A stretch of DNA of 63,334 nucleotides, the filler included, from Reticulomyxa filosa (Eukaryota; Protista; Foraminifera): assembly GCA_000512085.1 (NCBI GenBank). It is 13 parts of 13 records of this genome, joined end to end, with 100 filler letters (N's around TTAATTAATTAA, not from the genome) between each part and the next. Parts side by side here need not be neighbours in the genome. Positions count along the whole stretch, not along the records: positions 17,688 to 45,379 come from ASPP01024156.1; 12 more parts are not named here. The stretch is one strand, 5' to 3'. The notes under the pieces are model-generated. The model worked only from the letters and a program-made list of their open reading frames with translations. It had not been told where the DNA came from and did no database searches. The position numbers were made by a program, and so were the translations under genes. Below, one piece after another: positions 1 through 63,334 of the stretch. Every line of letters begins with the position of its first letter. Within the stretch, counting starts at the first letter, position 1.

Positions 1-95
1 GAAATTTCTTTTCAGATGTTCTTTCAGTTAATATTTTGAAACACTGACAATTTCTATACTGTACAAATCGACTTGTATTTATATTTACATATACT

Positions 96-1667
96 ATGAA
101 GGAATTCAATTCTTTTAATATCATTTGGAAAGATAAAGGTAAAGTTCCGCACAAGTTATCACTGAATCCTTTTTCAATGACATTAAAACAAGGGTTTCAA
201 CATTTACAAAATCAATATCAATTGTATATACATTTTATTGTAGGAACAAATGAAGTAATATATTGCAAATTTGTACCAAACGAATGTAGTCCATCAATTG
301 AATTATATATGAATGCTGGGGATGTATTATTGCGTGATATTTACAAACATTCTCCTCATTATCCAATTATCCAAGTATATTGGAAGATAAAATGTATAAC
401 TATGGTACCTTATAAATGTACAATTGCCATAGAAAGAAATAATTTACCAAAAAGTATCCTAAGCAAAGATAAAATTCCATTAAATGAAAAACCTAAGTTC
501 AATCCATTTTTATATAAATGTGATTTGCACGAAGTTAAAATTATTCAAGATAATTCGACACCGGTTAGATTATCAATAGACAATTTATTGAAAAGCATTT
601 TTCATGAAATAATAAAGAATAAATATTTGTGTGATTTGATTAGTGAAGATGACGCAGCAAATTTACGTGTTCATAAAGAAATTAAAAGAAAAATTAATTA
701 TAATAAAAAAAATTCAAATGAATTAATATTAAATGATAAAATATTAACAATATTGAATGAATTGAAGACACTGTATTATGACGAGATTCATAAACAAATG
801 GGATATCCACTTCAATTATATCACATTTGTGCAATATTGTTGTATTGTGGAAAATCTTGTAATGTTCAATTCAGTCGTAATCAAATACAATTTAAACATC
901 ATTTATGGCCTTTTTTGGATTTCTGCTTGCAGAAGGGTATATATATATTGCATAAACATGAAAGAAGAGAAGAAAGTGAAATGGAATTATATTGTGGATT
1001 GAAAAATGTGAGATTGGAAAATATCAAAGAAATAAAAGCAGGCTATTTTATTAGTCATGTAAGTACTTCTGATGATATTCAAGTTGCACAAATGTTTAGA
1101 AGTGATCAAGGATGTATTTTACATTTTCATCCTTCCATGAGGCGTACACTCATTTCTAGCTGTGATGTGTCATGGATATCTCCGTATGAACATGAACGTG
1201 AAATTTTATTTGCAAGACCGTTCGCTTTTAGTAATTTGAGTGATCAAATACATGGAGAATTAATCTCTTGGAATGCAAAAGTGGAGCGTGAAGATGAATC
1301 TACACAAATGATATTGTTAACGTGTGCAAAATATGATACATTTCTTCAACAAACTATTCAAATAAGTGCAGGACGGAATCATTCCATTGATCTCAACGTT
1401 GTTTATTTGTTATTGGGACTCAATATATGTATAACTGCTTGCTTATCCTCATTTAACAAATGGAAAATGAAAAAAGGGAATGTAGAAAAGTACAAAAAGA
1501 GAATGGAAGAATTTAAAAAACGACGTTGCTGTAATCATCTTGTTAATTTATTGTCTATGTTTCTTTTTGAAAGTAACCTACTACAAGTCGATGACATTGA
1601 ATATGCAACGGCACATACTGTGATTTTTGGTTTGCCGTTTGTAGAAAATGACAAAAAAATAATATAA
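96..1667 (+). CDS. Protein with C-terminal ADP-ribosyltransferase (R-S-E/ARTC clade)-like domain
   Basis: Intronless 523-aa ORF. Ordered motifs ELYCGL (cf. LYRG), FISHVSTS, VAQMF, GCILHF, DVSWISPYEHEREILF (ExE). N-terminal half unrecognised; the true start may lie upstream. Confidence 0.65.
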   Translation: MKEFNSFNIIWKDKGKVPHKLSLNPFSMTLKQGFQHLQNQYQLYIHFIVGTNEVIYCKFVPNECSPSIELYMNAGDVLLRDIYKHSPHYPIIQVYWKIKCITMVPYKCTIAIERNNLPKSILSKDKIPLNEKPKFNPFLYKCDLHEVKIIQDNSTPVRLSIDNLLKSIFHEIIKNKYLCDLISEDDAANLRVHKEIKRKINYNKKNSNELILNDKILTILNELKTLYYDEIHKQMGYPLQLYHICAILLYCGKSCNVQFSRNQIQFKHHLWPFLDFCLQKGIYILHKHERREESEMELYCGLKNVRLENIKEIKAGYFISHVSTSDDIQVAQMFRSDQGCILHFHPSMRRTLISSCDVSWISPYEHEREILFARPFAFSNLSDQIHGELISWNAKVEREDESTQMILLTCAKYDTFLQQTIQISAGRNHSIDLNVVYLLLGLNICITACLSSFNKWKMKKGNVEKYKKRMEEFKKRRCCNHLVNLLSMFLFESNLLQVDDIEYATAHTVIFGLPFVENDKKII

Positions 1668-2311
1668 TCATACAAAATAATAACTCAATATTCTAAGATT
1701 CTAAATGAAATTTGTTGAGAAAATTTCTTTGAAAAGTTTTAATTTTATGTTGTATAAAGTTGGTGAACTTTGTTGTATTTATTTACAAATTTATGATAAA
1801 TACTTTAAAAAAGTTTAAATTTTTGAAAATCACACTCTTTAATTAATCATTATTCAGTTATGTATTGTGTTTCCAGAGAAGTTAACACAAGATTAAATGT
1901 CAAACTTTTATATTAAACATTTTGTATTAAAAAGTTATTCAAGTAATTTGATTTTCGTTCTATATTTCGAATTTTTCATTGTTTTTAAAAAGGTAACAGC
2001 TGTGTTTTTCACGTCGTACAATTTGTCAATTTTTATTCATTGTGTTTTTATTGTTGTAATTTGACTATCTTCTCTTACATTATCGCTCAAAAAAAAAAAA
2101 TGAATAAAAAACTTAAATATTTATGTGATTTGCTGACTATCACTTGACTAGCACAAAATATAATACGAAACTCTTTATATGAGATACTTTTCATTAAAAG
2201 CGAGTAAATTTAGGTCAACAAAAATGGGAATAAAACACAACAAAAGCAGAAGAGTAACTGTATGTCTTGTAGCACAGAAAGAAAGGGGTATCAGTATTGA
2301 GATTATAGACT

Positions 2312-2610
<299 letters not shown>

Positions 2611-2710
2611 NNNNNNNNNNNNNNNNNNNNNNNNNNNNNNNNNNNNNNNNNNNNTTAATTAATTAANNNNNNNNNNNNNNNNNNNNNNNNNNNNNNNNNN
2701 NNNNNNNNNN
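2611..2710. other. Artificial assembly spacer (N-run, TTAATTAATTAA, N-run); same spacer at 4126-4225, 5439-5538, 7117-7216, 8487-8586, 12974-13073, 14091-14190, 17588-17687, 45380-45479, 50424-50523, 52017-52116, 58756-58855
   Basis: Twelve 100-nt blocks with the same 12-mer core, which gives stops in all six frames. Confidence 0.97.
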
Positions 2711-4225
2711 TAAGAAAAAAGTTTGAAAGAAAAAAACATGTAGTAATAAAAAAAGGGAATAATAAATAAGAAAAAAAGATGATAAGAAAAAAAGAAAGTA
2801 AAAAATAAAAAAAGAAAAAGAATACGTATTAAGGAAAAATAATGAAAAAGAAAAAAATAAAAGAAAAAAAAAAGAAAGCAAAGAAAATTAAATTTGAAAT
2901 TATAGTTTATATTTTTTATTTTATTGAAGCATTTCCAAAATGCAATTGTTATGATTTTTCGTGTTGATTTGGTGGGAAATATCATTGCAATTAAATTTGT
3001 CGTTGTTAAGTAATATTGGAAAGCTTTATTAATTCGAATGCACTTGAAAGAACATTAAAGTTAAAAAAAATATTTATTATTTTTGTCTTTCTTTTTAAAC
3101 AATTTGAATTAATTTGCTGTTTGTTGTTTTTGTTTTTACAACAACTAGAATATGTTAAATCGACGAGCAGTGAAGGTGATGGAACTGCAAATGAAGAATG
3201 GTGATAATCTCCAATCAATTCAACAATGTGCAAACTCTCAATACAAGTATCATCCTTTCAGTAATAACTAATGGATGATAGCATATATTTCCAAGGATCG
3301 CAAATGCGTGAACAACTCTGCCAATGTAAATATGAACACGATCCATCATTATACATCGAAGTAATGTTGATCCACTTCCCTTTATCCGTACTTGTTTAAT
3401 TCACTGACATTCTTTGTCTTATCCAATGTTTGTATGCATTCCTTAGTGTCGCAAATATCTTACCTTATATAAATATATATAATACATATTTGTTTGAAGA
3501 AAATCAATGACGTGAACATGGATATAAACTATGTATGAAAACTCTGTTGATTTGTTTGTCAAAAAAAAACAGCCAACTGAATCCACAGCAAATAATGGTT
3601 TTCACGAATCTAGCTCAAGGATTAAACAACGTGGATTGATAACGACCCAATTGGAGAGTATCTTTGATCAAATCGTGAACAAATACCAACATGTTTATGT
3701 GTTGTATGTTATATACATATATATACATTGGTGACTAAATCAAATACCAAAAGCAGTGAAAAAAAAAACGAAGCAGACGAAGATATGGTTGTGAAAACAG
3801 AATTATTGGCCATCGACTGCAAAAGTCACTGTCCATCAAAGACATTTTAACGGCACTCAATTTCTGCAAACATTGAAAATTTGAAAGTGCGGGCGAACTT
3901 GCAAGTTCGTGAAACATTGAAATTCGGCAAGCCAATGCTCCATTCGCTTTGAGAGTAGTTGCAACAGATTGCCAATGACCAACTTTGTATTATCTACGAC
4001 ACTTCACGCCAAGTATCTAATTGGGAAAAGATCGTTTGTTATTGGATCAACCTATAAATGGTATGCATTTTCATTCTAGACACAAACACAAAAACTATAG
4101 AGCATACCATGTTATATCTGCACATNNNNNNNNNNNNNNNNNNNNNNNNNNNNNNNNNNNNNNNNNNNNTTAATTAATTAANNNNNNNNNNNNNNNNNNN
4201 NNNNNNNNNNNNNNNNNNNNNNNNN

Positions 4226-5438
4226 TTGGATTATGCTGAGGAATGCAATGTACCAGCATGTAAAAGGGTCTAGCCATCTGATTATACATTAATGCAGGCG
4301 CTATTGGACTCTTTGCGATGACTAGTACGACATCTAGTTTTAAATAAAGAGCCAACATCGTTATTAGAAACGGAAAGAGCACTCCAGATGGCTCAGAATA
4401 GATTTGAAGAAGAAAGTAGATTGAAAAGAACAGAAATTGGCAAGTAATCACGAAACTGAGATCAAGAATTCAAGGAAAAATTGGAGGTTAGAAAACATGG
4501 ATACATATGAAGTAATAGTAATATATGTAGTAAGTTACTGGATCATGGATTTAATAATTGAAATAATTCCGATAGCAAAACAAAGGAAAAAACACTCTGA
4601 ATTATGTAAAAGATATAACTAGAAAAAACGAAAAAAGGAGTTGTAATGACGAATGCTGGAAATGTGGAGGTCATAGTCATAAACAAAAGGATTGTATGAA
4701 AAACAAAGAAGAAAATGAAGTAAACGTCATTGAAGAACAAACTAATAATGATAGAAAACTTGATAGCTACGTACTACCTGTAGTTAGTTTAGATAATGCA
4801 CTAAAATCACCAGATGCAATGCAAATACAAGTTCAAACAAAAGAATTGTGTATAATACATGCATTGGCGGACAATGGAGCTTCAATTTGTGCTATGAAAG
4901 ATTCTATTGCGCAAAAATTTAAAAATCTCATAACAAAAGAAGTGTTTTACGAAAACTTGGCTATCAATTAAAACAAGAAACTAGTTCTTTTGAATACAAA
5001 GCAACTGATGAAATGGTTGATTATGATGACAACGAGAATTTAGAAAGTCTATTGTTAAATCAAAAAAATAGAAATAATGAAAATGACTCAAGGGAGCATC
5101 GAAACATAAGCAATGATGCACCACAAGAAGAAGAAAGAAATAAAAATATCCAAATGTTGGAAAACCAAATGATCAAACTACGGCAAAAATACTAGAAAAA
5201 TTGATCAAATGAAATCAAAGGATAGTAGCAAATAGTAGTTTTGATATTGGTAAGTTAAAAGATATTGGAAATGAAAATAAATCTTAAACCAAGACACAAA
5301 ACCAATAAAACAAAGGCCATATCCACTTAATATCAAACACCAAGAAGAAGTCAAAAAACAAGTAAAAGAACTCGAGATTGCTGGCATTATCAGGAAAAGC
5401 TCGTCTCAATTTGCAGCTCCTGTGGTATTAGTAAAAAA
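4226..5438 (+). mobile_element. Degenerate Ty3/Gypsy LTR retrotransposon gag-pol remnant
   Basis: Aspartic-protease-like HALADNGAS (~4858-4884). RT N-terminus ILNQDTKPIKQRPYPLNIKHQEEVKKQVKELEIAGIIRKSSSQFAAPVVLVK (5281-5438). Multiple stops/frameshifts between them. Confidence 0.8.
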
Positions 5439-8400
5439 NNNNNNNNNNNNNNNNNNNNNNNNNNNNNNNNNNNNNNNNNNNNTTAATTAATTAANNNNNN
5501 NNNNNNNNNNNNNNNNNNNNNNNNNNNNNNNNNNNNNNAGCCGAATTTTGTTTATGTCCATTACACTATTTTTTTATATGCAATGTTGCTATTTGTGCTT
5601 TTTTTGTCATCTTACATAATGATTCCAATTTTGAAACCCAGAAATTTCATTGTTATTTTTCATTTGTGGCAATTTTCAAAATGGAACTTTTTCCCTTTTT
5701 TTATTGGATAACGTATGGATTTACATGAAATAAATTGAAAAATGGTGATAATATTACAATAATCAGGTATTGTATCAAATTTTATATCAATTACTTTTTA
5801 AAAAGTAGCAAAGTGAATAATCTTTGATATTTACGAATATTTAAAGTTGTGGATCATTTTTGAACCTGTTTTTTGAAAATGAGTAACAGCTTTGAAATTA
5901 AAAAAATTTAACAAATTACTTTAATTGATTTAATAAAATAATTCAATAGTCATATGTTTGACGACTGAATAAATAAGGAAATATTTTCGAATTGAAAAAT
6001 TATGATGATTTGAAGAGTTCCTTAAAAAGGGTCTAGTTCCAGATTTTTTATTTTTTTATGTTGAATCATTTGTTTTAATCCTTGTTTTCAAACTTTACAA
6101 GGAGAAAATTTATATTCCCGGATTGCTGAAGAAATTTCATGTATGGAAGTAGCTGAGACAGTTTAAAGAGTATATTATTACGTTCTTTTTGATCAATGAA
6201 GATTTTTTCGATATTTGACATTATTTCATCAACAATCGAAAATTTATTTTATGTAATTTCAACAAAATAAAAATGATAACTCAATGTGACCTTATGTCTA
6301 CAGCTAAAAAAAATAAATGTCGCTAATGTAATGCTAAAGACCTTTCATCTTGAGATAGCAACTCTTTTTGCAACTGTTTTCTTTATTAACTACAAGAGGA
6401 TAGTTTTGAGAAGCGACAAGAAAAAAACATGGAAAAAAAATACAAAAACGAAGATAGAATGTCTATTTGATATTATATCATTTGACATTTGATAGCTTCA
6501 ATGACCAACTTGAAGCATGTGTTAAACTTAACGACAAAAAATTACAAGTTCGTTCATTTGTCGCACAGTATTCTCTCTCGCGCATACTTACGCACATACG
6601 CATAACATATATCCTAGAATTTTCATCGAGCATAATTACAACATCTGTAGAAGAAAGAACTTGTAAAAACTGGTCAGATCTATTTATTGAGTGGAAGCAG
6701 TGAATACGAATGAAAACGACACCAAATAATAAAGAAGAGTGCAGCCGCTTACTTTAAAGCGCATGCTTATGAAATAAGAACTATTTTTGTGAGTGCTATC
6801 TTAATTGATTTTGGAAATGGTTTGTTTCGCTTTGTTTGTTTTTTTTAATTGTGTGTTACTAGTTGTCTTCAAAAAAGGAATGAATGAAAATTTTCTTAAA
6901 GCGTTAGACAATTTGTCTTTGTTTCGCTCCATGAAATCTGGTGTATTAATTGTGTTTGCAATCTAATATTTGGTGTTTTTTTAACAATAAGTAAGTCATC
7001 TGATCTTTGGGATGGCACATCCTAAAATATCGTTGCACCATGCAAAGCATAATAAGCAAAATGGGACGTGAGCTGTTGCTTCACTCAGCAAACAAAAATT
7101 GGAGAACAATAAACAANNNNNNNNNNNNNNNNNNNNNNNNNNNNNNNNNNNNNNNNNNNNTTAATTAATTAANNNNNNNNNNNNNNNNNNNNNNNNNNNN
7201 NNNNNNNNNNNNNNNNTATATGTATATACTTTTTTATATTTGTTTATTTGTCCCCCTCCCCCCCCATCACGAAAACAAAAAGAGTTTGTCAGTGTTTACA
7301 GGGGAAAAAAGAAATCGAAATTGGAGATGGTATTTCAATTTAATAGTTATAAAACATATATTTTTTTGTCTATAAAAATTGTAAAATATAACTTTGTTTG
7401 TATATGTGCATATAGGTCCGGCGCACAACATGAATGGTATTTATTTTAAAAAGGGGTTGAATAATAGTGGAAGAAAAAAAAAGAAAATAAAACGATAAAA
7501 AGAAAAAGGAAGAAAAAAAGGGGATAGTGGAAAAAGAAAAAAAGTAAAAAAGATAAAAGAAAAAAAGAAAAAAGGTAAAAGAAAAAAGAAAATGAAAAAA
7601 AGGAAAAAGAAAAATTGAAAAATGGAAAAATTGAAAAATAGAAAAAATAAAAAAATAAAAAAAGTATTAGAAAAAAAACAAACATTTTTGATAAGGAAAA
7701 AATAATGAAAGAAAAAGAAAAATTATGTGATGATATCCCGCGCGGGATAGTTAAGTAAATTTTTTTTCTTTGTGCGTTTGTTAAAAAAAACAAATATAAA
7801 AATATACTTATAATATTATATAGAACAAGATCAGCCAATTGAAATGATCCGAAACAAGTATTTACTAAAATGAGTCATCTTTCTTTTTTCAATAATATCA
7901 AATTGATTTGTTATTTTTGTATATTTATAAATAGTTTTGTTCCAGTGAAAGCGTAGAGATTATGTACAATTTGTCCTCCAAACAAAGTCAGCATATATAC
8001 GTATCCAGTGCTGCATGTGCATTAGTTGAATCACCAAGATTTGAATATTAAATTGGAAGATTGACTGTCTTATCATCGGCCGCAGATTGTGTTATCACTT
8101 TTTATGAGTCACTTGAGCTCCTTCAATAATAGAGCTACCCAAATTGCTTCTTCTCAAAAATCGTATTGCTGCAGACAGTTAAGGTCAACCAACTTATTCG
8201 CAAGGACCAGCAAACAATTGAATCGGGATCATGTCTAGCAATGTGTCGGCTCAATGAATTGACTAATTGGTATACAAGAAGCAACTCACAATTAATCACC
8301 AATTGTATCATTGTTCAACTTTCGGTATTTTGGTCTGTCGCCCACAGCTCAAAAGTGGATTGTTTGTGCAAGTTCACAAATCAATATAATACATATAATC

Positions 8401-8641
8401 GATTTAAAATGACAAAGATTGACCAAACGCAAAGGAAAGGCAGCTTTATTTGAAGGTACGTACTACTTTATCATATTTTCAGTTGTNNNNNNNNNNNNNN
8501 NNNNNNNNNNNNNNNNNNNNNNNNNNNNNNTTAATTAATTAANNNNNNNNNNNNNNNNNNNNNNNNNNNNNNNNNNNNNNNNNNNNTGATAATCAATGAA
8601 TAAAAATGAGGTTGAAACCTGTTGTTTGTTTTGGTATTTAG

Positions 8642-9841
8642 CGTTCCAAACGTTTTTATGGAGGTATGCTATTCAATGAAGCACATCGACTATGTGACAA
8701 TCTTCCACCAGTGTGCTTTGGCCATTGGAAACATTGTGTCTGTGTTTTACGTATCATAGCCATGCGCTATTGCCTCAAACAGCGTGGTTAAAGTCATACA
8801 ACAATTGCGGCTGGAGCAAATTTTACACTGCGTGTGGAGATGATTTCACCAATAGAACTGATGCGTGTGAAATTGCCAACGATGAAGCGTATAGATATGT
8901 TCCAAGTTTAATTTAAAAACCTTTTCTTTTGGAATGTCTTTTGTTTGGGTGGCACGTCATAAACATCATATGTTATTGTTGTTCTCATTAGGCACATGGG
9001 ATCCTTACAAGTTACCACCAAAGAGAACCAAGGGCAAGAGATACACGATTTTTGTTTGCTTGCTTTTTTTTTTTTTTTTTTTTTTATTATTATTATTGTT
9101 GCCATATCAACTCCAACATCTTGGCAAATGAACAAAATAATAATAATAATAATAATAATATTGTGAAAGCATTTATGCACCAACCTGCCATAACAATTCG
9201 CTTGCTCCGGAATCGAGCATCTATGGCGAGTCATTCATCTATGAATACACGCCCTTTTTGAAATACTTGAAAGAGAAGTATCAAGTGGAAACCAATTACG
9301 TCTACAACCCTTGCTTGAATCACTGGACGCCTGAATACATGAACCGTCCTGATGTCTTGGCAGCCATTCATGCAAACACACACTACACAAGACCGTGGCC
9401 CAGTCATCCTCCAGGCTGGCAGTACGGCAGTGAGTTAGCGGACATTAACTTAATTTATCCTGAATTCTTCTCCAAGGCTCCACAATGGAAAATTACCATT
9501 GTCAGTGGTGATGCAGATGCTGCAGGTATTTACAAAAATACAAATGCATTGCTAAAACGTGTCGTCGTCTATTTCATGCTTTTTGTTTGTGTGTATTTGT
9601 ATGTTTAGTACCATTTATGGGCACACAACGATGGATCGAATGCTTGGGCCGTCCAGTTGTTGTGGATTGGACCAATTGGTGGATGGATCAGGACGTTGCT
9701 GGAAGTTACAAGATTTACGATGGTATCACATTTCAGACAGTAAAAGGTTGTGGTCACACTATCCCAACTTATTGCCCAGAGCAAGGGTTTTTATTTTTTG
9801 AGCAATACATTAATGGTACTTACAGTAGCCAAAGTAAATAA
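8642..9841 (+). CDS. Serine carboxypeptidase (family S10), 3' part, multi-exon
   Basis: WDPY, YNPC..YMNRPDVLAAIH, IVSGDADAA|VPFMGT (catalytic Asp, split by an intron ~9526-9607), TFQTVKGCGHTIP (catalytic His). Confidence 0.85.
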
Positions 9842-10285
9842 TGATGTGTTGTCATTTGTAGAAAATTACAATAATTAACATCACATTTTTGTGAATTACA
9901 TTTCTAGAGCTTTTTCTCTCTTTTTCTATTCCGTTCATTAAGAGAGTATCTGCAAAATAAAGCTGAACGCAAGTATTGTGCATTAATAAAAAAGAAAAAT
10001 GAATCAAGTGCCAAACTTATCTTAATGTCCAGGTCAAAACAAGAGTCTCTGACAATTGCCGAAGTTCCAACACATTTCCTTTTTTTTGCCCTCTTATTTG
10101 AGCTACCTAAAAATAGTTGTTATATTATATTGTTGATATAAATTGTGAGTCTAACAATAGAAAATCAAAATCCGATCCTCATTAAGTTGTAGAATGGACG
10201 TCAACGTGTTAAAATGAGTCCCAAAATTCACTTTAATATTGAAAAAACTCACAAAGAAAGATCGATAGCGACAAAATAAAGACCC

Positions 10286-11130
10286 ATGAACGCTGCTGTT
10301 AATGAACCGTTGAGCCCAATTGACAGTGATCTGATTGAAGCATGCAAGAACAACAAGCCTCGAGAGGTTAGAAAGGCGCTTCAAAAAGGAGCAAATGTGG
10401 GAGTGCAGTTTCGACAAACATTGGAAGAAGTAACACCTTTGATATTGGCAAGTACGAAAGGATACTCGGAGATTGTGGAAGTATTATTAGAGTTTGGACC
10501 AGAGGTAAATGCAAAAACTTCCTTTGGGCATGCAACAGCACTATTGCAGGCTGTGAGTAATGAGCATATAGACTGTGTGACAATATTATTGAACAAAGGG
10601 GCCAACGTTGATCAGGGGGACAAATTGGGTAGGACCCCACTGATGGATGCCGCTGAAAATGGTCTCGGTTTTGTTTTGTTTTGTTTTGTTTTAATAAATA
10701 CGCTTTCTCAAACTGCACGAAAAATAAATTGCAAAAAAAAAAAGGCAATAAAGAAATTCTGGAATTGTTGATAAAAAGTAATGCAAATGTAAATAGTGAA
10801 GATAAACAACAACGAACACCGCTAAGTTATTGTTTGGACTTTGTGAGCAAAGATGACAACAAATACTATGACATTGCATACGAGTTGGTGTTTCAGTACC
10901 ACTGTGATCCTACCAAAAAAGGCAGAACAACTAATCGCACATTTTTGCATTGCTGTGCTGCACGAGGAGATTTAGATACTTGTAAAAAGTTGATTGAAGA
11001 ACTGCACGCTAGCATTTCGGAAGTTGATAACATGGGTTATACTGCCAGTAACTATGCCTCAAAAGCTGGACATGATGCTGTTGCCAACTATTTACAATCC
11101 CAAGGGCGCACTTGTTGTACCATTTTGTAA
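10286..11130 (+). CDS. Ankyrin-repeat protein with C-terminal CaaX-like motif (CCTIL)
   Basis: TPLILA, TALLQA, GRTPLMDA, RTPLSY, RTFLHC ankyrin units. Intron 10668-10744 joins ORFs 10286 and 10681 in frame. Confidence 0.85.
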
Positions 11131-11845
11131 AAAATCAATTAATAAAATTTAAAAAAATACTCAGCTCCCCTTCCCTTTAAAAAAAAACAAGAAAAATCTC
11201 ACAAACGTACACCAAACTTATCTTCATTCTCTTCACCAACAAATTCATCGAAAGAGTAAACTTTTCATATTTTTTGTGTAGCTTAGGGACGACGTTTGTC
11301 ACTTCTTTGTTGTTGCAGGAAACTTGTATACGTGTTGTTTGAAAAGTGAAAAAATAGTAAAAAAAAATGTCATCTATGGCATTTCAAGAAACTAACACAT
11401 TTTTACCAAAGAATAAAAATCGCATATAAAAAGAGGCAAATTTTGTTGGTCTGATCCTTTTGAAAATTATGCATATTTTTCATAAAAAAAGATTATACTT
11501 TTCAAAAGTCGTTAGGTTGTCTATTCACTTCCATTTCGAGAGGCCGCGAACACATGAAGAAAAAAATAAATAGATGCATACTTGCTTGATATTGCATTCA
11601 GGTGAAAGGATACATAGTATTTATCTGTAATGCACTTGATCTTCCTTAATGAAATAAAAAGTGATATTAAAAAAATGTTCTCACCAAAACCAATTCACAA
11701 AAAAATGTTGCAGCAATTCTTCTTTAGAACACAGTGATTATTGACTAAATCAATACTAGCAAAAAAAATTACACAAGGTACATTTTTTGTGAGTTATGAA
11801 ACGATACATAATCAATATTTTCAGTCTATTGAAAAAAAGTGCTAG

Positions 11846-12949
11846 TTATTTATTTTTATTTTCTTCATTGTTCGACAACAGTCCTTTGATATTCTTGAAG
11901 AATTGCAATTCAGTGTCGCTTCGACCTAATTTTTTCTTCCAATCGGTAATTACTTGATCTTTTTCGTCCTCGTTATTGTGTTGATTACCACTTTCATATT
12001 CATTCATCAATTGTGCCAGTTCTCCTTCAGTAAATGACTGTTGTCGCACTGTTTCATTGCGCGTGAAAGTTTCAGCTTCGAGAGTATCCTTAATCACAAG
12101 TCGAATAACTTTGGTTGTCTGTTCACCATTTGTCGACATCCCTTGCCTTACCGCACGACCTACAGCTTGCCTAAAACATAAAGATAGCAAATCAAACACT
12201 TTTAGACTTTGCAAGAGGGTCCACGAGCAATGGTCAGAAGTATATAACGTTTCTTAATGACCTTTCAGCAGACCATGATTCTGATTTCGATCCTGGAACT
12301 GGATCCACCAAAATTATGTGAGTTGCCAATGTCAAGTTTGCACCAGAAGCTGTGTTTCTGTTTCACAAAAATGATTTTGTGTTGTAAAGGAAGAAAGATA
12401 AATCACAAAAAAAAAAAAAAAAAGTGTACAGAAATGAAAAAGTATAAAAAAAAGAAAAAATTATGTACCTGATAGAGAGCAAAATGACTCTCGATATTCA
12501 TCTTCTTCATTGTCAGCATTGCCAGATTTGTCTTGCACCAAGTTTTCTTGGAATGCTTTGATTGCTCGTCGTCGCCTGTAAATGGGACCTTCGCAGAGGG
12601 TCCCTTTAATGCCGTGAATTTTTAAAATGGAAGAGACGCTTCTCAACAAAGGAGTCCATAAGGAAAAAATGATGACACGGTGTTTTGGATCCTGCAGCAC
12701 AAATTTGACATACTTTACCAACTGCGCCACTTTTGAGCCGTACCTCAAGACCATCTTCGAGCTCGGCCGCCATTCTTCAAGTGACGTATCACTGTCATAG
12801 TTCACCTGCCAGTTTTTCATCTTGTGTTCAATTCCAGAGTTACCTACTGTGTCGAGCTCTTCTTGTTGGATTTGCGCATGTCTTGTCAATGAAATGATCC
12901 TTCTTTGAGCCGTTCGAATTTTGTCTTCTAAATTTTGGTAGCGATGCAA
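11846..12949 (-). CDS. SNF2-family (Rad5/Rad16/SHPRH-like) helicase, C-terminal part
   Basis: YGSKVAQLV, RVIIFSLW, exon ~12258-12359 TASGANLTLATHIILVDP, QAVGRAVRQG (helicase motif VI). 5' end lost in the gap. Confidence 0.85.
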
Positions 12950-13073
12950 ATCATCTTTTATTATTATTATTATNNNNNNNNNNNNNNNNNNNNNNNNNNN
13001 NNNNNNNNNNNNNNNNNTTAATTAATTAANNNNNNNNNNNNNNNNNNNNNNNNNNNNNNNNNNNNNNNNNNNN

Positions 13074-14090
13074 TTTGTAGGATTGCATTATCCTTTATCG
13101 TCAATTTGATTCCAAGTTTTTTTCTTGCATTTCGAATAACTTCTCACTGTATAGAATCACTTGAATGATTTTTCTTGCATAATACACATCAATGCATGCT
13201 TAGATCAGTCTTATATCGACATTTCGATGCTTCGTGATTCTTTAATCCACAATACTTGCAAGTTTTTCTTTTGCTTGGACATTCTTTAGCAATGTGATTC
13301 AATTTGAAACAGTTTCGACATTGCTTGAAATGATGCTTGGGCCGTGATTTGTTTTTGTCAAATAAAATGACTTGTGTCATTGCATATCCAATCTGAATGT
13401 CCTTGTCTTGAAGGATCTTCATTACGTCTTCAGATTGATAATGTCACCATTACCATTGGCATTCTGTTGAATCTTTTCACCTGTTCAACTGAATATACAT
13501 ACTCTTCCAATGTCTCTTTGATCTCTTTTTCACTTTCCCGGATTTGAACATTTTTCAACAATACAATCTCGTTTAATTCAGGATTGAATATTTCTTGTTG
13601 TTTTCTTTTCTTGATCTCATCGACATAGTTTCGTAGATAAATTTGACATTTCGGTTGTCGTTTTGATTTCTTGAATTTGTTTTCGGATTTCTCATCGCTA
13701 TCTGATTCCAATTGTTTTTTATTGAATGTTTCGCATAGCTGTTGCAAGTGTTGTGCATTCACATTCACTGCAAAATGAACATATAGCGTTCTTAGATTGC
13801 CAGAGAACGTGTGAGCAATAACATCACTTGATAGTTGATGTCTGTTATTCAAGCCAATGAGCTTAATTACTGATGTTGCTGACTTAAGTTCTTTGGCTTG
13901 AATTGATGTTATAGCCAATGTTGGAGATGAAGAGCATAGGAAATTATGTCGATATCGAGATTTGAATTTACATATTTTCAAAATTGATTTCTTCATTTTC
14001 TTTTTTCATCCACTTCAGCTCGAGTAGCAACTTGCACTTGCAAAGATTGCTCATTTGTTCTTCTTTTCTTTGTATTCAAAGCATAGATAT
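13074..14090 (-). mobile_element. Degenerate non-LTR retrotransposon (LINE) ORF1/gag-like remnant
   Basis: Three zinc knuckles CRNCFKLNHIAKEC, CKYCGLKNHEASKC, CVLCKKNH, downstream of an RRM-like region. Frameshift near 13430; in-frame TGA at 13189-13191. Confidence 0.7.
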
Positions 14091-14226
14091 NNNNNNNNNN
14101 NNNNNNNNNNNNNNNNNNNNNNNNNNNNNNNNNNTTAATTAATTAANNNNNNNNNNNNNNNNNNNNNNNNNNNNNNNNNNNNNNNNNNNNAAAAAAAAAA
14201 GTAATGATATCTTTTCTCTTCTTTCT

Positions 14227-15244
14227 TTAAAAAAAAAAAATAATAATAATAATAATATATATAACCAAAGTTTGCTTAAAAGAAGGTCCAATAAATCCCA
14301 AATGTCCCGTTTCTCGACCAGCAAAATAAATATATAAAAGAAATGTGGGAAATAAACCAAGGACAGGAATTCCAGTGACTCGTCCATTTCCAATAGCAAG
14401 ACCAATAAACAAAGGTTGAATAGATAAAATATGAATCATTGCGGCAATTGAAGCCAATAACCAATCCGTGTGATGCCGGTACCGACATCTTATTTCCCAT
14501 GCAATTAATGGGCATGTAATACAAAATAAATAATCTAAGGTAGCTCCTTGGACCATCGCAACCAAATACAAAAGGTTTATTGGTAAAAATATCAAAAATG
14601 TAGTCATCAAAAATACGTATAACACAACCACTGCTATGAGCTTGTACTGATTGCCATTCCTCCCAAACCACATTATTCGTAACATGTAAAGTTCAGCAAA
14701 ATTATGAATTATCACGGCAAATGCCGCAAATCCTTTTTATTATTTATTACAAATTGTAAAAAAAAAAAAAAAAAAAGAGGATACAAACTTTTGTATTTCT
14801 ATTGTTTTTTTTTTGCAACTTAACTACTAAAACCAGGAGTTGATGGTCCAAGTTGTAAAATAAAACCAAATGACAAAGTTGCTGTATACATATTTTATTT
14901 TTTTTTCCCACGTGCATTTTTTTTAAAATATTTTTTTTTTGGAGGCACTCAAAAAAAAAAAGAGGGCATTTAACCTGCTGCGTAAATAGTGACAAGGCGA
15001 AGCCAATCTACAATGTCTGGCCTTTTGGAACGCCATCCAATGTAAATCAAGATAGACATGACAAATGTTACTGATATGAGAATAAGTACTCCACTTTCGT
15101 TTGTTGCCTTGGATTTGTCAAATTCTAGGTAAGATTCTCCATCGCTACCTTTAGTAATACACGAACTTGGGACCAAAATTTCTGAATTCATATCAAACCA
15201 ATTTGCTTCCTTTGTCAAAAACGAGGAAGCACAATTGGGACCAT
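14227..15244 (-). CDS. Multi-exon polytopic membrane protein of unknown function (3' end near gap)
   Basis: Exons MVPIVLPRFLTKEANW...VTIYAA, ATLSFGFILQLGPSTPGFS, GFAAFAVIIHNFAELY...; several hydrophobic helices. Confidence 0.5.
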
Positions 15245-15921
15245 CTTTTTTTTTTTTTGTTGTTGTTGATTCTTTTTTTTTTTGGATGACCGCTTTCTCG
15301 TAAATACAAAAAAATAAAACAAAACAAAACTAGAACGAGTATCTTCAAAAATGAGATATTTCTTATGTTCAACAGATGAAGTCATTATGTTGCTAAAATC
15401 GTACTTTTTAACTATTACAAAAAACAACAACAAAAGGAACTTTGAAAACTCACTCTAATTTGTAAATTGCTTTTCTTGAAAGGAATTCTATCATAAACAC
15501 ATTTTTTGTTTTTTGAGTGAGCTTTTAAAAAGTGATTATTCCTTACTTTGTGGTGCAGGATTTGTCAAAAAAGGGAAACAAATAATATTAATAAAGTGAT
15601 ATTTTAACTTCTTTTATTGTAAAATTACTTGACCACTCAATTTAATAGATTTATTTTTGAATAAAGACACTTGATCAAGAACACTCACTGTCTTTTATTA
15701 TGTTTCATTTTTTTTTTAAAAAAAAAACCCCGAAATGTTATTGTCTTAAAAAAAAATCTTTGCTCAACAAAGTAAAAAACTAACTATTTTGCTCAAACAT
15801 TTGGATTATTCTTGCTTTACTACATTTAAGAAAAAAAAAAACAGTATTAAACTTGTTGACAACAAGAAGTTTCTATAGAAAATTCCAAAAAAGAAATTGG
15901 TACAGACAAAGGAATATCTCA

Positions 15922-16355
15922 ATGAGTACATTGAATGGAAAAATGAATGAAAAGAATAGAATGATATATCATAAATATAATCATAAAGCAGAAGGTCATC
16001 CATATTTCTCAAGTATAGAAGAGATGTATGAGAAATGGAGACCAGAGAGAGATGGATTTAGTAAGGATATGAAAGATAAAAATAGACCAACAAGATATTT
16101 ATTTGTGGCGAATACAGTAGAATTGGATAACGCTCCGGATATAACATTATTAGAAAAGTTATTTAAAGATTGTGGACCATTATATGGTATCTACATTACA
16201 TCAGGAAAGCCCTATGCAAATGTGGCTTTTGTATTTGTTGAGGATGCCATCAAAGCGTATCGAAAATGGAATGGAGTGAAAAGTGATTTATTTGAAAATC
16301 GCAAGTTGCATATTGAATTTACAGCCCCAAAGTTTGTCACTAAAGTTTTGTAATA

Positions 16356-16409
<54 letters not shown>

Positions 16410-16612
16410 GTATACGTTTTTTTTTATGTAAATTGTCTTTGGATATTTTTTTAAAAAAAAAAAAAAATAATAAAGGATATTCGATTTGACGTGGTGCCTG
16501 ACTTTGTGACCATGACAGAAGATATTGAATTGCCAAAAGATTTGATACTTGTGAACGAGTATCTAACAAAAGAAGAAGAGAATGAAATAATAAATTGGCT
16601 AGATAACAATAA

Positions 16613-16653
<41 letters not shown>

Positions 16654-17426
16654 GAATATAAACGAATCAGATTGGATACAAAACTTTTCCAGACGAGTAA
16701 AACATTTTGGCTATGAGTTTAATTACGATACATTATTAATCGATTTTGATTCTCATTCCAAACAACGTGTGCCTGCAATCCCCGATTGCATGTTCAAATT
16801 GCTGCCTCATCACTTGGACAAACAAGACCATCTGCGTCGACAGTGCGGATTTACGTCCACTCAAATCGCGCAGCTGTCGCAATTGTCACGAGACATGGAC
16901 CAGTGCACTGTCAATGAATACACGTCGGGACAAGGGATTCGACCGCACGTGGAAAGTACAGATGCCTTCGAAGAGGTCGTTTTGTCTATCAGTCTGTTGA
17001 CCCCTGTCATTATGGATTTCCGCCATCAACAGCATAAACATATCAAAAAATCTGTCGTATTGCAGCCAAGGTTTTTTTTTTTTTTTGAACTTTATGTAAT
17101 TTATTGCATTAATTACAATACATACATACATACATACATACATACATGTATATATGAAAATGTATTTTTCTATATTGATTTAGTTTGTCCCATTGGACGT
17201 CTGCAAATCGAAACAAATTAGGTCTTTGTTGCTTTTACACGGGGAATCGCGTCATTTGTGGTCTCACGGAATTGCGCATCGCAAATACGACATTATCGGC
17301 AGGTCGCTGGTGGAGAGGACCAGACGAATTTCGCTGACATTTCGAAAGATTCGTCCAGAGGAACAACAAATGAAAATACTGCAAGAACGAACTCGTGTTG
17401 AAGTCGACAAGCAAATACAATCCAAG
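15922..17426 (+). CDS. ALKBH8: ALKBH8-like RRM + AlkB 2OG-Fe(II) dioxygenase (partial, multi-exon)
   Basis: RRM (TRYLFVAN...KPYANVAF), RRVKHFGYEFNY, QCTVNEYTSGQGIRPHVES, RSLLLLHGESRHLWSHGI, RRISLTFR. Any methyltransferase domain would lie beyond the gap. Confidence 0.75.
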
Positions 17427-17543
17427 TTTTTTTTTTTACATTTGCTATTTCTTTCTCAAAATCAACTTAAACATATTGCGTCCATTTTTTTTTTTTTTTT
17501 TTTTTGCATGTTGTTTACTGTGTTTTAACATTTGCAATTTGTA

Positions 17544-17587
<44 letters not shown>

Positions 17588-17687
17588 NNNNNNNNNNNNN
17601 NNNNNNNNNNNNNNNNNNNNNNNNNNNNNNNTTAATTAATTAANNNNNNNNNNNNNNNNNNNNNNNNNNNNNNNNNNNNNNNNNNNN

Positions 17688-18512
17688 TATTATTATTATT
17701 ATTATTATTATTATTATCATTATCACTACTACTGTTATTATTAATTGGATTAAACGTTGGAAAAGAAGCATAATACTCGTCGAATGCAAATCGATATCGG
17801 ATATCATCATACATGATCGGCCAATATCGATGGTAGTAACCGGGGGAACATCGATTTTCACCTATGGCAGGGGTCCCCGGATTTGTAACCATTTTCACGG
17901 CTCTTTTGAAATAAGGACCCCCGCAACGTACCCAGTGTCGCAATTCCCAAGTAACCCCGCTCTGCTCTTCCAACGGCTTCACAAACTCCCCGATCTTCTT
18001 CGGATCGAATGATATGTAGTCTGCTAGTGTCGTCGTGCCGCACTTGTCCGGACCTATTCCCACTATTGACGGGATTGGCGGGTAGTCCTTGCCGAATCCA
18101 TTTCTTTCTTCTTTCCATTCGTCTCCCTTCTTCTTTTTCCATTCCTTTTGCATTATTGTCAAATGGGTCCACGCTGGTAACGTCGCCGGCGTCAATGAAC
18201 TCTCCAATGTTGCTGCTGTTGAACAATCCTTTTTTTCCCCCCCCCCCCCATCACAAATATCCACTACCCACATTTTTAATAAATACAAATCAATAGTAAA
18301 TTTATTTTGGTTTTTTTTTTTAAGTTTTCATTTTTTGACAGAGGGAAGAAAAGAACAGAACCACAACTGTAGAAAAGCCTTTTTTTTTTGCTGTTGTTTA
18401 CTTGTGAGTTGGTCGTTAACCTTGCAAAATTCAGCACCAATATAAGAGACGTCAAATAAAATAAAAGCATTAGTACCACCAAGAAGAAATTGAAACTTTT
18501 CAGACTCAACAT
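17688..18512 (-). CDS. Type II membrane sulfotransferase (heparan-sulfate OST-like), 5' part
   Basis: N-terminal signal-anchor MLSLKSFNFFLVVLMLLFYL. 5'-PSB loop IVGIGPDKCGTTTL followed by WELRHW. Confidence 0.65.
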
Positions 18513-18872
18513 ACTTATATGTTTTTTCTTTTTTTTTGTTTAGGACACCGAAATGCCTTAGAACACAAAGGGGTTTGCTCTCTTCTCTCCCAAACTGTTA
18601 GAAAAATACTTTGCTGCTGAAACAGTCGTGTGCTTTCCTTCACAACGCAGGAAAGTAAACGACTCTTCAACGAAATATATGAACATTGAATACCTACACG
18701 TCAAAAACTAAATTACTATTTTAAAGCAAATGACATAGTAAAGGCAAAGCGTTCATGCAAGAAAGGCGTGAGAGTAAAAAAAAAACTTTCTGACACCCAA
18801 AATTTTTTTTTTGGATTTACTTTGCCAAAAAAATAAAATAAAATAAAATAAAATAAAAACCAAACGAAGACA

Positions 18873-20890
18873 ATGGAGACAAAAGATGTTGAAACGAATG
18901 TTCTTAGTGGACGAAATCGCTTTAAAATGGTAAAAGTCCTTGCGAACACGTTGCAAGGGAGGATTTATTTGGCACAAGACAAAGCAAACAAAAACCAATG
19001 GGTAGTAATAAAAGAAACGTGGCAAGAATTGGTAAAACAAGGAAAGTCTCGGGACGGACATAAAGTACCAGAGAATTTTGAAAGAGAAAAGAGCATACAG
19101 TTGTATCTGTCAAACTTAGCAGACCAAAACCCAGGCAATGGATCAAAACACTTCCAAACATAACAAAACAAAACAAAGGGATGAAAAAAAAAAAAAATGT
19201 TAAAAAAAAAACAATAAAATAATAATAATAACAAAAGGTTATGTGAAATGTATTGAGAGTTGGGAAGATGAAAATTGTTATTATTTGGCAATGGAATACT
19301 GCGGGGCAGGGGAACTATTTGACTTTATTCGTGACAACCACACAAAAGGAGAGTTGAGTAAAATAGTAAAAAGTGTGTCCACACAACCGCAGGAATGCCA
19401 AAAAACTCCAAACGAATGGAGCTTATGTGTACAATCCATGTTCTGCCAATTGGTCGACACTGTTTCGTGGATGCATTCACACGGGGTTGTTCATTTGGAC
19501 TTAAGTCTTGAGAACACCATGCTTGCTTCTGTCGACAAAAATCAAGCCAATATTAAAATTATTGACTTTGGCGTTGCCCGCTTTTTTGAAGCCAAAGATA
19601 AGTTTAATGAAAAAGTCGGCAAGGTTGGTTACATGGCCCCAGAGGTATGTCGTTGCTATAAGTATAAAGTATTTGCATGTTTTTATTTTTATTTTTTTTT
19701 ATGTGTGTCTCTCATGTGTCGTCTCGTTTTTTTTTTTTTTTTCCTATTATCATCTTTCCCACACACACACCCCTTTTTTTTTTTCCGTGTACGTATATTT
19801 GACAACATCAGAACCACTTTTGGTGGTTTTTTTTCCACGTGTTCTGGATTTGTTCTTTATACTCCCCTTTTCCACCTTTTTCCAACATCTTTCGAAATGA
19901 ATTATACGTCATTTTGATAAAAGATTTTTTTATTATTTTTTTGTTTTTTAAAGGGAAAGTAGGAAAAAAAAAAAAAGCTTTGACTGATAGAAAAAAAAGC
20001 ATTGGCTTGGTACACTTTGACTTACAAAAAATAGGTGTATGCAAAAAAAGAATACTCACCAGAAAAAGCCGATATTTGGTGCTTGGGCGTGATGTTGTTT
20101 ATGATGTTAATTGGTGCACCTCCTTACGAATTTGCTAGCCCAACCAATCCAGCTTTTCGATTTATCATTTCCGGACGTCTACGTGATGTCTTGGCACATT
20201 GGCGAAGATTACCTTTGGTTTCAGCAGATGCTTTAAGTTATCTTTTTTTAATTATAAATTATTTTTTTTGGATAAAATGGGCGCTAAAGCGCGCATGCAT
20301 TTGTTCGCATTATTATGAATTGTTTTTACAAAAAAAAAAAAAATGTGTGTGTGAATGCGATAACCAACGAAACAAATGAAGATGTGATGGAGAGTATTTT
20401 CAAACCAGAAAGCGAAAGAATAACAATGAGCGAGCTAAGGCGACATAAATACGTGAATCTTAACAGTGAAAAAGAAAAGACGGAATCGAAAACAACACCA
20501 AGTTTATTGACGAAGAAAGAAGAAGAACAGACGAAATATTCATTATCAAAACCGAAAGTGACACAGCACTATACCAATGGAAATGCACAAACACTGACAA
20601 TTGCGAACGAAGTGATTCCAATTGTTACAACGAAGAAAGCAAAAGATATATCCCAATTGTTGCGATCTGCAGTTGGAGTCGAAAACATGCGTTCTTTGAT
20701 GACCACCATTGAAAAGAGTATCGAAGACACCAAAAAACAGTCCCAACTATCTTCTGCCACTAGCAATGAAAATCCAAAAGGAGAAGGCGTCGTTGACGAA
20801 GACAACAAAAACAATGACCAATGTCTAGATGAACTCAAGCAGTTGCTTCACGTCGTTATTAAAGCTCTTGAAATTAGCACTTCCGCGTAA
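18873..20890 (+). CDS. Ser/Thr protein kinase (CAMK-like, HLDLSLEN type), 4 exons
   Basis: VVIK, MEYCGAGELF, HLDLSLEN, IIDFG, GKVGYMAPE, ADIWCLGV. Introns 19135-19237 (GC-AG), ~19645-20034, ~20238-20381. Confidence 0.9.
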
Positions 20891-21489
20891 ACAAACAAAA
20901 AAAAGGGGGAGGGAACGAATCGGGAATGGGAGAAAAGAGAGGAGGAAAATAAACAACCAAAAAAAAAACACAAAAAGAGCAACAGCACCTTTTTGTTTGT
21001 TTTGTTTTGTTTTATTTTGTTCCTTCAAAGCAGGTTTGTTTAGTTGGTTTCATTGCTTTCCGCATTTGAAAGTTCGCCTGTGTTGTTTATAGGTGCACAA
21101 AATTTTATCATTATTATAATAACTATTTTTTTTTTATGTTTATTTTATTTTTTTTTAGTGTGTTCCATTGGTCTTGAACAAAAATAACTGTTTGGCCCAC
21201 TTTTGCAATTACAGTCTTTGATAAGTGTTTTTCGTAGTTCACTGATGGGGGTTCAAGGGTGTTTTTTGTTTTGTGCTTTTTTTTTTTGAAAAATAAAAAA
21301 TATTTTGTTTAAAAACTGAAAACAAGCTCGTGCGACCATATGTTGCTTTTCTCGCATTTCCATTCCATCTGAATAGCATTCTTCCCAACACACAACTCAA
21401 TGTTTTGCGCAAAAAATTCATATCACTTTATTCTCCTTGAACTTTTTTTTTTAAAAAGAAATCTAGTTGTAGTCCTACCACAAAAGCAA

Positions 21490-23628
21490 ATGACAGGTGA
21501 AATACAAGATTATCCTGTTGAACTACAACCAGACATGACCGAGTTGCCAGTCGAAATAGGTTTTGAGGCTGATCGCTACAAAGAAGCAGTGGACAAGGAA
21601 ATATTTGAAGAATTGTTGCATTTGGGCAAAAGACCGATATGTGTGTGTGGACGACGATTGGAGCCAGTGAAACAAGAGCACTTGAAGCATTACTGGGACA
21701 TATCGGATGCGGAATGGGGAAGTCTGTTGTGTGGGGAGTGCAATGAATTGATAAGCCATGGATCGAATGGGATGGGTACAGAAAACAACGTGCGCAGAGA
21801 GCTGTCGCTGATGACTCCAGGAAGCAAGCATGCAAGAGGATTTTCTCAGCGGTTGCAAACATTGGCAGATAAAGATTGGATTTACAGCGACACATGTCTT
21901 TGGTGTTGTCCGTCAAAGAAGATTTACCCCCATCGAAATGGGTTCTTTTTATGTGCAAGATGTTGCGTGGCACAAATGTCCAGCTATCAATGGACAAAAG
22001 AGTTTCAATCCACATGGTATCTCCTGTCGTACATGCATCATCAAATTAAGCAACAGCAACAAGACAAAGAAGAGAAAGGAGTCACTAAAAAGCCAAAGAA
22101 TATCAAGCTCTATCTTAGCAAACAATTATTTCAAGAAAGACAAAACGAATTGGCCGATATTTTGGAAATGATGGATCACAGCTGGGCAAATGTGCGAGAG
22201 GTTTTGAAATCGATATGCGGATATATAGTGACGTACGAGATTGGAGTGATTGACACGATGAACGAATCGACGAGTGGCAAGTACGTGATGGATGCATTTG
22301 CAATGACATGTTGGACAGAGATACGTTCGCGATTAGGGACCTATCACTACGAATGGAGTCTATGGACAAAGTGCTTGCAGCCTTGCTGCATACTTCTCGA
22401 CTGCTGTGAAGTGTACAATGACTGCACATGTCTTTGGGCATATATCGAGTTTTGGTTGTCCGGACACGTACACCTGCTACGTATCCCTTCTTGGCTACGT
22501 ATACTGCATATACTCATTATCGCGTTTCTATGGTATTCGAATTTCTTTGGTTATATTCATTATTTTTCTTCTTCTTCTTCTTCTTCTTCTTCTTCTTCTT
22601 CTTCTTCTTCCTCTGATTATTCTTCGTCATGGTGGTATCCATGCTACGACGTAGCTGTTTATGGAGGCATCGCATTGTGCTGGCTCGATATAGTCATCGT
22701 GACGGTGCTGCATTGGGGGGTGATTTACGATTATAAGTTGCCGTTATACTTGCAATTTATGTGCAACTACGTCGTGGACGATCAATTGAAAATGTCGTGG
22801 CTCAACGCGTTATTCGTGGAGGATTGTCTTTGGATAGGTACCCCTCCTCTGTTTCGCCAAGACGTTTTGGGAGAAGAAGAAAAAGAAGAAGAAGAAAAGA
22901 GGGAGGAAGAGGAGCGACAGCAAAGATTTGGGATCGAAATCGGAACCAGAGGGGCTAAGAGATACGTAGCCACGGAGTCATTGCGGAGATACGTATGGTT
23001 TTACTTCGCATTGATGACTCAATCGGTGTTGCTGCACACGTGCAAGCTTGTGTTGCTCAGTGTCCTCTATTGCCATCAAATGAGAGAGGTGATTGAAACA
23101 GGGGGACTCTACACTACCAACCGATGGCATGGATGGAGCTACTCCATTACTTGTGTTTTGTGTTTGTTTCTCATGTATGCTTATTTTGCTACTCGTAATG
23201 TTGTGAGATGGAAGTCGCGTTATTATTATTTTTACGTTATGGATAATAAAGTCATGTGGGGATTGGCTTGTTTTGCACTTATCTTGCACTTTGTCTTTTA
23301 TTGGAACGACGTTGTTTCCTTTGTTATGATCTTTATCCTTGGCGCTTTTTTTCTTATCATTACGCATCCTGTCTTGCTCGTTTCTTTGCAAATGTGGTGC
23401 CTCTATTTCCTCGTCTTGTGTTCCGGATGGAGATCGGCTCAAAAACTTCAGAGCACTTGCTTTGTCATCTTGGTCGTATATGGCTTTCTGCTTTGTGAAT
23501 TTGAAACCAGGAGAATCAATTGGTGCATGTCTTGGGGTACGTACAAAAATACCTATCCGTGGACGAGGGGAGGCTTTTTTATCAACGCACTACTTCGTAT
23601 TTGTTCGATGGGATGCGCACGTGCATAA
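21490..23628 (+). CDS. Orphan protein: Cys-rich N-terminal region plus multi-pass membrane region
   Basis: Long uninterrupted ORF. CVC, CGEC, WCC..H..FFLCARC motifs; many hydrophobic helices; poly-Ser from (TCT)n at ~22567-22613. Confidence 0.6.
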   Translation: MTGEIQDYPVELQPDMTELPVEIGFEADRYKEAVDKEIFEELLHLGKRPICVCGRRLEPVKQEHLKHYWDISDAEWGSLLCGECNELISHGSNGMGTENNVRRELSLMTPGSKHARGFSQRLQTLADKDWIYSDTCLWCCPSKKIYPHRNGFFLCARCCVAQMSSYQWTKEFQSTWYLLSYMHHQIKQQQQDKEEKGVTKKPKNIKLYLSKQLFQERQNELADILEMMDHSWANVREVLKSICGYIVTYEIGVIDTMNESTSGKYVMDAFAMTCWTEIRSRLGTYHYEWSLWTKCLQPCCILLDCCEVYNDCTCLWAYIEFWLSGHVHLLRIPSWLRILHILIIAFLWYSNFFGYIHYFSSSSSSSSSSSSSSSSDYSSSWWYPCYDVAVYGGIALCWLDIVIVTVLHWGVIYDYKLPLYLQFMCNYVVDDQLKMSWLNALFVEDCLWIGTPPLFRQDVLGEEEKEEEEKREEEERQQRFGIEIGTRGAKRYVATESLRRYVWFYFALMTQSVLLHTCKLVLLSVLYCHQMREVIETGGLYTTNRWHGWSYSITCVLCLFLMYAYFATRNVVRWKSRYYYFYVMDNKVMWGLACFALILHFVFYWNDVVSFVMIFILGAFFLIITHPVLLVSLQMWCLYFLVLCSGWRSAQKLQSTCFVILVVYGFLLCEFETRRINWCMSWGTYKNTYPWTRGGFFINALLRICSMGCARA

Positions 23629-24093
23629 AGGCTTTTTTTTTTTAATTATTATTATTTGTTCGTTTGTTTGAGCTTTTCCGTTGTAACTTCTTCTTTGTAT
23701 ATTTTATTCGTGCAAGCGAATATTCTTGGCTTTTTTTAAAAAGTGGTTGGATTTTTTTTTTTGTCATTGCTACAATGCTCTACTTCTTTCTAAAAAAGAA
23801 AATGTTCGTTCAGCTTAAACCTTTTCGAAAAAGGGGGGTCTTGTAAAAATACACTGTATAGTTTGTAATTGGACATGGACCCTTTTTTTGGTGCGTTATT
23901 TATAGCCCTTTACCCACTTGATATAATTTGGAACGTGATTTTGGTTGCTATTGTTGTCCTTGCTTCCGTTACCTTTTTTTTTTTCTCAGTCTTTTTTTCT
24001 TTTAAAAAAAGTCACAGCAACAACAAAAAAATATTGTTGCCAAAACTGCGTCACCAAAAAAAAAAAAAAAAAAATAGAATAAGTTTCAAACAG

Positions 24094-25124
24094 ATAATGT
24101 GCTGTTGTACGTGCCGAATGTGATTGGCTACATTCGCATTTTATTTGTCATATACGCATCATATTACATGACGACAGATCCAGACCTATTTTTGCGCATG
24201 ATTTTTTACTCAGGCAATTAAAAAAAAAAAAGAGAGGAGCAAACAAACAGAACAAACAGAAAAAATTCATCAATAAAACGAATTAAACAAAAAAAAAATT
24301 TTATTTTTTAAACTGATTTTGTTTTGATAAAAGAAAGAAAAAAAAAAAAGGGGTTTTGTGAATGAATGGGGGGGGGATGGGAAAAAAAAAAAAAAAAAAG
24401 GTTCTCTGGATTTTGTGGATGGTATAATTGCACGTGATCTGAAACAAACATCTCGATTCGGAGCCGTGTTGGATGCGATATGTGATAGTACAACACGGAC
24501 GGTATTATGGATAGCCGCGCTTTGCTACGGCCAAAGCAGGGCAGAGAGGGAGTATTTGCGGGCACTCAATGACATAACAGGCGATGCCTTAAAAACAGAT
24601 TGGGATTCATTTCGAGAGTCAATTCTGCCTTCATGGCTATTTGTCAGTGGCATCTATTGCATTACTGAAGAATGGCTTTGTGTGGTCATCAATCAAGCCA
24701 CGTCCTTTATGCATGGTATGTTCATATATTATGTAACATGTACATATGCATATATATATATATGTATATATGAATATATATGTATATTTGACGAAATAAT
24801 AATGGTATATTATATGACTACAAATCATTTATAGGGGGACATTCGAAAAAAAGACCAAGAAATGACCCTTATCTTGTGCGTAAAACGTTCGACAACGGAT
24901 TTAAAAATCCTCTTGGCTTTTTAGTTATATCTTCTCTATACGCAGTGCCATACTATTTATGTGTGTGGTATTTGGATTACTCCAGCCAATGGCTACTCCT
25001 TTTGTATTTTATCGTATTGGTCCCTGCAAGGATTCTTAGTGTTTATGTGTCGTGGTATGTCGTTTACACTTTTGTTTTGGATATTGATTTTGATGTTGAC
25101 GATGGTGCTGTACTCAAGTCTTGA
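24094..25124 (+). CDS. Phosphatidylinositol synthase-like CDP-alcohol phosphatidyltransferase
   Basis: LLYVPNVIGYIR and DFVDGIIARDLKQTSRFGAVLDAICD (CDP-alcohol phosphotransferase signature). GC-AG intron 24214-24400; first exon uncertain (possibly from 23875). Confidence 0.85.
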
Positions 25125-27122
25125 AATCTTGTTTGTATCATTTTTCATTGCTTTGGTCTTTTATCCACTCTTCTTTTCTCTCATCATTTTTATCTCATCT
25201 GCAATCATATTGATAAATTCGTGTTCCAGTGTCACTTTTTTTGCTAAACAAATGCTTTGATGTAAAAGTCTTGGCTATCTTTTTTTATATTGAAGGACAC
25301 AGCAAATACGATTATTGAACATTTTAATTCTTATTTCCACATAAACAAAAAAATATTTACGTACGAAAAAAACGTTAAAATTAGAATCACATCTTCATAA
25401 GTAGCTTTCAGACGAGTTTTTTAAGCTGTGTACAGTATAATTTGCATTTGAAATAAATAATTACTTGGTCTCTTTTAAGATTATACAACCTTTTTTTGTA
25501 ATTTTTTTTTTAAAGTGAGAGTCATCATTGTTCAAATTGTAGTTCGGATTCACAATATAAATTGATTGGAAAACACAATAATGGTCATGATTGCTTTATT
25601 CTCCTTATTCCTAAGAAAAATCGGCATATGTGCAAGGATCACAATGTCAGACTGAAAGTCGCACAAATCAGCGGATTACACTGCTGGATATTGTTATATG
25701 TCTGCATACAAGTATTTTGCGTTGCTGAAATGTTCGAACATTGTTATATTACAAAACAATATTTCGAAAAAAAAGTATATAGATGGATGATATAATAAAT
25801 AAGTTAATAACTATGTATCAAGAAAAAATCAACAACAATAGTAAAAAATTTGTAAATTTTAAACAATTATTTAAAGCAAAATAATCAGAATGACATGATA
25901 AAACATATCATATGATAATAAAACAATATGAAACAAACAAAGTAATACAAAATTGCAGTATTAAACAAATAAATGTGATAAAATTTAAAGTGTTAATGAT
26001 AATCAAACAGCTTATATTGAGATAAACTTATAAATAAACATGACTTTGATACATGAATAATACTGCATATGTTGAAAAAAAAAATGCATACTTAAATGGC
26101 ACATTTATGAATAGAATCAATTTTCTCAATGAAAAATAAACACTTAAACTTAATTACATATACAAATTTTATAGTTTTTAAATATAAAATTTTTCATTTT
26201 TTTAATGCATTTGATTCAAGTGAATATTTTTTTGAAATGTATGAAAAGAAATTTGCAAAATATAATATAAAAAAAAATTTAGAATGTTGTTTATTGAAGA
26301 TTGAACATATTTAAAAATATTATTTCTTCGTGAAGAAAATAACATGTAAATAAATGTAAAATAATAAATAAAGATTGTTTTCGAATCAAAAGGATTATAT
26401 CGTTATAATTTAATAATAATGGCATTATTAACTTTCTTTTGCATTATATAACTTGTAATTATTCCAATAATGAAAAAAATTATATTAAATTATAATTATA
26501 TACATTTATTATATTTTTCAAATGCGAAACAGCGAGACCAAATTATTTTTATTAAAAAAATACAATTATCTTTTCTTTTTTAATTAAAAAAAATATCAGA
26601 ATATTAAAACTCTGCATTCAAAAAGCTATGAAATTCCAAGAAGCAATCATTATAAATTTACCACTTTACAAAAAAAAACACACCTTAATTGTAGTTTTGA
26701 GTTTCGAACCACTTCTCTAAAAAAGTGAGACACAAGGGTAAAGAAATCATCAACAACTTTTACCAGAATTTTTAACAACAAACAATGCAAGTCTAAGTCT
26801 AAGCAAGAAATGTTTTAACAGGTCAAAGCTCCCAAAAACTAGTTCACTTTCAAATAAATATCTATCCTTAATTAATATCAAAAATGATATCTGTGCGTCC
26901 AGGGAATCCAAAAATATAGTTGATTTTAATAAAAGTGCAAAAATACAAAATAATATTTGCAATATTTTTATTTTTTAAACATTATTAAAAGAATTTAAAA
27001 AACAGGTTTTTCTGGATGAAAAGTCTTTGTAGTGGTTCGTTTTTGGGGGTTTTTCTTTGCTGTAAACTGGCCTGTTTTGATTTCTTCCTTGTCAAGAAAA
27101 GGTTGTCTTTTCAAATTGTTTA

Positions 27123-29105
27123 ATGGACCAGAACGTTGTTATCAGACAAGGACAGATCCACCGTTACCATAGACTGATAAAATCCGTCACTAAACCTTTA
27201 AACCTTTCTTTGGTTATTGGAATTGCTCTTACAGCAGCAATTATTTGTGGAATATTCCATTTGTATTTGGTAGCTTTTCTGATATTGGAAGGCAAGTCAT
27301 CAACGAGATTAATAAATACAATTAACTTAGATATACTTTATGCATATGTGGCGCTTTCATTTCTTTTCTTTTTTATTTGGTTATACGTGTATAAATGCAC
27401 ACATTTCTTTACCACATTATTATTGGCGATATTTTTGTCGGTCATTAATTTATGGTTCTCCTTACCCGTGGCTTTTGCATTGTGGTGCTTTTTTTTCAAT
27501 TATGTACAAAATAATTTTAATTTTCGTACATTTTTTTGGAAATTGTTTGATTGCATTGAAACGAAGAGCTTAACAGAGATCGAATTGCTGCTTTTTAAGT
27601 ACCAATTGAATAGTTATTTATTACTTATTTATCAATCCTATACCAATTCTAAGAATATCATATTAGAGCAGATCTCTCAAATTATTGAAAATTTTTTCCA
27701 GGTGGTCGAAAAAAATCCGACATTGGAAAAATTGTTGCAAGCAGATCAACTCGAAACTCAAATCTTTCCATGGCGTGTTTATTTAATCCATACACTATTT
27801 TTTGGTAACATCTTGGCTATTGTGCTGTGCTATTTTTATTTTTGCATTAGTATGTATTCTTTGCATTTTTCAACCAACGAAACGTATACCGAATGGTATC
27901 AACAGTACATATCCATTTTTGCTAAGATATGTACTGTATCCTATGGAGTGGCGCTAGTGCCAGCCATTTACCTCCGTAAGCACGTCCTTCCAATTCGCGG
28001 CGTAAAAATATCAGTATACGTGGACCATCGATTATTGGAGATACTTGAAAGTTAGATTGTGTGTCCAAAAAAAAGTGTTTAAAAAAAAAAAAAATTATTT
28101 ATTTATTTTTTTTTTTTTTTCACGACTCTCAATTTGATCAATACTCGAGAAGAAGAGAAAGGACAAAAATCTATTGCTCACAAAAATAATAGATTTTGAG
28201 GATAACAACATTGGCGAATTGCAGCTGAATGCCTTCATAGACAGTGCTTTTGCAAATAAAATGTTCCAAGAAGTTACAAGACAAGTAGCTTGCGAGCATG
28301 AGCTGTTACATTATGTAGATTTACATATTGCTCGTTTGATTTTGGAATACGCTCCCCTCACAGACAGCGAACTGTCTGAAAGGAAGGACAGCGCAAATTC
28401 CGAACCCAATCCTTTTGGCCAAAAGCAACAGCTGAGATGGGACTGGCACCGACACATTCGTGAGTTTGACACATGGCTTATTTTGACACTGATTTTTCTC
28501 GTTTTTGGTTATTTTTTGGGATCCGTTGCTTTGTTGCGAGGTGGGGATTGGCCATATAAAACTGCTGAATTTGCGACATGCATGTACGTGGAAAACAGTT
28601 GTCCGGGTTACGGCAGCGTGTATTTGTATACATTTGAGATTATGTCCAATCAGAGTATGTGTCATCACGTCATCTTTAATACCACCAGTGGTTGCTACGT
28701 CTATATTGAAGAATCCGATAGTGGTGATAGTGCAGACAAAATTCAGTATGTGTTTATATTAAGTACATACGTATACATATATATATATATGCATTCGCGT
28801 TTACTTGATTAAAATAATGATGATTGCTATGTCAAAAACTGGGACAAATCAATAGACAAAGATCAGGGGGCCAATATTACAGCAAAGACCAAAGGTACTA
28901 CGTTGGACAAAATATAACTTGGTACAGAAAAAATCAGACCTTAATAGAAAACCCCAACGTTTGTTATGATATGGAAACTCAAAATTTTAGTGCTAGTAAA
29001 AGAACAGATATCATAGTTTATCATTTCGCTGTACTTGCAATGATTTTTTTTTGTGGAGGTTGTTGCAAATCTTGTAATGTCCTTACTAAAAAAAAAAATA
29101 GTTGA
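27123..29105 (+). CDS. Orphan multi-pass membrane protein (about 3 exons), intact copy of a duplicated gene
   Basis: ORFs 27123, 28174 and 28824 can be joined; intron 28051-28192 keeps frame. The same exon order is seen in the paralog at 43483-44657. Confidence 0.6.
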
Positions 29106-29911
29106 AATCACTCAAGTCTTGTGCTATTGTCATCTAACGTATTTTAATATATTCATTTTCTGATATCTACCATTTTATATAATATATCGTTACGACTTAG
29201 TATTTCACTTAACCTGTCGATTGTTACGTTGTTTCCAACTTGTTCTTAAATCTACAGAATGTCGTATTTCGTTCAAAAAATTTCTGTAAAAAAACTGTAA
29301 CTTTTGTTCATTCACTTTTTCAAATGTTAATTTAAAAAATTCAATTTCTAACATAAATTTGGTTAGCAAATAGCTTCAAACATCGATAAATTTTATTTAA
29401 AAAGTAAAGAAAATATTATAAAAAGTGTGACTAATGTTGTTGGATCAATCATATAATTACATTTCAGAATTGAAATTGCTTTGTGAAAATATGACTAATT
29501 GCTGACCAAGTCAATTGCATTACATTTATATATTTATTATTTTTTTTCATTAATCATTATGGACATTCTCAGAAAGTAATAAAACATATTTAATATTTTC
29601 ATTTTCATTTATCACAATTCTTTTTTTTGAAATTTTTATAAAATATTTTAATTTTTATAGATTTACTTAAAGAAGTTGATGTTCGTATTATACTTAATCT
29701 TACAAGCTAAGATCGGCAGATGAAAAAAATGTTCTATTTATATGCATATTTTGTTTGAATATTACTTCATCTACAATAATTTAACTTTAAAAATATTGCA
29801 TTGGTCAAAAATGACTTATCTGAAATTTTGATCGAAGCAATTAACAAGTAAGGCTTAAGTACTACGACTAGAGGACCAAAAGGGAGTGAAAAAAACTTGT
29901 AAGAGTTGAAA

Positions 29912-31284
29912 ATGCCTTCAAATACAAATGGCGCGGTCGTTTTTGGCTGGTTTGTATTTTTATTTATTTTACCGGTAACTGTGGTTTGCCTGATTGTAAC
30001 TGGACTATTGTTGAAAGAGCTATATATCTTTCCGACATTCAACACGCAACAAATCCGCCATGTCCTGAAATTGACAGCGTTGGGGACATGCGCTTTTTTT
30101 TCGATAAACAACGTATTTGTTCTGATTGAAGAATTGATCGTTTTGACCACCAACAAAGACGCGGCAAGCAGTAACAAGTTAAATTGAATTTCGCATTAAA
30201 AAAAAAAACCAAATCGGTTTAAAAATTAAATGTACGTATATGTACCAAAAAAAAAAAGCACTCCCTTCCTCGTCATACTTATATACACATAAATAAATAA
30301 AATTTCCAAAATGGTCAACAGATGGGAAGGGACATTAATGTTTTTGGACGTGTCGGAAAAGGTATGTCGAAACGCCGGAATATTGTTAATGTTCGGATAT
30401 TTTTTAGCTCGGCTGTACTTGGCATTTCAATATGACATGTTTTACATGTTGGCATTGTATGGGGTACTCCTGCTGTGGTTTATAATTTTTGAAATATTGG
30501 CGGAACTGTATCCTGCTTTCAGCGTGTTTTTTGTGTTGATGACGTTGTATTCTATATACGCCGTGTTTGTAATGTATTTATTCGTGCGAAAGCTATTTGA
30601 AATGATTATATTGCGGTCTCGAGATTTGGCCAACACATACTACTTAATGCCTGACAACGACACTGAAAGTCGAGTATCGTCGCAACCGAATGCCCCACAG
30701 CCGAGTGATCAACTCAATCATGATAAAAGAAAGACCGATGCCACTGGTTCGGATTGATATATTAGTATACGTTATTTCATCACATTGTAGTCCATATTAT
30801 ATACATATGTATATGTATATACACAATACCTATACAAAAAAAAAAAAAACGAATGATAGATATAACCACAGCAAGCAAAGATTTTTATGAACTGACATTA
30901 AGTGACAAAAATAATGCTAAATTAATTCAAGCAATCACTCGATCTTGCTTGTTGTCAGTCTTTCCGGTTGTATCTTCGCTCGTGTATCATTTCTGGCAGT
31001 TATATCCGCTGGAGGCCTCCCCATCCGATTTCGTCAAACATCAGCTCATCACGTATGTGACATATATGATGGTGGTGGCTGATGATTTGTGCGCTGTGCT
31101 GTGCATCTTCTTAAACTGGAATTTCACGAATAAGTGGTATAAGTTGCTTTGCAAGCGAAGCAATGATATCACCCAAAGGTGCTGCTTACGCGTCGTCAAA
31201 AAAAAGTTGGAGAAGGAACAGTTTGAGTTCATCGGTGTTGAATTTGACGAACCCTTGCAAACTCAGCAACCAACTGACAGTTAA
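29912..31284 (+). CDS. Seven-transmembrane (GPCR-like) protein, 3 exons
   Basis: Introns 30178-30321 and 30747-30859 keep frame. Seven hydrophobic segments, FLARLY after TM3, long loop between TM5 and TM6, FTNKWYKLLC after TM7. Confidence 0.65.
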
Positions 31285-32148
31285 CTCGCTAATCTTTTTA
31301 ATTGGGAGGACATTTTTTAAATTGAATAGAAAAAATATTAACATTAATCGAATGTAAACATTGAGTGTAAAGCTCTCAACATACCATACAATAATTTTCA
31401 CAATATAAATGTATATATTTCTAATATAAAGCAATTGAGGAAACTCGGGAAAAAAAAACGTCGATAATCCAAAAACAGAGGCACTCTTCAAAAAGCTTTT
31501 CCGTATTTTTTTCTTCCGCCTCAAACCGGTATTTTTTTTTAATGGATTTTTTGATAATTTACTTCTACATTTTCGTTGTCCCTATAGACAATGCTATTAA
31601 CAAATTTAGAGTTGAAATATTTTTGATGTTGGCATTCTATATTTCATTTTTTATTCTCTTTGAAAATAACAAAGTTGTAGAAAGAATAAAATAATAAGAC
31701 AAAATAGAAAAATTATACATTTTGAAATACTTGAACATTTGTAGATATTTTTTTGAATAAAAAATGTTATTTTGTAATAAGCGGCTACGTAATAGTGACT
31801 AATACTTTCCTTTTCTTAATTAAAACTGTTTTTACTCCTAGTTCTAACTTTCATTTAAGATTCTATTTTTGTCTCTTAGCTGCTTTAAAATTTTTTAAAG
31901 AAAGCCGATCACCTTTAAAACGACATTTTTGTGTTTCGGGACTTGCCCCCTGCATGTACAGTTTACGAATTTCTTATTCGTACAAAATTTTCCTTTTCAA
32001 ATCTTGACTTTCTTAATTTTAGCAAGTCTAAAATCCTATTTTTCTTCGTGTCATTATTTGCTTCCTTTTTCCTATTTCCTTTTGAACGCGTTTTATTTTG
32101 TGAAAAAAAAAAAAGGTAAAAGATAACAAGAGTAGAGTAGATATTGAA

Positions 32149-35100
32149 ATGGATCATACATCAAATAAATTGAAAAAAGAAGATGAAAAGATAGAAATTG
32201 GGGAAACAAAACCTGGGATTAATTTGCAAGGTTATTGCACAAATGTTGATTGTTTAGCTGCAAAAGCAAAGCTTCCAGTATGGGTGAATCTTGGATTTGG
32301 TGACATTTCATTCAATTCAGACAAAACATCCTATCGCTGTCCAGATTGTGGACACTTCACTGTTACATCAATCATAAAGGCAATGATTTTTAATTCAGAA
32401 CATTCGATTTGTGCAAGTGATAATTCAATTCCTGTAAAGGATAATCATTATCAATGTTTTTATGTAATAAAACAAGGATTAGCATATGAGCTGAAAGCTA
32501 AAAAAATTAGACAGCATGCAACAAATTTGGAAGATTTAATTGATCGAAGTGAAAGTGCAATGATGAGTAATGAAATACTAAATTTAGTGGCCGAATTACA
32601 AAAATATTTGATAACAGTTGTAAAACCACCCAAAGTAAAAGATAAAGTAAGACTATTGGAAAAAATTCAATGTGATTACAGTGGTGATTTTAACCAGGTA
32701 TTTGATATTGGGAGATTTACAATTTTATGTGATAATCCTACTAAATTACAAACTGCAGTGGCTGTGATGAAAAAAGCAGAACAATTTAATTTAATCGTAT
32801 CTGAAGACAAAGATTTTTTTGAAAGACAATCAAAAACACATCACAGATTCCACAATATTAAATTGTATGTTCCAAAACATGATGTATATGTGGAAATGCA
32901 AGCAACTTTAAAAAATTTTACAACATTAGAAGGATACACCATAATTGAAAATCCAAAATTAAGTCATTTATTTTATGAACATATCAGAGCGTGGAAACCA
33001 AACAATTCAGAAGAGGAAGATTTAAAGCAAGCAGGTGATGAAACATTAACTAAGATCAACGATATTATCTGTGAATGGATTGATGACAAAGGAATACAAA
33101 AAATAGCAAATCGTTACAAATCACATTTGGATATTGGAATACTAAAACCGCCACAGCTATCAAAAAAAACAGAAATTGAAATTAATGCTAGTGTGTCATT
33201 GAAGATGGCACAATTTGTTTATGAACAACTTTGTAAGTTTACTCCAGAGAAAATGAAAGGAAAGGCAATTTATGTAATTTTATATGAATATTACAAAAAA
33301 TATCTTATTGGAGATAAAAATCCAGCAAGTTGTGCTGATTTTGCATCATTGTTACAAGAATCAAGAAAACAGGAAATTGAAGAAGATATAGCTATTTTAC
33401 ATGCACTTGAAACATATATCCCATTACAAGCCAATAATTATCCACATCTAGATGGTGACGATAATAAACATGATACATACGATTGTTATCAACGTGTGTT
33501 TCAGTTTTTGCAAGAAGAAAAAGAAGAAGAAGATGGAGAAAAAAAAAATGAACAAATACAGCAATTTCATAAAAAAAAATAATGATAATTCAAGGAAAAT
33601 CAGGATCAGGAAAAAGTATATTTTGTCGTCATTTAGATGAAATTTTCTGGAATAACTATTCGTCCAATTCAAAAAATCCAATACCGGTTTATATTTCATT
33701 TCCAAAGGTTTACAACAAAAACTCTGAAAAAGATATTATTTTTCATGCATTACAAGGTAGACATATCAGTAAAGAAATTATGGATGCCATCCGTGAAAAA
33801 GTATCTTTCGTGTTTATTATGGATGGGTTTGATGAAATATTTGACTTTTATCGTAAAAATGAAAAAGAGCAATATTTTGGTGATCGTTTTGCTTTAAATC
33901 AATGGAACGCACAAGTAATTGTTACTTGTAGAAGCAAAGTATTGAACGATGATGATATTAAAACTACTTTAATTGGTGCAAATCAAAATAATACATCAAT
34001 GATATATTTATGGCCATTTACAAAACAGCAAATGCACAATTACATTGAAAAATTTGCAATAATACAATCTAAAAATAAAAAAAAGGAAGACAACAGCGAT
34101 TGGACATCACAACGATACGAAGAAACGTTAAACAATTATCCAAATTTGCAAAAAATGGTGGAAGAACCGTTTCTTCTTCAGCTTATTTTAACTGTATTAC
34201 CATCATTAGTAAAACAATATGGTGTAGGGAGTAGAATTTCAAGGGCACAAGTATATGAAGTGTTCAATGATCAGTGGATTGATATTCACATACAAGATCT
34301 AATTTCCAAATTGGCAGAATTACGGATTCAAATGAACAATAAAAAAATAAAATCAGTATTGAAACAATATTGCCTTGATTTGGGATTTGATATGTTTATC
34401 CAAGGAAATCAAGTTGCAATTGAATCGGATATTCTACACGAAAACACTAGTGAAATATGGAATATGTTAGATCCAAAATTAGAAAAAGGGAAAAAGGCAT
34501 TATGGACGAAAAAACAGCAAATGAAACTGAAACAAAATCAAAAAGTGGTTGGAAAAAGTATTTTAATGGTGGTGGCATGACCAAATTCGTATTGAGAAGG
34601 ACAGAAGATAACAAACACCAAAACGTGGATGCAAATGTTGAAACTATAGCTGAAAAAACAAAAGATATTTGGGAAAAATATTTCTATTCTGACAGTATCT
34701 CCAAATACGTATTGAGAAGAACTGGTAACAACAAATATCAATTTTTGCATAAATCGTGTCAGGAATATTACGCAGCACAAAAAATTGTGCTTGACATCAT
34801 CTCGTGGAAACCAAATACCAATACTAATTTGAGCAATCAGGGATTTCACAGACAATTTGAAGCAGGCGTCCCTAAATTACTCATAAATCTCAAATTGCTA
34901 AATGAAGAACTAGGGATCATTAAATTCATTAGCGAACGGATCCATGACACTAATCCAGTATTTGCAAATTTAAAGTCTAGATTGTTTCGAATTATTGAAA
35001 CATCAAAAACAAATGAAAATGTTAACATTGCAGCAGCAAATGCAATCACAATACTTAATTTAGCAAATGTTAACATGCACTATCAAAATTGGAGTGACAT

Positions 35101-37276
35101 AAAAATTCCGCATGCAATCTTAGATAATGCATATCTTGAAGGAACCAACTTCAAAAATGCAAATTTAGATCATATTAGTTTTTATCAGGCTTTCTTAAAC
35201 AAAGTTAATTTTACAAACGCATCAATGAATGGAATTTACTTTGGAGAATATGCATATTTGAAAGGACACACAGGCCCGGCAATTGCAGTAGAATTTTCAC
35301 CAGATGGTACCAAAATTGTTTCATCTTCTGTTGATGATATTCGAATATGGGATATGTCATCTGGAGAGCAAATCCAAGTGTTAGATGCGCATCTCTTTTC
35401 ACCATTAGGAGTACATTTTTCACCAGATGGCTCAAAAATTGTATCGAGTTCAAGAGATAAAGCTATTCGAATATGGGATGCGTTATCAGGACAACAACTT
35501 GAATTATTAAATGGACATACTGGATCTGTAAATAGAGTACAATTTTCACCAGATGGCTCTAAAATTGTTTCATGTTCCGATGATACCAGTATTCGCATAT
35601 GGGACGTATTCTCTAAAAAACAACTTTTAGTATTAGAGGGACATTCCAGTGCTGTAAATAATGTGAAATTTTCACTCGATGGTTTAAGGATTTTATCATG
35701 TTCAAAAGATAAGACCATTCGATTGTGGGATACATTATCTGGGAAGCAAATTCAAGTATTGGAAGGACATTTGGAAAGTATAGAGGGGGTGCAATTTTCT
35801 CCAGATGAATCTAAAATTATTTCATGTTCGCAAGATCAAAGTATTCGAATATGGGATTTGTTGACCGGAAAACAGCTTCAATTATTCAAAGGGCATTCTG
35901 ATTATGTAATGGCAGCTTCATTTTCTTCAGATACTTCCAAAATTGTATCAGGTTCATTTGATAAGACAATTCGAATTTGGGACGTCTCTTCTGGAAATCA
36001 ACTTCAAGTATTGGAAGGTCATTCAGAGGCTGTAACTGCAGTGCAATTTTTTTCAAATGATTCTAAAATCTTGTCTTGTGCATTTGATAAAACTATTCGA
36101 ATATGGGATGTGGCATTAGGACGAAAGATTCAGTTAGCAGAAGGACATTTAGATAGTGTAAATAAAGTGCAATTTTCGCCAGATGGTTCGAAAATCATAT
36201 CGTGCTCAGAGGATAAAACGATCCGATTGTGGGATGCACTATCAGGAATACAACTTCAATTATTGGAAGGTCATTGCAACAGTGTACGTGGGGTGCAATT
36301 TTCATCAGATGGCTCTAAAATTCTATCCTATGCCTCAGATAAAACAATTCGAATATGGGATGTGTCATCTGGGATACAACTCCAGGTAATTGATGAGGAC
36401 AATGTAAATGGGGCTCAATTTTCATCTGACGGTACTAAAATTGCGATTTGTTCAGATAAAACGATTATTCAAATATGGGATTTATCATCAAAAAAACATA
36501 TCCAATCATTAAAAGGACATTCACTTGCTGTAATTGGAGTTCAGTTTTCTCCAGATGGCTCTAAAATTGCATCTTTTTCAAAAGATAATACGATTGGATT
36601 GTGGGACGTATTGTCTGGCAAACAAATGTATTCGCTGCAAGGGCATTCCAAACTTATAAATGGAATATATTTTTCACCAGATGGATCGAAAATTGTATCA
36701 TATTCGCATGATCATACAACTCGAGTGTGGAGTGCATTATCTGGGAAACAGCTTCACATATTTGAAGGAAGCAATGCTTTTATGGAGGCGAAATTTTCAC
36801 CTGATGGTCGTAAAATGGTATCATGCTCATGGAATGCAAGTGTCCGGCTATGGGACGTGTCATCGGGTAAAGAACTTCAGGTACTAGACAAACATTGGGA
36901 TGCGGCAATTGGGGTCGAGTTTTCGCCAGATGGCTCAAAAGTTGTTTCATATTCACTAGACAAAACTATCCGAATATGGGATGTAGCTTCAGGAGAACAA
37001 ATTCAGTCATTGGAAGGGCATACTGGAAAAATAAAGAGCATACAACTATCACCTGATGGTTCCAAAATTGTGTCATGTTCAGATGATAGAACTGTTCGAT
37101 TATGGGGTATTGATAATGAAACAACTGAGGATGAAGAGGTTGGTTTGATGAAATGTATTTGGCAAGGTGGTGTTCAAAGTTTTGGTTTATCTATGAAAGA
37201 TAGTATTTGGGGAAATACAAAAGGTCTAACAGCTCAGCAAAAATTGCTTGTAGAACAACGTGGTGGAAAATTTTAA
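32149..37276 (+). CDS. NLR-like STAND protein: Zn-binding domain + RelA/SpoT-like nucleotidyltransferase + NACHT + pentapeptide repeats + 15 WD40 repeats (two 1-nt frameshifts)
   Basis: Three consecutive ORFs join by adding one base at A9 (33571-33579) and in the AAAAAGGGAAAAA run (~34483-34495). Walker A GKSGSGKS, Walker B FIMDGFDE, VIVTCR, PFLL, FLHKS; pentapeptides ~35113-35243; WD40s 35258-37105. Confidence 0.85.
35258..37105 (+). repeat. Tandem WD40 repeat array, ~126-nt unit, 15 copies
   Basis: Recurring LxGH-x4-V-x-FSPDGxKIVSxSxDxTIRIWD. Confidence 0.95.
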
Positions 37277-38354
37277 TTTACAATCACTTCCGTAATGCTA
37301 TGTTGTTGTCACATCTATACATAAAATATTATTTCTCTTCTGACATATTTTTTGTTACGAGTTTTCAAATATATATTGACTAATTTTTCAAGCGCGCAAA
37401 TGGCAAAAAGATCCGAATGTATCTTTTTAAACAAAAGATTTTTTAAAATGTTGATTTTTGACTTAGAAAATTTATAATCTTCATAATGTGCCATTTTAGT
37501 GTGAGGCTTCTTGTTAAATAATCACATTGAGCAATAACACTAAATAAATACTTGTCATTAATTAAAACAAAAATACATAACATAATTGACAACAAGTTTG
37601 TCAAAATCATGATTACACCCTAATTTAATTTATATTCGGGTCCAGTATTTAATAATTCTTTTAATTTTTTCTTCTGATAGATTTATCTCAAATCATACAA
37701 CCAAATCTTAGAACATAAACAATTGGTTGAAGGCTGAGCGAAAAGAAATTTACTATGTGTTGTTTTAGAATACTCGTTTACTATGGATTGCACATCAACT
37801 TTTATTTTTTCTCTTAGAAGACGATGAAAGATGAAAAACTTGGAACTTTTTCATCCACGAAGGATTGGTTAAAGATACTCCAACAATATGCAGATCAAAA
37901 TGTATACATTTAAAATTACCTTCATCCTTGAGTTTAGTCAGTAATGTTTTTTAATTTAAAGGTAAAAAGGTTTTTATAAACATATACATCTAATTAATAT
38001 ATATTTTTAATAACTTTTTCTATATTGATTAAAAAAACATTCAAGATACTTAGAAATTTCAAAAATAAACTTTTAATTTTTAAAAAGTTTTATTTGGTCA
38101 TCTTAATATTGTTTTATAACTCTTATGATTGATTTTGCAGTCAATTTTTGAAATAAAACAAGTCCAAATGATATGATAATTGATTTTATCAAAGTTTAAT
38201 GTCTAAGCCTTGATTTAAACGTATTTAATTTAATTACTATAATTATAATTTATTTTAATTATGGAATTTATAAGAGATAGTTAAAATAAATTGAAAATAT
38301 TGAAAAGCAGGAGAAAGTTCTAAAAAAAAAAACTTCAACTAAAATAATTACATT

Positions 38355-41300
38355 ATGATTTGGTTCTTAACTTTTTGGTCAATCGTTGTTTGGTTGACCC
38401 GTATTTGCAGTTTTCCTTAAAAATTTTTACATTTTTGTTTTTTTTCTCAGTTTTTTTGAAAATTATTTTTACACCTTAAAAAAAAAAGTGAGTGAAACAT
38501 CAAATTTACCTGAATCTGAAATGAATGCATTATTATGTTTTTATAATGCAACTCATGGATTGGATTGGAATATTTCATCAAATGATGGATGTTCATTTGA
38601 AGGAATAACTTGTGATTCAGAAAATGGACAATCAACTATTATTAGAATTATTTTAATACGTCAAAATTTGTTTGGAAAAATACCCAGTTGTATATCAAAT
38701 TTTACTAATTTACAACAATTAGTTTTGGCAGAAAATTTTTTGAATGGTTCTATCCCTCCTGAAATTTGGTATATACGTCTTCATTAAAAAAAAAGTTTTT
38801 TTTAATATACCCTTATTATTACATTTTTTGTAAAAAATAGCCAACTTTCAAAGCTGGATTTATTAGTATTGGAATTTAATAAGTTTTTATTTATTTATTT
38901 CTCTCTCTCTTTTCATTGAAAAGTATTTTTTTTTATAAAAATAAATAAATAGACTGACAGGAACAATACCATTAGAAATTGGTAATTTAACATCTCTACA
39001 AGAATTACATTTAAAACGAAATAAGTTTTGACAAAAAATTATAAAATTATTTATTCTTATTTATATTATAATATATAAATTTTTAAAAAAGAATAAATGG
39101 AAGTATTCCAACAACAATCGGAAATCTAAAAAATTTAATAGTATTGGATTTGGCAATGAATCAGTTAAATTGATTAATAAGATATTTTCTTTTAAAAAAA
39201 TTATTATTATTATTATTTTTTTTTTTGTGGAGAATAGTTTGACAGGTATAATACCATCAGAAATTGGCAAATTAATTAATTTACAAGAGTTGTACATGGA
39301 TGAAATAAAGTTAAGATACATGTACTATGTATACATATATACATATTCGTAGTTTTTTTTGTTTTTTTCAATATTATTAGAACCTTGAGTGGTACAATTC
39401 CACCAGAAATTGGTAATTTGACCAATTTACGATATTTAATGTTGACAGAGACTCAGTTAAGTAATGATAAATGAATTATATAACATGTAAATTAGTTTGT
39501 TTTTTTATATGATAAAAGAATAAGTGGTAGTATACCTCCTGAAATTGGTAATTTAACGCAGTTGTTAATACTTGATTTATTCAAAAATCAGTTAAAAAAA
39601 ATATATAAATAAATACATATATGTACATATACGCATATATATATACTATTTATCTATTTTATATATTAATAAAAGATTGAATGGAAGTATTCCTAAAACA
39701 ATTGGAAATTTAATAAATCTAAGAAAATTACATTGGCATGCAAATGAGTTGAGTTGTTTTACTAATAATTAATTACTCATTATTATTATTGAATATTATA
39801 TAGATTAACTGGAAGTGTTCCTTCAGAAATTGGCCGTATGTCTGAATTAGATTCAATATTCTTATATAATAATCAGTTTAATTTTAATATTAAAAAAACA
39901 TTTAAGATAATACAATTTTTTATTGTTGTTAAAATAATTGAAAAGTTTAACTGGTCCTGTACCAAAAGAAATTGGAAATTTAACAAAATTAAAAGTATTA
40001 GATATAAGTTTGAATAAGTTAATTTTTAATTTTTTTTTGTAAATAAACAAATATAATATAATTGATTTTATGAAATTGATTGACTAGTTTGACCGGTACA
40101 CTACCAACAGAAATTGGAAATTTAACAAATTTAAGATTTTTAGCATTTGGTCCAAATAAGTTAAGTTTAATTACAATTTATAAAATATAAAATATAAAAT
40201 ATAAAATATAAAATATAAAATATAATATAAATATAAAATAAGTTTAAGTGGTACAATTCCACCAGAAATTGGAAATTTGATCAATATTCGATTTTTGGAT
40301 TTGAGTGAAAATTCGTTAATTTAAATAAATAAATATATGTATATTAATTATATCTTTTTTATTTGTTTATAGATTTTATGGTACAATACCAAATACAATT
40401 GGAAATTTAACTGATTTAATTTCTTTACTTTTAAATCAAAATAAATTAATTGGTACAATACCAGTAGAAATTGGAAATTGTTGGAATTTATCTATTTTGG
40501 AATTATCCCGAAATTGGTTAACTGGAACAATACCATCTGAAATTGGTAATTTACAAGAATTACAGTTTTTAATTTTAGAAAAAAATGAACTTAATGGTAC
40601 AATACCAAAAGAGATTGAAAATTTATGGTTTTTACAATATTTAATATTGGGTTATAATAAGTTATGAAAAGTATATAATATATAAATATACATAATATTT
40701 ACAACATTTGCATTTACATGTATAAATATATAGATTAACTGGTGAATTACCACAATTAGATATATTATCATTTTTAACACTTATTGATCTTAATAATAAT
40801 ATGTTAACTGGAACTCTTCCATTTCCTGATTCTTATAATTGGGATAATTTAATTATGCTTTCTTTAGAAAAAAATATGTTGAATGGAAATTTACCAAAAT
40901 TACCTAATAAAATGTATTCTACATTAATTATAACATTGCATATGAATAAATTTTCAGATCAAAATTTACATAATTGGTTAAATGAATTATTTCAAAAAGC
41001 ACCAGAATTACAAATATTATCTATTTATAATAATCCACATTTAACAGGATATCTTCCAAATAGTATATATAATACTAATATTGTAATGTTTCTTGCACAT
41101 GGATGTGAAATTAATGGAATATTACCATGGAATAATAGTCAAGGAAATATTCAATTTGCTACATTATTACAAAATCGTTTATCTGGTGCAATGCCAAATA
41201 ATTTAATTCAAACAACTGATGTAAAAAATATAAGTAATGTTACTTTTATTTATAATGATTCAATAATGATATTATCATTTAATATTAATACTAAATTAAA

Positions 41301-43227
41301 AAATGGATTATATTTATTAGGTAATAGATTTTCAGAAAGTAAACAATGGTATGAAATATTTAATAATAAAGAATTACCAACATATGTATCATATGATGAA
41401 AAAAATGCAAAAAATTTATATATTACAAAAGGAATTAATTTTATTGATATGATAATAACTGGATTTATTATAATAATTATATTATTTTTATTTTTACGAA
41501 AATTAAGAAGATATTTATTTATTAAACAATTTTGTGGTAATAATATAATATGTTTTAAAATTCAAAAACTTCCAAATCATATTGGATTTAAACAAATGAA
41601 AATAATATTAAAATGGTTTAATAATTTATTTACAGCAATAATTATTAGTTGTTTAATAATAATATATATATTAAATACAACATATTATAAAAAAGGATAT
41701 TTATTATCTCATTTTTCATTAGCATATTTTGAAAATCCATCATTAATTATTACAATATTATTAATAATTATTATTTTATTATCTAATATTATTATTTTAA
41801 TATATGCATTTAAATGGATAATTAATCCTCCATTTATTATAAATAATAATAATAATGATAATAATAATTCAATAAATTTATTTACTTGGCAAAAAGGAAT
41901 AACATTATTTTTATTATTTTTAGGATGGATTTTAATTGTTATAATTGTATTATTATATTTTGCATTTGAATCATTACCAAACAATAATACATTACACATA
42001 TCATCAAATTTAATTTATACAATTCAAGGAATAATGTCATTAGCATTATCTTTACATAATTCTTTAATAGCGCCAAATCTTTCAATTTATACAATTGAAT
42101 TTATATTTTATATTATAAATATTCAAAATCGTAAAATTATTCAAAAATTATATAGTTATGTAGCATTATTTTTACAAACATTGGTATGTATTATAATACC
42201 ACTTATTTTTGCATCATATTTTTATAATAATTGTGGTAGACATTGGATATATTATTGGGAGACTTGTTCTGGAAAAGATTCTAATGAAGCTATTGTTAGT
42301 TATCATTGGATTTTTTATGATATTGGTTTAGTTTGGTATATAGACAAAAATGTAGCAGTATTAAATTGGGGCGATTTATGTCAATATCAAAATTTTCAAT
42401 TTTAGTTATGTTATATATACATATATATAATAAATATACATATATATGTATACATAATATATCTTTCTTAGATTCATGTATTCGTGAAATTTTAGAAAAA
42501 TGGGGAAATATTATGGTAGCTAAAATGGCAATTAATATCTTTTTACCATGGATTCGTTTACCTAATATTCGTGCTTTTTTATTTCAATGTAAATCATTAC
42601 AATTCTTAGCTGGATCAAATGAATTAAATTTTGAAACTGTAGGATTATTTGTTAATGTAGAATTAGTAATATTATTAGGATTATTTTGTCCTTTAATTGT
42701 ACCATTATGTGCTATGGCAATTATATCTAATATCTTAAATTTTCAATATTTATTAAATATAAAATCTAAACATTTATCATCTTTACAAGAAAATCTTATT
42801 GAAAAAGATCATCATATTTATAAATTATCTGATGAAATACCTGCATTTCCAATATCAATATTAATTATTCCATTTTTATTTCAACAAATTATTTGGACAT
42901 TATCTGGTGCATTAAGTAATAATATTTATTCTCATTTAATCAAAAATATATTTGGTTATGCATTTATTATTATTGATATTTGTTTCATAATTATTGTTAT
43001 TATTGTAAAATATTTTTATGGAATACAAATACAACAATACAGTTTATTTTATTTATTATAAATAAATATATTTATATATACATATTTTTTTTGTTTATAT
43101 AAAATAAATCATAGAAACATCTGAAAATAAATTAACATTAAGTAGTATTGAACAAGATCAAATATTATATGATGAAACAGAATATCATCAAATGCAACCA
43201 ATGGAAACACTAAAAAAGGAACTTTAA
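38355..43227 (+). CDS. LRR ectodomain + ~10-TM membrane receptor, about 17 exons
   Basis: Signal-peptide exon 38355-38400 (MIWFLTFWSIVVWLT). LRRNT exon from 38489 (SEMNALLCFYNATHGLDW..C...GITC). Plant-type LRRs (LxGxIPxEIGNLxxLxxLxLxxN) in small exons 38841-40660. Large exon from 40734 with TM helices; last exon 43115-43227. A 1-nt phase mismatch remains at intron ~42405-42471. Confidence 0.85.
38953..40314 (+). repeat. Array of ten single-LRR exons (nine of 72 nt, one of 75 nt), all phase 2-2
   Basis: Exons 38953-39024, 39092-39163, 39238-39309, 39381-39455, 39519-39590, 39676-39747, 39804-39875, 39946-40017, 40088-40159, 40243-40314. Each is preceded by AG and followed by GTT. Confidence 0.92.
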
Positions 43228-43482
43228 GTAAAAAAAATTGATTTCAATTATTGCAAATATGTAGTATAATATTCAATCAATTTTAAATATTTTTCAAAAA
43301 ATCATTCATGTAAATGTATATAATTCAATATAAAATAAATAAAAAATAATTCAAAATTATTATCATTTCCCATGCTCATCTGTTTCAGCGCATCGTTTTT
43401 CAGAAGTTGAACGAAAAACCTCTGAAGTAGGTTTTTTTTTTGTGTTGTTTCTTGTCAAAACAAGAGTTAAGAACAACAGTTT

Positions 43483-44657
43483 CAATATCATATGATTGAG
43501 CAAAGCATTCCTGGCGAACGGAAAGAGAATGGGTAGGTAGACTCAGTTAAAACAACCTCTGTGATGGCGATAATTTTTAGTGGGACGTTTCATTCGTATT
43601 TGATAGCTTTTCTGATGATTAATGGCAAATCATTAGCGAGATCGATGGACACAATTGACTTATACATATTGTGCATATATATAATATTTTCATTTGTTTT
43701 CTTTTTTGTTTGGATATGTGATTTGAGCAAATACGAAAATATCTTGATACATATATCTTCAAAAGGATTTCCTTCCACTTCGAAGTATAAAAGCACCAGT
43801 ATACGTAGACAGTAGATTATTACACCTACTTGAAAGTTAATGTTCACATTAAAAAAAATAAAAAAAATAAAAAAATTGTTTCCAATTTAAGTCCCTCTAA
43901 GTTTGATTAATCCCTTTCACAGGATTGAGGGAAAAAAAAAATCCCTTATGTTGCACTCCAAATAATAGATTCTCAGACTTCTGATGTTGAGCTGCAACAT
44001 GATACCATCATAGCAAATGTTTTTGAAGTTGAAACGTACCGTAAATTAACCGAACGAGTAAATTGCTACAAAGCGTTGTTAAAGTACGTTGATTTAGATA
44101 CTGCCCCTTTGATTCTGGAGTATATTCCCCTCAATGTCTACGAAGCAGCACCCACACAAAAGGGCAAAATACGTTTCGAAACCAATTCTGTTAGCTACTT
44201 TGATAAATGTAAGAAATGGAAATTGGACCCTCACCATCGGAAACGCTGCGTTAGTTTGCTGATGTTGTTTTTCTTTGACTATTTTTTGGGATCTGTTGCG
44301 GTTTTGCACTTCAGGGATTGGCCGTATATCATTCCTGAAGAGATGAGATGCGTCAATGTGGAAAATAGTTGTATTAGAAACATATAAAGTTGGACAAAGT
44401 AAAATTTGGTAAATGGAAAATCAGACCTTAATAGAAAATCCTAATGTCTGTTTTAAAATGAAAATTGATAGCACCAACGATATTACAATCGTTAAAATAA
44501 GAGGTATCGCAGTTTATCATGTCCTTTCATTTATTGGAATTTTTATTTGTGTGCCTATCATCATACTGTGTTCACAAAAAAGAGGTAATGTTACAAATTA
44601 CGACTGCTGTGGTCGTAAAATGTCGTGCCTAGTGTACGCAGGCCAAACGACAACTTA
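43483..44657 (+). pseudogene. Internally deleted paralog of the 27123-29105 membrane-protein gene
   Basis: Paralog vs intact copy: YLIAFLMINGKS/YLVAFLILEGKS; LKYVDLDTAPLILEY/LHYVDLHIARLILEY; YFLGSVAVLHFRDWPY/YFLGSVALLRGGDWPY; NQTLIENPNVC identical. Frameshifts, stops and large deletions in the paralog. Confidence 0.75.
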
Positions 44658-45479
44658 ACGTTACTTGTTTGTCTTCAAATTGTAAATGGGGGCATATCTA
44701 AGAATAAATAAATAAACGTATATATTTTCTTTTGATGGAAAGTAAATACTGACAAAAGAATACGCTTATTGCATAAATTGTTGTTTATCTGTACATACAA
44801 TCAACAGATAAAAAATCCTCCTAAGATAAACTCATATCAGCACTCATATATTTGTTCATGAAAAATTAATATTTATTCAAATAATATCTATGTATCGTGG
44901 AAAACCAAAAATGTATTTGATTTTTAATAAAAGTGTAGAAAACCGTGAAAAAATCGTTCTTTTTTGAAAATTATAAGAAAAACGAATGGCTCGTATATTA
45001 AAAGATAAAAACATTACAAGCTTTATTTTGGTTTTTTTTTGTGTATTATGCCTGTAGGGCAAGTCCCTACTACAGATTACAAACTCTGAAAGAGTTGATA
45101 AGCCCCCAGTTAATTAAACTTTATGGTTTTTTTATGTTATAATTTAAATTAAATTTAATTTTTTTACTTTTATAAAAATAAAATTTCTGTTGAAAAAAGA
45201 ATTTAAATTTTCAAATACAGAAGATAAAAAAGAAAGTTGACACTTAAAATGCCACCTTATAGAGATGATTGTGTTTCTCCATGAAAAAACAACACTTAAT
45301 CAAAATTTTTTTTTATTTAAAAAAATATCTACGAATCGTGTAGTTTTTAAATATCATTTTGGTTTTTTATTAAGTCTTTNNNNNNNNNNNNNNNNNNNNN
45401 NNNNNNNNNNNNNNNNNNNNNNNTTAATTAATTAANNNNNNNNNNNNNNNNNNNNNNNNNNNNNNNNNNNNNNNNNNNN

Positions 45480-45511
<32 letters not shown>

Positions 45512-46445
45512 AACAATGTTATAACAGATCGATAATGTTACCAAACAATCCAATGCAAATGAAATTTTGTTTTGTTTTGTTTTGTTTTATCTTGTGTTTT
45601 TGTGACAACAACGAAAGATAAACCCAAATCTGCCACAAATAGAATAGCATCGCTTCAAAAAAAAAAGAAAAGGAAAGGAGCAACAAAAGGAAATGACCAA
45701 GAGGGAGAGGAAAAAAACAAACAAAAAAAAAAAGGAAAAGGGAAAATAAGGTATCGATCGAGTGTGAAAATTACGCTTCTTAGTTTCAGACCCATGACCC
45801 AACAATACGAAATATAATAATGAATAAATAAATAAATAGACTAAAAAAAAGAGATGTGGTATGTAGGATTATTTTCTTGTTCGTTTTTTTTTGTTTTTTT
45901 TTTTGTTGTTGTTGTTTTTTTGAAGGGAATACATCACAAGGTTATTACTAAAGTGTTGAGTGCATCTTTTTTTCCCCCTCTCAAGAAGAGAAGATGACAC
46001 ATGTCTCAACACGTATGGAAAAAATAACCAACGAGCAATAAAACAAACAGGCAGAAACTAAAACTAAAAACAAAAGATTAAAGGGAAAAACGAGTGAGGA
46101 AATTGGAACCAATGCTACTATTTAAAACCCTCTTTTTAACACATTAAACAAAGAGCGAGGGACAACAGAAAAAGTTATCAAGTAGCACAAAGTAAAGTTT
46201 TATCTCTTGTGCTTTATAGTCAAAGGCGGCTTGTGGAACATTTATTCCAAAATGGAGTAGGAGTCAATAAAAAATTGCTTTTTCTCATCCAAAAAAACAA
46301 AAAAAAAGGGGGGGAGCAATTTTATGCGCTATGTCATTTCTAAAAAAAAATGGTTTAAATGAGACCCTGTTCGCGCGAGTACGCAAAAAAAATAAAAAAT
46401 AAAAAAATCAGCAACAAGACCAAGGACTAAAAAGAAAGAAATTCC

Positions 46446-47539
46446 TCACACCTCAAAAGCTTGATTAAGAATAGCCCCATTTTGTGGTTGTGCAGTCCAC
46501 AAGCCTTGTTCCATCGAAGTGCGTACATTTTCTTCATTGTTGCTACGCAAAATGAAAAATGCAATTTCCTCTTTGTTTGTGTCATTTCGATTGGACGCAA
46601 CCCATTGATTTGAATCGCCACCAATGTTATTGTCTGCAGTGGCAATGATATTATCATTGTCATTGTTATTGTTATTATTATTATTATTATTATTATTGTC
46701 ATTGTTATTATTATTATTATTGTTATTGTTATTGTTATCATTATTATTATCGTTGTTATTATTATTGTTGTTGTTATCATTATCATTGTTATTATTACTA
46801 ATGTTATTGTTGTTATTATTATTATTGCTATCATTATTATTATCGTTGTTGTTATTGTAATTGTTGCTATTGCTGTCACTTTCTTGAGATTTCCTATCCC
46901 TTGTCTCATCCACTTCGTGTTTGTTTGTATTTTCTGCTGTCGACACTGTCTGCTGCATTTCACTGTCGTTATCTATTTTTGCAATGTGTCGGCTGTCCTC
47001 ATTATCGCCAATGGCAGCACTCGTCTTGTCACCGGGACCGGTTTCGTCTTTGTTTTTGTCTTTGTCACCGGTTTCATCCCTGACATTTAATTGCTCGGCT
47101 TGCGCTATGCCTTTGTTCAATTTAGTTAGATTATCTCCCAAAGGCATTTCGTCCATTTCTAGTGCTGGTAGGATCTCTACATTGTTCAAGTATGTTTCCA
47201 TATTCTTATCTTTTTTTTATAAGAAAAAAGTTTGAGAAAGGAAGAGGAATTAAAACTTAAGGAAAACATTTTTCCGAAAAATCGCAAATTCGAAACTTTT
47301 TTTTTTTGCTGTGCGTGCTTACCTTCATAAGATCGTGACAGCATTACATTTGGCATATTTTCATTCGTATTTGAGTTTGTTTGCTCATTCCTTTCATTCA
47401 AAGTTGCTTCCGGGCCAGAACGACGGTGAGATGGTCTGTGCCCCCCCCCATGTACATTTGAACAAAACCAAGGAATTGAAAAAAAAACTCAACCGCCGCT
47501 GTTCAACAGACAAATCCAACTCGTTATCATCTGAGCCAT
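46446..47539 (-). CDS. YTH-domain protein (partial model) with poly-Asn tract
   Basis: FFILRSNNEENVRTSMEQGLWTAQPQNGAILNQAFE is the start of a YTH domain. Downstream exons not resolved; upstream exons tentative. Confidence 0.6.
46650..46870 (-). repeat. Coding (AAT/AAC/GAT)n microsatellite giving poly-Asn
   Basis: Imperfect trinucleotide repeat within the YTH gene exon. Confidence 0.9.
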
Positions 47540-47966
47540 AATCAACCTCAATTTCCATGAAAGCGCAATTTATTTCTAAATAATAAAAAGTATTAAAAAA
47601 TTCGAACGTTCAAAAAAAAAAAGGGCCTTTTTAAAAAAGCAAACACAACATATAGCTGCTTCAGTATTAGTTAATGAAAATATTTGCAAATTCCAGTTTG
47701 CATAATCGATTATATTTGCCAGGAATTGATATATTTTGTATAAAAATCACAGTGAGTAATTTGTAGTACAGAAATTCAGATTCTGTCACTTGTTTTTGTT
47801 TTTTTTTTGTAAAAAAAAGAACACTTTTTTTTAGTTCTTTACACAAAGCAAAGTAAACAAACAAAGCAAAACAAACAAAAATAAAAGAGGAAAAAAAGCA
47901 CGGACAACACATGAACACTTGAGAATAACACAACTGTTCAAAATTGCAACATTATTGTGTTTTGTT

Positions 47967-49856
47967 TTAAAAGTAAAAAGTAGGAAATGTATTTATGAGG
48001 TTTTGGCTTTTTCTCTTTCTTTTTTGCGCATAAATTTGCAAGGCAGCGGCGATGGATTTGCTGGGATTGTCATAGTCCATAATCAAAGCCTTGTTGTTGG
48101 GTTCAAAGACCTCTTGGAACGTGGTCAAGAGGTCAGTAAAATACATTTCACCCAAAATGAATAGTATATTGGTAGTGTTTCTATGGACTGCGATTTCATA
48201 CAATTGAAATTGATGACATAAGAAAACCAACAAAACCCACTCTTTGCGAAATATATTTAAGTCATTTTCGTCGAGCCCAATGACGACTTTACGTGTCCAG
48301 CTTTCCTCTTTCCTTTCTTTCGCGTTAAGATTGTTGGGGCCTCCAACGATGGGAGTGCTATTGGCACTTTTCGTATTCCCATTGCCATTTACCGCCTGTT
48401 TTTCGTCGTCGTTCTTAGGATTGAAGCCAGAAATGGTCACATATATCCGCTCTTTTTTGTTTATATCCGACTGAAGTTTGCTCACTTGCAATGTCAGATT
48501 TTTCAATGCATTCGCCAATTCTTTTTCAATGTCAATTTTGTCACTATATTGAATTGAAGTATTCCAGCGATTTTTCCCAAAATGGCGTAACTTGTTTTGT
48601 TTCGTGTGCAAAGTGTATCCAATTATTCATACGACGTAATCAAATAAAAAAATACATTTATACATATATTCATATTTTTATGCATATTCTAAAAATGTAT
48701 ATATACATATATAAATATATATATATATACTTATATATGTGTATACGTCTCTTGTTATTGAAATAGCACAAGTCTTACTTATTTCACGTGAAATTTTGTG
48801 TCTCATTGTTTTGTTTGAATTTTTTTGCAATTTTTTTTTTTTTTTTTTTTTTTAAAAAAAACACAACTTGAATTTGAAAACCAATGTTTGGCATCACTTT
48901 CTTACGATGAATCAATATTCTGTTCAAAGTCTCGGGATATTGTTTTTGCAACTTTTTCATCAAAAAGGCGACGACGATTGCACTTGACCGACTCTTGCCT
49001 TCTTCGCAATGTACCAACACTCCATTGCCATGGGCGAGTGCCTCCTCCATAAATGGAAACACTTGAGAAAAGTAATCCGTCACAAACACAAACGGAGAGT
49101 CTTTCATTTCCAACAATAAATGTTTGGGGTCCTTGCGAGTTGTCCACCATTGTTCATACAATCCTAATTATTATTATTATTATTATTATTGTTATTATTA
49201 TTGTTATTGTTATTGTCATTTTTTTTTCACTCCCTTTTATCACTTCTTTTTTTTTTTTTTTAGGATTTCATAATTCTAAAACCGTAGTAGGATCGTGGTT
49301 CGGACATGGATAAGCACATACCTATTGACACAATATGTGTTATTTTATGTTGCTTTAAAATTTTTGTTTGCCCATCTGACGCCGCTTGATATTGACCCAA
49401 CCATAAGTTCGGGTAAACTTCATCCATGTATTTCTGATCCGTAACACGGTGCAAAAAAAAAAAAAAATCATTCCATTTCGACGCACCAAAGTTACAAACA
49501 AAAACGTAATCACCTCATGACGATATGACGGATTCGCTGAGTTCGCTGGTTCTGGCGACAACATCACCTATTAAAGGGACTGCTATTCAAGTTTATAAAA
49601 TTTGTTTTCTTAATAAATTTATTCACAATCCGCGCTTTTTTACCTTTCCTTGTCCTTTCTTGTACTTCAAGCTTTCAACAACTGTGTGTCCAGCGCCACT
49701 TTTTTCAGTAAATGTGTTATCATCAACTAGAAAAGTGTAATATGAAAGTTGGATTATTTTAGGTATAAAAGCGGAAACAAATCACCTATTTGGATCCCTA
49801 GAGTCAACACTTTGTTCTAAATGTACTGGGCTGATCTTTGTAGTATTTTCTTTCAT
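47967..49856 (-). CDS. Dual-specificity protein phosphatase, multi-exon
   Basis: EVYPNLWLG, HKITHIVSI, VLVHCEEGKSRS (CX5R), PNIGFQIQ. Start and first exons tentative. Confidence 0.85.
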
Positions 49857-50071
49857 TTGTCACGTCTTAAAATGATGGTATTGTGCAAGATACTTGATAT
49901 ACACTATATAAAAAAAGTCAATTTATTTTATCTTTTTGACGATAAGTGAATATAAAAAAAGCAACAACCCGAACGACAGTTTTTAAGTTTGGAACACGAA
50001 AGAAAGTGTTTTTTTGGACGTTTAAAAAAAATACTTGTTTTCATTTTCAAATTTGCTTTAACTAGGCAAAA

Positions 50072-50423
50072 ATGGTGGTCGTTTCATTAGCGTATGTATT
50101 CCTATTATTTTTCGGATTGCTGTGCAAGGGAGATCCAGCAAGCGATTTGACAGTGAACAAAGTGATACAAGACAACTGTAAAAATCTTCAGTGGACAGGA
50201 AATTATAACAAAAGCAAAACAACATCAGGTAGTGGCAGTTGTTTTCATGGAGCCTGGACAACAGGCGATACTTCCGTGATGAACACACAAGTTAATGCTG
50301 TGGGTAAATTTAATGTTACGGTGAGCCTGCGGCTTTGGTTAATCTGCAGTTTGGTACAAATAAGAGAGAGAGAGAGGAGGAATAAGAAAAAAAAAAGGAA
50401 TTCCTTTTTTTTATTCAATCAAC
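50072..50423 (+). CDS. Secreted protein, 5' fragment truncated by gap
   Basis: Signal-peptide-like MVVVSLAYVFLLFFGLLCKG followed by a Cys/Trp/Gly-containing segment. Confidence 0.35.
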
Positions 50424-52269
50424 NNNNNNNNNNNNNNNNNNNNNNNNNNNNNNNNNNNNNNNNNNNNTTAATTAATTAANNNNNNNNNNNNNNNNNNNNN
50501 NNNNNNNNNNNNNNNNNNNNNNNTTTTTAAGGATTCTCCAAATTATGTAAAAAAGGTTTTTAAGGATTCTACAAATTATATAATAATATCTTTTTTAAAA
50601 AGAAAAAACTATTTGTATAAGTATCGAAAATTAATTTAATAATATATAATACTAAATTTTGTTTTATCAATGAAATATATTAACAGAAAAGTGTTTTTAA
50701 GGATCTGTATACAACTTGTTATGATCGAAAATTAAAAGTAAATTGCAAAAAAAACTGCAATACCTAAATGGCAACATATTAATAGAATCGATTTTCTCCA
50801 TGAAAAATAAAGATTTAAACCTATTTTTAAAAAAAATCTGTACAAATTGTTTGGAAAATATTGTAAACGAAAAATACAAAGTTCAAAAGCAGTTAAAGAA
50901 TTACGCAATGTTTTATCCATTTTTTTTTATATTTGTTTTTGATTATAGATAAAATCTCGTTGTTCATCTAGTGAAATTTCTTTTTAATGAATAATCTATT
51001 TTATATTGAAGGTTTTTAAGTAAATTTCCAAATAATAATATCGTAATATTGATATCATTGTTTTCGTTTTGGGATTGATCTAATTTTTCTTTGATAGTAT
51101 TGTTTTCATTTTGTAAATTCTCCAATTATCATTTTGCAAATAGTCCAGTTTTTAAGTTCATTTTCTTGAATTTCATTCAAATAAAATTGCTCGTACTCTT
51201 CTTGATCTTCTTCGTTTTCTTTTTCTTATTGTCCCTCTTCCGATTGAAGCAAGTATTAGTCTTCAATTAGAATATTATTTACATAATTTCTTAAGTGCTT
51301 TCTTAGCTCTTTTATTACTTCAATATTATCACTTGTAAAATCTTTCATTATTGATTGGACCACTGTGGCAGTTGTTGTTGCCCTTCTCGCAACAGTTTTT
51401 CTGTTCTAATTCTTGATGTTCTTTCTGTTGATTTCGTTGTAGACATTCTCTCAACATTCTTTCTCGCGCCATTTTTTTTTTTTGTCGGTATTCTTGATTC
51501 GCCTTTTCTCGTCGTTGCTGTTCCTGCTGCTCTTATTGTTGTTGTGTCTGCTCCTGCTTGTCTTGTGAATTGAGCTTCAATGCACTCAAGTCCAAGCCCA
51601 AGTCCATGTCTTTGTTGTCGTCGCCTGTTTGTAGTGTGAAAGTGTTTGTGTTAAAAAAAACAGTGTATATAAAGACAGTCAGTCATACCTCTGTTGTTTG
51701 CCATTCTTGCTGCTCCAAAATTAGTTCTTTTTACTTTTTTTTAAGAAAAAGTCCATTATTGAAATGCGATTGTTATGCGAAAAAAAACTGGTCCATAAAA
51801 ATTGTGCGCTTGAAATATTTATTTCTCAAAAATGCAAATTTTTCATCAAAAATTTCACATTTAATTTTATCACAATCTTCTATTAAACAAAGATATTACT
51901 TCAATACCATTACATTTTCAATTAGAAATGAATGAAGAATGGAACAAAGATTCATGCTCTTATGTTCCTTTGTTACTAAAGAAAAATCTTATGAAGATAA
52001 GATTAATGATTTATCTNNNNNNNNNNNNNNNNNNNNNNNNNNNNNNNNNNNNNNNNNNNNTTAATTAATTAANNNNNNNNNNNNNNNNNNNNNNNNNNNN
52101 NNNNNNNNNNNNNNNNGGGAATAAGAACAGATTCGGAACATGAAGGTCCTGCTATCCTATTCAAAGCGAATCGAAAAGTTGGATTGAAATAACTATCGAA
52201 AAAGATACCATGGAGTGTTAATGAAAAATGAACAGCAAATGCAACGCTTACAATCTCTATCATCATCAT

Positions 52270-52998
52270 CTGCATTCTTGCTACTACGATTGGAAAATGT
52301 ATGCATTGCGTATCCGAATAACAAACCCAAACCACTCCCAAAAGTTAAGAGTAAACTCCAAAGCATCCCTGCTGCCGCTGCTGAAGGGACTGTACTTGGA
52401 CGTGTACGAGAAGGAGTACACATTGATTGTTGGACAATCAGGAGCGAGCAAGTACACACTGATGAAGGTGATAGCGGGACTGTGAAGAAACCATTAGCGG
52501 AGACCATCACTATTATCGTCGTGATTTTAGTGGGATCTCATCTTCGTTTTTCGGTGAGGACAAGAACATACAAAACTACCAAAATAGTATTGGCATTATT
52601 CACTCATTGAAGTAACAGGTTCTGCTCCCCAAATTTTGCAGTGGCAATGGCAACAATAACAGCAGTAGTAGCAGTGGAAACAACTTGCAAGACGAGTGCT
52701 TGGATGCCACTGCTTATCATCGTCGTTATACCAGCAGATATGCGCAAAATATTTAATATGGAAATAATCCCGCCAACATTACACAATCTCGACGAGATGA
52801 CTCCAAACTCAAAGAGGAATGAGCGATAAACAAGCGTATGAAATTTGGAGGGAGTCAACTTGCTACACTTGCTGCCTCCTTTTCTTAGCATTGCCAATCG
52901 CTCTCCTCGTGGTCTTCAAGCTTCAGAAAATGAACCACAGAAACTATGTGATTGGGGCAAAGTCCTCAGTGTGGGTGAACAGCAGAGATTAGCCGTTG
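52270..52998 (+). pseudogene. ABCD-family (peroxisomal-type) ABC transporter NBD remnant
   Basis: LRLENVCIAYP; degenerate Walker A LIVGQSGASKYTLMKVIAGL followed by TGA where W is expected; ABCD signature DWGKVLSVGEQQRLA; further in-frame stops. Confidence 0.65.
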
Positions 52999-53961
52999 GT
53001 TTAATTTTTTTATCATCTTCTGTTCCTCACAAAAAAAAAAACAAGTAATATTTGGCTTTGTTGATTACCATCTTCCAAACATACTTAGAAAATGTCATTG
53101 CGTCTAAAATGTGCATAGCTCATGTATTGCATAATTGTTATGGCGAAATAAAAACTGAGATAGTTTCAAAAGAAATACTTGACAAAGATAGTATCAATGT
53201 CGGTTACCATTGTTATTATTGAAATGTCGAAATATTAATGATGATAGTGTATATGTCGATGCTTTACGTATGCTTTCTTGTATTCATAAAGAACAATATA
53301 CTAGCAATACAATTACATTATTTTAGCTGTCAATCATAAAAATTATTGTGTCGACATAATGTTGCATTGTGCTATTTATTTTATTATATTTAATATGATA
53401 TGCAAAAAAATATATAATTATATTATAAACAATAAAAAAATAGTTGCTGAAATTTATTCTATTAAATGATTATTATACGAAAACAACATAATTAATATTA
53501 AACAAATATTACATTTATATTGCATTATACATTATTAATTAATTTTTTTCACAAACTTTAAAAACCTCTGATCATTAAAGCAATATTTTCTTATATTTGT
53601 TTGGTGATGTTGATCTTAAAAATTGATGGAAAAGCAATTACCATGACAAAGATTTGATTGTATTTATACTTTTAGTGTTGCTATTAACACACGATAACAA
53701 AGTCAATGCTAATTTATCTTTTCTCGGGTTTGTCTTTGAAAGTAATGTCAAACTGCTTCTTTTTTTATATCTCAAACAAGCAATTTTAAAATTGGTTCTA
53801 AGGAGACTGTCACAATAACAAAAAGAAACCCAAAAGATGACCAGAAATATCAAAAGATACAAGATGTGACCAAAACCAAAAATTAAAATTTATTTAAAAC
53901 GAGAAAGATAACTAGTTTTTGTGATGCACAAAACAAACAAATTCGTGTAGTATGTACACAT

Positions 53962-56314
53962 TTATTTTGTTTTGTCATTAGTCCCAGTTTGTTCAATATT
54001 TGCAGATTTTCGATCTTTTCTTGGTGTGACAGTTCTGGTTGATGATCCTACATACAACTGTCTTGGGCGGCCTATTTTTGTTTTGTTACATAAAATGTCG
54101 TTTTGTGTGCCTCCATGATATGCGATCTTTTGTTTTCCAAACAAAGAAAAATCGCACAGAAATATATCTGACCAATTCTTTGTTTGGGATCTGCAATCAT
54201 TTCCTTCCAATGTGAAATCCAGCCAATGCATCTAGCAACAGCAAATATCACAGTGAACATGGTTTTTGGAATACCCATTGCTTTTAGCACAATGCCACTA
54301 TAAAAGTCAACGTTCGGATATAATTTTCGTTTGATAAAGTATTCATCGCTCAATGCAATTTTTTCTAACTCCATTGCTAATGCAAACAATGGTTCGTCTC
54401 TCTTGTTCAATGCATCCAACAGCTGTGATCATGGCAAAATAGCAAAGTTTCGATCGAGTAATGAGATAAGAAGAGAAAGATAAACACAGTAAAACAAGTA
54501 AATAACTTCATGACACATCTTTTGCATGACTTTTGCTCTTGGATCATAGTTTTTGTAAACACGATGACCAAATCCCATAAGGCGAAATGTGTCTTTTTTA
54601 TCTTTTGCTCGAGCAATATATTCTGGAATTCGGTCTTTTGTTCCGATTTCTTCCAGCATAGTTAAACAAGCTTCATTGGCACCTCCTGAGAGGGGGGGAG
54701 GAGGAAGGAGGAAAAAAAAAAGCAAAACAAAACTCTTACTTGTCCCAATTCTATAAACGCAAGAAAAACAAACACAGCAAGCAAACCATGAGCAGGTCCC
54801 CACAGTGCTGTGATACCACTTGCAATGCAAGCATAAGGATTAGCATGAGAAGATCCAGCAATACGAACGGTCGCCGTGGAAGCATTTTGCTCATGATCAG
54901 CATGTAACATCAAAAACTTGTCCAACGCTTTCACCTTTTTTTTTTTTTTTTTTTTGAATAAAAAATAATAGTAAAAAATTTGCGCATTTCATAATGCAAC
55001 CACACACTCATAATAATAATAATAATAAATATAATTTTTTAAAAAAAAACATATGTGAAAGGAATACGTTTACGCAAAAGTGAAAAAGCATGATAAAAAT
55101 ATATTGCAAAGCTATACAACATTAGCGTAAACACACTTAACGACAGCTGGATGGACGACATATTTTTCAGTCGGCAATCCAAACATCATGTACAAGAAAT
55201 TGTGAACATAGGAGTATTTGCTTTTCGGATACATGATAGGTTCTCCGATGCTCGTTTTATATGCCAGCGCAGCTAAAGTCGGCATTTTTGCAATTAGCCG
55301 ATAAGCTTTTTTTTTTTTTTTAACAAAAAAAATATATGCATATACATATTTATTATAATTTAACTTTTTCAGAAATTTGGGGATGCACAAGAAGGGGGGG
55401 GGAAAGGGGAAGGGTAAGAGGAGAGGGAAAAAAAAAAATACGAAACAGCACAGCAAGCGAGCATCAGGACTGGTGATATCTAACGTATCGTGATAAAAAG
55501 ACGACAATGCACCGACCAGGCACACATAATTGCCATGGGGTGAGCATCGTAGCGAAATCCCTTGTAAAACTGAACCCCCCCCCCAAAAAAAAAAATTAAA
55601 ATAAATGAAATAAACGAATATTCGGAAGAAAACAAAACAAAACAAAACTTCAATGAGTTTTTCATGAACCATGGTATGCTTTTGGATCTGTTGCAAATGG
55701 TCGCTATAATCATCTTCGTTGGGCAATTCTCCGTACATTAATAAAAAGGACAGTTCCAAAAAGTCGGAATGTTCGCAAAGTTCGTCGATGGGATAACCGC
55801 GATGCAGCAGCACTCCTTTGCCTCCGTCAATGTATGTGATTTGACTATGACACGAAGACGTGCTCATAAATCCCGGATCATACGTGGTAAGTGCTGTTTT
55901 GTCATACAGCTGACGCACGTCAATACACGAGTCCCCTATTGTCGGGGTCAATACAGGCAAACGATATGCTTTCCATTCCACCTCTTCCTTTTCTACTTTT
56001 GCGCTCTCCTTCTGGTTGCTAATTTTTTCTTCATCGATGTTCTCAAGCCGAACTGACTTACTGCTTGATATGCTTTGCTCAATGTCCTTCTTTCGGCTTG
56101 GCACGATCAACAGGCACTCGTCTAAGTCCAAGTCGAACTGAGACAAGTCCACTCCATTTAAACTCACCTTTTGTATGCATTTTTTCAAAAGTGGCACATT
56201 ATCATCATGTACACTTGCACGTTTTTCGTTTTTCGACTCACCGTTTCGATATTTCTGTCTACTTCCCATTCTTTTGCACCTTTCTTCAGTTCTGCTGCGT
56301 AATCTTGTAACCAT
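53962..56314 (-). CDS. gltA: Citrate synthase, bacterial type II (GltA-like), with spliceosomal introns
   Basis: [49 protein letters not shown]|[39 protein letters not shown]. One apparent 1-nt deletion at ~55519-55521. Confidence 0.92.
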
Positions 56315-57278
56315 TTATTGCGAAGCCATTCAGAGTGGGTTCGTTGACGCATTTTCACTTGAGAATATTGTTAATTGCGAACAAAAAAGAATTGCTTGAA
56401 AGGGCCGGATTGTCACAACTGTGTTGTGCGAAGTTTACTTCATCAAAAATTTAATTTTTAATAGTATTACATTTATTTTTTATTTAAATTGAAAAACCAG
56501 TGAAAGTAAAATGCATGTTCTCACATACTTCAAGTGAATATAACTGCAATTTCATCGTCTTTTGGATTTACTTGCTAAAAACATGTCGTTAAATTTGCTA
56601 GTGTAAGAGTAACTGTAGCAACTTAAATGTAATACGAAATGAACTTACCACTGAAATAGATTTTCAGTAAAACAAAAGTAAAATAAAAAAAAACTCAAAA
56701 TTCAACAAGAATGAATAATAGAAACAAGAAAAGACTTTTGGTGGAAATGAAAGTGAAAAGTTTTTGGATAAAAAAGTTCAAGTCCCTCCACACTTTGGCA
56801 GTTGGTAGGGCATTGCCCTATACCAGAAATGAATTACAATTCTGATTAGTATTTAAGATTGAACAGCTACAAAAGAATAATTACAAAAGTATGACTAGCA
56901 TTAAAGTAATTCCAATAATGTTCGAGTTTGCAATTTTAAGTATTTCGCCTGAAAAATTTGTTTTTAACTCTTTCTTGTTTATTGTTTTTATTTTAGTTTG
57001 CAAGTACTGATTTTTTTGCGCGACATGAGCCGAAAAGCGGCGCAAGTTGAGAATGAAGTAAGAGCTTAGTTGAAAGCTTGACACTTTCACCTGGAATCAT
57101 CAAAAAATTTATTTATTCGCATTGCTCCATTTTTCAATTGTCATTTGAATTCAAAGTTGTCACAAATAAATTGAGACAGACACACTGGTAAAAAACAAAG
57201 TGTGGGCAAATAAGAACAAACCTCACCAAGAAAAGTGCTGTTTGATTATTCATCAGCTCAACCAAAAAAATTGTTGTT

Positions 57279-58739
57279 TTAGGAAGTCTGTTTTGGTCGA
57301 CTGTAACCAAAGGAAGCCAAAATGACTACAATAACCCCAAGCATTCCTTGGGCTGTGACAGGATTTCGGAACACTAGCAAAGCAATGACTGTCTGAGCAG
57401 CAGCTTTGGCAGTTCCTGAAACATTATGGGACAAAGGACTAGTATATTTAATTTGCAGATAAGATGCAAAATTGATCAAATATCCAACAATTCCGGCTAC
57501 AATTGTCAAAGTCCAAAATATACTTGTCCCGAATACATGATTATTTAAATCAATTTCCTTGAATTCATCCTGAGCAAAAGTTTCATCAACATACCCCCCA
57601 GTCAAAAAAAAGGTTGAGCCTTTTTTTTTTTTGTGAAAAAGAACCATTTTTTTTTTGTGAAAAAGAACCATTTTTTTTTAAAAAAGCTGACGGAACTGTG
57701 AAGAAATAAATAATCGGTAACAAGATGAGCACAGCATTAATGTTGTTATACATCATTAATTTTTCCGAGCTTTCGTCTACAATAGGCAAGATTTTTTTCA
57801 CATAAATTGAATTCAATGCAACAAATGCAGATGACAAAACGCCAAAAACTACACCCTTTTTTTTTTTATTTTATTTTTTATTTTTTTATGTATGTGCAAT
57901 TCCATTCTATGGTTTAAATTCAAATAAAATAAAAAAAAAAAAAAAAGAGAGAAAAGTACTTAACAATGATACTGAAGTGCACTTCGCCATCACATCCCAT
58001 CAAATATCCAACAATAATAGCTATACACCATGCCACAGTGTTTCTATCGGTTTGTTGTGCCAGCAAACAATAGGTGAAAATTACATTGAATACAATTGTC
58101 AACGACCGCGCCACTTGATAAAATGATACTTCTACATATTTCAAACACAAATTATTAAATATTATCATACCCAAAAATACTACTGTCAACGGCATCACTT
58201 TGTGCGCTATTTCAGGCTTTTTTTTTTGTTTGTTCATTTTTTTTTTTTTTTTTGCTTTGTCGTTGCAGTATTACATAATATCCATATCATAGCGATAGTT
58301 GTGTGTATGTGCGTGGAAAAGAAAAGGGGGGGGGGGAGGGGACTTTATTAAAAAAAAAAAAAATAACGTTGAACTTTATATTCCAACGGTGGGAAGTATG
58401 CAAATGATTTGGAATGCTTGCCAAGTATGCCCAACAACCAACAGCTAACGTCCAACATTTTCAAACGTGTTTGGTAAGTATGTAATTTATTTTTTTTCCA
58501 AGTCAACACAACAGTACAGAAGATGTCATGTTTTGTTCAACAAAAAAAAAAAAAAAATTGGGTCGATCAAAGAACAAAGAAGAAATAATGAAAAGAAAAA
58601 AACTAATATTGAAGAGACACGTTAACCAGATCGCAGTAATCAAAAATTGTGTCCAGCTCATAAACAATGGGGCGTCCAAATTTGTCACATCTCCAACCAT
58701 TACCACTTTGTTCAGGAATACCAGTGACAAAGAAGTTAC
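57279..58739 (-). CDS. GDP-fucose transporter-like nucleotide-sugar transporter (SLC35C1-like)
   Basis: SLVFLNK, LDAPLFMSWTQ, NNLCLKYVEVSFYQVARSLT, QIKYTSPLSHNVSGTAK. Multi-exon; 5' end in the gap. Confidence 0.85.
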
Positions 58740-58867
58740 CCTTTTTTTTTTGTTTNNNNNNNNNNNNNNNNNNNNNNNNNNNNNNNNNNNNNNNNNNNNT
58801 TAATTAATTAANNNNNNNNNNNNNNNNNNNNNNNNNNNNNNNNNNNNNNNNNNNNAAAAAAAAAAAG

Positions 58868-59904
58868 AGTGTGGGAAAAAGCTCAGTGTTGGAGAGCATA
58901 GTTGGACGTGACTTTCTGCCTCGAGGCACGGACATAGTGACGCGAAGACCATTGATACTGCAGTTGATCCACACGACAGGGAAGGATAAGATAAGTTCAA
59001 GTTCAAGCGTGACAGACGTAAAAGAGAAAGAGAAGGAGAAAGAGAAAGAGAAGGAAGAGGGCGAGGAATGGGTGAGTTTTTGCACAAGCGAGGACAGCGT
59101 TACTACGACTTTGCGGAAATCCGAAAGGAGATTGAGAAGGAGACGGAAAGGGTGGCGCCAAGCAAGGCGGTGAGCCAAGAGCCGATAAACCTGAAGATTT
59201 ACTCGCCACGAGTGGTGAACCTGACATTGGTGGACTTGCCAGGGATGACGAAGGTGCCAGTGGGCAACCAGCCGGCCGACATTGATCGTCGAATAAAGAA
59301 TTTGGTGCGTTCGTTCGTTACGAATCCCAAGTGTTTGATTTTGGCGGTGAGTGCAGCGACAAGCGACTTGGCGACAAGTGACAGTATGCAATTGGCATCG
59401 CAGATCGATCCCAAAGGAGAGCGTACGTTGGGTGTGATCACCAAGTTGGACCTGATGGACCAAGGCACACATGCCCTGGATATCTTGGTCGGCAAGGTCA
59501 TCCCGCTGCAATTGGGCTATGTCGGCGTCATCAATCGCAGTCAACAGAACATCTTTGACAATGTCGATGTCAGCACTGCGCGCAAACAGGAAGAAACTTT
59601 TTTCAAAAACCATCGCGCGTATCGCGAAATCGCCGACAAGTGCGGCGTCCAGTTCTTGACCAAACGTCTCAACGAAATACTCATCGACCATATCAAAAAG
59701 TCCTTCCCCGATCTCAAACTGCAGATCAACAACAAAATCGTCGACGTTCAGTCCGAACTTACTTCCTATGGCGAGCCCCTGTCTATGAAGGAAAAAAACA
59801 AGGGCGCCCTGCTTTTGCGTTTGATTAGCAAGTTTGGGGATAATTTCAACTCTGCCATTGATGGCAGTGGTGTTATGATGTTGTCAAGACATCATGGTAA
59901 TGAG

Positions 59905-59943
<39 letters not shown>

Positions 59944-61712
59944 ATGCCACATCATCATCGATCCCTCTCCAACAAAGCTCTCTCCAATACCGCCGCCAGA
60001 GACTTGTTTGGTGGCGCCAGGATACTCTACATCTTCCGCACCGAGTTCCATTACAACCTCTCCAAAATCATGCCCTTTGATGGCCTCTCCGACGACTTCA
60101 TTCTCAACTCCATGCGCAACGCCAGTGGCATTCGCTCCAGTCTTTTCATCCCCGAAATGTGCTTCGAAAATCTTGTCAAAATTCAAATCGAAAAACTACG
60201 TCGTCCGTGCATCAATTGCGTCGAAATGGTCTTTGAAGAGCTCAAACGAATTACGGGACAATCTCAAACTGCTGTTTGGCATTATATATACATATATATA
60301 TACATATATATATATGTATATATATATGTATATATGTATATATATGTATATGTATATACATTTATTTATTTATTTGTGAATAAAATAGTGTGCTTTTGAA
60401 AATCAATCACATAAAATAGGAAGTCTTACGGTTTTCAAAATTTCGTGTGGCGTTGAATGAATGTGTATTCGAAATGCTGAAGAAACACTTGGATCCTTGC
60501 CGTGAGTTTGTGAATCAGTTGATCGATATTGAATTGGCATATATCAACACCAATCACCCCGACTTTATTTCGATGGACGATGTGTTCACGCTGATGACGC
60601 CTGCGTCCAGACTGTCGATCGGCGAGCAGTCAGGAGGAGTAGGAGGAGGAGGAGGACGCTCTCGTTGCCTCCGTCTTCCGGAGGAGCTCTCCTCAGTGCG
60701 AATACCACCACCAACGCCAGTTCCAACACAACGGCGTCGACCAACGCCAATGCCAGTACCAATGCCAGTTCCAATTCCAACGGCAATACTAATTCAAATA
60801 ATCCCAACGGCGCAATGACCAGTAGTTCCAACACGAGCAACAATCCCAATGCTTCCACTGCGTCGTCGTCGTCATCGTCATCGTCATCCACGTCGGCGAC
60901 AGCTGCAGCGAATAACGCAAATACTCAAAACAAAAACGCGCCCAACAAGGCCAAAGGAAAGAAGCAGCCTGAGCCCGGCCTGTTCGGCTTTGCGTTTCGA
61001 GGAACGTCGGAAGAAAAGAAAGATGCGCGTGCCCATTCGTCGGCAACTGATTTGCAGGCCAGTGTGATTGTCGAACAGCAGCAACAGCAGCAACAACAGC
61101 AACAACAACAACAACAGTCTGTTCAAGAACAGTCGTCGTATTTAGCGTCTTCCGAGCGTCAAACAATACACTCGCTCAGCTCGAGTCAAATGAGCAATGG
61201 CCCTTATTCCAACTTTTATGGAAACATTCCTTCCAATTTGCACAATAGACACATCACTCAAAGAGAAGAAATGGAACTGTCTGTCATCAGTTTTGCCATA
61301 CATTTATATGTACAATTGGCTTATTCAGCAAACGTAAGGAGAGAAAATTAACAATGCTACCGTCAAGTTTTTGTTTTGTTCTGTTTTGTTGATATTTGAT
61401 TGTGGATCGCCATATATAGAACGGTTCATCAAATCGTATTTTGAAATAGTGAAAAAAAATGTTGGTGATAGTGTACCCAAAGCAATCATGGCCTTGTTAA
61501 TCAATCTCTCCAAAGAGCGATTGCAACAAGACTTGGCGCTCACACTCTATCGTGAAGAAAAATTTGAAGATTTGCTTTCGGAAAATCCTGAAATTGCACA
61601 AAAACGCATGGCTGCCAACGAGTTGCTGACTGTTCTCAGAAATGCCTTGGATATCATCAACGAAGTTGGGGATCAAAAAACAGCTGCTTCCTTTGATCTA
61701 AATAGACATTAG
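58868..61712 (+). CDS. Dynamin-related GTPase (Drp1/Dnm1/Vps1-like), 5'-truncated
   Basis: [69 protein letters not shown]. Apparent 1-nt deletion at GGG 59070-59072. Confidence 0.92.
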
Positions 61713-62877
61713 TAAATTTCATTTTTGAACTTGTCCAAATCCCAATTATGTTTTAATTATTCATGTCCTGTTTGTATGTGTGGTTTTTTTTTGTTTTGTT
61801 TTTGTTGTTGATTTTTTTTTTTTTTTTTTGTCTTGTGTTGTTTTTGTTTTTTGCTTTGGTTGGGCCACTGCAAGTTAACAACTTTTACTAAGCAATCCAA
61901 TTGTAGGCTTGCAAGCACCAATAATAAAGCTGATCAACATGATAAAAATTTTGCCCATACACACAAATGTTTTACTAATCAATTACTATAACTTTCACAC
62001 CCCTTACAAATTTCATCCACAAAATGTTCTTGTAACAAAAGAAAGTACAAAATAGCTTGAGGCACTCGTAAATAAAAAAGATTTTTAGTGAAACTAAAAT
62101 ACAACATATTTTTTGCGAGAGAGGATTCGTACAATAAATGTACGGCAACGAAATTAACGAACATTAAGAAAAATCTACATTTCCTTCAGCTTCAGTTATT
62201 TAAGCCACTTCAATCGTATTGTGTTATTGATTTAGGTTCAACTGTGTAAATACCTTTGAAACATGTAGTTGTATTTTAATTTTCATTTTTGCCCTTGCTA
62301 TACTTTCGTGTACAATTTCTTTTCTGTCAGTTTGCCATTGAATTGAATAAACTCGAATTTTTTTACATTAATGAAATAACTCAATATTATGTGCAAACAA
62401 CAGAACACAATTAAATCGTCATTTGTTAATATTCAAAGAAATGTACATAAAACTGTATCGTATATAAAATATGATTTTGTTAGCTTAACTTCAATTAAAT
62501 AAATTAAATGCTGACACGACCAAAGTTTTCTACGTATAACGTATCTATACATTTTTAGTATGCACAACCACCAGTTTGCCGATCGCAATGTTGTTTGAAA
62601 AATATCAAGTGTTACTTGTTTAGCAAAAATATTGTTGTGGCCAACGATAAAGAGTCGATGAAGTTGCCTACAAAATAATATACATTTTATCGAATCTTCA
62701 TTTATTACATTCTAACAAATTGAGAACTCTCGCTTGCAGAAGTTTACCAATTTTCTTCATTGAAAAAGACGTATTTGAGACAATCAAAAACTAACTGAAA
62801 AGACACTAATTGAAACAAAACGCAAGGCTAGTAAAAATTGATCAGAGAATGTAGTATGTTGTAATTGAGAAAGAAGA

Positions 62878-63270
62878 TTACAAAATGTGACAATTTTTGA
62901 GTTGCAGTGTCGACTGTTGATTATTTTGGACAGTGGTGTCACTGTTACTGCGTTCGTCAGGATGTGGAATATCGATACTGTAAATCTGTTTTGCCAAAGG
63001 TGTCCACTCAAAATTACTGGGCACATTGACATTTAGTTCCCAGGGTCCCCATGGTCCCTTTTGAGGAACACCAAGCCGAACAGGCCTCACTGCAGGATCA
63101 TCTCTCCTCGCGAATCTTATCAAACCAATAACCGACAAAATAATAAAAAATATTTATGTACATACACATGTACACAAAACTGAATATATTGAACCATGCG
63201 AGGCTTTTCACCATTGTTCGGATAACTGCAATGAGGTAACTTTGAATTCCACACTACCAACGATCCTTTT
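62878..63270 (-). CDS. PhyH-like 2OG-Fe(II) dioxygenase, 3' exons
   Basis: GSLVVWNSKLPHCSYPNNGEKPRMVQYIQF matches the distal His/Arg region of the phytanoyl-CoA dioxygenase family; final exon runs to 62878. Confidence 0.55.
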
Positions 63271-63334
63271 CTGAAAAACCAACCAAATAAAAAACTTTTT
63301 TTTTTTTTTTTTTTAGTCAAAAAAAAAAAAAAAA

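Follow-up and report, generated by a model that had tools for sequence, protein, structure and literature searches.

The window (the whole stretch of 63,334 nucleotides of Reticulomyxa filosa DNA that was analysed, filler included) contains a gene on ASPP01024156.1 in which ten exons in succession, between 38953 and 40314, each encode a single plant-type LRR. This array is an inherited, colinear middle section of the gene. Its layout is far beyond chance and recurs at seven other R. filosa loci (L001-L007), which have the same exon layout. Taking all lines of evidence together, we consider it likely that the array is part of a 17-exon gene for an LRR-channel-like protein, with an inherited layout, constitutive splicing and a variety that lies between paralogs.

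One LRR per Exon in the Window Gene

An exon was accepted where an open frame starting with LxGxIP lay between an AG and a GT, and all coordinates are window positions on the plus strand. The ten single-LRR exons are E2 (38953-39024), E3 (39092-39163), E4 (39238-39309), E5 (39381-39455), E6 (39519-39590), E7 (39676-39747), E8 (39804-39875), E9 (39946-40017), E10 (40088-40159) and E11 (40243-40314). Nine of them have 72 nt, while E5 has 75 nt and finds 75-nt counterparts in L005 (291-365), L001 (6463-6537 and 6940-7014) and L004 (9216-9290). E4 encodes an irregular "M-class" repeat that lacks the terminal Asn and falls into one clade of a tree of LRR units with L005:85, L004:9587, L006:322 and L002:30. 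E6 and E8 are class A units. E10 is missing in L001 and L002, and E11 shares 91% nucleotide identity with L005:911. The array is followed by a four-LRR exon (40373-40660, 288 nt; Pfam LRR_1, E 1.3e-9), whose counterparts measure 288 nt in L001, L002, L005 and L006, 285 nt in L004 and 216 nt in L007. From the exons we read 16 regular units of the 24-residue repeat LxxLxLxxNxLxGxIPxxLxxL.

Between 38883 and 40733 lie 12 introns. Each is a GT..AG intron of phase 2, is 56-85 nt long, starts with GTT and interrupts the repeat at the same site (N-x|x-L). They have a GC content of 5-20%, compared to 22-35% in the exons. These intron features had been described in an earlier, sequence-only reading and hold for 12 of 12; the ten single-LRR exons it described and the coordinates it gave for the four-LRR exon were recovered, and its eight-residue concave-face strings were all reproduced. 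Its starting point, 38841, is indeed an exon boundary, but it opens a 42-nt exon (exon 3, 38841-38882) that carries the second half of a split LRR and was not mentioned there. The intron directly 5' of this exon (38769-38840) starts with GTA and interrupts the repeat elsewhere. All LRR exons are symmetric, being of phase 2-2 and divisible by 3 in length, and units can therefore be removed, added or moved in frame. Since exons within the array end with AA, CA, GA or TC, no skipped junction within it can create a stop codon.

The Complete Gene Model and a Frame Break

The gene model comprises 17 exons and 16 introns, all of them GT..AG, and reads in order a putative signal peptide, an LRRNT_2 cap, some 24 LRRs and a membrane domain of 11 predicted helices. 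The putative exon 1 (38355-38409) holds a start codon and a hydrophobic, signal-peptide-like segment and has a GTT donor at 38410; its junction with exon 2 is tentative, the reading frame being the sole guide to it. The window gene, L001 and L004 share a conserved hydrophobic N-terminal ORF 5' of the cap exon. We infer that the protein has a signal peptide and that the LRRs are located outside. Exon 2 (38489-38768) encodes the LRRNT_2 cap (PF08263; E 3.9e-6, 27.5 bits with the cut-off at 20.7), two complete repeats (LRR1 and LRR2) and the first half of LRR3. After ..PPEI it gives way to a phase-2 GTA intron, a site shared with L001, L004 and the divergent paralog L009, and the following exon 3 has counterparts in L001 (6196-6237) and L004 (8948-8989).

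Downstream of the four-LRR exon, a long exon (40734-42402) encodes about seven irregular LRRs, followed by the predicted TM0-TM5 with a Cys-rich extracellular hairpin. TM6-TM10 are encoded by an open exon at 42472-43041. After an intron that again starts with GTT (43042-43114), the last exon (43115-43227), found by tblastn with residues 542-576 of the paralog P0008, adds the cytoplasmic tail and a TAA stop. All close relatives are R. filosa proteins, with at least eleven paralogs, and the matches in the collections searched derive from genome annotation alone. An exact look-up of two ORFs from the window gave no entry. Searches and folding used annotated paralog proteins in place of the spliced product of the window gene, whose membrane-domain exons were searched separately (40735-42402 and 42474-43058) owing to the stop described below. 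Pfam scans of the window exons and of paralogs P0001, P0008 and P0011 revealed no kinase family, and no ROC-COR GTPase module was found by Pfam in the window exons and paralogs.

At 42399-42405 the reading frame is broken. An alignment with L005, L006 and L001 revealed one additional T in the window gene, in the run of T that precedes the donor, so that the frame runs into a TAG at 42403-42405 and is out of register with the next exon. The window gene may have been disrupted recently, or the assembly may be wrong at this point. If the additional T (around 42399-42402) is real, the gene would be a pseudogene, its protein would stop at the TAG at 42403 or at a TAA formed by splicing, and the array would be a decaying remnant. 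The extra base and the resulting stop are plainly visible against three paralogs; however, this is the sole lesion in 17 exons, GT..AG is kept in 16 of 16 introns, and the two exons 3' of the break remain open and share 75-80% identity with the paralogs. Moreover, the break sits in a homopolymer within a region of 19% GC. Assembly errors are common at homopolymers in low-GC sequence, and the sequencing method used for this assembly is presumably prone to them. On balance, we regard a pseudogene as rather unlikely. An alternative donor at 42378 (GTCAAT) that bypasses the break was rejected, because its use would cost eight conserved residues, one of them a Cys.

The Array Is Colinear Among Paralogs

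Alignments of genomic DNA ran colinearly through exons and introns between the window gene and three paralogs: 39914-40988 aligned with L005 558-1667 (72% over 1131 nt), 39799-40998 with L006 539-1760 (70.5% over 1242 nt) and 39916-40998 with L004 9886-10990. Reciprocal best matches of LRR units were likewise colinear (tau 1.0 with 9 pairs for L005). On the unit tree, which included 51 LRRs, the position label needed 7 changes, the minimum possible, compared to 36.0 after shuffling, while the gene label needed 43; position labels in L001 and L002 were partly set by similarity, which makes these counts somewhat circular. Each of the eight membrane-proximal LRR positions formed one clade across genes. 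In the N-terminal half of the array (E2-E7) colinearity is less clear than in the membrane-proximal half.

The same positional identity is found in the concave residues, of which 37% are identical between positional counterparts and 9% between non-counterparts. We report identity by residue class since the paralogs are only about 70-75% identical at the nucleotide level and have AT-biased codons, so that synonymous sites would be saturated. Within the window gene, the mean nucleotide identity between exons is 0.62. The sequence-only reading, which had proposed combinatorial diversification of a receptor, had named a colinear exon order across paralogs as one half of what would speak against it, and this order is what we observed, in alignments that span the introns. 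It had also suggested exon-level trees; with each of the membrane-proximal positions in a single clade, these gave no sign of shuffling.

Changes of Whole Units and the Origin of the Layout

Change in the array is rare and concerns whole units, by duplication with insertion, loss or fusion. In the window gene one exon, E3 (39092), was duplicated and inserted as E7 (39676) between two class A units, with E3 being the source or the sister of E7. On the unit tree no other two units of one gene are sisters (SH-aLRT 97 for this pair), and blastn aligned 39048-39175 with 39638-39759 at 73.8% identity (E 2e-13). In L004 and L006 a block copy gave rise to a 144-nt exon with two LRRs, and paralogs also differ by unit losses and exon fusions. 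Thus, the earlier claim that exons can be removed or duplicated in frame is borne out by the symmetry of the exons and by the duplication, block copy, losses and fusions recorded in the paralogs, and both a cassette geometry and an evolutionary gain and loss of exons are supported.

Several other sources of the periodic structure were considered and rejected. The introns of about 70 nt are not intronised 72-nt LRR units, because no intron of the window gene scored above shuffled sequences against any LRR exon, and LRR relics were absent from these introns. Growth of the array by recent tandem duplication was discarded as well, since the introns do not resemble one another (mean z 0.33) and high scores are confined to a small number of pairs, which are AT microsatellite. 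Long self-alignments of low identity were judged to be an effect of periodic exons and AT-rich spacers, E3/E7 excepted. Spare LRR exons were not found elsewhere in the piece.

Most likely, ten repeats occupy one exon each because an LRR unit with its phase-2 intron multiplied, exon and intron together. Alternatively, the periodic introns might have been inserted independently at the same site (N-x|Leu codon) of an earlier intronless LRR array. In favor of such gains, the divergent paralog L009 has the cap intron only and carries its remaining LRRs in one exon, and the marine TARA homolog L008 is a single ORF of 1472 codons with LRRs that lack these introns. The mutual dissimilarity of the introns also fits, as does the resemblance of intron starts (G TTA A..) to the first bases of the next exon (N TTR A..). 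However, at least ten gains at identical phase and position would be required, and block duplications with their intron flanks are directly seen in this family. Furthermore, GTT also opens introns that do not belong to the periodic series (38410, 42405 and 43042) and may simply be a local flavor of donor sites. We hold repeated gain to be unlikely and duplication to be the probable origin.

Use of the Array

A duplication origin would lead to the following scenario. In the ancestor of the subfamily, one LRR unit with a phase-2 intron would have been multiplied as exon plus intron. The layout has been inherited since, with at least seven paralogs keeping the exons and their order and with introns that can still be aligned. 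Later differences come from rare duplication of whole units with insertion, from loss, and from exon fusion by loss of an intron. We assume that the exons are most likely spliced constitutively, yielding one long ectodomain. Variety of the binding surface would then arise between paralogs, by divergence of the concave xxLxLxx residues, rather than by exon combining at one locus. The protein might sense ligands or tethers and act as a channel or a scramblase.

That the single-LRR exons are instead cassettes, skipped or combined during splicing so that one locus yields many ectodomains with different binding surfaces, appears very improbable to us: the stop-free junctions between symmetric exons, the alternative splicing reported for 72-nt phase-2 LRR exons of brown-algal ROCO genes (PMC11378527) and the whole-unit losses between paralogs, which show that shortened solenoids are tolerated, would permit it, but splice sites are uniformly canonical GT..AG, neither a reservoir of spare exons nor LRR relics in introns were found, at least eleven paralogs already supply variety, and exon identity is kept position by position across paralogs, an argument for a separate role of each repeat. 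The data give no hint of combinatorial splicing from a single locus.

The Predicted Fold of the Membrane Domain Resembles OSCA/TMEM63 Proteins

The membrane domain gave no Pfam match, even at E values up to 1, and in particular none to the RSN1_7TM, PHM7_cyt, RSN1_TM, Anoctamin (PF04547) or TMC (PF07810) profiles. Sequence searches of the PDB with profiles built from 10 and from 38 sequences returned noise only. Structure prediction by AF2 on 10 close paralogs was unusable (pLDDT 37). A large profile search provided distant foraminiferal relatives, and with the resulting input of 38 sequences the membrane domain was modelled at pLDDT 82.2 and pTM 0.82, with 11 long helices.

In VIA-align comparisons this predicted model matched TMEM63A best (Z 20.4, 392 aligned residues, model residue 6 corresponding to TMEM63A residue 36 and onward). 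OSCA1.2 followed with Z 19.0, and C. elegans TMC-1 and TMC-2 with 17.2 and 16.9. TMEM16/anoctamin structures were weaker than TMEM63/OSCA (Z 16.0 for TMEM16F, range 16.0-10.5), and the next unrelated fold reached Z 7.4. The best 50 Foldseek matches all came from the OSCA/TMEM63/TMC/TMEM16 superfamily. An Atlas shape search pointed to CSC1/TMEM63 clusters (TM 0.56), and an Atlas feature search to anoctamin (0.89). The domain also has a conserved W-E-T-C motif, which we take to resemble a TMC signature. Judged by its predicted fold, the C-terminal domain would belong to the OSCA/TMEM63/TMC/TMEM16 (TCS) fold superfamily. The combination of LRRs with this membrane domain was also found in the foraminifera Bolivina argentea and Nonionella stella and on a TARA scaffold, with the LRRs N-terminal in all of them.

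Compared to OSCA/TMEM63/CSC1 proteins, the predicted 11-helix fold including TM0 is alike. There are differences, too. The TM2-TM3 loop comprises about 22 residues in the model (P0008 residues 148-169), whereas the cytosolic IL2 of OSCA1.2 has more than 150, a Cys-rich hairpin lies between TM5 and TM6, a profile match at the sequence level is lacking, and an LRR ectodomain of about 550 residues precedes TM0. The N-terminus of OSCA1.2 faces outside (PMC6235563), a topology that fits an N-terminal ectodomain. In the literature searched, no paper described an LRR domain fused before TM0 of an OSCA/TMEM63-like domain.

Relation to Known Exon Arrays and Implications

The exon pattern itself is already known from gonadotropin-receptor genes and from ROCO genes of brown algae; what is new is the predicted fusion of LRRs with a channel-like domain. 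Type I arrays of brown-algal ROCO genes (Ectocarpus, Saccharina) encode one 24-residue LRR per 72-nt exon, with phase-2 introns and at least 10 exons (PMC3341825, PMC11378527). The window gene is similar in its 72-nt phase-2 exon per LRR and its array of ten such exons; the sequence-only reading had pointed to the single-LRR exons of these ROCO genes. In contrast, its intron lies two codons earlier (N-x|L-x-G; just before G in ROCO) and the protein lacks ROC-COR. R. filosa paralogs keep their exon order, the introns lack non-coding LRR relics, and exons are just 62% identical at the nucleotide level within the gene. Ongoing shuffling of the ROCO kind, with near-identical exons in scrambled order and LRR relics in introns, was not seen in the window gene and its paralogs, where we found one single-exon duplication only. 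The lineages differ as well, Rhizaria here and Stramenopila there.

The ERECTA-type kinases that had also been brought in for comparison share with this family the LRRNT_2 cap, the 24-residue plant-type LRRs and the GxIP motif, as does CLAVATA1. However, neither a kinase domain nor a single-pass anchor is present, and the C-terminus is the predicted 11-helix domain of OSCA/TMEM63 fold. Vertebrate glycoprotein-hormone receptor/LGR genes also have one LRR per successive exon, with all introns in phase 2 (quoted in PMC11378527). Both families combine an LRR ectodomain with a multi-pass membrane domain, a 7-TM GPCR in the vertebrate receptors and the predicted OSCA/TMEM63-fold domain here.

The exon pattern thereby gains a third independent eukaryotic lineage, Rhizaria, and positional orthology among R. 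filosa paralogs makes individual exon gains and losses traceable. OSCA/TMEM63 and TMC proteins are force sensors, and their coupling to structures outside the cell is a live question. Foraminifera live by adhesive, sensing reticulopodia. One could imagine, as a bold proposal to which we give little credence at this stage, that Foraminifera have lineage-specific receptor-channels. A long modular LRR solenoid, assembled in R. filosa from one-repeat exons open to gain, loss or skipping in frame, would be covalently coupled to an OSCA/TMEM63/TMC-type pore, and ion flux or lipid scrambling would be gated when a ligand, particle or substrate tether binds outside. If true, the TCS superfamily would have a member gated by a ligand or a tether, whose sensor can evolve and possibly vary by splicing. 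A fusion with a ligand-binding solenoid that occurs in nature and has expanded in reticulopodial organisms would offer a testable model of tether or ligand gating in the superfamily.

The gene model also corrects the public annotation. The public model for the ASPP01024156.1 gene ends on the same base as our last exon, has 989 amino acids and is short of the first seven exons. In addition, one NCBI record calls the paralog P0003 "CLAVATA1 precursor", a misleading name.

Anatomy of the array and its gene

Exons were called by an AG|exon|GT scan that also required the frame to be open and the unit to begin with LxGxIP (window 38400-41200). The scan reproduced exactly the ten consecutive single-LRR exons and the 288-nt four-LRR exon described in a sequence-only reading of this DNA. 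The single-LRR exons, here E2 to E11, lie on the plus strand at 38953-39024, 39092-39163, 39238-39309, 39381-39455, 39519-39590, 39676-39747, 39804-39875, 39946-40017, 40088-40159 and 40243-40314, and are directly followed by the four-LRR exon (40373-40660, plus strand). Nine of the ten measure 72 nt and one 75 nt, and they encode one 24-residue LRR apiece. Position 38841, taken by that reading as the start of the array, is the first base of a 42-nt exon encoding the latter half of an LRR that an older intron divides. As had been claimed, all 12 introns within 38883-40733 are phase 2, interrupt the repeat at N-x|x-L and start with GTT; they are 56-85 nt long, with a GC content of 5-20% compared to 22-35% in the exons. 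Retention of any array intron leads to a stop codon or frameshift; skipping of any array exon cannot create a stop, because the exons end in AA, CA, GA or TC. Mean pairwise identity among the ten exons is only 50% (aa) and 62% (nt). The introns were no more similar to one another than shuffles, comparison with shuffles revealed no LRR remnants in them, and no spare LRR exons were found elsewhere in the contig piece (ASPP01024156.1 of assembly GCA_000512085.1).

The array is part of a 17-exon gene on the plus strand. Its hydrophobic first exon (38355-38409), conserved ahead of the cap exon in two paralogs, is read as a signal peptide; we infer its junction with exon 2 (38489-38768), which matches LRRNT_2 in Pfam. 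After the array, a long exon (40734-42402) encodes some seven irregular LRRs followed by hydrophobic helices, and the penultimate (42472-43041) and last (43115-43227) exons, all on the same strand, complete the protein. A Pfam scan of the exons detected no kinase domain; exons were searched singly, the two pieces flanking a stop were searched apart, and annotated paralog proteins served as proxy for the spliced product. This stop (TAG, 42403) is brought in frame by an extra T, relative to three paralogs, in the run of T residues preceding the donor near 42400 (42399-42405), which also causes a mismatch with the next exon. The extra T is the sole lesion of the gene; the exons downstream of it keep an open frame and share 75-80% identity with paralogs. 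We favor either a homopolymer (assembly) error or a break that this copy suffered very recently. The public gene model (window 39464-43227, 17316-21079 of the contig record; 989 aa) starts within the intron after E5, so that the signal peptide, the cap and five LRR exons are missing from it. At the paralog locus L001, public annotation divides a gene of this kind between two models (213 and 932 aa), and one annotated paralog protein (P0003) is named "CLAVATA1 precursor" though it has no kinase.

Order and position of LRR units among paralogs

Seven R. filosa paralog loci (L001-L007) were compared with the window gene, as the sequence-only reading had proposed. In all seven, the exons that hold one LRR measure 72 or 75 nt, in a few cases 69 nt, and are separated by phase-2 introns at the same repeat point. 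DNA alignments were colinear through exons and introns for 39914-40988 with L005 558-1667 (72% over 1131 nt), 39799-40998 with L006 539-1760 and 39916-40998 with L004 9886-10990. Reciprocal best hits between LRR units of the window gene and L005 kept their order (9 pairs, tau 1.0). On a maximum-likelihood tree of 51 LRR units from eight membrane-proximal positions, the position label required 7 changes, the minimum possible, compared to 36.0 for shuffled labels, with mild circularity since labels in L001 and L002 were set partly by similarity; the gene label required 43 changes. Position clades are intact. Each array exon is old and conserved in its own right, exon order is colinear across paralogs, and diversity resides in a family of at least 11 paralogs.

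The proposed geometry, which would permit array exons to be skipped, duplicated or swapped in frame, is real, and duplication, insertion and loss have occurred a few times in evolution. E3 and E7 form the only within-gene sister pair on a tree of all 85 units (SH-aLRT 97). E7 is flanked by two class-A units that directly neighbor each other in L001 and L002, and is therefore a duplicate of one exon that was inserted at another point of the array. Across the initial 50 nt, corresponding to the framework two-thirds of the exon, the copies remain about 88% identical, and the concave-strand part is almost wholly changed (IVLDLAMN at 39092-39163 versus RKLHWHAN at 39676-39747). This one pair may reflect selection, or a relaxation of constraint, on the putative binding face. 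The remaining differences between paralogs likewise affect whole units. In both L004 and L006, the first part of the four-LRR exon has been copied along with about 42 nt of the intron preceding it (79% identity), giving a two-LRR exon of 144 nt. A counterpart of E10 is absent from L001 and L002, L002 has a fused exon of 147 nt, the multi-LRR exon of L007 holds three repeats, and L003 lacks the intron preceding the long exon.

Framework residues were 0.85 identical among positional counterparts and 0.81 among non-counterparts, convex variable residues 0.52 and 0.33, and concave residues 0.37 and 0.09. The residue classes behave as would be expected of a putative binding surface varying from gene to gene: concave residues vary most of the three, but are clearly position-specific.

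Origin of the periodic introns

The one-LRR-per-exon pattern is already known from the ROCO genes of brown algae and from gonadotropin receptors (PMC3341825, PMC11378527). In contrast to these, the R. filosa intron lies two codons earlier, and the array is without their signs of ongoing shuffling. A divergent R. filosa paralog (L009) has the cap intron at the same site and all further LRRs in one exon. A 1472-residue homolog with the same membrane domain is encoded by a single intronless ORF on a marine scaffold of 28-30% GC (TARA_SAMEA6035044 scaffold_2155, 4361-8779); it has a signal-peptide-like start and about 24 very regular LRRs (..LxGTIPDSIGNL..). Since both lack periodic introns, these characterize a single R. 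filosa subfamily. They may have arisen by recurrent insertion into an identical codon context; more economically, one intron would have multiplied together with its exon, and block copies with intron flanks were observed. Introns start with GTT rather than GTR in 15/16 cases in the window gene, including three outside the array (38410, 42405, 43042), and in 33/40 cases in paralogs; the first intron bases (G TTA A) are similar to those that open the next exon (N TTR A). The GTT starts may be either a donor flavor of the species or a vestige of the introns' origin.

The membrane domain

A word search with the long exon matched R. filosa proteins exclusively (52-72% identity), Pfam and PDB sequence searches gave no match to the membrane domain, and an Atlas feature search yielded anoctamin (0.89) as a lead only. 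Because word search and family scans had left the domain open, we used a large profile search, which recovered 201 proteins at E up to 1e-3. Named matches came from R. filosa, Bolivina argentea and Nonionella stella, the others being unnamed marine and other metagenome sequences; the long proteins among them carry N-terminal LRRs. AF2 reached a pLDDT of 37 on close paralogs alone, and with 38 sequences 82.2 (pTM 0.82), predicting eleven long helices and a Cys-rich hairpin. Among 48,161 chains, VIA-align placed TMEM63A first (Z 20.4, 392 aligned, rmsd 5.3), followed by OSCA1.2 (19.0), OSCA2.3, TMC-1 (17.2), TMC-2, TMEM63B and OSCA3.1, and then by TMEM16F (16.0), TMEM16K, afTMEM16, TMEM16A and Ist2; Z falls to 7.4 for unrelated helical proteins. 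The top 50 Foldseek matches all belong to this superfamily, with marginal E values, and an Atlas shape search returned CSC1/TMEM63 clusters (TM 0.56). For the predicted model, the three structure searches agree on the fold of this superfamily. OSCA1.2 has 11 helices and its N-terminus outside (PMC6235563), which suits an N-terminal ectodomain; unlike in OSCA, the TM2-TM3 loop is short in the foraminiferal domain. A literature search found no paper linking an LRR ectodomain with an OSCA/TMEM63-type domain, and the predicted fusion of a plant-type LRR ectodomain to such a fold in Foraminifera appears unreported.

Neighboring genes

Just upstream lies an NLR-like gene (32149-37276, plus strand) that comprises a 477-aa ORF for the N-terminal domain, an ORF with a NACHT P-loop, pentapeptide-like repeats and 14 WD40 repeats. 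Its family is very large in R. filosa, with 72 relatives reaching an E value of 1e-10 or lower; PF05729 NACHT occurs in many of them and PF04607 RelA_SpoT in some. Two copies of a multi-exon membrane-protein gene flank the region (27123-29105 and 43561-44658, plus strand), their ORF translations sharing several stretches, among them those around the motifs ..LILEY.PL.., ..YFLGSVA.L.., ..VENSC.. and ..NQTLIENPNVC... A multi-exon protein kinase gene (18873-20900, plus strand) has its catalytic motifs spread across at least three ORF pieces, with one clear GTATGT donor near 19645.
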